From Cirrosporium novae-zelandiae (Eukaryota): 64,000 nucleotides of DNA. The DNA is taken from NCBI GenBank assembly GCA_026023565.1, contig JAPETS010000029.1:62001-126000 (forward strand). Reading direction: 5' to 3'. Below, one piece after another: positions 1-64,000 of the stretch (its first letter is position 1; each line of letters opens with the position of its first letter). Under the pieces are notes generated by a model. The model had not been told where the DNA came from. It searched no databases and was given only the letters and a program-made list of their open reading frames with translations. The position numbers and the translations under genes were made by a program.

Positions 1-1300
1 TTCCAACCCTATGTCGCTGAGTTTGACAACATTGATAATGTTGCTAGTCAGATTATGTATGTATAGTACCATACATTTTTCAATCGCAGGGCATGAACAG
101 ATCTATCTAGATGTAGGAGGTTGATGATGACATCTCCATACACTTTATCAGCAGTAAGCTATCCTTCTACAGTCCAGAAGACTATGAACGCAGGCGTAAA
201 GACGACGAGGTTCTCTCTCGAATGGATGAGACACGTTTGATGGTTCCGGAATCGGCTTCAAAACGATAAAGGACCCAGTCATCAGCTATATCACAGGTGA
301 TCAGCTTGGCTCGACCAGCTGAATAGATATTGTTAATGTATGCAATATGGCCGCTAAGCTCTAGTTGCTGAGCAATCTTGGCAGGTAAGTTGTCAATATC
401 AATGGTACGTCTGGTAGCTTTATTGAATACCTTATTTGCTGATTCTCCCCGCCTTTCTTGACCGAACTGATTCAGCTGATCCTTGTTCGGATCCCTAGGC
501 TTGAAGCCAGCTAGGAGGAGGTAGGGATGACATGCCCAGCACTTATCATGAGTTGTCGGAAGTGCATCAAATGTGGAAGAGTCAGTACGAGCAGATTACG
601 AGTTTGAGGACTTATTTGACTGGGTGTTATCCTTTAGTTTCGCTGGCTTGACTGGACGAATGGTCTCATTCTCACTAGATAACTTCATGTTCTTTTCAAA
701 GGACAGATCACGAAGTAGAGTATCTATATTGTGGGACAAACCTGAAGACAGAGTTTCTATCGGACCTAGATGCTGTACTTCTCAGTGATAGTGCCGAGCA
801 ACTTCCAATAACGAACTTGCTTGCTAATCTCGGTATCCTGTTGAATGAGCGCATGGGCAATCTAATGAGAGCGTAAAAATGTCAGCGTTCTTGGGCCTTG
901 TAAGATGTAGACGAAGGAACCTCCGAGCAGCTGAGAAATGACTAGTTTCGGGAGACGTAGCGAATCGAGCAATGAGAATAGTCCAGGCTGATGCTGGAGT
1001 CTTCGCGTTCTCGATTATCTCGAAAACGGCGGGACCGACAGACTGGAAGAGCCAGAACTGAGCCGTGTGCTTATCGTCTTGTGTTTCATCCTCTTCCATT
1101 TATCATTTATGAATCGCCTGTTGAAGTCGCTCACTGGCATCAAAGGTGTGAAGTTTCTTGACATCATCTTCATTCTTGAAGTCCACAACAGGGTACCCTC
1201 GAATCAGGGCAAAAACAAGACGTTCCCCGATGTCAGATAAAGTAGGATTCGACCTACTGACAGGTTCTATTTTGACTGAACAGAGCTTGGTAAGTATAAG
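1..1300 (-). mobile_element. Degenerate Ty1/copia LTR-retrotransposon gag-protease region, running off the left edge
   Basis: Minus-strand translation across stops and frameshifts gives copia gag-like 'FWLFQSVGPAVFEIIENAKTPASAWTILIARF' (824-1099), a knuckle remnant 'THDKCWACHP' (~525-555), a protease-like 'DDWVL...DSG' (~245-285) and 'YGDVII...LRLKNVWY...NLTSNIINVVKLSDIG' (1-140), which matches the copia L.NV.YVP.L..NLISV.KL...G pattern. In-frame TGA/TAA near 1100-1105. Upstream boundary is approximate. Confidence 0.8.
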
Positions 1301-1385
1301 GAATTGAATGAGCTTTATGGACCATGATTACCATTGCTTGCGTTATTACGCTTCTTGGTGGTCAGCTTCGCCGGCGAAAGGAATA

Positions 1386-1946
1386 GACCAGACCGACCAG
1401 ACCAAGGCCCTTGGTCTGGTCGGTCACATGATGAGACATGGGTTTAATTGGTCAGTGAATAATTGTATAATATGAGTTAATCAAGGTCTTGGCGGAGGCA
1501 TTGAAGTGTTCTTTACCAGCAGCATCCTAGCTAGGGATATCACAAAAGCTGGAATAACCTGCTCTATTCCAGCTAGCTAAGCACACCACAAAAACTGGAA
1601 TAATATGCTCCATTCCAACTAAGGCATTGCCACATTCTGCCGTCCATTGTCCCAATTCCAAAGCTTTCCTTAATAATAATGTAAACTCGTATGCGGAATT
1701 AAAAACATAGGCGCAAAAGTCAGTAAAATGCTCAGCGGAAACCTCACTCAGGGGCACACCCGGCGGGTATTCGGGGGTGGTGAAATATATATTAATTATA
1801 CGCTTTTAGCTCTAGTCCAAACCCAGAATTCAGAAATCTCTAACTCCGATATCCTTAACATCAACAAAATTCCCTTCTCTACCATGAAATTCGCATTTAT
1901 ATAGACCAGATAGACCTTGAGTAGCTAGGGTCTGGTCGGTCTGGTC
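1386..1946. repeat. GACCA/GACCG-based inverted repeats; probable DNA-transposon end or MITE relic
   Basis: Perfect 17-bp palindrome arms at 1391-1407 and 1409-1425 (gaccgaccagaccaagg-c-ccttggtctggtcggtc). An 18-bp sequence at 1386-1403 is inverted at 1929-1946, preceded by TAG (TAGGGTCTGGTC...). Confidence 0.55.
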
Positions 1947-2034
1947 GATCTAGGTTAGACCGCTTATTTAGTCTGGAGCTTCATCTCCGAATCGACAGCC
2001 AGAGCACGAGAGAAGCGTCAGGGCGAAAAATGGG

Positions 2035-2288
2035 TGACACGAGGTACTCATAATTTCTTAAGGCTACTAGGATAGTAGACGAATGACTTGATTGATTATC
2101 TATCTATTGTTGTGAGGGAATATGCCTATTACTATGAGGGAATATGAGGTACATTGTTTCCAAGAACTTGCTCTCGAATCTCGCGTTCTTTACGCGTTAA
2201 TCCCAGCTAGCGGAACTTAGGTTTAACCCTACGATCTCCAAGCCCTAGATTTTCCCTAACTGGGAAGGCGCCTCGGGGGTCCGTTACA
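2035..2288. mobile_element. Putative solo LTR (~254 bp)
   Basis: Bounded by TGACACG...CGTTACA (TG...CA with imperfect terminal inverted repeat); internal direct repeat tgagggaatatg x2 (~2113-2146). No matching target-site duplication seen. Confidence 0.4.
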
Positions 2289-2330
2289 ATCAAGTGCTTT
2301 GTAGGACAGCACATAGGAGACAATTACAGA

Positions 2331-2420
2331 TATAAAAGCATGTTCAAAGTAGGTTGGTGGTTACGTCTCAAAATATATCCAATCTTTTTGTTGCCTTTAC
2401 ATGTAGGGAAAGAAAAATGG
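2331..2420 (+). promoter_or_regulatory. TATA-like box and eukaryotic start context of the nrdD-nrdG gene
   Basis: TATAAAA at 2331-2337, 86 bp before ATG 2417; start context AAAATGG (A at -3, G at +4). Confidence 0.4.
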
Positions 2421-4894
2421 CGACATCAAAAACAACCCTAGATCATGCTGAGTTGGTCAAAGAATATCTGACCAAGGCGACATGGAAGGGTGCCGAGAAC
2501 GCAAACTCGACCTACTCGCACCAGGGATTGATGCAATACATTTCAGGGCATATCATATCCGAATATTGGCTCAACCATATCTACACGGAAGAAGTACGAC
2601 GTTGCAGCAAGGAGAACCGCGTCCATATCCACGATCTAGGATTTTTGAGCGCGTACTGTTCAGGATGGAGCATTGAAGACATTTTGCTTCGAGGATTCGG
2701 CGGAGTCGAGAACAAGATTCAGTGCAGGCCACCAAACCACCTCAACACGGCCCTTAACCAGACGGTGAACTTTTTGTTCACACTTCAGGGCGAGCTCGCT
2801 GGAGCGCAGGCCTTATCCAATTTTGATACATATTTGGCGCCCTTCATTCGCTATGACGGGTTGGCATACGTGGAAGTGTTCAAGTATATGCAGAGTTTTG
2901 TGTATTCGCTCAACGTTCCTACGAGAAGCGGCTTCCAGGCACCGTTCACGAACATCTCCATGGATTTGATCTGCCCTAAGAGCCTCGAAGGACAGCCAGT
3001 GATTATCGGAGGAGAGCCGCATGCAGAATGGGTATATAATGATTTCCAAGAGGAAATGGATATCATTAACCGCGCATTTACGGAGGTGATGGTCCAAGGA
3101 GACGGTAACGGCAACATCTTCTCGTTTCCAATTCCGACGTACAATCTATGTGAAGGGTTTGATTGGGACTCACCACGGTACGAGTCCATCTGGGAAATGA
3201 CTGCCAAGTACGGAGTGCCGTATTTTGCCAACTTCATCAACAGCGATCTGAACCCTGAGGATTTCCGGTCGATGTGCTGCAGACTGCGGCTCGATGTAAG
3301 CAAGCTGCACAGCCGCGGGGGGGGATTGTTTGGGGCTGTTCCATTGACAGGCTCGATCGGAGTTGTTACGTTGAATCTTCCCAACATTGCGATGCGCTCT
3401 TCTGGGACAAAGGAATCTTTTTTCGCGGAGCTCGCCGATACACTTCGGGTGGCAAAGGACGCGCTCGAGATTAAGAGAGAGGTTGTGAACGGACACTCTG
3501 CATTGTATCCGTATGCAGCATATTATTTGTCGGTCATTAAGAAACGAACGGGATCGTACTGGACAAACCATTTCAGCACAATTGGGGTGATCGGCATGCA
3601 TGAAGCGTTAACCGTATTATTCGGAAAGGGAATCGTGGAAAATAAGGACTTTGCATGTGATGTTCTAGAGTTTATCAAGGAGAAGCTTCAGGATTTCCAG
3701 AATGAAACGGGAAACCTTTACAACCTAGAAGCCACTCCGGCGGAGAGTACCAGCTACAGACTGGCACAGCGGGATCAAGAGCTCTTCCCAGATCACAAAA
3801 TCCCAAGCTTTTATACCAACTCAACAGCGCTTCCAGTAAACGCGACGGATGATTTGTTTGAAGCTTTGGGCCATCAAGAGAAGTTGCAATGTGCGTACAC
3901 CGGAGGAACAGTATTCCATGCGTTCCTAGGTGAACGACTTTCCGGATGGAAACAAGCACGGGATCTTGTGCGGACGATTGCTACACGGTATCGCATTCCA
4001 TACATTACACTAACACCAACATTTAGTATCTGCAAGACACATGGGTACATCAGTGGAGAGTCGCCACAATGTCCAATGTGTAAGGAAGAATGCCTTGTGT
4101 ACTCACGGATTGTGGGATACTTCCGGCCAACCAAGGACTGGAACAAGGGGAAAAAGGAGGAGTTTGCTATGCGCAAGCTCTATCGTTACACAACGGAGAC
4201 TGTCAAGGAGAACAAGCTACCAGTGATTACAGACCTTCCGGTTGCTGGATACACCAAGCTTACGCTGAGCGATTACCCTGGTAAGATCCAGGCATCAATC
4301 ATGTTTACGTCGCTTTGCAATCTTTCGTGTCCGTGGTGTCATAATGGCTCAATCGTACGAGGCGAACGCGAGGATATCACGGCACAAGACGTGTTTCGTC
4401 AAATTACCGCGTCGGAACACAAGAACCTAGTGATTTCTGGTGGCGAGCCGACGATCAACGCGGGGCTCATCCCTTTCCTCCGGCTTCTCAAAAAAGCAGG
4501 TGTCAGCGTTAAGCTGGACACGAACGGAACAGCGCCGGAGGTTTTGCGCCGGATTTTCGCAGAGAACCTGGTCGACTTTGTGGCCATGGACATCAAGTGC
4601 GCTCTGCACAAGTACAAGAAAGTGGCGGGACGCTATGTGGATGCGCGTGTGCTGGAAACCAGCATAAGGATGATCAAAACGTCCAATGTGCCATACGAGT
4701 TCCGCACAACTGTGGTGCCTTCACTTGTCGATGTTGAGGACTTGATGGCGTGCAAGGAGCTTGCCGATGGTAAGCTCACGGTCCAACGATTCAGACGCGG
4801 CGACTCGAACTTGCGCGAGCGCTTCAGGGATTGCACGGAACAGACCGAAGAGGAGTTTGAGTCCATGGTTGCGCAAGTATTCAAGGAGACATGA
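2417..4894 (+). CDS. nrdD-nrdG: Class III anaerobic ribonucleoside-triphosphate reductase NrdD fused to radical-SAM activase NrdG (825 aa, intronless)
   Basis: NrdD motifs: W..ENAN.TYS.QGL, HIHDL...YC (Cys 2657), finger loop RSMCCRL (Cys-Cys 3275-3280), YNLEATPAESTSYRLA, YTGGTVFH, Zn site CxxH-x8..CxxC (4031-4081), glycyl-radical loop YSRIVGYFRP (Gly 4115-4117), WNKGKKEEF. NrdG motifs: L.DYPG, CNLSCPWC (4316-4339), ISGGEPT, KLDTNG, DFVAMDIK, YEFRTTVVP. The first ATG of the track ORF (2354 is a non-ATG start) is 2417. Confidence 0.95.
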   Translation: MATSKTTLDHAELVKEYLTKATWKGAENANSTYSHQGLMQYISGHIISEYWLNHIYTEEVRRCSKENRVHIHDLGFLSAYCSGWSIEDILLRGFGGVENKIQCRPPNHLNTALNQTVNFLFTLQGELAGAQALSNFDTYLAPFIRYDGLAYVEVFKYMQSFVYSLNVPTRSGFQAPFTNISMDLICPKSLEGQPVIIGGEPHAEWVYNDFQEEMDIINRAFTEVMVQGDGNGNIFSFPIPTYNLCEGFDWDSPRYESIWEMTAKYGVPYFANFINSDLNPEDFRSMCCRLRLDVSKLHSRGGGLFGAVPLTGSIGVVTLNLPNIAMRSSGTKESFFAELADTLRVAKDALEIKREVVNGHSALYPYAAYYLSVIKKRTGSYWTNHFSTIGVIGMHEALTVLFGKGIVENKDFACDVLEFIKEKLQDFQNETGNLYNLEATPAESTSYRLAQRDQELFPDHKIPSFYTNSTALPVNATDDLFEALGHQEKLQCAYTGGTVFHAFLGERLSGWKQARDLVRTIATRYRIPYITLTPTFSICKTHGYISGESPQCPMCKEECLVYSRIVGYFRPTKDWNKGKKEEFAMRKLYRYTTETVKENKLPVITDLPVAGYTKLTLSDYPGKIQASIMFTSLCNLSCPWCHNGSIVRGEREDITAQDVFRQITASEHKNLVISGGEPTINAGLIPFLRLLKKAGVSVKLDTNGTAPEVLRRIFAENLVDFVAMDIKCALHKYKKVAGRYVDARVLETSIRMIKTSNVPYEFRTTVVPSLVDVEDLMACKELADGKLTVQRFRRGDSNLRERFRDCTEQTEEEFESMVAQVFKET

Positions 4895-5201
4895 ACCTTG
4901 GATTGACCTTTCTTTTCTCTGTTATATAGATACCAACCTGCTGGACTAGAACTCATCAATATGTATATGTAAGGAAATCTAGATAATACCAATGATGCTT
5001 TTTTACCCGATGAAAATTTTTATTGAAGCACGTCTCCCCTTTGGCGCTTACAAAGGTACAAATTACCCGCGAGAAGTACTTAGCATGCTTCCCACAGCAC
5101 AATCGGCGTTCTATTTCTAGGCGTTTCAGCCAGAATTAAGTTAATTAGCTATTCTCGGCTTTTGATCTGCTGCTCACGCGAGTGACAAGCGTGACAAGGA
5201 A

Positions 5202-5436
5202 AAAAAGCGCGAACTCACCTGATCAAAGAACCCTTTTTTCCCATTGCCCATTATTGAATGATTGTATTAATTGATGCAACAACATGTAAACACACAACGC
5301 CAAAACAGGCTTAACAAACTATTCCAAGACCACCACTATATATAATATAATTATAATGGAATGTATTGGATAGATAAGGGATTAGGGGGTGAGTCTAAAA
5401 AAATGGAAACCCGAAATTTGCGAGTTCGCGCTTTTT
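5202..5436. repeat. 15-bp perfect inverted repeat flanking ~205 bp of AT-rich spacer
   Basis: aaaaagcgcgaactc (5202-5216) and gagttcgcgcttttt (5422-5436). Confidence 0.55.
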
Positions 5437-6502
5437 GGTGTTACCTCGCGTGGGGGCTTTACTTACTCTAGAAAGACAGAATCCCAGTACCCTGTTTGAC
5501 GTGACATGACACGCTCGGGTGGTGGCAAATTCAATATATTTATTTTCCTTCCTGAGTCTAGCTTCCCCAGCACGCGTTGTAACACCCTTAGATCTTCCCG
5601 ATTAGGGAATCAGCTGTGTGCAACGTTCTTTCTCTAATTAACATGTGCTGCTACCTACCGAGCAAACCAAGCGAACGCATAAAAAGCATTAATTATTTGT
5701 TCATAACAATATCTTATCCTTCATGTTTATATTCGGTATCGCTCCTTGATTACTATGGCAAAGGGAGAAATAAAAAAGAAGAGAAAGAGAAAACCTTTTC
5801 GTTATAGGTTCTCTTATATGGAATAATGTATTTTTAGGTAAAAAGATAAAGGGGTAATGAATTAATGTTGTATAGCACGCTACGAAAGAGAAGAAAAAAA
5901 AGAAAGATAGGTAAATAAATAGGTGATATAAGTGCAAGCTACAAAAAGGAGAAGGTTGGTACGGTTTAAAGTTGAAGGTAAAGGTAAATGCCACCGTTAT
6001 TGTTATTGATGAGGGGTAAGTGAGAGGTAGATGGAATATGGAATTTTTTTTGTGGGAGAAAGATGATGGTGGTGGCGGCGGCTATTGAAAGGGGTCGAGG
6101 ACATGTGGTAGGTTATTCTTATGCTTCTTCTTATTCTTCGTGCTTCAGGCTCTTGCTTTGTATGCTCGCGAAAGTCCGCCATGTTGGGGAGATTGTATGG
6201 GGATGGCTTCTTCTGCTTCCTCCTCCTCTTTTTCTCTCCGCACCAACAAGAACTTTTCCATTTCTACAGGTCGAGAGCTATTGGCAACAGCATTATTAAA
6301 AATAACGTCTCCTTGCTTCCGATGTGGGGATAATGCCAATATAAGAACGGGATAACAAGGAATGCTAGGGAGGAAAGGGGCTACATCACCTTCGTCTGCC
6401 CATTTCGATTCATGAACTAAAACGGTTCAATGTCAGGATCAAAATGTACTGTACAAACATCATGCGGTATGCATATGCTATAGCAGGTTTCTCTATTCTA
6501 AG

Positions 6503-6930
6503 CTATTCGCACCCTATTAGCGAATATGCGGACTTGACAACTCTACCGTTAGATGAGGATATCATTGAGCTGACATGATCCAAGTCGAAGTAACTCTGTG
6601 ACATTTGATGCGGCGCTCCCATCGCTACATCCCAAAGCCTAATCATGCAAACTAATGCAGAAGCGACGATCTTACCATTAGGCAAAAAAACCACCAACTG
6701 GACGCGTTCCAAATGACCTTTCAGAGTTTGAAAAGATGGATTCCAGTCATCTTCAATCCTAGATACATTTTTGATCCATTTAGGGGCCTAGTCCGAAAAT
6801 TGTGTTTTAATTATGCTTTTCTCTCGGTTAAATACAAGAGTAACGGCATATACTCGGAGAGGCCTCTTCTCAATGATGGGTCGATAGTTAAGCATGAATC
6901 GTTTTCCACCATGGACCATGGAATATAACC
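6503..6930 (-). pseudogene. HET-E/NWD-type NACHT-WD40 (fungal NLR) pseudogene fragment
   Basis: Minus-strand translation 'MVHGGKRFMLNYRPIIEKRPLRVYAVTLVFNREKSIIKTQFSD*APKWIKNVSRIEDDWNPSFQTLKGHLERVQLVVFLPNGKIVASAL..MIRLWDVAMGA' matches the HET-E pre-WD linker and first WD40 repeat. In-frame TAG at ~6788-6790; second repeat decayed. Confidence 0.8.
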
Positions 6931-8789
6931 TGGGATCTTCGTTGGACTTGATTTTAACCCAGTTGGTCCCTCGGTATGGGCCACTTACTTTAATCAGGGA
7001 TGGATTCTAATTTTATCAACATAACAGCCCCTTCGGATATTTTTCGATCCAACCCAAGGCTTCTAGCTAGTGAAGAAGATGCTTCTGAAGAAATTTATAA
7101 ACCTCTCCGTTATAATTCAGGCTGGTGAAAGATGCTGGTTGCCATTTCACTAACGAGGGATCCTAGGTGGTCAAGGTCATAAATATCCTTCCTGAAGCTA
7201 CTAGGACCCGACACGAGATCTAAGTAGTTCCCAGTTAGATCTTTATGTACTTGGTTTTTTCTGACCCGGAATTGTTCATCCTTCACATCCTTCTATTTAG
7301 GAGGAAGTCACAACAGGAGGGATGAAACAGTCGAATCAGAGAACCGTGTTCGGCCAGAGTATACATCTGCTTTGAGGATTTTTGCTCCATTGCATAACCT
7401 CATGATGAAGCCCAACTTGTATTTTTTTTTTCAATGTATTGAGGTTTATGTTGGCGATGGTAAGCATTAAAAATGGCACTATCGGCACAGGATAGCTTGT
7501 CTAGCAGCCTACCCTGCTTCCAATATTCTTCTGATATCCCTTGAGACAAGATTCACATTCGTTGATAGTTCTAAGGACAAGAATCTAATACAGGTGAGAT
7601 TTCGTTCGATCATTGTAAGCTCGTCCAAAATATTCTAGGGCGCTTGTTATTTCTCGATGAAAACGGTTCGACGGCTCTTCGTTCGAGTTTGGAGCAATAC
7701 TCTAAGGGACAAAGAGAATATTTGTCCACGATATCCGGGTAGCTGCAAGTGTGGTGGTTCTTGGATCTATGAGATGGAGATATAAACGAACTTTCGGGAT
7801 GGAATAGGTTGCCATAAATACGTAAGCTCAGGCTCAGGCTCAGGCTCAAATAGCTATGCGGCGGAGCGTGGGCGCCAGCCTTAGCATTTATGATGGGTTA
7901 TTGTGTTGTGACAACTTAGCAGAATTCTCATCATTTATTTGTTACCATCTTTGGCTAACCGTCATTTAGCTCCTGGTTTGAAAAAAAAAAGCCCAGGAGA
8001 CCCCAGACATCCACAAGGGGATCGCATCCCATAAGAAACACCGATGCCGTGGATAATTACTGATCACTTAGGAAGAAGATCCCATGGGGATGCTATTCCA
8101 TGTGAGATTCTATAAAGAATATGGGATCCGTAGTCTACAAAGGTAGCTAACTACCTAGGTACAGTACATACACTATAGGCTAAGATCCCGCCCAAAACCC
8201 CAGCATCAAAGCTATGGAGAGAAATAGACACATCAAACAATCTCCCAGTAGAATTATTTTTTTTTCGCTTATGGAGTGGCTCATTAGCTAGTCAAGTAAT
8301 ATGGTTTTATGAACAACCCTATCCCCTCCTACATTAAGGAAAGGAGCAAGACTAATGATGAAATGAATAACGATGGTGACTAATTATGATTGCGATTGTA
8401 TCGAGGAGATGGAACTGATGATGTATAGGGAGTCCATAATGCAAACATATATACGTGAATGATTATTTGTATGATATGATATGGTTGATACACGCCCGTA
8501 CTGTGGATCATGCCTGCACTTGAGGATTGAGGGCTGAGGTTGTAAGACTGCTACAGCTTGATCAACCAGTTGTGAATAAGATAAGAATGTAAAAGGTTAG
8601 ATGATATTTATTGTATAATATGTAGCACGAGGTATTAGTATACATTGCATTACACCTTCCATTAGCCGCATCTTCCTACTCCATCCTAAGGCAAAGTCCG
8701 AGGCTCCCTAGTCAACACATCTCCACTCTCCCTCAACACACCGCCGTCATCATCATTTACACCTTCCTCACCTCTCTGCCGTCCCACAC

Positions 8790-9481
8790 GTTCCAAAATA
8801 GTTGGGGTGGCGGGAGTATTTGAAGAGGCCAGTGTTGCAGAATGTTCCGCCGGCGGAGATCTTGCTGTTGTTGCTGGTGTCGGTTGTATCTGAGGAAGGC
8901 CTTTATGGTCTTGTTCTTAAACCGGAAATTTTGCACATCTGACACGCTTTCCATGAAGAATCCGAACGCTCATAATATAACGCCTGCGATGTCGTAGTCC
9001 ATCCCGAAAGGCCGCTGAGGATAGCTCGCAACATTTGGCGAATTTTGAAACGTGACCGGAAGAGACACAGTCCACACCCAGGTCATCTGAAAGATCCAGA
9101 AACCAAGAAATGGGAAAAACTTGTCATGCATCCCGTCGAAGCGGTCGTCTTTTCCGGTTTTTAGGATCCGGAAGAGGAGGAAGCTAGAGAAGCGGGAGGC
9201 CCAAAGGATGAGGAATATGGAAACCACGATTTGGCGAGCATGGTGGTGGCCTTAGAGGGAGAGGGTGAGGATGGAGGAGAACGAAGTTGGTGCCATCGGC
9301 GAGGTCTGAGGATAGTGAGTATTTTTTTTAGTTTAGAGATAAGTTCAGGGGTGGATGATATACCAGTTAGCTTATCGAATTTCAGGGTGAAAGCTATTAA
9401 GAAGAAAAATAATTGATATGCGACGGTGACAAGGAAAGTGATAGCGAGATAGTAATTATCAAGGACATGAATTTCTAACAT
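8790..9481 (-). pseudogene. DUF1295 / steroid 5-alpha-reductase-like membrane protein pseudogene
   Basis: 'HVLDNYYLAITFLVTVAYQLFFFLIAFTLKFDKLT' | intron 9306-9363 | 'DLADGTNF', then 'FLLFRILKTGKDDRFD', 'VWTVSLPV', 'FFMESVSDVQ', 'GLFKYSRHPNYFG'. Disrupted by a frameshift (~9270), TAA (~9252), TGA in place of Trp (8970-8972) and a further frameshift before the YSRHPNY motif. Confidence 0.85.
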
Positions 9482-10420
9482 ATTAAAAGACAGTTACAAC
9501 AATCAGACCAGGCCAAGGTGATGTGCAATGCGCAAAAAGAATATTTTATACAGTTCCATTGTGGTAGGATACACTGGTAAGATGGGATGTGTAGCTTGTT
9601 TACAACAATGAAAATGAATTTAGACTAACTAATTACCAAGGACTTGTAAGAGGCATTTACTTTGTCGGAGTGACGTCGTAGATCTCGAAATCGGATCGGA
9701 TTATCAAATAAGCTTAAATACTCTATCAGGTCGGCATCGGCAATAGGACCCTCCGTGCGATTTAGGGCCACAGAGCTTAGAATTACATCCAAGTTGAATT
9801 TAGAAGAGACAAATGTATTTTGATGCCCTCAAGCAGTCAAAAACTAAGTTGAACTAATAGACATAAATCAACGTTTAAACAATAACCAAGAAAGCTATTG
9901 AACATCCGCCATCTCATCTCAATGCCCTTAAATCTTGAATGTGAACGCCGACACTCCCCTTCATGCTAACTTCTTGCAAGACTCCATGACTATTACTTTC
10001 ATGAGGACTATCTTGACTATCGAATCGTTATCTACATCACCCACCGTCATTCGCGACATCTACACCTATGCTGACTTGACTGCTCACTGTATCATAGCAC
10101 CAACCATTTCACCTCTGGCAATCCAAGTTGCGGCGTGAGATCACACCAATTGTAACAATATTCCGAATGCTGGGTCCTTGAGTCCGAAGTTGAAAAGTGT
10201 GCCATGCTATAGTGACCGATGTTATAATCAATGCGCAACAACACTTCCAATTTCGAATTATTCAGGTCTCCTAGATCAATAGCCCTCAGCTCCACCGTGG
10301 CCAGAGACAAGACTTTTGGCCTGAAGCGCTCATGAATAGACCCCACTTCTATCAGGCGGAGGAAATCTAGGAATGGAGCCGAGTAACTATGCGAAGAAGA
10401 ACTATGCAGGCATGGAATGT

Positions 10421-11628
10421 TCAGGAATGCGATGCCCCGTGGTTTTGAAGAGCCGCATTCCGAACAGGGGCAAAGTAAGGATGTGCCATAGCTTCCTTGG
10501 CGGTTAGTCGTTCCTGAATACTGTTAGTAAAGGGATATTTGCAATCAGCATTTATGATAGACTTACTTGATGATCATATCGGAGAAGTTTATCAAGGAAA
10601 TCAATAGCATCATTACTAACGAATCTTTGGTTATCTTGATTGACAAAACTGTGCCAACTCTTCTTGGGGAACCGACCCAGTATGTCATCATACTGAGTAT
10701 CAAGTTCAATGTCATATTTGTCTAGGTACTCGAAGAGATCGTCTGTACCCAGAACCTTGGCAATTTTTACAAGTTGATCTGAGTTGCTGTTGCCATGGAA
10801 GAAGGGTTCTTTGCGGAAAATCATCGAGGCGAACATGGCTCCCAGTGACCACATATCCAGAGAATAATCATATTCTTGAAAGTCCACAAGAAGTTCTGGC
10901 CCTTTGAAGTATCTCGAAGCAACCCTGACATTGTATTCCGTACCTCGGTGATAGAACTCGGCAAGACCCCAATCGATAAGGCGAAGCTAAAGTTCATTAG
11001 TCTTTTATGGATATCCCATATATTAGATAATAATTACCTTGCGCTTTTCATGGTCTATCATAACATTATGTGGTTTAACATCCCGATGCATAATACCCTT
11101 ACTATGACAGTAGTCCAAGGCCTGTACAGGGTTTAGCAAGATAAAGGCGGGGTCATTAGGATCCAAGACCGACCTTGAGAAGTTCATAGATATAAAACCG
11201 AACGTCGTAATCTGAAAATTTAGGATACAGAGTTCTAAAGTCCGTATTGTTGACATATTCAAATATGAGAGAAGGTGTTTTGCTTTGACTGTCTCGAACA
11301 ACATCTAGTAGCGCAACGATATTCGGGCCTCCTGAAAGGTTTTGTAGGATCTTGATTTCACGCTTAATCTTCTTCTTTTTGACCGGCTTCAGAACCTTGA
11401 CAACACATTTTTGATAGTTGACTATATTGATGCCTTCGAAGACTTCCGAGTATTTTCCTCGGCCTGCGAGGCTGGTTAGCGAAGAAATGGCGAACAAGAA
11501 GCGGGCAGCGAACCAATCTTTCTGACCACCTCATAATTCTCAAGAACACCCCACGATATATTGACGCTATCATAGTCCCAGTATGCTCTTGGCATCTGTT
11601 CATTCACATCTGCATACACACGCGCCAT
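10421..11628 (-). CDS. cka1: Casein kinase II catalytic (alpha) subunit, 333 aa, 5 exons
   Basis: Exons 11628-11514, 11463-11174, 11121-11038, 10986-10567, 10513-10421 (GT-AG, total 1002 nt). MARVYADVN..., [54 protein letters not shown]. Confidence 0.97.
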
Positions 11629-12028
11629 GATGTAGGGGAGCAGACTCGGACTAGGTCCGCCCTTGACTTTGCGGAGGTTTCAAGAGGAATAATTCAAGAG
11701 AATATACTTAGCAGGGCCCTTTGCTAGATATTGGATAGCATTCAACGACCAGACGAAACAACAAAATAATGGTTGTACAATAGCACCAGTTCGTGTCGAG
11801 AATCTGGAGTCAGTGATGTTGATCGATCTCGCAAAAGCAAGCCTTCAGCCCAACTTTGAACGGATAAGGTAGGGGTAGGCGAGCACGTGATGAACCTAGA
11901 AATTTGGCTCTATTTCTTTTCTGTGCCGTCGATCCTTCATTAATTTGAAGATGCGTCAAGTGAAGAAACACAGATAAATACAAAGCAAGGGACTGGGATA
12001 ATATATCTAAAGCTATGAGTATTTCAAC

Positions 12029-13020
12029 ATGTTTTATGATCTCAACGTCCCTTGGACGCCAAACGATTCCGAACTGCCAGTGACCCTGTCTTTCCTTGTT
12101 GAACGTGAGCTTTCTAGTTAGCTCTTTTATATGATTGAGCTAACCCTACTCTAGTTGGATATAATACTGTCGCCCTAAATCATACTATCTCTGGAAAGCT
12201 CCCTTCAGATCTCACATGCCCCATTCCAAATCCTCTTCCATTCAACGTCCCAGCATCATTGCGCGTGCTCCGAAGATGCACAATCATTATCTCTGACCCT
12301 TCTCAAAACTACCGTCTTTCTTCGCTCGCATCGAATTATGATATTGTTGCGCTACGCCCCACCACTGAAAAATCTCTTCAACAAGCTTCAAATTCCCTCG
12401 ACTGCGACCTGATCTCTCTGGACATGAGCTCGCGTTTCCAATTCTATTTCAAATTTTCAACCCTCAAGTCAGCAATCGAAAGAGGGGTGAGACTTGAGAT
12501 CTGCTATGCCGAGGGGATTCAATCTCTAGATAATAGTGCCAGACGAAATCTTCTCAGCAACTCAACCCAGCTCATTAGAGCCACAAGATCAAGAGGTATC
12601 ATAATCTCAAGTGAAGCAAAGACAGCGCTTGCTTGCAGAGGCCCTTGGGATGTCATAAATCTGGCAGCTGTATGGGGGTTGGGACAAGAACGAGGTCGTG
12701 AGGCAGTGGGAAATGAAGCTAGGCAGGTCGTAATGCAAGCTACCATGAAGAGAACAAGTTACAGAGGAGTCGTAGATGTGGTATACGGTGGAGAGAAACC
12801 TAAAGAAACGGCTTCATCTACAAAAGGGAAGGGCCTAGAAAGAAAGAAGGTTGTAGGGACAGGGCAGAAAAGAAATATGGATGTTGCGAACGGAGATGAG
12901 CAAGCACCTGGTGAAGCAGAGAAGATTTCGAAGAGAGAAATGAAAAGAAGAGCAAAGAAGGCTAAGCTTGAGAACACTGTCGGACAGAATGAAAGCCCAC
13001 CTCAACGGGGCAAACCCTAA
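12029..13020 (+). CDS. RPP1: RNase P/MRP subunit p30 (Rpp1), 313 aa, 2 exons
   Basis: Exons 12029-12104 and 12155-13020. MFYDLNVPW, LGYNTVALNH, YDIVALRPTTEK, DLISLD, AIERGVRLEICY, RGIIISSEA...RGPWDVINL. Divergent from CK2 across 400 bp. Confidence 0.93.
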
Positions 13021-13784
13021 GGACAAAGATGAATCCAAAAGCCTTTTCCACGAACCTAAATACTGAAATCGGACCAAATTTTTAACACGATACCCAACAT
13101 CCAATGTTCGCATATTCGTCCGTCCTTGCGGGAAATCTTCGGCCAACCGAACCATTCGAGACTCAATGCTATTTTGCATCAATATCGATTTTAAGCTATT
13201 CTAGTAGAGTCCTCCGGGCAGCACACAGTCTATGGTGCCGAATATTTTGTTGCCTAATCTAGGATGACGACAATGAAGGATCTTTTAGCTTTATGCGTTC
13301 AGATGCTTATATTCACCCAAAGATAAGCCCACTTTCGATGTAATCCTTTTAATACAACTAGTGATGACATTGACTCATCCATCACTTACAAGGGAGGACC
13401 TTGGAGGAAGATGGTGATTAAATTTGAAAAAAAAAAGGGAGCAAATGGCCTTGTGTGCTAATATGCCGTCATCTATCTGCCATATTGGATACTGGCGGTC
13501 GAAGATTGTGTGTAGCACATGAATTGGAGCGGTTCAGCCACAGAAGAAAATTCCTTTAAGTTAGGTCCTATATGTCCAAAATTCGCTTTCAATTATCAAT
13601 AAACGCCATAATTGGGGTATAACATCTTTTTATCTTTTCCTGCCCTGCTACTTCCACATCACTGTTTGCTCTTACCAAGGTTGAACCCGTATCTCTCAAG
13701 GAATTATGACAAAAGAATGAAATAATTGTCTTGCTTACGGCAGAGGCTCCATATGCCAGTTACCGATTATGATATTATTTCTTT

Positions 13785-15068
13785 CTACCCAGGCCCACCC
13801 GTCTGCCTTAAAACATCTCTCCCTCCAAGGCGTAGCGTCAACGTGCTCTGCAAGTCGAATGTGCTTATATCAAACGTCGAAGGCGATGCAGTGATAGTCT
13901 GCAGGGTCGACAACGACGCTTGCGAGACCCGCTTCGCAGCCGTCGATGTGGTCGATATGTTACTCCCAATTGTAACGCCCAAGTCTCCGTTATCAAACAA
14001 ACTCTGCTGGCAAAGGCAAGCGCATACGTCACACGCAGGTAAACCCGATGACGACGACGAAGATGCTATACTAGCGGCGGAAGCGGCAGCGGAAGATACG
14101 GCCAACGATGTCTGCGCCACCTGCACGGTCGAGGATGCAGGTACAATAGCCACCACGACCGAGGAATTGTTTGAAGAAGCCGATGCGGGCGAGACGATGG
14201 TTGCGAAGGATGTCTGACCTGCTGTCACCTATACATGCATAATATGGTTTCTCATCATCAGCAACTAGCCATACTATCAAGTACAAATCAAACCATCCAA
14301 AGGAAAAACAGATAAGAAAAAAACATACAATTGACGGGTTATCTGTAGCTGTAACCGTAACTCTATTCGTGGCCGTAGCAGTACAATTCCCACTAACAGT
14401 TAAAAAACCCTGAAAAACCGTCGTCGTCTGCACAATTGTTTGCATCAACGTCGAAATTCGCAACTCCTACCCAATTAGTTAGTCAATTCTATTCAATCCG
14501 GTCCGATCCAACCCATTTCTCCCATACACACAGTGCATAACACATAGCACAGAGCACACAACAACAGCCACATCTATTAATTCCCTAGGTAATTTCTTAC
14601 CAACCCACCCACCCAACATCATAACCCCCCTAGAACAAAAAAAAAGGACCGATCTCCACAACAGAGAACATAAAAAATAAACCATACCGTAGTAGTCTGA
14701 AAGCTAACTTCCGTAAACGTAGTAATAGACCTCCCATCCGCCGCCGTATGCGCTATAAGGTTCGCAGAACTGCTACTCGCAGCTATTGCCGCCGAGGTGC
14801 TTATGCCCGTGCCTCCGCTCCCCTGGCCTAACCCTTGGCCGATTGTGAGTACCAATGTAGAGTATTGTCCATCATTATTATTGTTATTGTTATTGTGGTC
14901 GTTGTTATTGTTGTTGTCGTGATGATTATGTGCCTGAAGAAGATGGAGTTAGTTTTTTGTTTTGGGGGGATGGAAAGGGAGAGGGGGGGGATGTTTTACG
15001 TGGGTCAAGCTCCAGAATTGGAGGATTGCTAGGAGGGAGGCTCTGAGTTTGGGACGGCGGACGCGCAT
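13785..15068 (-). CDS. Secreted Ser/Thr/Ala-rich hypothetical protein with His/Asn tract and CxxCxCxC motif (298 aa, 4 exons)
   Basis: Exons 15068-15000, 14933-14688, 14466-14329, 14228-13785; all three introns are GT-AG, phase 0, and splice into one open frame. N-terminus MRVRRPKLRASLLAILQFWSLTHA is signal-peptide-like; contains ACDVCACLC. Confidence 0.72.
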
Positions 15069-18000
15069 TGTGTGTATGTGTGTGCTTTTGTTTGTTTGTT
15101 TGTTGTGGTGGAGGGATAGATGGATAGATGGAAGGGAGAGAGGAGGAGGAGAGAAAGAGAGAGGTGGGACGGATTCCAGATCCAAGGTTCGATAGTTCAA
15201 GTTCAAGGAAGTTTGTACGATGGACAGATAAACAGACAGACAGCAAGTAGCGGGATTGGATGTATACACAGTACACTCCGTATAGCTAACAAAAAAGTAA
15301 AGTAAAATAGGAATAGAATAAAGCAAGTAACGGAGAAGAAAGCAAAGAGAGAACCTGTGCCAGACAAGCTAGTATCAGGAAGAAAAAAACCTATAACAAT
15401 AAGCTGTTGCACGATGAGAAAGATGGAAAGGGAGAAAGAAAGAAGGAAAGGTAGGTTGGATAGGTAGGTAGATGGCTCCCTCCTCCCACTACCTTCCCTC
15501 ATTCATTATCATCCCTCTCATCAATCAATCAACCAGTCAGTCAAACAAGCAACAGAATCCATCAGCTAACCCAGCCAACCAAGCCCTCAAGTTTGAGATT
15601 CAAAATATGTGAAGATCCGAATGAGAGATTTCCCCACCGTCCGTGAGGAGGCGGCGGTTACATAGCTTGTCCATCACAATTCCACATCCCATAACTATAC
15701 CATCACATACGACGAGAGATAATAAAAAATCCCTCTCCATTTACATTAGAATCTCAAACACAACCTACACACACGAAAGAAGGAGATGAAAAAAAGTAAG
15801 CAAGGGAGAAGAGGGGGAGGCGGGGGAACGTTTTTCGCAGCCAATCGTGATTCATGAAATTTATAGGACTGTGTTGCTGTAAAACTTGGAGTGTTAAAAG
15901 TTGGCGATTGAGTTGAGGTAATAGGCTGGTTAGTTGGTTGGTTGGAGGGGGAGAAAGGAGCGCATGAATTGTTGTAGATGTCTGGAGACCGGTGGTGTTG
16001 CAGATTCGGAACAGGGGGGTTTCAGGTTGCGGGGCAAGCGCTTTGAGGTTATCTTCAATTTTTTAATTTTTTTAGTTCTTTTTATCCGAGATTTAATTCT
16101 TGATCTGCATTACCTCCTTACATTAATTAATTAAATAGATAAAGTAATAAGGAGTGCTGATTTCTTTTTTTGAGAGAGAGGGAAAGATAGAGGAAAAGAT
16201 AATATAAATATATATTTTAAAAATTTAGCGAAGATGAAAAAACGTAGAAGGCAAAATGCATGTTCAATTTCTTTTGTATTTATTGAACAATAATTCACTT
16301 ATGTAAAGAACTCTGGTTTGTTTTTATTTATCTTCTCCTCTTGCTCTAGATATAACCATATACGTACTGTTATAAAGCAGCGGGCAGGTCATTCTCAAAG
16401 ACGCCCTTTGAGTGGTATGAAAAGTCAATTTGGCTACAAACGGACATGGCCTGTGCATATCCAAATACCTTTAGAATTTGGTAGAGTTTTTTTCTATTTA
16501 AGCTCTTAAGGCACGGTACGAAGAAACAGCGGTTTCATAAATGACCGAGACACACCATCTGCCATCCCAAAAATGCACACGGGATCGTTAAGGAATCGTA
16601 GTTTTGGTGAACGTAGGAATTAGAGTTTGGGGGATGAGTGAGTAGGTAAGTGAGTGTAAGTGGAATTGGATAGTGGATGGCGCCGCTGGGACATTGATGC
16701 CGTGAGTTCTCTTTTTGGGAGTATGGTAAGTATGGCCTGATGAAAACCAGTTCAATAAAAACATCGATTGCTTGTATAATTAGCATCATACTATCTTCTT
16801 CTAGTCTACAGTCTACACAGTAGAAACTCATATTTAAGTAGTAATTTTTTAACCTTAGTGTATTGACCCTGAGAGAATTCTTTTGTTTACTAGTATGCGT
16901 TTGTATAACCATGACCTGATACTGGATGGATGGGGATAAGGATGGAGGACAGCTTTGCTTCCTCTTATTCTGTGGGGAAATAGTAGATGTAGGCGATCGC
17001 TGTTATGATTATGGGGTGAACATGGCTGCTGTTGTCAATCTCTGTCTTCCTCTTTTCTGAATCGTGGAACATTATTTGTAGAGCTGACGGATTTGTTGCT
17101 GTAGCGCTCGATATTCATGAATATGAAATATGTCAGAAATATAGTAGATGGGGTCGAGAATAGGAAGAGATAACTATCCATTTCGGTATTAATATGTTGG
17201 GGAAATGGAATGCTGATGGGCATCTAAACTATGCTAGCCTTCATGAGGGAGAGAAAGAGAATCGCGACCCTAAAGCTAGTGCCTTATTGAGAATCACTGG
17301 ACTAGGTAGCATCAAAGTCTTGTTTTGTCTTGTGCGATGCTGTTTTCCAGCAGAGTAAATCGGTAACCTATTTCGTTCTAAAGCCGAAGCCAGCTTCGAA
17401 TATCTGTGTTTCATATAGGATGGATTGGACTGAGCTAGTCGATCTCGATCGGATGAAATTGCTTGTTAGTTAAGGCATGCTTCGTCCTTAAGGTAGAGAA
17501 AATAAATGGGACTTCGGGTTGTAGACTTTAGTAAAAGTAGTGTGGCGAATACCATTGGATCGCAGCTGCATTCTTAGAATGGGCTGGTTGCTGCTGGCTT
17601 TTTTGCGGTTGGTGGTTGTGTTACAGCTAGGCGAAGATGAGATGGGAAAGTGCTATGGTCCTTGAACGGTACAGCATGCGAGCAGAACCGAGTTCCTGGA
17701 ATTGACCTTAGACGTTAGTGTGGTGGACAATATTAATTACCTAGGTAGTTAGGGACGAGAAATGAAGCAACAACAAAAATGAGGACACACGGCGAAAGGA
17801 ACATCCAGCGCGGTCGCAAAAATTCGAAACAGATGTAGATCGGTTTGTCGGGGAGCTAGTAATTTGTTGGAGTTAGGTAACTGGGGAAAATGGATGTCGC
17901 ACAACGTCTCGGTGACTTAGATTGGGCTCAGACCAAGGGCCAACACCGTCCACGGGAAGTTAGTATGGAGAAACTGGAGGAGAGGGTCCACAAAGCTGAA

Positions 18001-21000
18001 GGGGTGCAATATGCGTGTTACATTCATCGGTTGTGATTTAGGATTCAACTACGAGATAGAATAGGGCCCAAGGAGGAAGGTTGGAAGTTATTTTTCGGTC
18101 TGCGCCAGGGCTGGGGTCCGCTATTTGGGTATGGAAGGGAAGGTTTGTGAGCCTTTATAGTCTAATCGCATATTGGCCCCTGGGGTATTTGATGGGAAGA
18201 CATCGCAGAAACAGCCCCACAGGTCGAAGTTTAAGAGGGCATATGCGTTGTCATTATGCGTCAAGGCCTCAGGATAACATCAAAAAGAGGACTGCCGCAG
18301 GATTCTAGCGTTGGGCTTGCTAGAATTCTTATTTGATAGACTTAAGATTCCAGTACTCCTAATATCTGATAGGGCGACCGTAATGATAGGTAATGGCATC
18401 CTTATGGAGTGAGTTTTCCGAAGGGATCTAGAGAGTATTTTTAACACGCTCCAGGAAATTTGGGCACTTGTGATTTGTTTCCCGTAAAAACAACTAAGGA
18501 TGATCTATTTGCAAGATCCAACAGCATATTGGCTTCTGATATGGTGGGTCCAAAAGTGAGATGTATCGATGTGAAATCAAGATAGATATCCTGAGTAAGG
18601 GCTTAGCTCCACTGCAGAAACTATGACTTAGTGTCTTATCTGAATTAATTATATTGAATTTGATGGAACTGTGTATCAAACACGAATATACTAAAGTCAT
18701 CTTTAGAATTAAAGCCAAGGGATTATGATGAGTTGAATATCATAACCGAACGAAATATGCATATCGGTTCTAGTAGTAATTCACCAATGTGAAAAACTCC
18801 ACTGGATACACTTCGAACGATAGCCCTGATACTATGTCAAGCTCATTATGGAATCCACCGTTGCAATTTAAGTTGGCTTCGCGGAATAGATCACCACAAC
18901 GAGGGATTCTTCTGGGATTTTCATGGTATCTAACAAAAACCGGCAAGATTCTCGCAATGATTCCGGGATCGGGAGTGATAGCTAGTGGTTTTCTATGGGT
19001 AGGACTTGCGAAAACTTTGGCTTTATGCTAGTGACCTAAAATTTGGCTAATCATTAGCAAAGGGCTTTAGGTCAAGATAACACTCATCGAGGACACAAAA
19101 ACACTCGCGAAAGGCTCATCAGTACTTGAACTGCTGGAAGAGTGAAAGCTGAAGGTACCCCTAGAGACTTTTCAAGTTTTTCTAATCCGCCAATCCCCAG
19201 GTCAATAGGCGTGTGTTCAGAGCTGAATTGAGCTAGAGGTTGTTCGATAGCTGACTTTACACTTTGAGATGAGGTGAATAAAGAGTATTCTTAGAAAGTA
19301 GTGGAGCTGCATCCGAAGGAATTTCATAGCATGTATCTGAAATTTAAATATGAAGGAGAGTTCATTGGGTTGTTTTTGCCGTAATCGAGTATTGATATTG
19401 GATGGTATGCGTTGCTAGAGCTCTTGGAGCTAATAAAGCAGGACAAGGATAGCGACAAATGGTTCCTAGAAGTAACTAGTAATCATGCGGAAGACAACTC
19501 GTAATAATGAAAACCTATGCCTACATCCAAAACACTTCCGGAATGGCCAACGAGAGAAATGAAGAATTGATTGGAACCCTGGATGCTGTTAATCCTCTTT
19601 GAACCGATACTTTCGACATAAGACCAACAAGAAGTATGTTCCCAACTATCGGGATTTTTTTCAACTGGACATAAGAATTATTGGTCTCTAGCTGGCGTGT
19701 GTCTGGGTGTGTGATAGCCCATAATATAACTATTCTGGGAAGTGGTCGTTGATTTGGTGTTGGACAATGGGGCAAGTTGAGCTTAAGCAAAAAGTCGCAT
19801 CATATTTCCCTTGGCCATCCTTAATCACAATAATAATTGCACATTAGACTCCACAAAAGTTGATACCCGCTCCCGCAGTGAGCTGATATCATGCTGTCTC
19901 CAAGAGCAAATTCTTTCGGTCCCTCGGCGACGTGCGTATGGAACGGAGTGCAAAAGTAGAATGCGGATAGATGCTTCACAGTCTACGGTCGAAGGGAAGT
20001 CGAAAAGAAAATTGTGTCAATTCGTCTGATATGTTATCGGATTATTCGGTGACAGTAGACTTGTCAGATATCGCTAAGTACAGGTAGTGTATTTCGCAAA
20101 GAAGCTGTGAAGTAATAGAATAAATGGTTGATAGATGCTTTGTAATCTAGCAGCTATTTTGCTAGGGCTCGAGTTCAACAAAGATTAGGGATGCATCAAA
20201 GTTCGATGATGAAGCTGAATGGTTGGAGAACATAAACGAACGAAACTGTGAAGATACCAGTAGTTCTAATGTTCCTTGGTACAAGATAACGTCGAAGTCG
20301 GGCCCTGGCACTTGAAGGCGTTTTGGGCGTTCGTGGGCGCTCCTACTGCGGTTGTGAAGCACCGCCCGCGGAAAGAGAAGGGAAATAGAAAGGCCAGAGA
20401 AAATGCCGAGTTAGCGTGTACACGGCATAGAAACGAGGGTATAGGCTGCAACCAGAAATAGAAAAGAGCTGTCAAAGCTGACTCTGAATTCCTATCTGTA
20501 GTGTGCATGCAGGCAACAGCTTCGATTCAATAATGATCCTGGAATCACTGACACTGACCGGGCATTGGGTTTGAATTGAATGGCGATATGGATTGGAAAT
20601 CATTAACTAATATCCACCCCGTTGAAGGATTCATACCAAAGCAAACTCAAGTTCTCCAGGCCCTCTTTAAAGCCACCTGCTATAGTGCGAATCCTTAAAC
20701 GGGGCCTGTTAGAATAAGTAAAAACTGCTTGAGGCTGGCAATAGCAAAACAGTTTCCCCCAACGAGGTGCTCTGTCTTACTTCAAAGGTCTTTACCCAAA
20801 CAAGCGATTCTTTGAAGCAAGAATGCCGAAGGATGGGCTCAGGACTGGCCTTCTTTGTTTCCAGCACAATAGATAAGGTTGGAGGGATTTCGTTTTAAGC
20901 TTATGTCTCAGTTGGTACGAGCATTGCAGCAATAGCTCAAGTAATGGAGATTTCACAAGCTCGAGTTCGTTGTCACTTGCTCCTCTGTTGCATCGCCGTC

Positions 21001-21132
21001 CCCGTCTAGCATGGGTCTGCCCTGTTGAGACAGCTGAAGCGACCAGGGAAGGCCACCTCAAAGATCAACAGCTAGGGCTCCTCTCCGTCGGGTATCGACT
21101 GGAACAGAATTGAGCAAAATACTTGTGGATCA

Positions 21133-21235
21133 TCAAGCATGAAAAGTGAGCAAGTCATGGCAAGCGAGTAAGTCATGTACAGCATGGAAAGCATGGAAAA
21201 CATGTAAAGCATGGAGAGCAAGTAAAGCATGTAGT
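21133..21235. repeat. Degenerate 9-bp minisatellite (AAGCATGGA-like)
   Basis: agcatggaa agcatggaa aacatgtaa agcatggag agcaagtaa agcatgtag. Confidence 0.6.
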
Positions 21236-23703
21236 CTGTACGATAGATTTTGACAAGTTGACAGGAGGAGGAAAACAACAATCGAGGCTTATCGGAAAAA
21301 GTAGGGAATTGATTGGTGGTGTTGAGGAGGGAGAGTGGTGGAGGTATGGGATGGCTGTGTTTTCCGTCAGCCAAGCATCTGTCATGCTGCAAGACGTCGG
21401 TGTCCGAGTGAGGTACAGACTACCTCTGAAAGGAAATGGATATGTCAATGCCCCAGTCTTCGGAAGCCGAGGAAAGGTGTGGGATAGAAGAATAGATGGA
21501 GTATCCCTAAGTATCTTACCGTTTACGAGTGAGACAGCCTGGTGGACTAGTTTGGGCTGGGTAATTCACTTTTGTTTTCTTTTTTAGAGCGAGTAGCGTT
21601 TAGATTGGAGATTAGCATGTAGCTTAGATGGAGCAATGAGAGAGGCGGGAAAGTAAACTAAGCATTTCTAGGGCAGTTTGTCGGGTTTGCAAGGGTTGAT
21701 AATGGTTGTTCCATTTCCCGTTCGCTTAATTTCTGAGGTCAAAATAAGGTTGGCGCAGCAGTCGAATCTGGAAAAGTCTTAGGGCTTTCGGGGTCAGACT
21801 AGACAAGTAGGCAGACTAGGATCACTAGGGTTATTTTTAGGGGACGATCGTCCTAGCTTTTCCCTTCCTTTGCAAACAATCCTGCCTTAATTAGAAGCCT
21901 AGAAACTCTCAGCCCAATTTTAACCATTCCGTCCAACCACATTCCATCGTGTCTAGGCTTAAATCCATAATCAGCCTAGTCCCGTCTTACGGTTGCTTTA
22001 GTTCAGCCGGCGCCGCTGCGGGCATAACTGAAGCCTTCCACAGTGGTAAAGAACATGGGGCAAGGGGTAGCAAAGGCTAACTTGATGTACCACGGCCGAC
22101 CAGGTACAGGCCAGGGCTTTGCTTTGCTTCGACCTCTTGATGACCCCCCTCCCGTCCTCATTATTATTATTCATCTCCTTTGGGCTTAAGCTCTCGGGGT
22201 AAACGGCGCCTTTTTTTTTGTTAATCCTCATCAACCTCATCTCATTCTAATTTGCTCCTCCGATCCATTACAAACATTACCGTCACTGTGTGCATGCTCT
22301 CTGCTGGCCCATTTGAACCTCCTATTGTGAATTCTTACCGGTTGCTCATAATAGGTAGCACAGCCGAGGCAAGCTGTTCTGTTATGGTTGGTAAACCACC
22401 ATGCAAGCTTGCTTGCTTGAGTCAAAGTCGAGCCATTTATTCGGGTTTCAATACCACGCTCTAGACAACTAGGATGTTAGCCAGCATCTCCCGCTTGCTC
22501 CCCGTTCACTTTGTCCTCTTGTTAGAAACATCTTGAATTGGCGACACCTTGAACGTAGTCTGCATTTCTCATGAACCTCTATGGAATGAATCACTACTGG
22601 CTCTCTTTTTCGTGAAGGTTCCTGACCCTTCTGGATCCTTATCTCGCGCCAGCTTAACGCCCGGATGCATAGTTGCTCATGATGCTTCCCGTCACGCTAT
22701 GACAAGGATTGTCCCTTCACTGGCCGGATAGTTGCGTTGAGCCGTCTGCTCAGGTGGTCTCCAAGATGGCCCCCAAGAAATGTGGAGTGCTTTTTCAGCA
22801 TTCGAAATCAAAGATATTAGCCTGCCATGACCTATGACTCTATCATAGCAGATACAAAGTGAACTTGTCCCAGGGTCAGAAAACATCCCGCCAATCGCAC
22901 CTTTGCACGTTAGCCGCAAACTTACTAGCTAGATAAGGCTGGACGATATTTCATGCACGTATCCGTCAGAGGCTCGCCTAATTAGTAACAAGAGCCACTG
23001 ACTGGTGTGCCGCAGCAAAAGTATTCTAAATTCTGATGCAACTCCAGATTATCATAGACGGCCAGCCAGCATGAACGTCAAATTTGCTGGGAGTTTGGAA
23101 GAATCTTACCCATTCCGGGGGCCTGAAATAGATACTCGGATTGTGACTAAGCGATTTCTTGATTGCTCTGCCTTAATAGAAGCCCAGTAGGGGAAGCGGT
23201 GTTGCGGCTTGAGTGGCTCGATATATGATCCCACCACACGATTGAAGTTTGAGATTTATGACTGCAGATGCTGACCTTGGCGCTTACTTAGGTACAGAAA
23301 TATGTTTACAATTTTTACTGTGATTTGTAAAAATTAAGGCAGGTGAATGGTCCATTGGTGATAGCGATTTTACAATACGCCGCTAATACGAGGAAAAATA
23401 TAAGAATTGAAAGTTAAACGGAGATCATGGTGGCTGGTAAAAGACGAGGATCATAATTAACTAGGAAATTGCCGTTCAGGTCCTGCATAGCACATGCAAA
23501 AATTCATCTTGGTGAAAAGGATTGTATCTAACCTTCGGAGCTGGAGAGTTGGAGGAAGTGGCTTAGGTACTGCTGCTTCATTTGGAACATCTAAACAACC
23601 TTTTTGTGGGGAACAGTGAACGCTGCAAAGCTGGACAACAGTACGAGAAAGAGTTATTCGAAGATGTGCTGACATAACTATACTCCAACAACGATAATCT
23701 AGT

Positions 23704-23889
23704 TCGGTCACCGACTGACTCGGCAAAAGATCCGTGATCCGAAACTCGATCAGCTTTCACTTTTGTGGTAGATTGACAAGGTGCCACTTGGAAGTTACCT
23801 CTGCTCGTCATGGAGACTAAACTATGCATGGCCTCAAAGCGGCTTGAATACTCATCTCCATATCAGTCTAAGCATTGCTTCTTTATAAA
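23704..23889 (+). promoter_or_regulatory. PKS promoter: clustered AflR-type TCG-N5-CGR sites and TATA box
   Basis: TCGGTCACCGA (23704-23714), CCGTGATCCGA (23732-23742) and CCGAAACTCGA (23739-23749); the last two read TCGN5CGG on the minus strand. TATAAA at 23884-23889. Confidence 0.5.
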
Positions 23890-24078
23890 CAGGCCTCCTG
23901 TCACTTTTCAATTGATCTTCATTACTCTAAGAACCGGTCAAGGTGTGTTCAAAACAACAACAATAACGACGACGATAACATCATCATCAACACCATCAAT
24001 ACCATCATCGTCATCCAGCTCAATCATCATCGTCGCTACCACCATCAATAATAATCAATATCACAACATAGAAACACC

Positions 24079-27000
24079 ATGGCCGGATCCGTTGAAGTCT
24101 TTCTCTTCGGAGACCAAACTAGCATATTTGATACCGGTTTGCGGCAGCTATTCCAGGTGAAAGGAAACGCACTTTTGACGTCCTTCTTTGAACGGGTCTA
24201 CTATATTCTTCGATCGGAAGTGGGACGACTATCCGCCGCCGAACGAGAGCAATTCCCTCGCTTCACAAGTATCGTTGACCTTCTCGCTCGATACAGAGAA
24301 TCAAATACCTCCAACCCAGCAATAGAAAGTGCTCTCACGAGCACCCACCAGCTTGCAACTTTCATTAAGTAAGTTGTGTCTCGGCTCTTATGTTGTCCCC
24401 TAATCTCTGACATTAAACTAGTTTCTATGGAGATGGGTCTCGTCCATATCCTTCTTCCACGGAGGCTTTTCTGGTTGGATCATGCACTGGTATGCTTGCG
24501 GCGTCGGCGGTGAGCTCGTCACAAAGTGCTGTAGAACTTCTCCCAGCTGCTATCAGAGCAATAGTCGTTGCTTTTAGAGCGGGATTGAGAGTTGCAGAAG
24601 CTCGTGATATTGTGCAGCGAAAATCGAAGGTACCCTCTAGTTGGTCCGCAATCGTTCCCGGTATTCAAGTTTCAACCGCTCTAGACACACTGAATGAATT
24701 CAGCAACGAAAAGGCAAGTCAGACGACCTGTCTCGCAAATAAATAATCTAACCGTAATTAGGCACTTCCTCCTTCAAGACGGCCGTATATCAGCGCAGCC
24801 AGTACATCTGGATTGACGATCAGCGGACCTAATGAGGTTTTGGATGAACTCCTCCAATCATCATTCCTCAAAGACCACAAATATCTCCGAGTTCCGATCT
24901 ATGGACCATACCATGCACCACATCTATACACCGAATCCGATATTGACAAGATCCTCGGGGATAATTCTTCGGATGACCTAAGTCTGCATATCCCGAGGAT
25001 ACCTGTTATTTCCAGCGCCTCCGGGGATCAAATCTTGGCACCCACCTACCAATCGCTTCTTCGAGCTGCACTCGGAGAAATTCTCATGGAACCACTTCGA
25101 TTTGACAAGGTTCTTGAAGGCTGCAAATCCATCGTCCAATCATCTGGTTTCACTCACTGCAGTATCGTCCCGGTCGGTCAGGCAAACGGCGCCCAAAGTC
25201 TAGCAACGACCATGAAAAATGCTAGCGTGGATGCTGCCGTTGACAACAAGCTCACACACGGCGCCAAAACTGAAAATGTACCGCCAACTGGCCGACCCGC
25301 ACAATCCAAAATTGCCATCATCGGCCTCTCCGGCCGTTTTCCTTCTGCATCAGACCCTGAGGCTTTTTGGGAGTTGTTATACCAAGGTCTTGATGTTCAC
25401 AAAGAGGTTCCGCCTGAACGATTTGATGTAAAAACCCATGTCGATCCTACCGGCAAGAAGAAGAACACAACCTCCACACCCTATGGGTGCTGGGTCGACA
25501 ATCCTGGATTATTCGATCCCCGATTCTTCAACATGTCGCCCAGAGAAGCCACGCAAACAGATCCCATGCAGCGACTTGCGATTCTTACCGCATACGAAGC
25601 TCTTGAACAGGCAGGTTTTGTTCCAAATCGGACACCCTCTACTCAGCGAGATCGTGTAGGCATCTTTTACGGCCAAGTCTCTGATGACTGGCGCGAAATA
25701 AATAGCGGCCAAAACGTGGACACGTATTTTATTCCTGGAGGCATTCGTGCTTTCACACCAGGCCGCATCAACTACCACTTCAAATTCAGTGGTCCCAGTA
25801 TTAATGTCGATACTGCTTGCTCCTCCTCTCTCGCTGCAATCCATATGGCATGCAATTCCCTGTGGCAAGGAGATTGCGACAGCGTCATCGCAGGAGGCAC
25901 AAACATTCTAACGAATCCTGATATCTTTGCTGGCCTTGACCGAGGCCATTTCCTGTCCAGAACAGGAAACTGCAAAACGTTCGATGATGGTGCAGATGGA
26001 TACTGCCGGGCGGATGGTGTAGGCACCATTGTCATGAAGAGGCTGGAAGATGCTCAGGCTGACAACGACCCAATTCTCGGTGTTATTGTTGGAGCTGCAA
26101 CCAATCATTCTGCAGAGTCTGTCTCGATTACACGTCCACACGCCGGAGCTCAATCATTTTTATTCGACAAGGTGTTGGAGGCCGCTGGAATTGATCCAAT
26201 GGAAATTGGCTATATTGAGATGCACGGAACCGGCACTCAGGCTGGTGATGCTGTTGAAATGCGCTCTGTTTTGAACGTCTTTTCTCCAGACGATAGGAAA
26301 AGAAAGGCTGAACAGGCTCTCCATCTGGGCTCTGCAAAAGCTAACGTTGGTCATGGGGAATCGGCCTCTGGGATCATCGCTCTAATCAAGGTTCTCAAGA
26401 TGATGGAAAAGAACATGATCCCACCGCATTGTGGAATCAAGACAAAGATAAATCATGGATTCCCAAGCGACCTAGATGAGAGAAACATCCGAATTGCTTT
26501 CAAGCCAACTCCATGGAACCGGCCTAACGGAGACGGGAAGCGCAAAGTCTTTGTCAACAACTTCAGCGCCGCAGGTGGCAACACAGCTCTCTTGATTGAA
26601 GATGCTCCGCTGCACACAAAGGTCGAAGGTACCGATCCACGATCTACCCATGTTGTTTCGATCTCCGCAAAGTCGAAGGAATCTCTGAAGAGGAACATGC
26701 AAAGCCTGATATCTCACCTCAAGGAGAACCAAGATATCTCTCTTCCGGAGCTTTCGTATACTACGACGGCGCGACGGTTGCATCACAACTATCGCGTCTC
26801 TGTCACCGGATCCGACCTCCAGAAGATCATAGAAGGACTTGAATCTGCTCTTGAAAAGGGTACTGGAACAACGCCTATTCCCTCTGTTCTCCCAAAGACT
26901 GCCTTCGCCTTCACTGGCCAAGGCTCTCATTACGCTGCGATGGGCAAGCAGTTCTATGAGAACTTTTCGCAATTTCGCTCCGATTTGCAACACTTTGACA

Positions 27001-30000
27001 GCATTGCGCAGAACCAAGGCTTCCCCTCAATTCTTCCTCTGATCGACGGAAGTGTTGAAGAATTCAAAGACTTCACTCCCTTGGTTGTGCAACTCGGCGC
27101 TACCTGTATGCAAATGGCTCTTTCAAGACTCTGGAAATCATGGGGAATTACTCCTACCGTTGTTATTGGCCATAGCCTTGGAGAATATGCTGCTCTCTAT
27201 GTTGCTGGTGTTCTTTCTGCCAGTGATGCGATCTTCCTATGCGCCAAGCGAGCCAAGCTCTTGCAAGATCATTGCACTGCTGGTACCCATGCTATGCTTG
27301 CTGTCCAAGGCTCTGTACCTGCCATTGGAACTCATTTGACTGGCAAGGATTGCGAGATTGCTTGCATCAACGGTCCAGAAGCTACCGTCATTAGTGGAAT
27401 GAATCACAACATTGACTTGCTTGCTGAGGATCTTAAGGCTGCCGGTTTCAAATCTACTAAGCTTCATGTACCTTTCGCTTTCCATTCCGCCCAGGTCGAA
27501 CCCATTCTTCACGACTTTGAAAATGCCGCTCGAGGTGTTACCTTCAATGCCCCCGAGATTCCAGTCATATCTCCTCTACTCCGAGAAGTTTTAACAGACG
27601 CATCCCAATTCGGTCCCTCCTACATGAGTCGTCACTGCAGGGAAGCCGTCAACTTCTTGGGTGGATTGGAAGCCGCCCAAGAGGCTAAGCTCATTAACGA
27701 GAAGACTGCTTGGATCGAAATTGGCTCTCACCCTATCTGCTCTGGTATGGTCAAGTCTCTCCTTGGTGCTAAGATCACCGCTGTGCCTTCCCTTCGACGC
27801 AATGAAGATGCCTGGAAGGTCATTGCTAACACTCTCTCGAACCTTCACAATATTGGCGTCGAAATTAACTTCAATGACTATCACCGTGACTTCAAGTCTT
27901 GTCACGAAGTTATCAAGTTGCCAGCTTATAACTGGGAGCTTAAGAATTTCTGGATTCAATACGTCAACGATTGGACTTTGACCAAGGGTGATCCTGTCGC
28001 TCCGACGGTAGCTGCTATTGCTGCACCCCCTCCTCCTCCAGTGTCGAAGATTTCCACTACTACTGTGCAGAGGATCGTTGAAGAATCCTCCAATGGCAAT
28101 ACAGCCATGGTAGTTATGGAATCTGATCTTGCCGAACCAGCATTACAGGCCGCAATCCAGGGTCACCAGGTTAATGGTACCCCTCTCTGTCCTTCTTCGG
28201 TCTACGGCGACATGGCTGTGGTCCTCGGTCAGTATCTCCTCGACGAGTTTAACCCAAATGCCAAGAACAAGGGTATCGATGTAGCTGATATTGAGATCGG
28301 CAAGTCTCTTATCGCTACTGGGAAGAGACAATTGGTCCGAGCTACTGCTACTGCAGACTGGGAAGCCCAAGAGGCTAAGATCTCTATCTATAGTGTCAAC
28401 CTTGAGGGCAAGAAGACCGTTCTTCATTGTAACTGCACCGTCAAGTATGGTAATCCAGAAGCATGGAAGAAGGAATGGCAACGCACCGCCTACCTCGTCA
28501 GGAGCCGCATCACCGCCCTTAAGAAGGGTGTCACTGACGGTTCAAGCCACATGATCAAACGTGGCATGGCCTACAAACTCTTTGGTGCCATCGTCACTTA
28601 CAATAAGAAATATCATGGTATGGAAGAAGTTTGTCTTGACAGCGAGGAGCTGGAATGCACAGCCAAAGTCACCTTCCAGGCAACTGGTAAAGAAGGCAAT
28701 TTTGCTTTCCCTCCCTATTGGAGTGACAGTCTTGGTTCGGTTTCTGGCTTCGTTATGAACGCCAACGATGCTGTTGACTCTAAGAGTCAAGTCTTCATCA
28801 ATCATGGTTGGACCTCGCTCCGTCATACCAAACCTACGGAATACTCTGCAGATAAGGTCTACCAGTCTTACGTGAAAATGCAGTTAGTCGAAGGGACCCT
28901 TTACGCTGGCGATGTCTACGTCTTCGAAGGAGACGAAGTTATTGCTTTGTTCGAAGGCGTCCGATTCCAAGGCGTTCCACGCAAGGTTCTTGATCTCGTC
29001 CTTCCTCACCCTGATTCGAAGGGTGCTGCTAAGTCTGCTCCTGCACCAGCTGCTAAGCCATCTGTCGCAAAGGCTTCCACTGCTGCTCCAAAGGCTCAGA
29101 AGTCAGCTACCAAATCGGCTCCCGCTCCAGTCGCGCCAAAGAAGGCTGCCTCTTCCGGAAATTCTACTAAGGCCATCGCCATTACTGCTGAAGAAGTTGG
29201 CGTTGAAGTTGCTGAACTTACTGAAGCCTCCGCTTTTGCCGATCTCGGTGTGGACTCTCTTCTAGCTCTAACTATCACAGGCCGCTTCCGCGAGGAGCTC
29301 GATTTGGATATGGACATTGACTCCAACATCTTTGTGGACTACCCCACCGTCAAGGACCTCAAGAATTTCTTCTCTCTCCACGAACCTGCTGAAGAGATCT
29401 CCCGGGGTTCTGTTGTCTCACTTGATACTTCCTCTGGCATGTCTACACCTGTTGAATCTGGCTCTGATTTCGCCGATGATGAGAGTGCTACCTCCATCGA
29501 AGAAGATGAGGGCGACGTCATGAACACCATCCGAACCATTATTGCAGAGGAGATTGGCGTCACTCCCAGTGAGATCACTGGTGGCACCAACCTCGCTGAC
29601 TTCGGTATGGATTCTCTCATGGGCCTCACCATCCTTGGTCGGATGCGTGAGTCTATTGATTTAGAAATTCCAGGAGAACTCTTCCAAGAGAACGAGACCC
29701 TTGATGCTGTTCAGTCTGCCCTCGGTATTAAGCCTAACAAGCCTAAGTCTGCTCCAGCTCCAAAGCCTGCCAAAGAACAAAAGGTTATCGCTCCTCAGTC
29801 TCAGCCAATCGCTCTTCCCCCAGCCACTTCCATTCTTCTCCAAGGTAACCCAAAGACTGCTACTAAAAAACTCTTCTTGTGGCCTGATGGGTCAGGCTCT
29901 TCAACCTCTTACTCCTCTATTCCTAAAGTCTCATCTAATGTCGTAGTGTTTGGGCTCAACTGTCCGTTCATGAAGACCCCAGAGGCCTTTAACTGTACCC

Positions 30001-30608
30001 TCCAGACAGTTATGACTTCTTACCTAGCTGAAGTCCGCCGTCGCCAGCCAAAAGGTCCTTACTACATTGGTGGTTGGTCGGCCGGTGGTGTCTGCGCATT
30101 GGAAGCTGCTAAACAACTACAAGAACAAGGAGACAAAGTTGAAAGACTGATTATTCTCGATGCTCCATATCCTGTCGGCATCGAACGTCTTCCCGACCGT
30201 CTCATCCACTTCTTCGACTCTCTCAACCTCTTTGGTGCTGACCCTTCCAAGAAAGCTCCTGAGTGGCTTGTACCTCACTTCCTTTCCACAATCACTGCGT
30301 TAGACAAGTACAAAGATCAGGCTGCCCGGTTCGATCCCACTACTGCACCAAAAACTTATATGTTCTGGGCCCGCGATGGTATCTGCAAGTATCCCGATTC
30401 CAGGCGACCCGAACCTCATCCAAATGAGCCCAAGACCATGCTGTGGCTGTTGAACAACAGAACAGACTTCGGCTCCAACGGATGGGATTACCTCCTCGGT
30501 GCCCAGAATATCGAAACTGACAGTGTTGAGAACGCCAACCACTTCACCATGATGATGGGAGAAGGCGCCGCCAAGCTATCGAAGCTAATTGCAAAGGCAA
30601 TGGCTTAA
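24079..30608 (+). CDS. pks1: Non-reducing iterative type I PKS (SAT-KS-AT-PT-ACP-ACP-TE), DHN-melanin/tetrahydroxynaphthalene synthase type, 2142 aa
   Basis: Exons 24079-24368, 24422-24713, 24762-30608 (second intron GC-AG). VFLFGDQT, SAT GSCTG, KS DTACSSS / EMHGTGTQAGD / KANVGHGE, AT GHSLGE / FAFHS, PT GHQVNG, ACPs DLGVDSL and DFGMDSL, TE GWSAG and NHFTMM. Domain architecture is direct; product identity and symbol are inferred. Confidence 0.9.
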
Positions 30609-33600
30609 AAAAATGAAAAAAAAATTTAATGAGCCGGGCACCGCCGATGAGGAATAGAACTATGTGTGCATGAACTTTTTTCTTTACTCCATTTGTTTTT
30701 TGTTCGATTATACTAAGTTGCTTGGAACTCTACGGTCTTAGGGTTGGTTTGGGTAAACACATTTGGCTTTTTGATTTTTACGGCTTACTTAGATTGCATG
30801 TGTCTTTATGATATTTCGGCTTCACATTGATGTCTTTTATTGTTTTTGTTTATTTGGCGAATTTTTGCTGCGACATAATAACGGCCTGTTTTAAGATGAG
30901 AGAAAGAGATAGGAGCTTTCCAAGCCTTCCTATGTGTCTTCTTTGTTCTTTTTTCTTTTGTTTGTCTTTTAAGCAAATGGATATAACGAGAGCCACTGGT
31001 CATTGGTTGGGTTGACATAGGGTTTTGTTTTTGTTTTTACCAATTTTTTCTTTTTTTTTTACTACTCTTGCTGGAAGATGGGGAAACAGGTAGAAAGAAA
31101 CGGGAGACAAGATAAAAGGAAAGATTATTTGATTAATCTTTTTCTTTTTTCTTTGTCCATGTATATAATATTTTCCCCCAGCTAATTAACATCTTACCAA
31201 GCTATACTACAGAATAGTTCTACAAACAAAAAAAATTCAAATGTTTAAAATATAAAAAAAATGATGTGGTCTTTTGTACAAGCAGATATGATAGCTTAAG
31301 CAGCTGGCTTTTTTCTTTCTTTCTCTCCCATCCTTACTTCCTCTCCTTTCTTTCCCACACGTACGTATTCTTCTTACCAATCACTCCGTTCCCTCCCGAA
31401 TGACATACCCCCCTCCCTTCCGATTTACTCCTAGTCCTGATCCTCCATCCCAAATCTCAAAAGTCAATAGTACCTCTCTCTCTCTCTTTCTCTCGGAGTT
31501 ATGACCCTTATCTCCCATACGCGCCACATATCCACCACAAACTATGCATAAACAACCCACTAAAATGTATAAATATATACGTATCCACATATACATTGTA
31601 CATCCCTAACATACATATATACACACTAAAATAAAATAAATATTTTTTCCCTTTTCTTTCTTCTTTAAATTTAGAATTAAGGGGGATGAGATGGGATGGG
31701 ATGGGTATTGGGACGGGACCCACCCTTGTGGAGGCTGGACCCGCTGGCAGGTAGGGAAGTGATGAAGATGAGATGGGATAGCCCATGGAGGGAGGGAGAG
31801 TTTAGGGCATAGGAAATCTAGGAATAGAAACAAAAAAACATATGACTATCTCTTGCTAGCTAGCTAGCTACTACTGTATATTTTACTTATTATCTGATAT
31901 AGTATATAGGTTATGTAGGCTATGTATGTGGATGATGGTGGTGGTGGCAGAAGGTACAGGAAGCAAGAAGAAGGTAAGAATCCTAACTAGGTAGTTCACA
32001 AGAACTCTCTCTCTCTTCATTCATTGATCTCTATTCTTTAGATGACTTGTATGTGTGCGTGATATGGAAGCCACCACCAACCAACTACCAACGGTATTTT
32101 TACATCATAATCATCATAATCATCATCATTGATTTGGGATGAGGAGATAGATAGATGAGATGGATTGATTAGACTATCATTACAGTATCATTTTTTTTTA
32201 ACAAAACCTGGTAAGGTAGGCTAGGTAGGGTGATAAGATTTAGTTTTTTTTTGTGTTCTCGGAACGAATCCCAAAAAGGGAGATCTAAGCCTCTCTTGTT
32301 TTTTTTGATCATTATTTATTTAGGTTATTTTGGGGGGGGAATTCTTTTTTTAATTTTTTTTTTGATATTCCTTTAGCTCTAGTTCATAAAGGGAGAAATG
32401 AGATGAGAGGGGAGAGGAGAGGTGAGGAGGGATCTAAAAGAAAAAACTAAATTTAATGTTATGTATGTGTTGGATGTGTTTGGATGTATCTTTTATGTAC
32501 TGTACACATGTACCTAAGTATCTATGAGACTTTTTGTGGAGAGAAATTTTTTTAGATAAGCAAATCGCCCTTAATAACATGAACAACCTATATACTTAAA
32601 CCACCTCATCGTATTTTTCATCCACTAAGAGCTTTGTTATCTCCTAACTTTTCTAATTAACGTATACTTGAATAAGACTTCTTTTCCATTTTTAGGAATT
32701 TCTAGCTTCCGGCAAATGGAATGAATGACATGAAAAATCCTATCTCTCTCTCTCTTTTTTTATTTTGGTTGTGGTTCAGTGAGCTGAGTGGATGAGTGGA
32801 TGAGTGAGTTGAGCCAGTGAGGGGGAGGAGGAGGAGCAGGAGGGGGTGAGGTTTCTTTCTTTCTTCTTTTTTTCTTTTCCAGGGCTGAAAATCTTCTCTT
32901 CTCTTCGAGTCCTGGATCGGATTGGCGTTGCTCACGTAAGATTGATGATTTGAGGGGAAAATGGAGGATTTGTGGGTGAAAGAGAGGTACCGAGGTACTT
33001 GGATTTGTGCGTGTTGCGATTGGCTGGCTGGATGGCTGGGATGGTTGGCCCTGAGAGAATGATAATCTTGAGTTAAGTGTGTGAATGGACGAGTGAGAAA
33101 GGAATAAGTGAATGAGGCTGAGCAGTTTAGGAAGGGCGGGTAGATCTTTTAATGGATGTTTGTATTTTTATAATTATTTGGTAGCCTGGGCTGTCGCGAA
33201 TGAGAGATGAAGAAGGGGGGGGCTTGTCCTTGAATTCTTCACCTACAATTCTGAAACTGCCTAGGGCCCTGTAAGATGAGGATTTTGGGAAATTACAGGG
33301 CATGTGCAACGTGACGAAAATATTTACGATGAACCTCTGTACCTTACATGTACATGGAAGATGAGAGCAACAGAGCAACAGAATAAGGTACGTGGCTGGT
33401 GGCCTTAGCCGCCTTAATTTTTTGACAAAAACCCCAAGGATTAGGTGACTGGCCACTTTATCAACTCCAGCGCACATATCATTTAGATGTCTCGTCTTTC
33501 TCACATCAGAGTTCTCGCTATTTCCACCATGGGCTTGCGAAAAATAACAGTGTGGCCCATCTTCAGGGTGTAAAGCGTATTATTTAGCCCCTTCGTCGGG

Positions 33601-36600
33601 TACGTCTGGGTTCTCGCCACGTTCCATGCATTGATCTGCGATGGCGGCAAGAAGGAGTCTGGAATCTCATGCATGAAGCAGGGAATTCGGAAATGGTCAT
33701 TTGGAATTTTGAGATTGATGGTTCCTGGAAGAGGACCCAAAGAAAAACGGCAGGAGAATTTTGGTCAAAAAGACTTCAAGGGTTAGCCTGACTGAAAGGT
33801 GGTTATGAGTAACAATGACTAGGGATGGCCTGAAATAGTATTATTTTCAAATATTCTGATCATGGAGCATCGTGCGCTCATTCGGTACATAGAGATGAGC
33901 CTAGAGGTTGTCTTTGCTCAGCTGGCTGAGTGAGGAATGCTGGCTCACAGATGAGCCAAAAACATCCGAACAATAAAAAAATATTAGCGCTGTGAACTGG
34001 TCCCATTATACAAAATCCCGAATAAATAGTTAACACGGACCATGTGCTCCAAATCAGAGTGGAGGAAGCAAGCTGTAAGAAGGGTTGTAGGCAAATAGTG
34101 GATATGACATAGCTGAGTGAAAGTGCCTCCGGGGAGGTGAGTTCTCAACACAATGGAAAAAGAACAAGACAAAAAGAAGTAAAAGAAAGCGGTGAACGTG
34201 GTTGTAAAGAGGGGATGGCTGAAATGGCGGAATTAAGCTTGAAAGCCATGCTTTCGAGATTTAGCAGTCACGCTCTTTCTCGTCCATATTGTTGGGATTG
34301 TGGATCAGTTGTTGAGAAGGATACCCAAGGCAAGTTTTGATAAAGCTAGATGGGTCCAATGTTTTACATGAATCCTGCATGTGTTATTGATGCAAGTGAG
34401 ATATGGGCTGAAAAATCTCTCATCACATGAGTAACACGATATGTGATCTTGGTTTCCATGTACAATTTAGAAGGTGGATTGATTAGTGACGATGATGGAC
34501 GATGGCTATACATGGGAACTGGATCATGTTTTTGTGAAGAATGGTTCCAACACACGGAAACTCGCCGACGACGTTGATGATTTGCAAGAACAGCCGGTTG
34601 GCGCGGCATGTCTTCTTCAGTCCTGTGGCTTCGGTCATCCTCGGTACGCCATGTCGTTAATTCCATTCACTTTTACATCCCATAAACAAGTTCAGGTCCA
34701 CTTCATAATCTGGATTTGCTTTCCCATTCAGGTTGGCTTTCCAATGGCGCTAAAATTCCTTTCCTCAGGTCACCATCGTTGCATCCTGTGGACTGCCTCT
34801 ACAGAAGAAGGTTGGGTTGTGATAGTCTCATGAGGGTTTTCGGATGTGGTGAAGCTAATAGCTGGAGAAACTTCGTCTTCCACATCTCTCTAAGTACCTT
34901 TGGAAAGCCGGGATCCCCCATCTAGATAGCAATGATACATTTACCAATACACTCTCTGACCAGTAACGAGCGAATCTGAGTTGGCCAAAGTTACTCGCAA
35001 TATTTACTCCTTCAGGTGAGGTATTTGCCTGAAGATCCTACCCGGAGAGTTCTAAAGCTCAATTGAATAATATCCTTCAGAACTGACTCCATTGTTTGCC
35101 CCGATGTTAGCTTCTGATTCTTGAATCCTCCTTGAATCGATGATGGGACCTGGGAGATAGTTGAATAGCTACTCCGTTGCCAAGTTTATCAAAGACCCTG
35201 CATTAAACTATCTGATTGTACATATTTTAAACGGCAAAGCTTGCAAACTAGTTAAATGCACTGGTTCATCTGAGCAGGATCAGATATTATCATAACAAGG
35301 TTGAATGATACCGCAGAGTCTAAAGGAAGAAGATATGTGGGGATATTTAGTCCCATTGGGAGGAGTTCGAGATACAGAGCGACAAAGCGAAAGGCAAGGT
35401 TCAAGACATGGTGGTAGAGTTTGAGCTGATGCTCGTTTGTTCGTCGGACTGGACAGAATGTCTCAAGGTTCGTCCAGAATGTAGACCTTGCAGGTTTTGT
35501 CTCGTTAGTATATCCAACATCTGTCGAGGAGGGTGTTTTTTATCCTATCCGCTTCCTAGGAAGGTCCCGCATATATCCTATCCTAACTTAACATTTATGC
35601 ATATTTCTTTCTGATGATATCTGCGGGGTATTTATCCTTCCTTCTTGTCATTCGCCCCGCCTGGATCAGGTGAGGGTGAAACTGCCTCCACTGTATCGAT
35701 TGGATTTATAGATAGATATTTGTAACAGTCTTCTTGCATATGGAGACATATATCGAACGGGCAGGCCGTCAAAATGAAAGGTTCGGAACTGGAATCCTTG
35801 GTCTAGAGTAGTCTTGCTACCACTCAAGGTTTCACGCTGCATTAGCAAGGCAGGTAGATGTCAGTTGGCATTTGACAACAGGATAGTACTAAAACGGGAG
35901 TATAGTGATGTCGGATCTAATATTGGGCATGTTTGAGTGTTGAGGTACTTGAGTGACCTCCCTATAACTGTAAATTAACCGTTGGCGTGATGTTTGCATA
36001 TATTTGATCAACAAGCTTCGACAATCCATCCATTTTTCTAGTACGTTGTTAAGATTCATTGGCATTTCACGTTATGACATAATGAAGTGGCTTGTGAAGC
36101 ACAGAGTAGAGATGGTTGCTATCTATGAGCTACGTGGAAAGCTTGTAAATATTATCGACTGATGATCTCTCTCATATCGGGTCAGTAACATGTTCTTTCA
36201 ATTTTCCGAAGGATTGATGAGACATGCAGCACCATCTCTATACTTTATACATGGCAATGGAATAAAGTAGAAAATATCACATGGATGTGTTGAAACTCAA
36301 TGTTTAGCAGTAGAAGTACATGTATACTGACAGACACATTGACACAATAGGAATTCGCTAATCTCTCTCGGGCGGATAGATCTTCCCGCCCCCCTCCTTT
36401 TAGTCAAGACACTTAGCTTGTTTGGGTATAGGATTAGGGCTTCAGAGAAAGAACCCTCCCCTTCTAGTAGAACAGTGCAGTAGAAATCTAGAACGCGTAA
36501 GCTGCAGCATTAACATTGGCAACATTGACAACATTTCATCCCAGGCACAAGTAATAATTTGTATCGAATTTTTCGTTTCCAATGTATAGTATCATCATGT

Positions 36601-39600
36601 TGTCTATAACTCCTTGACCGCTTCTTGCTCAACGCCGCTTATAGCTTAATTAACTTTCATTGAATTAATATATTTTGGACGTCTGTCAATCATTGTTATC
36701 TCGTTTAGAGTAATTAACTAGCGAACTATGTACGACGTTCAAAGCATCTTTGGGTATCTTGTACCCTTGGTATGCCTGTGGTAGCAACTCTTCCCGTCTC
36801 TTTTATTACATTTTACCTTCTAACCCGTAGTTCCACCCGGGTGCCCATATCGTCCCCTCGTCCATTCGTTCTCCCACCATCTCATTTAGGTCATGAACCT
36901 AAAGTTTTTTTTGTCGAACCCGAACCCACTCCACCTAACCTGCCTGCTATTGCATACTATCAACAAATCCCCCTAGATAGGGTTATCTGCCCTTATATTT
37001 TGATCCATGGTATCCTCGCCCTTTCGCCACTTTATCCTGATTATCTTGTCAATCCGATCAATACTTTCACGTGGAAGGGAGATTGTCACCAACACCCCAA
37101 CTATCTAAAACTCGTTGCATATTTCTCCAAGGAGGGTATGAACTACTAATCGAATTCCTGATAATTCTGCAATACAACCTGGTTTATGAATCAGATTCCG
37201 CGCCTTCGTTCCTAATTTCAACCATTTAAGCCTTGGGGATTAGTACAGTTCCGACCAGAGAAGCAAGTCCAAGATAGAGCGCATTGAGGTCTATTCCCCA
37301 GCCCATAGCTTTAGCTTGCTGCCTATAGCTATGCTTCACTGTAAACAATTCAATTGAACGCTGGAGATTCAATGGTAACCTAGTCGGCCTAGAAATGAAG
37401 CTGCAATAGCACACTACTTGGGCAGAGGTTACTCTTTCGGGAGACCTTCAACAATGATCCCCCATATTGTAGCATCAATGGCTTGCCGATAGTTATTACG
37501 GTCTCATACACAGCAATACACAATAATACAGCTTTATATTTCCAATTCACAACATCTACTCGGAACGCTTATAGAAGCTGTTGCATATCGCTGCTTCTCT
37601 ACATCGTATCAAAGGCTTATTGATATGCTACAGCCACAATACGAGATCTATTCTCAAGCCTGCTTGTTTTCCAAGCACAAGATGCAGGGTCGTGATTTAA
37701 TTCTATGTCAACACGTGCTGAGCCAGAGACTGACAATATGTTTGCCCGCTCGAGCATAGGACAGTGGATAAACTCTGTGTGGTGTGACTTGACTATCGAT
37801 CAATCAATTAACAAAATGAGGTCTGTATTTCTTGCTGACTCGTGACAACGGTAACGTCGCGAATCGCGAAATAGTTTACCGAACTCGGTCGAATACTCCA
37901 CCTTTTCACTTAACATATTCGAACCCACGTTTGACAGGTTTCTCAACATAATAATCCGAATGATTTATGAAGAAAGTATTGATAGTGCATATCTTTGTTT
38001 CATCTTGAACCCGAGCATAAGAAAAGTTAACTGAGTCTTCCGCGGGAAGGAATCACCAATAAACGACCTGGATGACTTGCTCAACCACTTTCGCCAAATT
38101 GATATTCCAGTACTGTTACCACGCCAGTATGATGACGAATGGCGTGCGAACCGCAAGCGTATCCGATATAGGACTTGGCTGTGACATCACTAAGCAGAAG
38201 GATATTCCTAATAAGGTCGGATACTTGGTGACCTTTAAACAACCGATTCCCGATTTGGATAGTTGCCAACTGTTGAGGGTACTTTGGCCCTGTTGATGTG
38301 GAGCTTAAGCATCTTTATCTATCTCTGCATATTTTGTTAGCCATTCGCAATTTATTTGCTTACCTATCGTCGGCACCCTCAGTTCTCTAGCGTTGGTGAT
38401 CTACACTACAATGCTGCAGATAATCCAATATTTGAAATACAAGCGGATTTAAGCTAAAACGGAGATGCGAAAGCTTTTTTATGCGGACACTCAAATTCGC
38501 TTCGTCAGAAGCTTGTTCATCCAGCTGACAGTCAAAGCCACAGAACTTCAAATCCATCTTGACTAATCTGCAGGGCTGTGTACCCCACAGATTAGGCAAC
38601 ATGATAGGAGGACCTGGGAACAGTAACACGGATGAAGCCAACCATCTGTAATGCTACTCTATGAAGACTTCGGTCTATTTCTGAAGACAAACAAAATGTC
38701 CTAGTGGCCCCTAAATTTGGAGATGCGGAATGGAAAAAATCGAAGAAAATCTAAAGTGACGTACAACAAACTCAGCTTGTTGACAACGGAATTAATAAGG
38801 TTTACGAAATACCCATTGATGATCCTGCCTACCCTCGTGGCGAATATATTCTGCACTTATCGCATGACGAGTTGTACAACGGAATTCCAGGGATTGGATT
38901 CCATGTTATAATAGCAGGTCTTGAAACCAAGTGTCCTTATGAGTATGAAGCTCTAAAGCAGCGACTATGGGGTACAGGTCAGCAGCTGGCGAGATATCAT
39001 CAGTACACGAGAGCCTTCTAAGTATCCCATTACTAGAAAGGGCTGACGTACAAACCGAGGGTTCAGCCCGTTAACAAGAAAATAAAACTGCTCCGTATGT
39101 GCTTTATTCAAGCTTCATACCCAGTTCATATTGCTATCTTCTTAATGATGACTCTGCGGCTATCAATTAGAGCCTTGTCGAGGTTCATTTGTAAACTTGA
39201 TTTCATGGCCATCAAGTGGTGAGATTTTGACGATGGGGGGCGATCTTTCCGGTCCCAGCGTCGCAGCCCAACAAGGCTATTGCGGCGTCGCCAACCTTAT
39301 CAATAGCAAGGACTAAATATATAATTGGAAGATAACGATCTTCCGAGAACTGTAGCGCTGAACATGCTTTCTAAATCTCCCTACCTTGTTGCAGGTTGCG
39401 GGGTTTCCAGAAGCAGGCGGACATTTTTTGAGGCTTCGATGATATAAATGTTTTGCAGCAGATGATCGAAGGGTTGGGATCATTAATATTGTATATCCTG
39501 GAGTCCATGCCCTTTTGCCGCAGTAGGTCAAGAAAGATGCACTCAGCAATGCGGCTAGGATTAATACAGCCGTATGACCCAGGAGGATGATCTGCCACGC

Positions 39601-42600
39601 GGAATAATGAGCACCAAAAGACAGGGACGCATTTCCTGGATCGAAAGCGAGCCTGAAATAATTGGGAATTGTTGCCTCGACCCCTAGAAGGAGCAATAGA
39701 CGTGTTACACAGTTTGTGATGGAAGATTGAGCGATAAAATAAGTGAAGGATTGCAGACTGGGTATACGTATATCATGCCCTTGGCGCGCTGAAATTAGCC
39801 TTCAGTTTTGTTAGTCGGCATGTCCGCGAAGATAACTGGCGACGGAGCGCGCTGGTGGTTCGAGGAATCTGGGCAGGTGTGATTGGTAGGTACCTTTGTC
39901 TAGTGAACAAGGCGGCCTGCGGCGGTGTACATGCACCTCTTAGATAACTTAATAATGGCCATAACCTGGTCATATATTCGTATTCCATCAAATGCAGGCA
40001 ACCGCCTAAAGGGAACTTTCGAGAGCAAAGCCAACACACGTCAAGAGTTTGAAGGCTTGTGCTTTGACAGGGATGCGGCCGTTACACGGTATCGGAATTA
40101 ACCTTGGGTTTATAATTATTGGAAACTGGGAGTGAGAAAACATGAGTAAATGGAACCCCTACCAATACTGCAAGGCCCTTAGGCCATCCGCTGGGTGATG
40201 GTTTTGTGATTTTGCTATAGAGGCCTGGGGTGAAGATGGACGACTCTTCAGTAAGAATTAAAAGGTCTTTGAGGAGTCATCGGAGGAATAATTATTGCTA
40301 AGGAAAACTGCATGTGGGAGAATATGCGGGATCCTTGCCGAAACAAGGTTGAGCCAGAGGATTCTTCGCATGATCAATCCTCATGTCCATGAGAACAGGA
40401 AGAATATCTTGATCTTCAAGAGGGAACTGGTTGTACCGCCGGACAGTTAGGCATGTTTTAATGCATATATGTTAGGTATCTACAAGGTTCCGACGTCAGC
40501 AGTCTCCGCAAGAGCAAAAGTGCGAAATGGGCTCATTAGACCCTCCGACTCCGACTGCGACTGCAACTTTGACCGTGACTGCGAAGTGGAGTGTGGAGTG
40601 TGGAGTGTGGAGTGAATGATTTGTAGAAAGTAGTAAGAAGGTAACTCGGGTGTGTTGTAGCTTGGCTCTTCCTTTTTGTTGTTCCCGGACCCTGGCTTTT
40701 CTGTCAGCTAGATTTCCGAATATGTCCTGCTTAACCATATAAATTGCTGACTATCGAGTGAGGTGGAGTCCTGATTGGAGCCAAGATTACGACTGCATAC
40801 TCGAGTATCTGGGAGGATACTTTTAGGATCCTCTCTGCATTCCTATCATTCTGTAACGTGTAAGGAGCAGTTATCTGTTCAGTAGAGCAGAGCGAAAATG
40901 AAAGGTGTAGCGTGTTATCGATAAGTATAATTTGTTTCTTTATTTCTTTACCCCTTCCTCTTCAGCCTACATCTGGTATTCTTATCTGGTCTTACTGTCG
41001 ATCTTGTTTCCGTAATCTTTCCTCCCAGATTGTTGAGGCTGGTTGGTGGGTAGGTTGGTTGTTGTTTTTTTTAGATTTTGGACATTTTATGTTATTTTTT
41101 ATTTTACGACAAGTTTTGTTTTTACTTCTAACCAACTTATGGCATTCTTTCCAGTTGGCTGGCCCTGCGGCCTGACTACTGCTTTTACTATAGTATACGG
41201 TACGACTACAATGCATCGACAAAGGAGGCATTGGAGTAATATCCATATCGACCATGACTTATTGGTGGACTTTACTTGTAACTCAGTTTCTCGATGCTAC
41301 TCAGACTCTGACATAATAATTGGGGAGAATGGGGGGGAAGAACGATCAAGAGATGATTGGTAGATTGTTTTTTTTCTCTCTTGATTCTTTGGAGAATGTC
41401 TACAATAATCAAGCCAAGTAATGATGATGGTTTCAAGTAATGTTGCTTATACAAGTACTCCAGTAGGGATTGAGGGTGGTTGGTGAGTTGAGACGAATCC
41501 GGAAGTGGTTGAGCTTGATTTTTTGTTGGAGCTGGATGATGCGGGCGTTCGCCATGGCAAATCAAAAGGTTATGATGATTTCTTGATTCTTCCAAGAAGC
41601 TGTCAGGTTGAATTAGTGCAGCCTTGGAGCCGACTCGACCGTACCGCTGGGGAAATATTGACGTTGAAGGCTGACCCAAACTGGAAATGTGCGTTCAACA
41701 TACTCTGTAAAATACCTGACGTCCAGTGAACAAAGTCAGAACACCAAGTACTTTATTCGTGGACACGTTTGAGGAGGAAGTTTTGACCTCCCAGATGGTG
41801 GCAGCCCATGGGTCTTGCGGGAGCCATCGCACTACTGTACCTTCAATTGGATTCCCATGGAAATGGAATTGGCTTGAGAATGATAGAGTGACCAGTGATT
41901 TGAAACTCTTTGTAACTTTGGGGGTTTCGATCGCTTGTTTTACTCCAAAGACGTCTAAGGAAAAAATTGGGGACTGTGTACAGGGTCTAGCTAGGACATG
42001 TGTGGGAACCACTTGACCCATTGGAACTTGCTGCGTCACATGTACCATCTGTACTCATCGGAAAGAAGGATACAGACAGACAGACAGACAAGGCAGGCGG
42101 AGTGGACGGACAGACTACGATACGAGTAATGTTGGAATACGGGGGCTGTATGCGGGAGGATGTACGAGGGGAGGTACGGAAGGATGTAGCAGGAGAAGGC
42201 TGAAATAGAGATGGTAATGGATTGGGGGGGGGGGATGGATAATAGAAGATGAATAGTGATGGAGGATGGGGTGGAGGATGGGGTGGAGGATGGATGGAGG
42301 ATGAATAATGATGATGATAATGATGATGATAATGATAAATAATAATGATGTTGATGATTATAGTTATTCGGGCTATGATAATGGGGGATAATAATGGCTT
42401 TGAAGGATCTACAGGATAACAGATTTGATTCTATCTAATTAATAACAATGGTAACTAGATGGGAGATTTTTAATGTTTTTAATTAAACCTTGGGGTTGGG
42501 TCATGTTTCTAATTTGGAGAAATAAAAGTTGATGTTATGAATGCTGCTAAAATGGACGAAGAAGGCGAAGTAGTACAATAACACAAAATACGGGGGGGAA

Positions 42601-43876
42601 CTAATTAATTAGAATTAGTTGGATTTTTGTGGTTTTAGTTGAACGATGGAAAGACTAAACGAAGCTTTCTGTTAAGCTAAAAAACTTCCACCCATCCAGC
42701 CACCCACACACCCCCACCCCTGCCATTCACCCCCCTGGTTAGTTTAGTTACCAATTACGCCTCCAGAGATAGGAAACAGAAACCTCACCAGCATGAGACA
42801 GGGCAGCTAAAGAACAGATAGAATGAGTACCTAAGGTTTAAACAATCATCATGTAGGTATTTCATCTCATTATTCACTCTCTCGGTGGCTTTGTTTTAAA
42901 AAAACAAGAACACAAAAGAAAATACCTAGGTACTGTACATAAAAAACACTACGTGGGGTCCTATTACCAGTCATACCAATACATCCATGTATGCCATGTA
43001 TGCGATTTATCCTCAGCAATCTACCAATTGGAGGATTTGACTCACCAAACCTCTGACAATTCTTCTAGATATAATACCTAGATACCTAAGGTAAGACCTG
43101 GGGAACTTAAAACCAAAACCAAAACTAAACCCAAAAGAAAGAAAAAAACAGTTATGATACCAACTAGTTACCTTACCTCATCCTATTGACCCTATCCCAT
43201 ACTTTCATTCACCTATAGAGAAGGAGCCAGTGGTAAGGAAAAAAAGAAACAAAACAAAAAAAAGTAGGCCATGTACAATCTGAATAGCTTCGCATATGCA
43301 CCTGCGCAACTCTACTTACTCCGCCTTCTCCGTATTCTTGCTTCACCACACATGCTCCTCACACTCACTCTCACACTCATCCTCATCCTCGCCCCTTGTC
43401 TTTGTACCCAGATTGCCCCAAAACCCAAAAAACCCTAAGGTAAATTGTTCGTGTCTTGCCCTCGTTGGTCCACACCCACTCCTAGCTTCAATACATCCCG
43501 GTGCCTGCCTATACATGTTTCTCGTCGAGCCGCATATCCCACCAAAAAATTTGATCCTCAGCTGGCGCGCTTGGCTTTCAAGCCAGCCTCTCCTTAGAGT
43601 TCTATTTTGTTGCTACTTACTGTGCTCAGTCGGGGAATTGTCCAGACCCTTTAATGCTCGGCAGAGCTGACCAGGCTGACGTTATAGGTCGAATGCCTGC
43701 TGCTATTTATCACACTCTGACCACGACCTTTTAAAACCTTTGATATATCATGGGCCTCCCCCCATGCTTTTACCTCTAGTTCTATGAAAAGAAATCACGA
43801 TCATTTGCACTCTCCACTCCTTGGTCGTTATCTTTTTTTTCTAGATATACCAATCTCCACTCCAATCACAACAACC

Positions 43877-45190
43877 ATGACGACAGCATCACCGCCCGTA
43901 GATGCTGTCCGAATTTTTGAACAACCTCCCCCGGCTTCACCAAAACCAGCTCCTCCCCGGAAGTTAAGAGCATCTTGTGACGGCTGCTATCTCTCCAAGG
44001 TCAAATGTACAAAAGAGAGGCCTACCTGTCACCGATGTACGAATTTATCCATGATTTGCAAATATAGCCCCTCGCAGCGGATGGGAAAGCCTCGAGCTTC
44101 CCGCCAGGCCTCAGATCTAGCAAACACCCACCACAGGAAATCCTCAACCTCGACTTCCATTAATACGTCAATCACCATGACAAGACCAGAACCTGAGGCT
44201 GCTTTCGTAGACCCTAATAATTCATTTCAACACTGGGAGGGGCCGACCTTTCAAAACCAACTGGGCTTCTCTGGGTTTTTGCCCGTTACCAATGATTTTG
44301 ACGGAGGAGTTAATAATATGGCCTGGACAGACTCAATGATGGTAGATGGAGACAGCGGAGGTAGTAACTACGGAGGTAGTATCAACGACTCCAGCCGTAA
44401 CTCAAGCATAGTCTTTACTCGAAACTCGTTCTCCAAATCCGCAACATCTCTGATGGACCATCAATTAAATTCCCAAGATTCCTCAGTTACTCTCAAACAA
44501 TGGGGTGATATGAACCAAACCCCATATGCCCCTATGTCGGAGGACCTATCAGTGATACAGGACGAATTCCCTTCTCAATCATATTTCTCACCGCCATCAT
44601 ACGATTGTTTTACGGAGTCCCCCCCTGGCTGCCTGCCATCACCTCCGGAAGTCAACTATACACCTAACCATCATCACGACTGTGCAGGTCTTACGCTTAG
44701 CACCATGCATAACGTACATCTTGCATCAAACCAACCTTGTTCTCGGCCCACTATCGACAAAGTGCTTACACATAACAAAGCTGCTCTCCACAATGCACAT
44801 ACACTTCTGAATTGCCCCTGTCCTCGAGAGCCGCATATGATCATCATGCTCTCTGTTATCATCTCCAAGCTCCTTTCTTGGTACCAAGCCCTGGGAAGGA
44901 TCTCGATCGCTGATGCACAGAACGTGGCACCACCTTCTTCCCTCACAGTTGGAGAATATAGACTGGAAGGGGATGACGCAGACCGAATTCGGGTGCAGCT
45001 GGTGCTCAACGAACTACGCAAGATTGAGAAACTGGTCGAGGGATTTAGCGATAGGTTCTGCAGCGGTGGTGAAGCCGACGCCGAGACTGGTAATGTGTAC
45101 ATGGCCCTCGGAGGATTTCTAAAGCGCAGACTACTGGAAACTAAGGATGAGCTGCAGAGAATCTCGATGGGAGAGAGGGAGGGAAATTAG
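43877..45190 (+). CDS. AflR-like Zn(II)2Cys6 transcription factor
   Basis: KLRASCDGCYLSKVKCTKERPTCHRCTNLSMICKYS..RMGKP plus AflR-type C-terminal block (LLNCPC, IISKLLSWY, VGEYRL, QLVLNELRK). Start placed at ATG 43877 (ACCATG context); in-frame ATG 43784 is an alternative. Confidence 0.9.
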   Translation: MTTASPPVDAVRIFEQPPPASPKPAPPRKLRASCDGCYLSKVKCTKERPTCHRCTNLSMICKYSPSQRMGKPRASRQASDLANTHHRKSSTSTSINTSITMTRPEPEAAFVDPNNSFQHWEGPTFQNQLGFSGFLPVTNDFDGGVNNMAWTDSMMVDGDSGGSNYGGSINDSSRNSSIVFTRNSFSKSATSLMDHQLNSQDSSVTLKQWGDMNQTPYAPMSEDLSVIQDEFPSQSYFSPPSYDCFTESPPGCLPSPPEVNYTPNHHHDCAGLTLSTMHNVHLASNQPCSRPTIDKVLTHNKAALHNAHTLLNCPCPREPHMIIMLSVIISKLLSWYQALGRISIADAQNVAPPSSLTVGEYRLEGDDADRIRVQLVLNELRKIEKLVEGFSDRFCSGGEADAETGNVYMALGGFLKRRLLETKDELQRISMGEREGN

Positions 45191-45702
45191 TGAGATTGGA
45201 TGATGATAAAAGTCTACAGTTCTACGTTCTCTCGGGATGTGGCTTTAGCGTGGTTGCATGGAGCGTGAGGCGCATGTTGGAGTTTACTGGGACTTACGTG
45301 CGGGAGTTTGCGTACGGGGGTCTATTTGATGAGTCGGAGTTGCATCCACTATCTGTTGATCAGCAAACTTGGAGTTGCATGTTTTTTTTAAATTTCATTT
45401 GTGATTCAACATATTGGCCTGAATGTGAAATGTCTAGGCCTGATGACAAAACATTAATTAGAGTGGTCGCCTCACGGTTGATGATGAAGATCTCAATCGC
45501 TTAATCAAACCGATTAATTAATCTAATTGTGACTTCCTCATCCAAGTTTTCCTTGTTTTTTTTTACGTATACAGAACCGATTTACTATGCAAGATGAGCA
45601 AAAGACAATAGCGTGGATGTTGGTGCTCGTATCTACGCATCTACTCTGCCTAATTCAGTAATTGTAGAAGGTAGTGCCGACGGGTGTGCACAGGGGAGAA
45701 TT

Positions 45703-45750
45703 GTGACAATCAGTGACAATTAGTGACAACGAGTGACAAAGGATAACAAT
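45703..45750. repeat. 10-bp tandem repeat (AGTGACAAT-like) x4-5
   Basis: gtgacaat cagtgacaat tagtgacaac gagtgacaaa ggataacaat. Confidence 0.6.
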
Positions 45751-48700
45751 GGATGATAGTGAATGACTTGTCGCTTAAAGGGGAGGTGATGTTCATTAAC
45801 TAAACAACGGTTATTTGATAGTAGAAGGAGCTTGTAGCCCAATTGGGTAGGGAACTTGTCGATCATTTCCTATTTGGGGAATGCAAAGTTATGCTTACTT
45901 GGAGATGACACCAATGGTCCGGTATTATTGAGTGCCACTGAGGAGTAACTTGTAAGTAAAGTGCCTATTAAAAAAAAGAAGCAGTTGTAGAGGAAGGATG
46001 CAGGATCTGCCAAGCTGGTAAGCGGTAAGGGAGCGGTAAAACGGATTCAACCCGCTTCGCCTCTTGAGGGTTCGGGTTCTCTCTCAGGCCTCTCAGGCCT
46101 CTCAGGCTTTCCAGGTCCCTCAGGTCTTCCCTGGTCTCTCCCTCCCTCGGGCCTTTCCTCGGGCCTCCTTTGACTATTTCCATCCAATTCTTAACAACAT
46201 CTCACCACCATTATGATTAATTTCGTGTCCCCCTTTATCTCTCGGCCTCTAGCTATTTGACACCAAAGCTGTTGAGGTGGCATTCTAATACGAACTTCTC
46301 ACCCTCCCTCGTCTTTTTTTTTGTTCCATTTTCCCATTTTCTATTTTCCAGCCCTATCGACGTCAATTGAACTAAGGTCCCCTTAAACCTCCTTAAGCTC
46401 CTCTAAGCTCCAGCAAGCGTTACTTAGTCTGACCGTTGATCAATGACGATCATGTTGGAAAACATGCAACCCTCCCTGAAGGCTCGGGCATATTTCCGAT
46501 TTAGGACGATCCTCTAAGGCTGTGACCCAAGCCGACTATGCCTAAATCTCAAAGGCTCGTGGGATATTCTTCCAATCCATTCCAATCCCCGCCTCCACAA
46601 TCAAATCCCCTCCTTTTTCTAACCCTTCAGCCTCGTCACATCCTGCCACCACAATCTACACATCACCACCATTATCGTTGACCATAAGGCTATTCAGGTC
46701 AACTGCCGAATCCGCTGTGTCTGCATCACGGGGAGAGGAACATTCCACCATCTATCTTTAACATAAAACTCGGGCTAACTTCATTTTTTTCCTCCCTAGA
46801 CCCCTGAGCCTAGTCAGCCACCTACCGTGTAGCTTATCTTCCCAGAACATAGCCAAAGTATCAGACTATCTCCTTACTCTATCTCATACACCAACTGCAA
46901 CTCCATCCTATCTCCACAATACTCCGCAAGAGTCAAGACAGCTAAAAAGACGTCTCTGCTGAGTCAGTTTGATACCATCTTGCCTCACCTTCTCGCTGGG
47001 CAATCAATGGCAACCGTAGCTCTTTATAGCGCCATGTCCGCCCAGACAATTCGACCTAAACCGGTTGACTTGGCATATCTGACGGCATCCACCGTCGCTG
47101 TATTTTCCTATCTCACATGTGAAAGGATTCGAACACGAAGATTATGCATAAATTGTTTTCATAAGATAATATGGCATGATGGTCTAAGACATTTGTTTAT
47201 CATACTTTGTCTGTGCCCATTCTTTATAAGTGGGATTAATAGAATAAATGGAATTACCGGGATAACTGCATGTCAGCACAAACAGCCCTGCCAATATACC
47301 TTGTATATCGAAATCAAGCAGTTGGTCCGAACATGGCATTCATGATGGTGGTTGGACTAATGTGACCAGGTTCTCAGGACCCCAATCAATCCCAGCAATG
47401 CTCAGGTGGATACCGAGTTTATGAACTCTGATATGAACAAACTCACGAGATACGGAGAATTTGTCTCGAGGTGGTCAAGGTGGGGAACTGACTGAGAAGC
47501 TGTCGATATTCTACTAAGTAGCGCTAAGGGCCATGATTATCCCGCACCTTTTCTCCGAGTCTACTCTCTGACGTTTGTAGTCGGGAGGGACGGCGACAAG
47601 GATAGAAATACCAGCATCTTACTTTCGCGCCCAACAACTCATTCACCTTTTATCCTTCAACATATCAACCTAGCAACAATAAAATCGGCGATATCTCTAC
47701 CTAGTGTCTTTCTATGTACCTTGGCAGTCCAGCAGCATGATGGCCATATTTGCAGGTTGCAATTTATTGACTTCCGGGTTCCAAGATTTGGTGTTGCATT
47801 CCGAGATATGACATGCAGATCCTCCTCCGATCTACAAGGTTATCTTTACACCTCCTATTCTAATTATCTGTGGAGATTCTCCACTTCTCACTGCTGGAAG
47901 CTGTTGCCTGTGAATCCTAAACAGGCAGTCGAGATGTGTTGTTTCGGGTTAGGTCAGCATACCCAAGCAGTCCAAACACGATCAAGTTTCCAGGGAAGAT
48001 TCCAAATGGGTTCCTCTTTCATCTTTTCTTGACCCTTGCTCACCTTCACATTGAGAGGTTCTAACGTTGTCTAGCACGTCATTCAATTGTGGTTAAGGTT
48101 AGAGTTAGACTTTTGTTTCCAACTCTATAAATCCCCTAGGGTTATGGTGCATCACATGCCAAGAGTTTATCCTTGCTGGTTCCGTTCTTCCCGACTTCTT
48201 ACTGGTTGGCTCAGGGGAGAGTAAGCCGTAACTCTCGGAATGAGGGAGGAGAGACGTACAATTCCAACGTACATTCAGGCCGGTTTTTACGATCAGACCA
48301 CTCAACTCCGAGGACTGTCAGCGAAATCGATTACTAATCTCATGAAGACGAAGGTAGAATAACAAATTTCATTTACCTTTACAGCCTGGTGAATTTTTTG
48401 TCTACGTTGGTTACACCGGAATATTTCAAATTATAAATTCCCAGCCAAAATTAGGGATTTGCAAACTCAATCCGATTATGAGTCTGTCCGTTCTAGGATT
48501 GACAGAGAAGTGAAAAAAAATCGACAAGCTTTTCATACCATTCAGATTTCAGATTAGACCCTTGGCAATTTCCTATTCGAGCATTCTCCTTTTTTGATAA
48601 TAATCCTGGTTCTAGGGTCTTTGCAATGTTCCGAGGTGGATCAGAGCATGAAACTGACAATACCTATACCATAGTCTCCGCTTGCATAGATGTCCCAGAT

Positions 48701-51700
48701 CTCTTCCAGGACCGCTCAGATCATATCTTGAACAAGCTTAGGTATGTGATTTTGTGTATGGTTCTTTATTAAATTTATCCAAAATATTCTAGTTATACTA
48801 TCTAGTCTTGGCACGGCATCTTCCGAGATCCTTAACAGAAACCACAGGTATATGGTTATAGGCATAAATGCGAAATGCCTGTCGCAATCTCTTCATACTT
48901 GCCCCTTCATCTAGAAGACAGTGGATACTGTCTGAAATCAAAAATATACTTCAAATGTGACTTTGGTTGTGACTCTAGTGTTTTCAAGATGTCTTGCCTC
49001 TCCTGTAGCAGCGATATTATGACACAGCTGCTTACTTGACCTCCGTGCCTCGATAGATCTTCGGTAGAATGGGGCCGGTAGTAGAAAAGCGGAATTATGC
49101 GGATACATGCGATTCGGAGTCAGCATCGATATACTACGCTTAGCCCATAAATCAACCTTCTTTCTTAGAAAGTATTGTTGATGTCATTACACAATACATT
49201 ATGCTCTAATGACGGCCTGTGTAATTTCTAGCAGTGTTCAAGGAAGCATACAGAAACCAGCAGGGAAAGTGAAAGAATACTAACATGACTTAAGTGTGTG
49301 AAGCAACGCGTTCCAATGTCTCATATCTCGTCGTCGCCATTCTATTGAAATCCTTGGGCTCAGTAATTATCGCATCCTAGTTTAATAAACCTATGACCTA
49401 TCAACACGTGTCTTAATCCTCCTTTTATTGAAAAATTCTCTCTTTTAGATGGCATTGAATACCCGCTTCGGATTAAAGTGGCTTGATCTTATTTTTATTG
49501 TCCTACCGAAACCATTGTGATATGAACATCATTCAATCTGGTCCCACATTCCGAAGGTCATAAATGATAGGTGTGTCCAACATTTTCTTCCATGTACGTT
49601 GCAGAAGAGCGTTGTCTGACGAATTAAATGATAAATCCAAACCCGGCTTTACATTCTAGAATCTGAGCATGTTGGGATCCGTAATACAAGACCAACGGTC
49701 ATAAAGCCATGCTCCACCAATATTCAATATACCCCGATGTATCCCATTTGTGTCGCCTCAGAAAGATGACTATTTTTTTTCTTTTCGGGATTTTTTAGCT
49801 AGAGTGTCAGCTGATTGTCTGTCGATTGTCTATCTACCAAAGATGTTACATTATATTTCTTGGTCAATATTTTCTTGATGTCTAACTATAGCTACGTTGT
49901 ATACGCATCATCATGCTCATTCATCTCTCTATCACATCATAAAACTCTTTATACTTAATAATTCGAAGCAGAATTCTATTGGTTTGGTTACTCTTCTCTG
50001 CTTAACCTGAAGCTTTTACCGTCGATGATGGGAGAGGCCTACTGACTGCAAATTTCAATATTGATGCGACAGAATACCCTTGCACTCTCTCATCAATAGC
50101 CCTCTCAGTGTAGGACTGGTCTACCATCAAACGATTTTTACTGCCATGCTATGGCATTCTATACATTCTCCGTCCCTATTACTCCATTTTCTGTCCTGAC
50201 TCTTATTGGACAAGGCAATACCACCTTGATTTTCAACAGGGCCAAAGCCCACAATTCCTATTTCCCCTTAACACTCAGTGATATTCATCCTTCTCCATCC
50301 TATTCTCCTATAAATCCCATTTAACTCTGCCTCGCGCATACTGGGTGCTAGGACATAATTTCTTTTATTTCAAAGTTGTTGTTTGGCCTCTTATTCCAGC
50401 TTTGGCGGATCTACCTACGGAGCTCACTGGAATATCTCATATCATATCATAAATTATTTCTTTCCGCGTGGCCTATGAATAATACATAGCCTAAGGAATG
50501 TTCCTCGAGTCCTCTATTTTTTTTTTCTGTGCTGTACACTTTTATCTTCTCATTCGGGTACATTTATTAATCTCCTTGAAAGCAAGCCTCTCATTCTCGA
50601 ATGGAATGGGATAGAGCAGGTAGGTCATCATCGATCCCTACTAATTAGTACTGCATTTCATACTAACATCATATCAAAGCAGTCATGGATGGCTAATATC
50701 CCCATCACTATCACAAAATCAACTAAACCATCTCATCTCTTATTTCCTATTTTTCCTTTTCAACATTGAAGCTGGTTTCAATCGTAACTGTGAACTGGAT
50801 ACATGACACAACTTAAAGAAATAAGTAGACGGTTACCGAGGGGGGGGGGGTACCGAAGACGGGCCAATTTAAACTTTGGCCCCCAGGTGAAACTACTGGC
50901 TTGTCAACACCACAAATAGCCAGCCTCCAGCTTCTAATGAAGGGAGCTACAATAGTAAAGCAGCGGACTAATTAATTAATACCTACCTACTTTAGCAGTG
51001 TTGTTTATTTCAACTACATATTACCCGTATATGAAGTATATAACAAGGAAAGGTGGTGCATGGTGTATAGGTGTATGTATGTATGTATATATGTATGTGC
51101 GAAAACCCCCTTCCCTTCCTAAACTAAAATCACCACACAACCACCACAATCGAAGTTCCCAACGCCACATCCATATCCACAAAGCCATCAAACGTCGCAA
51201 AACGCCCACCAACCACCCCCCCCAAGAAAAATAAAAATAAAAAAACAAGAAGGATCATTAAACTCATAGTTCGATTTACATATTATATCTAACAGCATTG
51301 TCCGCCATAGCTTTTAAGCAAGATGCAGACATAAAACAATGAATTATCATCATGTATCTAACGGCTTTGCTGTTTGTTAGTTGCTGCTAGGTACTTATTT
51401 ATTACTAGATGAATGAGGGGGGGTAATTATACTGCTGCTTAGGTTGACTAAACTTTTGGGTGTGGGATTTTACGTGAATGGTTTATTTTGGGGATTTTTA
51501 GGGATTGGGAATTTGGGATGATAGTGATGATAATGATAATGACAAGACAGGGTAGGTGAAAAGAGAAGGGAAGGAAAGAACAACGACAACGGTTGAAATA
51601 CATACATATATACGGAAATAGAAAAGGGCGAACGAAGGAAGAGGAGAAACTACCCAACTACCCAACTACTTGTTTGTAATTATTCATTCATTCTATTTGT

Positions 51701-52340
51701 AAATAATTATTATCCTAGTCTAGGTGGTTTTATTTTGTTACTCATGCCATGCATGCCTCAGGCGCCAGCCACCCCCAGAATAGGGCTAATTAGGGCTAGG
51801 GCAGGCATTACTAATTTAATGACTGATTAGTTAAGCCCGCACAGTACAGTAAAAGGGGCCAAACACCTGTTAGTAATTAATCACCCCGCGCACCACCCAG
51901 AAACTTTTACTTTACTTCCCTTGCATCCTGCATATTTTATAAAACTATATGTGCATGTATGTACATGTACTCGGTATGAAAACCCTAAAATCCTAAATTT
52001 CTGAACTTGTGGTTGAGTGAGTGTTTCAGGCTATTGTGTGTGTATGTGCGTTGACTAAGAATATATTTTATTGAGTTTTTTGATCTGACTGACTGAGAAA
52101 GAGAGAGACCTGAGACCTGGGACCTGAGACCCAAGGTGTGTATTTTATTTGTATTTTATTTGATTAGGGTTTTGGTTGTTATTGAGCTTTCTTTCTTTCT
52201 ACCTAGACCTAACTGAGACTGAAGACCGAGACTGAGAGGGGCGTTTGTATTGATTAATTTATAAAACTCATTTTTTTGGTTGAGGGTTGTGATGGTTAAG
52301 GGTTATCAGCGGGGAAGGGGAGGGGGCGACTGAGATTGGT

Positions 52341-52910
52341 GACTGAGACTTGAGCTTGAAACTGTGAGGTTTATGCTGAGGTTTACGCATTGAACATCTA
52401 TCCATCTAACTGAGGGGTTGTATTGAGACCCGTGCGTGTGTGCGTGAGTTTCTTCTATTGAGATATTGAGATGGCGACTGTCACCGAAAGATAGAGACAT
52501 GCAACTGAACATTCTATCGAAGCTTCTGCTTGCTTGAAACATTCTCCTACAGTAACCTTCTCTTTTTACTGAGTATTTTTTAAAACTTTGCTAAGCTGGT
52601 GACTGAGCTTGAAACTCGAGGTTTACCCATTGAACATCTAGATGACTTGAGCTTCTTTCTTTCTGGTCCCGAGACATTGTATGTATTGTATTGTCTTGAT
52701 TAGTAGGATATCATGAGTAAATTTGAATTTCTAATCATTGTTGTAGGTGGCGACCGAGATTATAAAATCGTGATTAAAGCTTATAAAAATTATATCTAAC
52801 TAAAATATTTTATCTACCAAATATATCACTAAGTACATGCATGCAACCGAACATTCTATCGAAACTTCTGTTTGTGAAACATTCTTTCTCCTAATATACC
52901 TTCTTTTTTA
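52341..52910. repeat. Diverged tandem duplication (unit ~260-340 bp)
   Basis: tgagcttgaaact..gaggtttac.cattgaacatcta at ~52351-52400 and ~52604-52640; catgcaac.gaacattctatcgaa.cttctg..tg..gaaacattct at ~52498-52544 and ~52840-52885. Confidence 0.65.
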
Positions 52911-54255
52911 TAAAACAGAATATTTGTCGCTCGGGGTTGGTAATGTAAAGTATGGTTAATTAATGATGGAAGGGAGTTGGTTAGGTTTGTTATATACGTA
53001 TAGGTAAGTATACAGGCATACATACATTACATGCATAACATACATCTACTCATCCATCCATCCATCCTTACCATCACAATTTATCTTCACTGATCAAATA
53101 ACTCTCATAATAACATACATACATACATCCATAATCAATCAATTAATAAATATAACCATCCTAAATAAATCCAGCAATTAATAAACAAAAACAAACAAAA
53201 AAATATTGGGTACGTCATTAGTCTAACAAATAATTATATTTCCTTACCTTAGGAATAGTCTAGGTCCCTTCTAACCTCGAACTTGGGGGCCTCAGGCCTG
53301 ATACTTAGGGCCTGATTACTTGGGGGTTCGGGTTGGGGGTTCTTCGCTAGGCCACTGCATATTCGATTTTTTTTTGAATGAATGCCCCGTGTGGTGTGCG
53401 TTGCGGGGTGTCCGTTCCCCAGAGCTTGGGACTTGGGCTTGAACTCCCCCTCCTTTGCCATTTGTTTTTCGCACGCACGCCCCAACAACCACCAAAATCC
53501 TCTTCTCCTCTTTCGTCTTTCGCAAACAAGTATTCTTCTTTTTCTTCTTTTTTTTTTTAACGTGAATAATATTTCCTTTCTCTTCTTCTTCATCCACCTC
53601 CTCCCTTCCTCTCCTTTCCCTTCTCCCCCTTCCCAAGGGATATTTTTATGATATATATCTCAACAATAACTAACACTCCACCAACTGCACTACCAAACTA
53701 TTAAAGATGTTACGGAGCACCCCTGCCAGCTAGCCAGTCAGGTTATATATACATACATATATATACCCTAACACTAAGTATCCACATCCACATCTACATC
53801 TACATTCACATCCACTCAAGTAATTAATTAGCAGACAGACAAATATCTCCACGTCCCATAGCTTTTAAGCGGCATGTGGATATAAAACAGTGAATTATCA
53901 TCATCCCACGTCCCTGTTTAGCTTTTGGCTTTAGAGCTAGGTAAGAACGTTTTGTTTGTTAGCTTGTCTTTCTATGGGATAGAAGGGACGAGGGAAGAAG
54001 GGGTTTTTTTTCCTGCTATTGTCTACCTACCACCCACTGCTACTTATACTTAAGTGGAACAAGAAAAGAAAAGAAAAGAAAAACCTTCATAAACGTTCAT
54101 CATCATTGTTTAGTCATTCCAGGGAGCTCAATCTAGCATGACTTTAATTTTTTTTTAATCATCTTCTTCTACTTCTTTTTTACCTCTGCATCATAGAAAT
54201 CTATCCTTCGCAACAACAACTTTTTTCAAGAAAAAAATCTAACTCACCCTCTACT

Positions 54256-57200
54256 CTACTCCAGCTTCAATATCTCAAACTGTTTCATAACAGCCTCAAA
54301 CCTCTCGGCCTCGGCCTTGAAATCCTCCATCTTCTTCTTCTCCACCTCCTGTAGCTCTACTTCTACTTTGCTTTGATACTCTGGATCATCCACCCGCTTC
54401 TTCTGTCTCTCGTACGCCTCCGTCGCCTTCTGCATTTTCTTCTTCGCCTTTTCGATCTCGGCGTCGATGTCTACGCGGCCCTTGACCTCTAGGAAGACGG
54501 CAGCTGTGGACCCGATCGGGTAGGTGACGCAGCCGGCGGGTCTGGCATCCTCGGGGGAGAGGATGGAGATCGAGGAGATACCTTTTCCGGAAAGGGATTT
54601 GATGGATTGGACTTCGGATTGACAGGTTTGGAGGGCCGTTTGCGTGTAGGTTTGTGTGAAGAGTTTGGCCGAGTCTTTGACTGAGTATTCTGCCATCAGG
54701 GAGCGGATGCCTCGAGACACGTCGAGGATGAGGTCATATGCTTCGGCTGCGGAGCGGTATTCTGGGTCGTCGAGCGTAGCGTCATAGGTGGGGTATCGCG
54801 CTTTAACGATCGAAGGAGTGGAGTCGTCGGGGCGGCGGGGGAGGCGTTGCCAGAGTTCTTCCGTCACAAAGGGCATGAATGGGTGGATCATTGTGAGAGC
54901 GCCTTCCAACGCCGTGTAGAGTGTGTCTTTGGCGCTTCGCTGTTCCTCTTCGGTGCCTTCTTGGATGATTGTCTTGGAGTTCTCGATGTAGACATCGCAT
55001 AGCTGTGTGTACCAGTATTGATATACGATGCCTGTGGCTTCGGAGAATTTCCGGTCCGCGAGAGCTTGGTTGATTTCTTTGGCAGCTATGGCGTATTTGT
55101 GAAGGATCCACTTCTCCGCCAGCGACTCCTTTCCGGTCTTTGAAGCCGTCTTCTGGGGAACAAACCCATCCTCGAGCTTGCCGAGGACGTACTTTGTCGC
55201 CTGGTAGATCTTGTTACAGAATCTCCGGTATCCATGGATAACTGAAACGTCAAAATTTATGTCTCCACCCCCTGTTGTGTAGGATATTAGAGAGAACCGA
55301 AGGGCATCTGCACCGCACTCGGGAATGCCCTTGGGGAACGATGTTCGCTGATACTTGGTCGCTCTCTCCAGCTCCCTAGGGTCAAGATTACCGTGCTTGA
55401 GCTTCTCGTTGAGTGCCTCTAGAGATATTCCATCCATCACGTCAACGGGGTCAATAACATTCCCCAAGGATTTCGACATCTTTCGACCTTCACTATCGCG
55501 AACGAGCGAATGGCAGTAAACTTCCTTAAAGGGAACTTTGCCTGTCATTTTAACGCCAAACATGACCATGCGAGCGACCCAGAAGAACAGAATATCCCAA
55601 CCTGTTTCTAGGACCGAAGTCGGATAAAGGGTCTCGAGGTCGTGAGTTTGTTTAGGCCATCCCAAGGTACTAAATGGCCAGAGGCCAGAGGAGAACCAGG
55701 TATCAAGCACATCAGGATCTTGCTTTAGGGAAATATTCTTCCCAGGGAATTTCTTCTTGGCTTTCTCCATTGCTTCTTCTTCCGTGCGGCCGGATACCCA
55801 CCAGTCATCCAATGTCTCGTCACCTTGCTCACCATCCACTGTGATGAAGTAGGCAGGAATTTGGTGACCCCACCACAGTTGTCGAGATAAGCACCAATCT
55901 TGAATGCCTTCCATCCAGCGAAAGTAGCTGCGCTTGGCTGTGTCTGGTTTGATTTCCATCTCACCATCCTCAACAACCTTTATAGCTGCATCGGCAAGCT
56001 CGCGCATTCTCATATACCACTGTGGCTTAATGAGCGGCTCAATAATGTCTTTACTTCTGCTGCAGAGAGGAATTATCATGTCATTATCCTCCCATTTGAC
56101 ATAGAGGCCCTTGTCCTTTAACGCTTGGATGACTTTGTATCGGACATCAAATCTCTTTTGTCCCTCAAAGGGTCCTGCATTGTGATTCATAGTTCCATCA
56201 TCATTCAAGATATTGATAAATTCTAGATCGTGTCGTTTTCCGATAGCGAAATCATTGGCGTCATGGGCAGGGGTAATCTTCACAGCACCTGTCCCAAAAT
56301 CCATCTCAACATAGTCGTCGGCGACAACCTTAAGCCGACGGCCAGGAATAAATGGATGCGTGGCGTATTTCCCGACAAGGTGTTTGTAACGTTCATCCTT
56401 GGGGTGAACAGCAATGGCACTATCTCCAAGCATTGTCTCTGGTCGAGTGGTGGCGACCTGTACTTTCTCGCCAGTTTCTTCCATCTCATAGCAGAAATGT
56501 GTAAGTACACCGAATTCGACCTTCCTTTCGTAACCAGGTACGTCCATCAAGGTCCTACCTTTGACTTCTTTGCTGTCAACCTCGAGGTTTGAGATAGCAG
56601 TGTTCAACCTGCAGCACCAGTTTACAAGTCGGTTTGCTCGATAAATGGTTCCTTCTTCATGTAATCTAACAAATGTTTCCCTCACGGCGGCGGAAAGGTT
56701 ATCATCCATAGTGAAAGCCTCACGAGTCCAATCATATGAACCTCCCATTCGCTATATCCCGTTAGTTATCTGGTGGCATAGGGACATGGACAATAGATGT
56801 ACTTGCCTTGAGAACAGCGTTAATCTTATGATGGTATTCGTCCTTCCAATCCCAGATAAGTTTGACAAGACCTTCTCGACCGACATCATACTTGGTCTTC
56901 TTTTCACGTCTCCAAAGCATGTTTTCTATAACGGCTTGGGTTGCTATGCCTGCATGATCACATCCGGGCACCCAAACGGTTGTGAGTCCCTTCATCCGAT
57001 TCCATCGAATCAGCAGATCTTGAAGTGCATTTGGTAGAGCGTGCCCCATATGTAGTTGTCCAGTCACGTTCGGAGGTGGTTCGGGGATGACAAAATATCC
57101 TTCTTTTTTCACATTGCCATCGGATCCAAACTCTGGCTCGAAAAAGCCTTGCTTTTCCCACCAAGAGTACCATGCCGATTCAACAACCTTGGGATTGTAG

Positions 57201-57807
57201 GCCTTGTGGAAAGCATCGTCTAGCGGTTTTAGAATCTTCTTTTCGCCAGCGGGAGTCTCTTCAACATATTCCGGCAATTCTTCCTCCTTTTGCTTGGGCT
57301 TCTTCTCTTTGGCCTTTGAGTTCGTTGGCGTAGAAGTTCCGCTGTTCTGCTGTGACTTTGCCTTCTTTGCTAAGAACTTCTGTTGCTTCTCCAGTTTCTT
57401 TCGTTCTCTCTCGACTGTGAAACCAAGAGTCAATCACTGGTACTAAGTCGGAATAACAATGCCCTAAAAGGAGGGAGGGCACATACGCTCTTTGGCGCTC
57501 TTGACCTTTTTTCCAGCTTCTTGATCCCCGCCATCCTTGCCGCCTTGGTTGTTCCCTACAGGATCTGTGCTTGCTTGTTCTAAAACTGCGGAAGCGGTTT
57601 CTTCGGAGGGAGGTGGAGGGGGGCCTGTTATTGGGCCAGTCTTAATACCCACTGTAGAAATATATTAGCTTTTATTTGCAGCAAGATAAACATCGTTGCA
57701 GTCCACATACTAACGTTATGGGAAGCGCCATTGAGAGCCATGTTTGTAAGCGCAATTGGACGTAATCGCCTTGCAGTATGCGCACCCAGCAGTAGCGCAC
57801 TTCGCAT
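54256..57807 (-). CDS. VAS1: Valyl-tRNA synthetase (1121 aa from ATG1, 1099 aa from ATG2), 4 exons
   Basis: Exons 57807-57711, 57651-57487, 57414-56807, 56751-54256 (last intron GC-AG). PPPNVTGQLHMGHAL (HIGH), GCDHAGIATQ, ATTRPETM, DWCLSRQLWWGH, DVLDTWFSS, KMSKS. Confidence 0.96.
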
Positions 57808-58469
57808 ACAGCAGACCCTCTTTATAGAGAGAAAATAATGCTTAAGTGAGGCTGAAAAGATAAGAGGAATTAGGAGGGGAATAGAAGTCGGACTCGCTTA
57901 AGGTTGGGACAGATTTATGCGTCACTTGGACTTTTCAAAGGCCAAGGCTAAAGTCCTCTGATTTAGGAAGAGGAGGTTATAACCCCAACTTTGTTAGGAT
58001 TGAACAAGACTTTTCTCCTATTTTTCTGTTGACTCTTTACGATTGATATCTTTATTAATTTTATGAAAACATCTGATCCGTTTCAAATCTGTCAGTTTGG
58101 TGAGTCATTCGAGCCTGGTCAGAATCTGACCTGACCTCCGAACCCCGCCGTGTCCGCCTTTCCAATACAAAAGTAAGAGTACACCAATAAAAATTACTAC
58201 ATCTTTTATTATAATACATTCATTCTTAATCCATCCAGCGGTCATCATCGTTATCATCCTAAACATTCTGCGCTTCATCCAATAGGACATTCTAGAACCA
58301 AAAAAAAGTCACTGGGGAAGGGGTACATGATATAAACAATCAAAGAAAATCACAGTGGAAAAACCGAGTCATCAATCATGGATCAAATAACGGGCATAAC
58401 ATGGTTGTCAAAAACAACAGCTCAGCGCACATACTCTGGCAAGAAAGAAAGCATTGTAGTATCATCCCT

Positions 58470-59945
58470 TTAATAACCCATATCCTGCCAAGCCTTATCC
58501 ACAAGCTCCCTAACTTTAATAATCTTATTCATCCACTCTCCTCTATCACGTTTCCATTTGCTCTGTCTCCCTCCTTGCATGCGCACTTTTAGCCCGTCCT
58601 CCTGCGATGGGTCAAACGACCAGTAACTTGCTTGTCGACCTCCTAAGCCCGCAGGAGGTGTGGGTTCGGTTGGGCTAGGAGAGGCGGAGCGGGAATGGAG
58701 ACAGGAAGTTATGAGGGAGTCGACTAGGGGGAGATGATACGTCGTTATTTGTGAGTGGAGGGATTGGGCGGTCTCGATGTAGGCGAGCGAGGTAGGTCGA
58801 TTCTCTTGTGGCCATGACTGAAAGTCTGCATGCATAGTAGGTTCCGTGCTTGTAAAAGCTTTAACAGGGGATTGGGGAAGAGGCCGGCGAGAAAATGAGA
58901 GGGCACGGGGTGTGAGAGCGGGGATAGAAGTTGGTGTTGTTTCATCATCGTCTTGGGTAATAATGCTGGAGCGAGACGTGGATGGGGACGCTTGTGGTGT
59001 GTCGATTGACAGAGATATTGCAGCCGTGGACGGAGAAAATCGGACAGACTTCTTCAGTGTTAATGGTTTTTTGCAAATGTTAAGAGGGAGGGGGAGAAGA
59101 ACATCTGCAGCTTGTGGGGGGCTTGGTAGTGGTGTTGGTAAAGGGGCTGGTGATGGCGTGTGTCTCCCAGCAATATTGAGTGGAAGTGGCATCAGGGCCC
59201 GTTTATCCTTTGCTTTACTAGTATCCAGGGATCGGCGTCTTGTAATGATAGACGGGGTACGAGGTTTATTCTTGTCGACACGGATGCTAAAAGGCGCTCC
59301 CAACACAGGGGTCATCCGATTACCGGTACTCTTCCTCGCCAGGGGACTCGGGGTGTCCTGAAACTGGAATTCTGGCTCCATGTGAAGGTCATCTTTCCCT
59401 ATTGCAGGGGTTCCATGTCCACAGATACTAACTCTGAATTCGTTTGCAGTGCTCTCCTGCAAATCCTGGGAAGTGATTATGGAAAGCAATGCTGCTGTTT
59501 TGACATAGGCAGTACGCGCTTCATTGAGTAATGGCAATTTTCGGCCATTCATATTGTGAGTTGAGCGTGCTAACAGTTCTAGGGATGTGGCCTGGTAAAA
59601 TTGGATGAATACCCTCTGGAGTGAATGAGCCTGAAAGAATATCAGGAGCAAGTCCTTGACGAGGGGTAACAGTATATATGAAGGATTACAAGGGCCAAAG
59701 GCAAGCGCAAGACTCACAGACTGGTTCAATGATTCAAGGGAGAGTAATTCAGAGCATCGTGAAATGCAGGCTTTGTACTGACGCTTCTGGTAAAGAAGTT
59801 TTACTCCAAGTACAGCGGTTCGCCATTGAGCGTATGTTCTCGGGTCGGGAGCATTAGAGAAGAAAGTCGATGTTGAGATAGGAAGCGGCATTTTAGGGTG
59901 TGCGCCTGAGTCGTCTTCTGTTGGGGCCATTGCGAGTAGATGCAT
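58470..59945 (-). CDS. Hypothetical protein with Pro/Ser-rich middle region; probable 87-nt in-frame intron at 59631-59717
   Basis: 491-codon ORF with a helical N-terminal block (LYQKRQYKACISRC...QFYQATSLELLAR..H...KLPLLNEAR.AY) and C-terminal helix. GTGAGT donor and TTTCAG acceptor bracket a hydrophobic insert. Start codon uncertain. Confidence 0.7.
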   Translation of the reverse strand: MHLLAMAPTEDDSGAHPKMPLPISTSTFFSNAPDPRTYAQWRTAVLGVKLLYQKRQYKACISRCSELLSLESLNQSVSLALAFGPCNPSYILLPLVKDLLLIFFQAHSLQRVFIQFYQATSLELLARSTHNMNGRKLPLLNEARTAYVKTAALLSIITSQDLQESTANEFRVSICGHGTPAIGKDDLHMEPEFQFQDTPSPLARKSTGNRMTPVLGAPFSIRVDKNKPRTPSIITRRRSLDTSKAKDKRALMPLPLNIAGRHTPSPAPLPTPLPSPPQAADVLLPLPLNICKKPLTLKKSVRFSPSTAAISLSIDTPQASPSTSRSSIITQDDDETTPTSIPALTPRALSFSRRPLPQSPVKAFTSTEPTMHADFQSWPQENRPTSLAYIETAQSLHSQITTYHLPLVDSLITSCLHSRSASPSPTEPTPPAGLGGRQASYWSFDPSQEDGLKVRMQGGRQSKWKRDRGEWMNKIIKVRELVDKAWQDMGY

Positions 59946-61346
59946 TTATATCATGAATGTTTCTATGCAACGGATAAAGAGAAATCACAATGCCAGATAG
60001 ATAGAAAAAGCAACGGTCTAAGGAGGCGTAACAGGATTATTAGAACACTCAAAAAACAGTGTTAGGAAGCAAACGCATAGATGTTTCGGGTGTTTCGTTT
60101 GCTGTATGGGTATATGGTGCTAATGCCAATCAAAATAATGTGTACAAGAAGAGTGGAGGGTGGTTTAATCCAAATTGAAAGGAAGCATTCATTCATGCAC
60201 GTTTACGGTGTGGGGAATGTTGATATCTCACTCCCAAAGTTTACAGCCGGTTGTTGTGGGGCAACAGAATTAGTAACACACTGCAAGCCTCAATTACCAA
60301 AAGGAAAAACATTCGTTCAACTTCAAATGATCCGAAAGGAAACAAATGCAACGTAAATGGCAAGTTTCTAGGAGTAATAAGAGTGGTAAGAGGACTAGAC
60401 ACCGCTCGAGCCAAGGCCATCCTCGTTCGTAATGCAACAAGCCGAGAAATGCTACCAGGATTGATGCTTGCATCATCTCCGGAATTGTTTCATGTTCTTC
60501 TGGAAATCGTGGTTCAGCTCTATGCTAATATGCTAATACTCGAGTTGCTCATCTTCTATCCTTCAGAGCAATGAGTCATTAGCCAGGGCTGTACTCGAGT
60601 AGGCTGTAGGCTGTAGATCTATTGTTATACCATCGCTTTAGCCCCCCAGTCGTTGCCAGCTGGCAACCGCCAACGCTTAGGACCCATAGCTAACAACAAT
60701 AGATAGAACATCATTCCACCTACAATTCAGAATTTATCCAGTAAACATAAGTACCTGTCGATAGCTTCACATTCAAAGTCAACCAAGGCTACAGATTCCG
60801 TGGAGAGCCCGCCGCATCGACGGAATAACAGACTTGGCCAAGGTGCAACGGACAGCTGCTGTGCCAAGATTAGGATATCTAATCCACGGGACAAGTCATC
60901 ACGGATAGGATCAGAGGTGAGATGAAACACATCTCATGAGGCTATTGGCAGTTTGTAGTCTTCTTCTGGATTGATCACCATGAATTGAATTGCTATCTAA
61001 TTATCCAAATCTAGCCTGAGCCTGTCCATCCAGATACCAGAGCAGTATAAATATTGTATTGTATTGTACTGTACAGATATATTATAGCCATACACGGCCG
61101 TACACTCATGATAAATATTCATATTCCGTTCATCTTTATTTTCCCAACTCCAATCTGATTGCGAACTTTTTCCAAATCTTTTTGTATAAGGGGTATACAC
61201 AACCATGTAGACCCGAATATTCAAAAAAAAAAACAGGTCGGTAATCCTGAACGCCTTCCATGCCGCTTCGATGGGAACACAAACGTGGTGAACACAAAGG
61301 CGGGACCGGATATATGTTCACCAGACATGTCCAATCAAATTATGCC

Positions 61347-63248
61347 TTAGCTGCTGTGTTCATTATTATTACCTGTCTCTGGATTCCCCATCTCCTCATC
61401 TCTTTCCTTTTTCTCCATCTGCAAGCGCTTCCGCTCTTCCCTATGTTTTTTCTGCTCCTCAAGTCCAGTTTTTACGACCTCGTGTTGCTTGCTCAATGCT
61501 TTCTTCGAGATCAAAAATGAGAGGGCAAACCCGATGCCACCCACCACAATAAATATGATCCACATTTTGCTGAGGCTTTCTGTGTACGCCTTTCTGACCG
61601 CCAACTTCTGGGACTCTGGCAACGCTTTTATGAGACTGACCGAGGACCCTGCCGAACCACCCGCAAGCATGGTTACCAGACCAGACGAGATTCCAGCATC
61701 AACAAAATCTTGACGATGGGCGGCCATTTTATTGTTGAAGATGACACTCCCAATAACAACACCCATCGAGGTAGCCATCTGACGGACGAATTGGAATGTA
61801 GCGGTTGCGGTGGCAATATCTCGTGGATTAATATGCGCTTGTAGGGAAATGAGTGGAGACTGAAAGTTGGGTCCCACGCCAAGTCCCGCCACGATTTGGA
61901 AGATGATGATGCGCGCCCAAGACGTGGAAACGGGAAGGTCGATGAAAAGCCCGTATCCTAGGGTCATGAGAAACATGCCAGTGCGGATGAGTTCCAAGTA
62001 TCGACCGGTCTTTCGGATGATCATACCACTTGCAGCGGAGCCGAAGGAGAGGGAGAGCACGAAAGGGAAAAGGTACACCCCAGAAAGAATTGGAGTTGCG
62101 CCTAAAACCGACTGGAAGTATAGCGGAAGATAGTAGGAGCCTGAGATAAACGTGAAACCGTGACAGAAACAAACTGCGAAAGACGCGCAGTTGGAAATGT
62201 CATGGAAGATGCGAGGCGGTGTGACGGGATATTTTGCGAGGTGAGATTCGTTGAGGAGGAAGAGTCCATAGGTGACGATGCCGAAGACTATCAGACAAAT
62301 GACGGTTGCAGAAGCCCATGGGTAAGAGACACCGCCGAATTCTAGGCCCAGAAGTAGCATAAGAGTGGCACCAACAACCGTTAGAGAGCCGAGCCAATCG
62401 ATAGCGAGCAGACCCTCAATGATAGGAGTACGCGGTGTGTAAACCTTGAGGAAGAAAAGCAGAATAAGGAATGCTATGCCATCGCATGGCAAGTTCACGT
62501 AGAAACACCATCTCCATGAGACCTTTTCACTAAAGGCACCCCCAATGATTGGGCCAATGCCGCTTGCGAATGCCCATACCATCCCGACAATACCATAATA
62601 AGCTCCTCGTCTCCTCATACTAAATAAGTCACTGATGCAAATGTTGACCAGACAGACCAGTCCTCCACCACCGATACCTTGAATAGCTCTTCCAACGATC
62701 AGCATGGTAATGCTGACTGCTAGCCCGCATATGAGACTTCCGACTAAGAAGACGACATTGGCTGTTAGAAGGATTGGCTTCCTTCCAAAGATATCACTGA
62801 TTTTTCCCCATAATGGCACGGTAGCGGCATTCGCCAGAAGATAGGCAGAACCGATCCAAACATAACCTGCTTCGCCAGCATGGAAATGGGCAGCAATTGT
62901 TGGCAAGGCCGTAGTAATGATGGTTATATCTAGTGCGGCCAGGAAAACGGCCATGCACAAAGCAAACACCAAAATAAATGTCTCCTGCGTGCTGCGTTGG
63001 TCTTCGGGCGCTACTTTTTTATGTATCGGTTGTCCAACTTGCGCGGCCGCTGTTTCTGCTCCTGTTTCTGCTCCTGTTTCTCCTTCGGTGATCGAATCAT
63101 CCGAAGATATTTCTTTATTTGCAGCGGTCGTGGGCGAGTATGTGTCTGCTCCAACTCCCGCCTCAGCTTGGGCCTGGGCTTGGTTTGCAGTAAGAGCCGA
63201 TTCCTTTTCGGCGTCGTGTTCTGCCATGTCGACAAGGGAGATATCCAA
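61347..63248 (-). CDS. MFS drug:H+ antiporter (DHA2, 14-TMS) efflux pump
   Basis: FLAALDITIITTALPTI, WIGSAYLL, WGKISDIFGRK (motif A), GRAIQGIGGGG, GPIIGGAF..VSWRWCFYVNLP, IDWLG, YYLPLYFQ. Start may be 63227. Confidence 0.93.
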   Translation of the reverse strand: MDISLVDMAEHDAEKESALTANQAQAQAEAGVGADTYSPTTAANKEISSDDSITEGETGAETGAETAAAQVGQPIHKKVAPEDQRSTQETFILVFALCMAVFLAALDITIITTALPTIAAHFHAGEAGYVWIGSAYLLANAATVPLWGKISDIFGRKPILLTANVVFLVGSLICGLAVSITMLIVGRAIQGIGGGGLVCLVNICISDLFSMRRRGAYYGIVGMVWAFASGIGPIIGGAFSEKVSWRWCFYVNLPCDGIAFLILLFFLKVYTPRTPIIEGLLAIDWLGSLTVVGATLMLLLGLEFGGVSYPWASATVICLIVFGIVTYGLFLLNESHLAKYPVTPPRIFHDISNCASFAVCFCHGFTFISGSYYLPLYFQSVLGATPILSGVYLFPFVLSLSFGSAASGMIIRKTGRYLELIRTGMFLMTLGYGLFIDLPVSTSWARIIIFQIVAGLGVGPNFQSPLISLQAHINPRDIATATATFQFVRQMATSMGVVIGSVIFNNKMAAHRQDFVDAGISSGLVTMLAGGSAGSSVSLIKALPESQKLAVRKAYTESLSKMWIIFIVVGGIGFALSFLISKKALSKQHEVVKTGLEEQKKHREERKRLQMEKKERDEEMGNPETGNNNEHSS

Positions 63249-64000
63249 TTCTCTCTCTAGGAAGTCTCTCTTTATTGCAATGGTGCAAGGAGATGGAAGG
63301 GCCTATTAAATATAGGAGAATATGGATGCCTTGGAGGCAAGGTACCTCTTCAAGGGTGTAGAGGCAATAGGGTAATAAGGTCACGAAATTTGCATGTGCT
63401 TGGAACCAGATAGTTGCATTTTCGGTCTTTATGTGAAGCTAGAGATGATGGTGAGAAGGAGAAAGTAGGATGGAGAGGGAAGCGTAGAAAGAGGAGTAGA
63501 AGAGCCATAGCGGAACTAGAGTATTGTCGTAGCATACTTTGTACCTAGTTATTCGGTGTAGTAATAATTAACAATGCACGCCATTGCCCACTGAGAGAGA
63601 AAAATTGAGAGTATAATTCGTCATGGTTAAGCTTCCAATAAAGCTTTACCGGTGTATCACAGCCCGTGTGCCTTGTGCCGACAAGCCGATGAACGGTTGA
63701 GGTATCCACGTGGTATCATAACTGCTAGCATCAACCAAGAATACTGAAATTTACCTAATTTATGGCCATGAATCCCTGTTTAGTCGTAATATTTTGTATC
63801 AATGGATCATGGACATACACGGAGATTAGAGACACCGACATGCGGATGGAAAAAAAAGTATCCATCCCACTATAATTTAATAACTTTCAACAATGATTGA
63901 ACAATCTTAATATCTTGCTCATGTGATTAGATCAAGTGTGCTCAGGCATTATACGCTGTATGGATCATTTTTGGTGTATGGGAAATATACGCACTCTAGG

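Follow-up and report, generated by a model that had tools for sequence, protein, structure and literature searches.

A fused, cone-less anaerobic ribonucleotide reductase gene (NrdDG) on a Cirrosporium novae-zelandiae contig

The NrdDG locus and its surroundings

The stretch of DNA analysed here (the window, 64,000 nt of contig JAPETS010000029.1) contains at 2417-4894 on the plus strand, to which all positions within the gene refer, a single unbroken open reading frame (ORF) of 825 amino acids plus a stop codon, intronless and with zero internal stops in its translation. The corresponding entry in the ORF list spans 2354..4894 (+), and its first ATG lies at 2417. A TATA-like box, TATAAAAG, was read from the sequence at 2331..2338 (+), 79 nt 5' of this ATG, and the start context is AAAAATGG; both are weak indications.

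Residues 27-589 (2495..4183) comprise the catalytic domain of a class III ribonucleotide reductase (RNR), NrdD, with no ATP-cone ahead of it. This domain matched the Pfam profile PF13597 (NRDD) unbroken and over its full length (profile positions 1-562 of 562, E = 5.3e-182, 606.8 bits, cut-off 26.2), and the protein exceeded the cut-offs of the NCBIfam models NF006126 (867 bits, cut-off 548) and TIGR02487 (500.7 bits, cut-off 326). Residues 609-781 (4241..4759) comprise the NrdG activase domain, which matched TIGR02495 (NCBIfam NrdG2; 154.9 bits, cut-off 131.15), with a Pfam Radical_SAM match at residues 629-769 (E = 1.8e-15). The two domains are joined by a linker at residues 591-608 (4187..4240), a predicted disordered tether (pLDDT <50 at residues 592-603), and the spacing from R586 to P621 ranges from 21 to 76 aa among 42 fused proteins. 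Thus, the ORF that a sequence-only reading had described as an intact NrdD-NrdG fusion has complete domains in both halves, and testing each half with profile models placed it in the NrdD and NrdG families, respectively, above the curated cut-offs.

The AlphaFold2 model of NrdDG (mean pLDDT 84.4) is consistent with these assignments. Its NrdD half matched solved NrdD structures (8p2s, 4u3e, and 1hk8) in Foldseek with TM-scores of 0.71-0.77 on target length and also fold-matched 4coi, while its NrdG half matched the PFL-activase structures 3c8f and 3cb8 with TM-scores of 0.70-0.72. Together with the invariant residues described below, the fold match points to a 10-stranded barrel with a finger loop and a putative Zn-binding C-terminal region in the modelled protein.

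Other genes in the window include RNase P p30, a non-reducing PKS, an AflR-like Zn2Cys6 regulator, casein kinase II alpha (three exon-like ORFs at 10552-11530, minus strand), and an intron-split ValRS (54256-56751 and 56762-57433, minus strand). In sequencing run X1, one 40,835-nt read-derived contig spans window positions 1890-14000 with 0 differences at a depth of 357, and the read-derived contig over positions 1-1405 has a depth of 363. The 40.8-kb contig joins NrdDG at uniform depth to casein kinase II alpha and RNase P p30, fungal genes that bear introns, in agreement with the earlier statement that NrdDG lies on one sequence with intron-containing fungal housekeeping genes, although this continuity check is not independent because the assembly was probably built from run X1. 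Just upstream of NrdDG, a multi-copy repeat at 1377..1920 breaks the read-derived contigs and reaches up to ~3.7-fold depth; a repeat search found no further copy of it inside the window.

The sequence-only reading had further held that both neighbourhoods of the gene are decayed and that its intactness amid this decay implies selection. The flanks (1-2416 and 4895-8300) proved to be without a recognisable gene. When 38 flank ORFs of at least 60 aa were scanned (window 182-12139), the flank matches consisted of a weak WD40 match and a sub-threshold copia-gag match at 824-1099 (19 bits, cut-off 27), and the RIP indices of the flanks equalled the values obtained elsewhere in non-coding DNA of the window. 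Since ORF scans, RIP indices, and the repeat search gave no decay signal in the flanks beyond the sub-threshold copia-gag match, the step from intactness amid decay to selection does not follow from these results.

Active-site residues, subclass and proposed function

The residues expected of both enzymes could be located individually. In the NrdD half, HIHDL is encoded at 2624-2638 and Y80-C81 at 2654..2659, the latter equivalent to Tyr124-Cys125 of Thermotoga maritima NrdD (tmNrdD) in the alignment to 4coi. M286-C287-C288-R289 (3272..3283) represents the SCCR motif of NrdDh in its MCCR variant, with C287 and C288 corresponding to tmNrdD C329 and C330. The finger-loop region, residues 296-310 (3302..3346), contains the invariant to near-invariant G302, G303, and F305, and its model confidence is low (pLDDT <50); F305 is a putative counterpart of tmNrdD Ile359. 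E438 (3728..3730) aligned with T. maritima Glu495, a position counted from the alignment. A putative Zn site is formed by C539, H542, C552, and C555 (4031..4081), and R564-I-V-G567-Y568 (4106..4120) aligned to the glycyl-radical loop of tmNrdD; the RxxGY motif is present in 116 of 120 homologues among the matches listed. The activase half contains the radical-SAM [4Fe-4S] motif C634-x3-C638-x2-C641 (4316..4339) and G675-G676-E677 (4439..4447), which we take to be the SAM-binding GGE motif. The catalytic residues of both domains, including HIHDL, Y80-C81, M286-C287-C288-R289, E438, the four Zn-site residues, RxxGY, the cysteine triad, and G675-G676-E677, were all invariant in the alignment of 42 fused proteins, which reach as low as 51% identity to the window protein. 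With its motif coordinates checked, the earlier observation that every NrdD catalytic element is present together with a CxxxCxxC activase therefore stands.

Among solved structures, the best relatives by sequence were T. maritima NrdD (4coi/4u3e, E = 1e-38), with phage T4 NrdD (1h78, E = 8e-10) much more remote. According to PMC4493059, NrdD2 enzymes are defined by an active-site Glu (T. maritima Glu495), tmNrdD Cys125 is the cysteine of the reductive half-reaction, and C329A/C330A mutants of tmNrdD lose activity, with the role of the SCCR cysteines described as unsettled; MCCR is confined to NrdDh, and the group NrdDh4 combines MCCR with a Phe at the finger-loop tip. Judged by these definitions, the MCCR motif, Y80-C81, E438, and the hydrophobic finger-loop residue F305 place NrdDG, at the level of sequence, in the NrdDh (MCCR/Phe) or NrdD2 type. 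NrdDG has the Tyr-Cys pair, (S/M)CCR, and active-site Glu in common with the NrdDs of T. maritima (4coi, 4u3e) and Neisseria bacilliformis. In contrast with the window protein, however, both of these bacterial enzymes have a separate NrdG, and T. maritima NrdD has SCCR with Ile where the window protein has MCCR with Phe, like NrdDh4.

PMC4493059 also reports that the reductant of T. maritima NrdD is a protein of >10 kDa, that N. bacilliformis NrdD uses thioredoxin, and that E. coli thioredoxin failed to support T. maritima NrdD. Since NrdDG is of the NrdDh/NrdD2 type, its reductant is probably thioredoxin rather than formate, as judged from residue patterns and by analogy with two bacterial enzymes.

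A Pfam search of the 825-aa protein gave no match to the ATP-cone, PF03477, and the alignment of NF006126 to NrdDG begins at profile position 95, indicating that the cone positions are missing. Among the matches listed, 45 of the 46 bacterial homologues P0075-P0120 carry PF03477. NrdDG thus differs from cone-regulated class III RNRs of the Prevotella copri type (PDB 8p23), which have an N-terminal PF03477 cone.

It is well established that the activase binds NrdD, and class III RNRs are O2-sensitive. In the mechanism that we propose, the C-terminal domain would hold a [4Fe-4S] cluster on C634/C638/C641 and split S-adenosylmethionine to give a 5'-deoxyadenosyl radical, which would take a hydrogen from G567, either in the same polypeptide or in the other subunit of an NrdD dimer. 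Through the resulting glycyl radical, a thiyl radical would form in the MCCR/finger-loop region and reduce NTPs to dNTPs. C81, C287-C288, and E438 match the thioredoxin-dependent NrdD2 pattern, which would make the cytosolic thioredoxin/NADPH system the likely reductant, and ATP/dATP on-off control would be absent because there is no cone. The sequence-only reading had proposed that NrdDG functions under hypoxia or anoxia, and we likewise infer such a role: since the enzyme would need O2 to be absent or at very low levels, it would complement the class Ia RNR, which depends on O2, in anoxic niches.

De novo dNTP synthesis in eukaryotes is generally taken to require O2, because it proceeds via class Ia RNR. 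A working NrdDG, if confirmed, would free fungi of wood, soil, fermentations, and other anoxic niches from this dependence. Because the idea of O2-independence has been in print since 2010, the window locus adds a member rather than a concept. If the assignments above are correct, a cone-less, self-activating class III RNR on a single polypeptide would, in addition, be well suited to glycyl-radical enzymology.

Fungal, oomycete and bacterial relatives

Fused orthologues 66-82% identical to the window protein are found in many fungi, with the best identity (81-82%) to Phaeoacremonium and 70-76% to Fusarium and nectriaceous proteins. In a tree of 60 rows, the window protein falls inside a 13-row fungal clade (support 96), while bacterial NrdDs that carry a cone and have their activase encoded separately are united in one clade (support 100) and the fused forms all lie opposite. 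A tree of 25 rows from a careful search recovered the fungal clade (99/99), within which the window protein pairs with Xylogone (98/96) and Pleurostoma (Sordariomycetes) pairs with Ascosphaera (Eurotiomycetes; 97/95), the backbone of the clade being without resolution. As a single ORF whose product clusters with fungal and oomycete proteins and away from bacterial NrdD, the gene belongs to the eukaryotic NrdDG clade. The 60-row tree also backs the horizontal acquisition proposed earlier, in that it points to an origin of NrdDG that is ultimately bacterial.

The bacterial NrdDs of Caldicellulosiruptor, Tepidanaerobacteraceae, Desulfosarcina, and Parcubacteria are ~57% identical over the NrdD part among the best-listed matches and have the SMCCR and R(I/V)VGY motifs found in the window protein, but, unlike it, they combine an N-terminal PF03477 cone with an adjacent, separate nrdG. 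We fetched 76 close bacterial loci and resolved 70, with spot checks; in none of the 70 did the nrdD ORF contain a CX3CX2C motif, and in all 70 a stop codon parts nrdD from nrdG. By row count, nrdG is in the same frame as nrdD in 37 of the 63 bacterial loci that show the downstream motif. A 961-aa protein labelled "fused" (P0065) had pointed to these 76 bacterial loci, and its relatives L001 and L009 (95-96% identical) have an in-frame TAG.

Single-ORF NrdDG genes were described by Lundin et al. in 2010 in Fusarium, Nectria, S. japonicus, and Phytophthora (PMC3019208), in a paper that had just two fungal genera to draw on and proposed a bacterial origin with fixation aided by the fusion. The suggestion in the sequence-only reading that fusion replaces operon co-expression corresponds to this proposal and fits the absence of fused genes from the 70 bacterial loci. 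The caveat in the same reading that the family may not be new was well placed, as publication of the fused eukaryotic family dates back to 2010 and dozens of fungal genomes have annotated members; the fungal fusion is therefore not new as a kind, having been described in fungi and oomycetes at that time. What is added here is the NrdDh/NrdD2 typing, the missing cone, the unfused state of the bacterial relatives, the codon outlier status of the gene, and a giant-virus-like homologue. The published fusions (Fusarium/Gibberella, Nectria haematococca, Schizosaccharomyces japonicus, and Phytophthora) likewise have a single ORF and a bacterial origin and fall in a common clade with the window protein. 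They differ in that the window's host is another, unplaced Pezizomycotina lineage (ValRS best match 74%, Candelina), and the window gene is closest to the Phaeoacremonium protein and is a codon outlier among the window genes. Another eukaryote, Trepomonas sp. PC1, likewise has an NrdD-NrdG fusion after bacterial acquisition; according to PMC4967989, this fusion was acquired independently and nests close to Clostridium and phage sequences, and by that description it lies outside the fungal/oomycete clade.

Alternative explanations and the route into this lineage

We consider it highly probable that the window gene is a native, intact fungal NrdDG orthologue, an NrdDh/NrdD2-type class III reductase tethered to its radical-SAM activase, and we hold this explanation with equal confidence as a whole, including the proposed mechanism, a likely thioredoxin reductant, an ultimately bacterial origin, and a probable recent proximate source in fungi. 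Three other explanations have to be set against it. A bacterial contaminant or chimeric assembly join would account for the prokaryotic origin of the family, the lack of introns, and codon usage unlike that of the neighbours, but it is extremely improbable given that the uniform-depth contig spans NrdDG and intron-bearing fungal genes, that the nearest relatives are fungal at 81-82% while the best-listed bacteria reach ~57% over the NrdD part, and that the fused cone-less architecture was found in 0 of 70 bacterial loci. The gene could also be a retained idle relic or have another role, since the glycyl radical of this O2-sensitive enzyme class would not survive in a largely aerobic fungus; consistent with this, a literature search, with most subscription journals outside its reach, found no publication on the biochemistry or expression of a fungal NrdDG. 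However, an 825-codon ORF without a stop and catalytic residues of both domains that are invariant in fused proteins diverged to 51% identity make idleness improbable, because idle genes lose such a pattern. The enzyme might instead work like the NrdD1 of E. coli and phage T4, which belongs to the same class and has glycyl-radical chemistry and radical-SAM activation in common with NrdDG, with formate as reductant. A metagenomic homologue (P0025) is annotated "ribonucleoside-triphosphate reductase (formate)", and T. maritima NrdD retains a Met near Cys125 that fits a thiosulfuranyl mechanism (PMC4493059). This alternative is nevertheless unlikely, as both NrdD2-defining residues, the third Cys and the Glu, occur in NrdDG together with an MCCR found only in NrdDh, whereas NrdD1 lacks that third Cys and Glu, consists of two polypeptides, and is far more distant in sequence than T. 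maritima NrdD among the solved structures.

Measured against the other genes of the window, roughly 6,300 codons in all, NrdDG is a codon-usage outlier: its RSCU correlates with that of nine other coding segments at -0.08 to 0.26, versus 0.04 to 0.59 among those nine segments themselves, and its codon-usage chi-square of 200 on 41 df equals 0.24 per codon, versus 0.06-0.12 for other window genes. Its CpG observed/expected ratio is 1.05, compared with 0.63-0.88 in eight of the nine segments and 1.13 in a short kinase exon (kin_c). The two halves of NrdDG share their codon bias (r = 0.62). Gene-family-specific codon bias is a possible source of this outlier status. The closest ValRS matches of the host come from lichen-type classes (Candelina, 74%; Xylona, 72%), and none of the classes nearest the host is among the named NrdDG matches listed. 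Since NrdDG is more conserved than ValRS, identity values alone show no transfer. Monophyly of the Sordariomycetes on the NrdDG tree was rejected (p-AU 0.004, with the Pleurotus and giant-virus-like P0059 rows left out) for a group picked after the tree had been viewed. The codon outlier status and the conflict between the tree and fungal classes each give a hint of recent fungus-to-fungus transfer.

Vertical inheritance, with one entry into an early ascomycete followed by many losses and with the odd codons reflecting gene-specific constraint or low expression, is a credible but less than even prospect. It would agree with the single fungal clade of all fungal fused sequences and its unresolved backbone, with protein conservation (66-82%) high enough to explain identities above those of ValRS, and with the single entry into eukaryotes inferred by Lundin et al. 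(PMC3019208). It has to contend with a codon outlier status that is strong and gene-wide, with the rejected monophyly, with the Pleurostoma-Ascosphaera and window-Xylogone pairings, and with the absence of the host's closest ValRS classes from the named matches. These last observations, namely host-unadapted codons, tree-class conflict, and missing nearest classes, are also the grounds for a broader and tentative reading, to which we would give somewhat less than an even chance, of a mobile "anaerobic dNTP module" combining recent arrival, a possible giant-virus carrier, possible fusion by stop loss, and an apparently unstudied thioredoxin-driven enzyme. According to it, NrdDG may still circulate among eukaryotes and may have reached this lineage recently from another fungus; the fusion may be the outcome of losing the single in-frame stop that lies between nrdD and nrdG in many bacterial relatives; and a class III RNR that is thioredoxin-driven on one polypeptide appears to be a never-studied enzyme form.

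For the viral component, a search of IMG/VR fetched 66 loci, of which 38 were resolved by script with 0 fused forms; two candidates with single-frame tblastn matches (L132 and L176) were rejected as two ORFs split by a stop. A literature search, with most subscription journals beyond its reach, found no paper on a giant-virus NrdDG. Among 39 other metagenome loci, 21 were unfused, 16 were left without resolution by the script, and two were fused (L077 and L078), these being the same virus-like sequence. Giant viruses are possible carriers of NrdDG because a fused homologue that lacks the cone and adjoins the fungal clade is encoded on a 199-kb giant-virus-like metagenomic contig bearing the giant-virus marker VLTF3.

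The NrdDG gene and its surroundings

The plus-strand frame open over 2354..4894 has position 2417 as the ATG nearest its start in the ORF listing, and translation of 2417-4894 (+) gave 825 residues and then a stop (P0001, the window NrdDG protein). On the 5' side of the ORF, we read a TATA-like box (2331-2338) and the start context AAAAATGG. The Pfam NRDD profile was matched in its entirety (1-562 of 562) by residues 27-589 (E 5.3e-182), and Radical_SAM by residues 629-769 (E 1.8e-15). Both the NrdD and the NrdG halves scored well above curated cut-offs, with 867 bits for NCBIfam NF006126 (cut-off 548), 500.7 bits for TIGR02487 NrdD (cut-off 326), and 154.9 bits for TIGR02495 NrdG2 over residues 609-781 (cut-off 131). 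Thermotoga maritima NrdD (4coi/4u3e) was the top solved relative by sequence (E ~1e-38), and the PFL-activating enzyme 3c8f matched the C-terminal part. The checked coordinates place HIHDL at 2624-2638, Y80-C81 at 2654-2659, MCCR at 3272-3283, C539/H542/C552/C555 within 4031-4081, RIVGY at 4106-4120, and CNLSCPWC at 4316-4339, all on the + strand; these residues, together with E438 and G675-G676-E677, did not vary across 42 aligned fused proteins, whose identities to the window protein go as low as 51%. The sequence-only reading had described an 825-aa ORF carrying the NrdD catalytic elements and a CX3CX2C activase, all of which are there, and its observation of an NrdD-NrdG fusion is confirmed.

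The window is fungal DNA. It encodes casein kinase II alpha as three exon-like ORFs (10552-11530, -), RNase P p30 (12139-13020), an intron-split valyl-tRNA synthetase (ValRS; 54256-56751 and 56762-57433, -), and a DUF1295 gene fragment. It also holds a secondary-metabolite locus with a non-reducing polyketide synthase (SAT-KS-AT-PT-ACP-ACP-TE by Pfam, 24762-30608, +) and, by profile match, an AflR-like Zn2Cys6 regulator (43721-45190, +) and a TRI12-like MFS transporter (61347-63302, -).

A contaminant or a chimeric join could also place a bacterial-type gene beside fungal ones, but a 40,835-nt contig derived from the reads of run X1 argues against this, since it spans window 1890-14000, and hence NrdDG through the casein kinase gene, with 0 differences and at even depth (357, compared with 363 for the read-derived contig over 1-1405). 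Because the assembly itself was probably built from run X1, this continuity check is not independent. Read-derived contigs break directly upstream of NrdDG at a multi-copy repeat (~1377-1920), where word depth climbs from ~360 to as much as 1325; no second copy of this repeat, and no repeats bracketing NrdDG, were found within the window. The suggestion that both neighbourhoods are decayed was not borne out by the flank ORF scan, RIP indices, or repeat search. Among 38 ORFs of at least 60 aa scanned on both sides of the gene (window 182-12139), those within 1-2416 and 4895-8300 yielded just a weak match to WD40 and a copia-gag match (824-1099, -) whose 19 bits fall short of the cut-off of 27, and the RIP indices of the flanks equalled those of other non-coding stretches.

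Subclass, probable reductant, and architecture of the fused enzyme

By its sequence, the window protein is assigned to subclass NrdDh, corresponding to type NrdD2. Its Tyr-Cys pair is the counterpart of Tyr124-Cys125 in T. maritima NrdD (tmNrdD), and E438 aligns with the active-site Glu, tmNrdD E495 (position counted in the sequence alignment). It shares with NrdDh4 the MCCR variant of the CCR motif, plus a Phe in the finger-loop region. PMC4493059 assigns the MCCR variant to group NrdDh4, defines NrdD2 by a third Cys plus the Glu, and reports that T. maritima NrdD mutants C329A and C330A have no activity, that the reductant of this enzyme is a protein >10 kDa, and that N. bacilliformis NrdD uses thioredoxin. 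From the NrdD2 residue set and these two reductants, we infer that the cytosolic thioredoxin system, not formate, is the probable electron source of fungal NrdDG. Pfam and NCBIfam profile searches detected no ATP-cone in the window protein, so on-off control by ATP and dATP, as in the Prevotella copri enzyme, would not be expected; among the matches listed, 45 of the 46 bacterial ones (P0075-P0120) carry the cone.

The AlphaFold2 model of P0001, built from the 42-protein alignment, had a mean pLDDT of 84.4, and its sole low-confidence stretches were 1-6, 170-173, 296-310 (finger loop), and 592-603 (linker). In Foldseek comparisons, it matched solved NrdDs at TM 0.71-0.77 on target length and PFL-AE at TM 0.70-0.72. 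The spacing between R586 and P621, both invariant, varied from 21 to 76 residues (median 39.5) across the 42 fused proteins and is 34 residues in the window protein. Since this spacing is variable and residues 592-603, between NrdD and activase, are disordered in the model, the segment fits a flexible leash, which would let the activase domain reach the flipped-out glycyl loop of its own chain or of its dimer partner. In glycyl-radical enzymes, O2 cuts the chain at the radical glycine; by analogy, such cleavage of a fusion would also detach the activase domain.

Homologues and bacterial operons

Among the best 120 homologues listed, 116 carry the glycyl motif, 112 carry SMCCR, and 69 carry CX3CX2C after the NrdD part. 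Fused orthologues among these matches include those of Phaeoacremonium (81% identity), many Fusarium species (70-73%), Brettanomyces (68-70%), and Phytophthora (63%), with further named ones in Ilyonectria, Dactylonectria, Neonectria, Mariannaea, Grosmannia, Apiospora, Xylariaceae, Xylogone, Pleurostoma, and Ascosphaera; an NrdD-only form occurs as well in S. japonicus. A 60-row NrdD tree grouped the cone-bearing bacterial sequences into one clade (branch support 100*), with every fused form on the other side, and placed the window protein inside a 13-row fungal clade (96*).

A genome scan for the closest bacterial relatives gave 76 loci (Desulfosarcina, other Desulfobacterales, Bipolaricaulota, Cloacimonadota, and Clostridia). 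The activase motif lay in the same ORF as nrdD in none of the 70 loci resolved, some of them spot-checked; 63 of these loci had it at most 700 nt downstream. Among bacteria, the nearest relatives thus have operons, not fusions. Since the downstream motif was in frame with nrdD in 37 of the 63 (our count of the printed rows), the loss of one stop codon could create such a fusion. In many Desulfobacterales (L001, L009, L049, and L067 among the loci), nrdD is followed by a single stop and then nrdG in the same frame; in L049, the stop lies at 6221-6223 and a TTG start at 6227. The database protein P0065 (961 aa), annotated as a fusion, shares 95-96% identity with loci that have an in-frame TAG at the junction; it may reflect a gene call that ran through the stop, or a natural loss of the stop codon.

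In three IMG/VR contigs (L117, L142, and L165), tblastn coordinates put an NrdD C-terminus and/or NrdG match upstream of the main nrdD body, suggesting split or permuted gene arrangements. Seven metagenomic fused proteins (P0067-P0073, ~990-1040 aa) lack an intact SMCCR string, and five (P0069-P0073) contain intein domain PF14890; with no intact string in any of the seven, the catalytic cysteines are the probable site of the intein.

Lundin et al. 2010 (PMC3019208) listed eight eukaryotic class III RNRs, reported a single ORF, inferred one bacterium-to-eukaryote transfer followed by fungus-oomycete exchange, and suggested that fusion aids fixation of an operon in a eukaryote. A 2015 review restated the late origin of fused enzymes, and an independent NrdDG fusion is reported for the diplomonad Trepomonas (PMC4967989). 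Our homologue survey, tree, and unfused bacterial loci agree with Lundin et al. 2010. The window NrdDG is a further member of the family described then and widely annotated since; the earlier interpretation of an acquired, self-activating enzyme was largely right, while its appeal to decayed surroundings and its novelty fell away, the family having been in print since 2010. No study of fungal NrdDG biochemistry was found in the searched literature, most subscription journals being outside its reach.

Codon usage, tree conflict, and possible recent arrival in the host

NrdDG is a codon-usage outlier among the window genes. Its RSCU correlation with nine other coding segments was -0.08 to 0.26, compared with 0.04 to 0.59 among those nine, and its chi-square against the pooled other genes (200, 41 df) amounted to 0.24 per codon, compared with 0.06-0.12 for five other window genes in the same test. 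In four-fold families, NrdDG prefers NNG and NNA (GCG 0.39 vs 0.09, ACG 0.36 vs 0.12, and GTG 0.45 vs 0.15 in other genes). Its CpG observed/expected ratio was 1.05, against 0.63-0.88 in 8 of the 9 other segments and 1.13 in the short kinase exon kin_c, and its codon bias was common to both gene halves (r 0.62).

A carefully searched 25-row tree of full-length NrdDG conflicted with fungal classes, joining the window protein to Xylogone (98/96*) and Pleurostoma to Ascosphaera (97/95*). Forcing Sordariomycetes together, a group picked after the tree was seen and in a tree whose backbone is not resolved, cost 150.8 log-likelihood units (p-AU 4e-74), or 34.0 units (p-AU 0.004) when the Pleurotus and giant-virus-like P0059 rows were left out. 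Host ValRS was most similar, among named proteins, to that of Candelina (74%), followed by Xylona and Chaenotheca (72% each) and Lignoscripta (71%), with Xylogone at 68% and Fusarium at 66%. Since no named protein exceeded 74%, the host is a sparsely sampled Pezizomycotina lineage, one that lacks near relatives with sequenced genomes and lies closest to lichen-type classes; none of these nearest classes was among the named NrdDG matches listed. Taken together, the codon outlier, the tree conflict, and this absence suggest, as a hypothesis, that NrdDG may have reached the host fairly recently from another fungus.

A 199-kb giant-virus-like metagenomic contig (L078) encodes a true fused, cone-less NrdDG (895 aa, 10001-12688) with 54% identity to the window protein and, at 76 residues, the longest R586-P621 spacing among the 42 fused proteins. 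In the 25-row tree, it joined a protist transcript on a long branch adjoining the fungal clade (95/93*). Nearby ORFs encode a VLTF3-like late transcription factor (20312-21835, 79 bits), an RNase H1 that carries a Cauli_VI domain, and a PARP domain. Of the other 11 ORFs scanned, none exceeded an NCBIfam cut-off, and the RNase H ORF had just sub-threshold ribonuclease H matches. We found no paper on a giant-virus NrdDG in the literature searched, and the codon-usage, tree-conflict, host-class, and L078 findings all go beyond that literature. In both trees, NrdDG of the basidiomycete Pleurotus ostreatoroseus (P0016) fell inside a clade of the nectriaceous Ilyonectria, Dactylonectria, and Mariannaea plus Grosmannia, a placement that reflects either a contaminated Pleurotus assembly or cross-phylum transfer.
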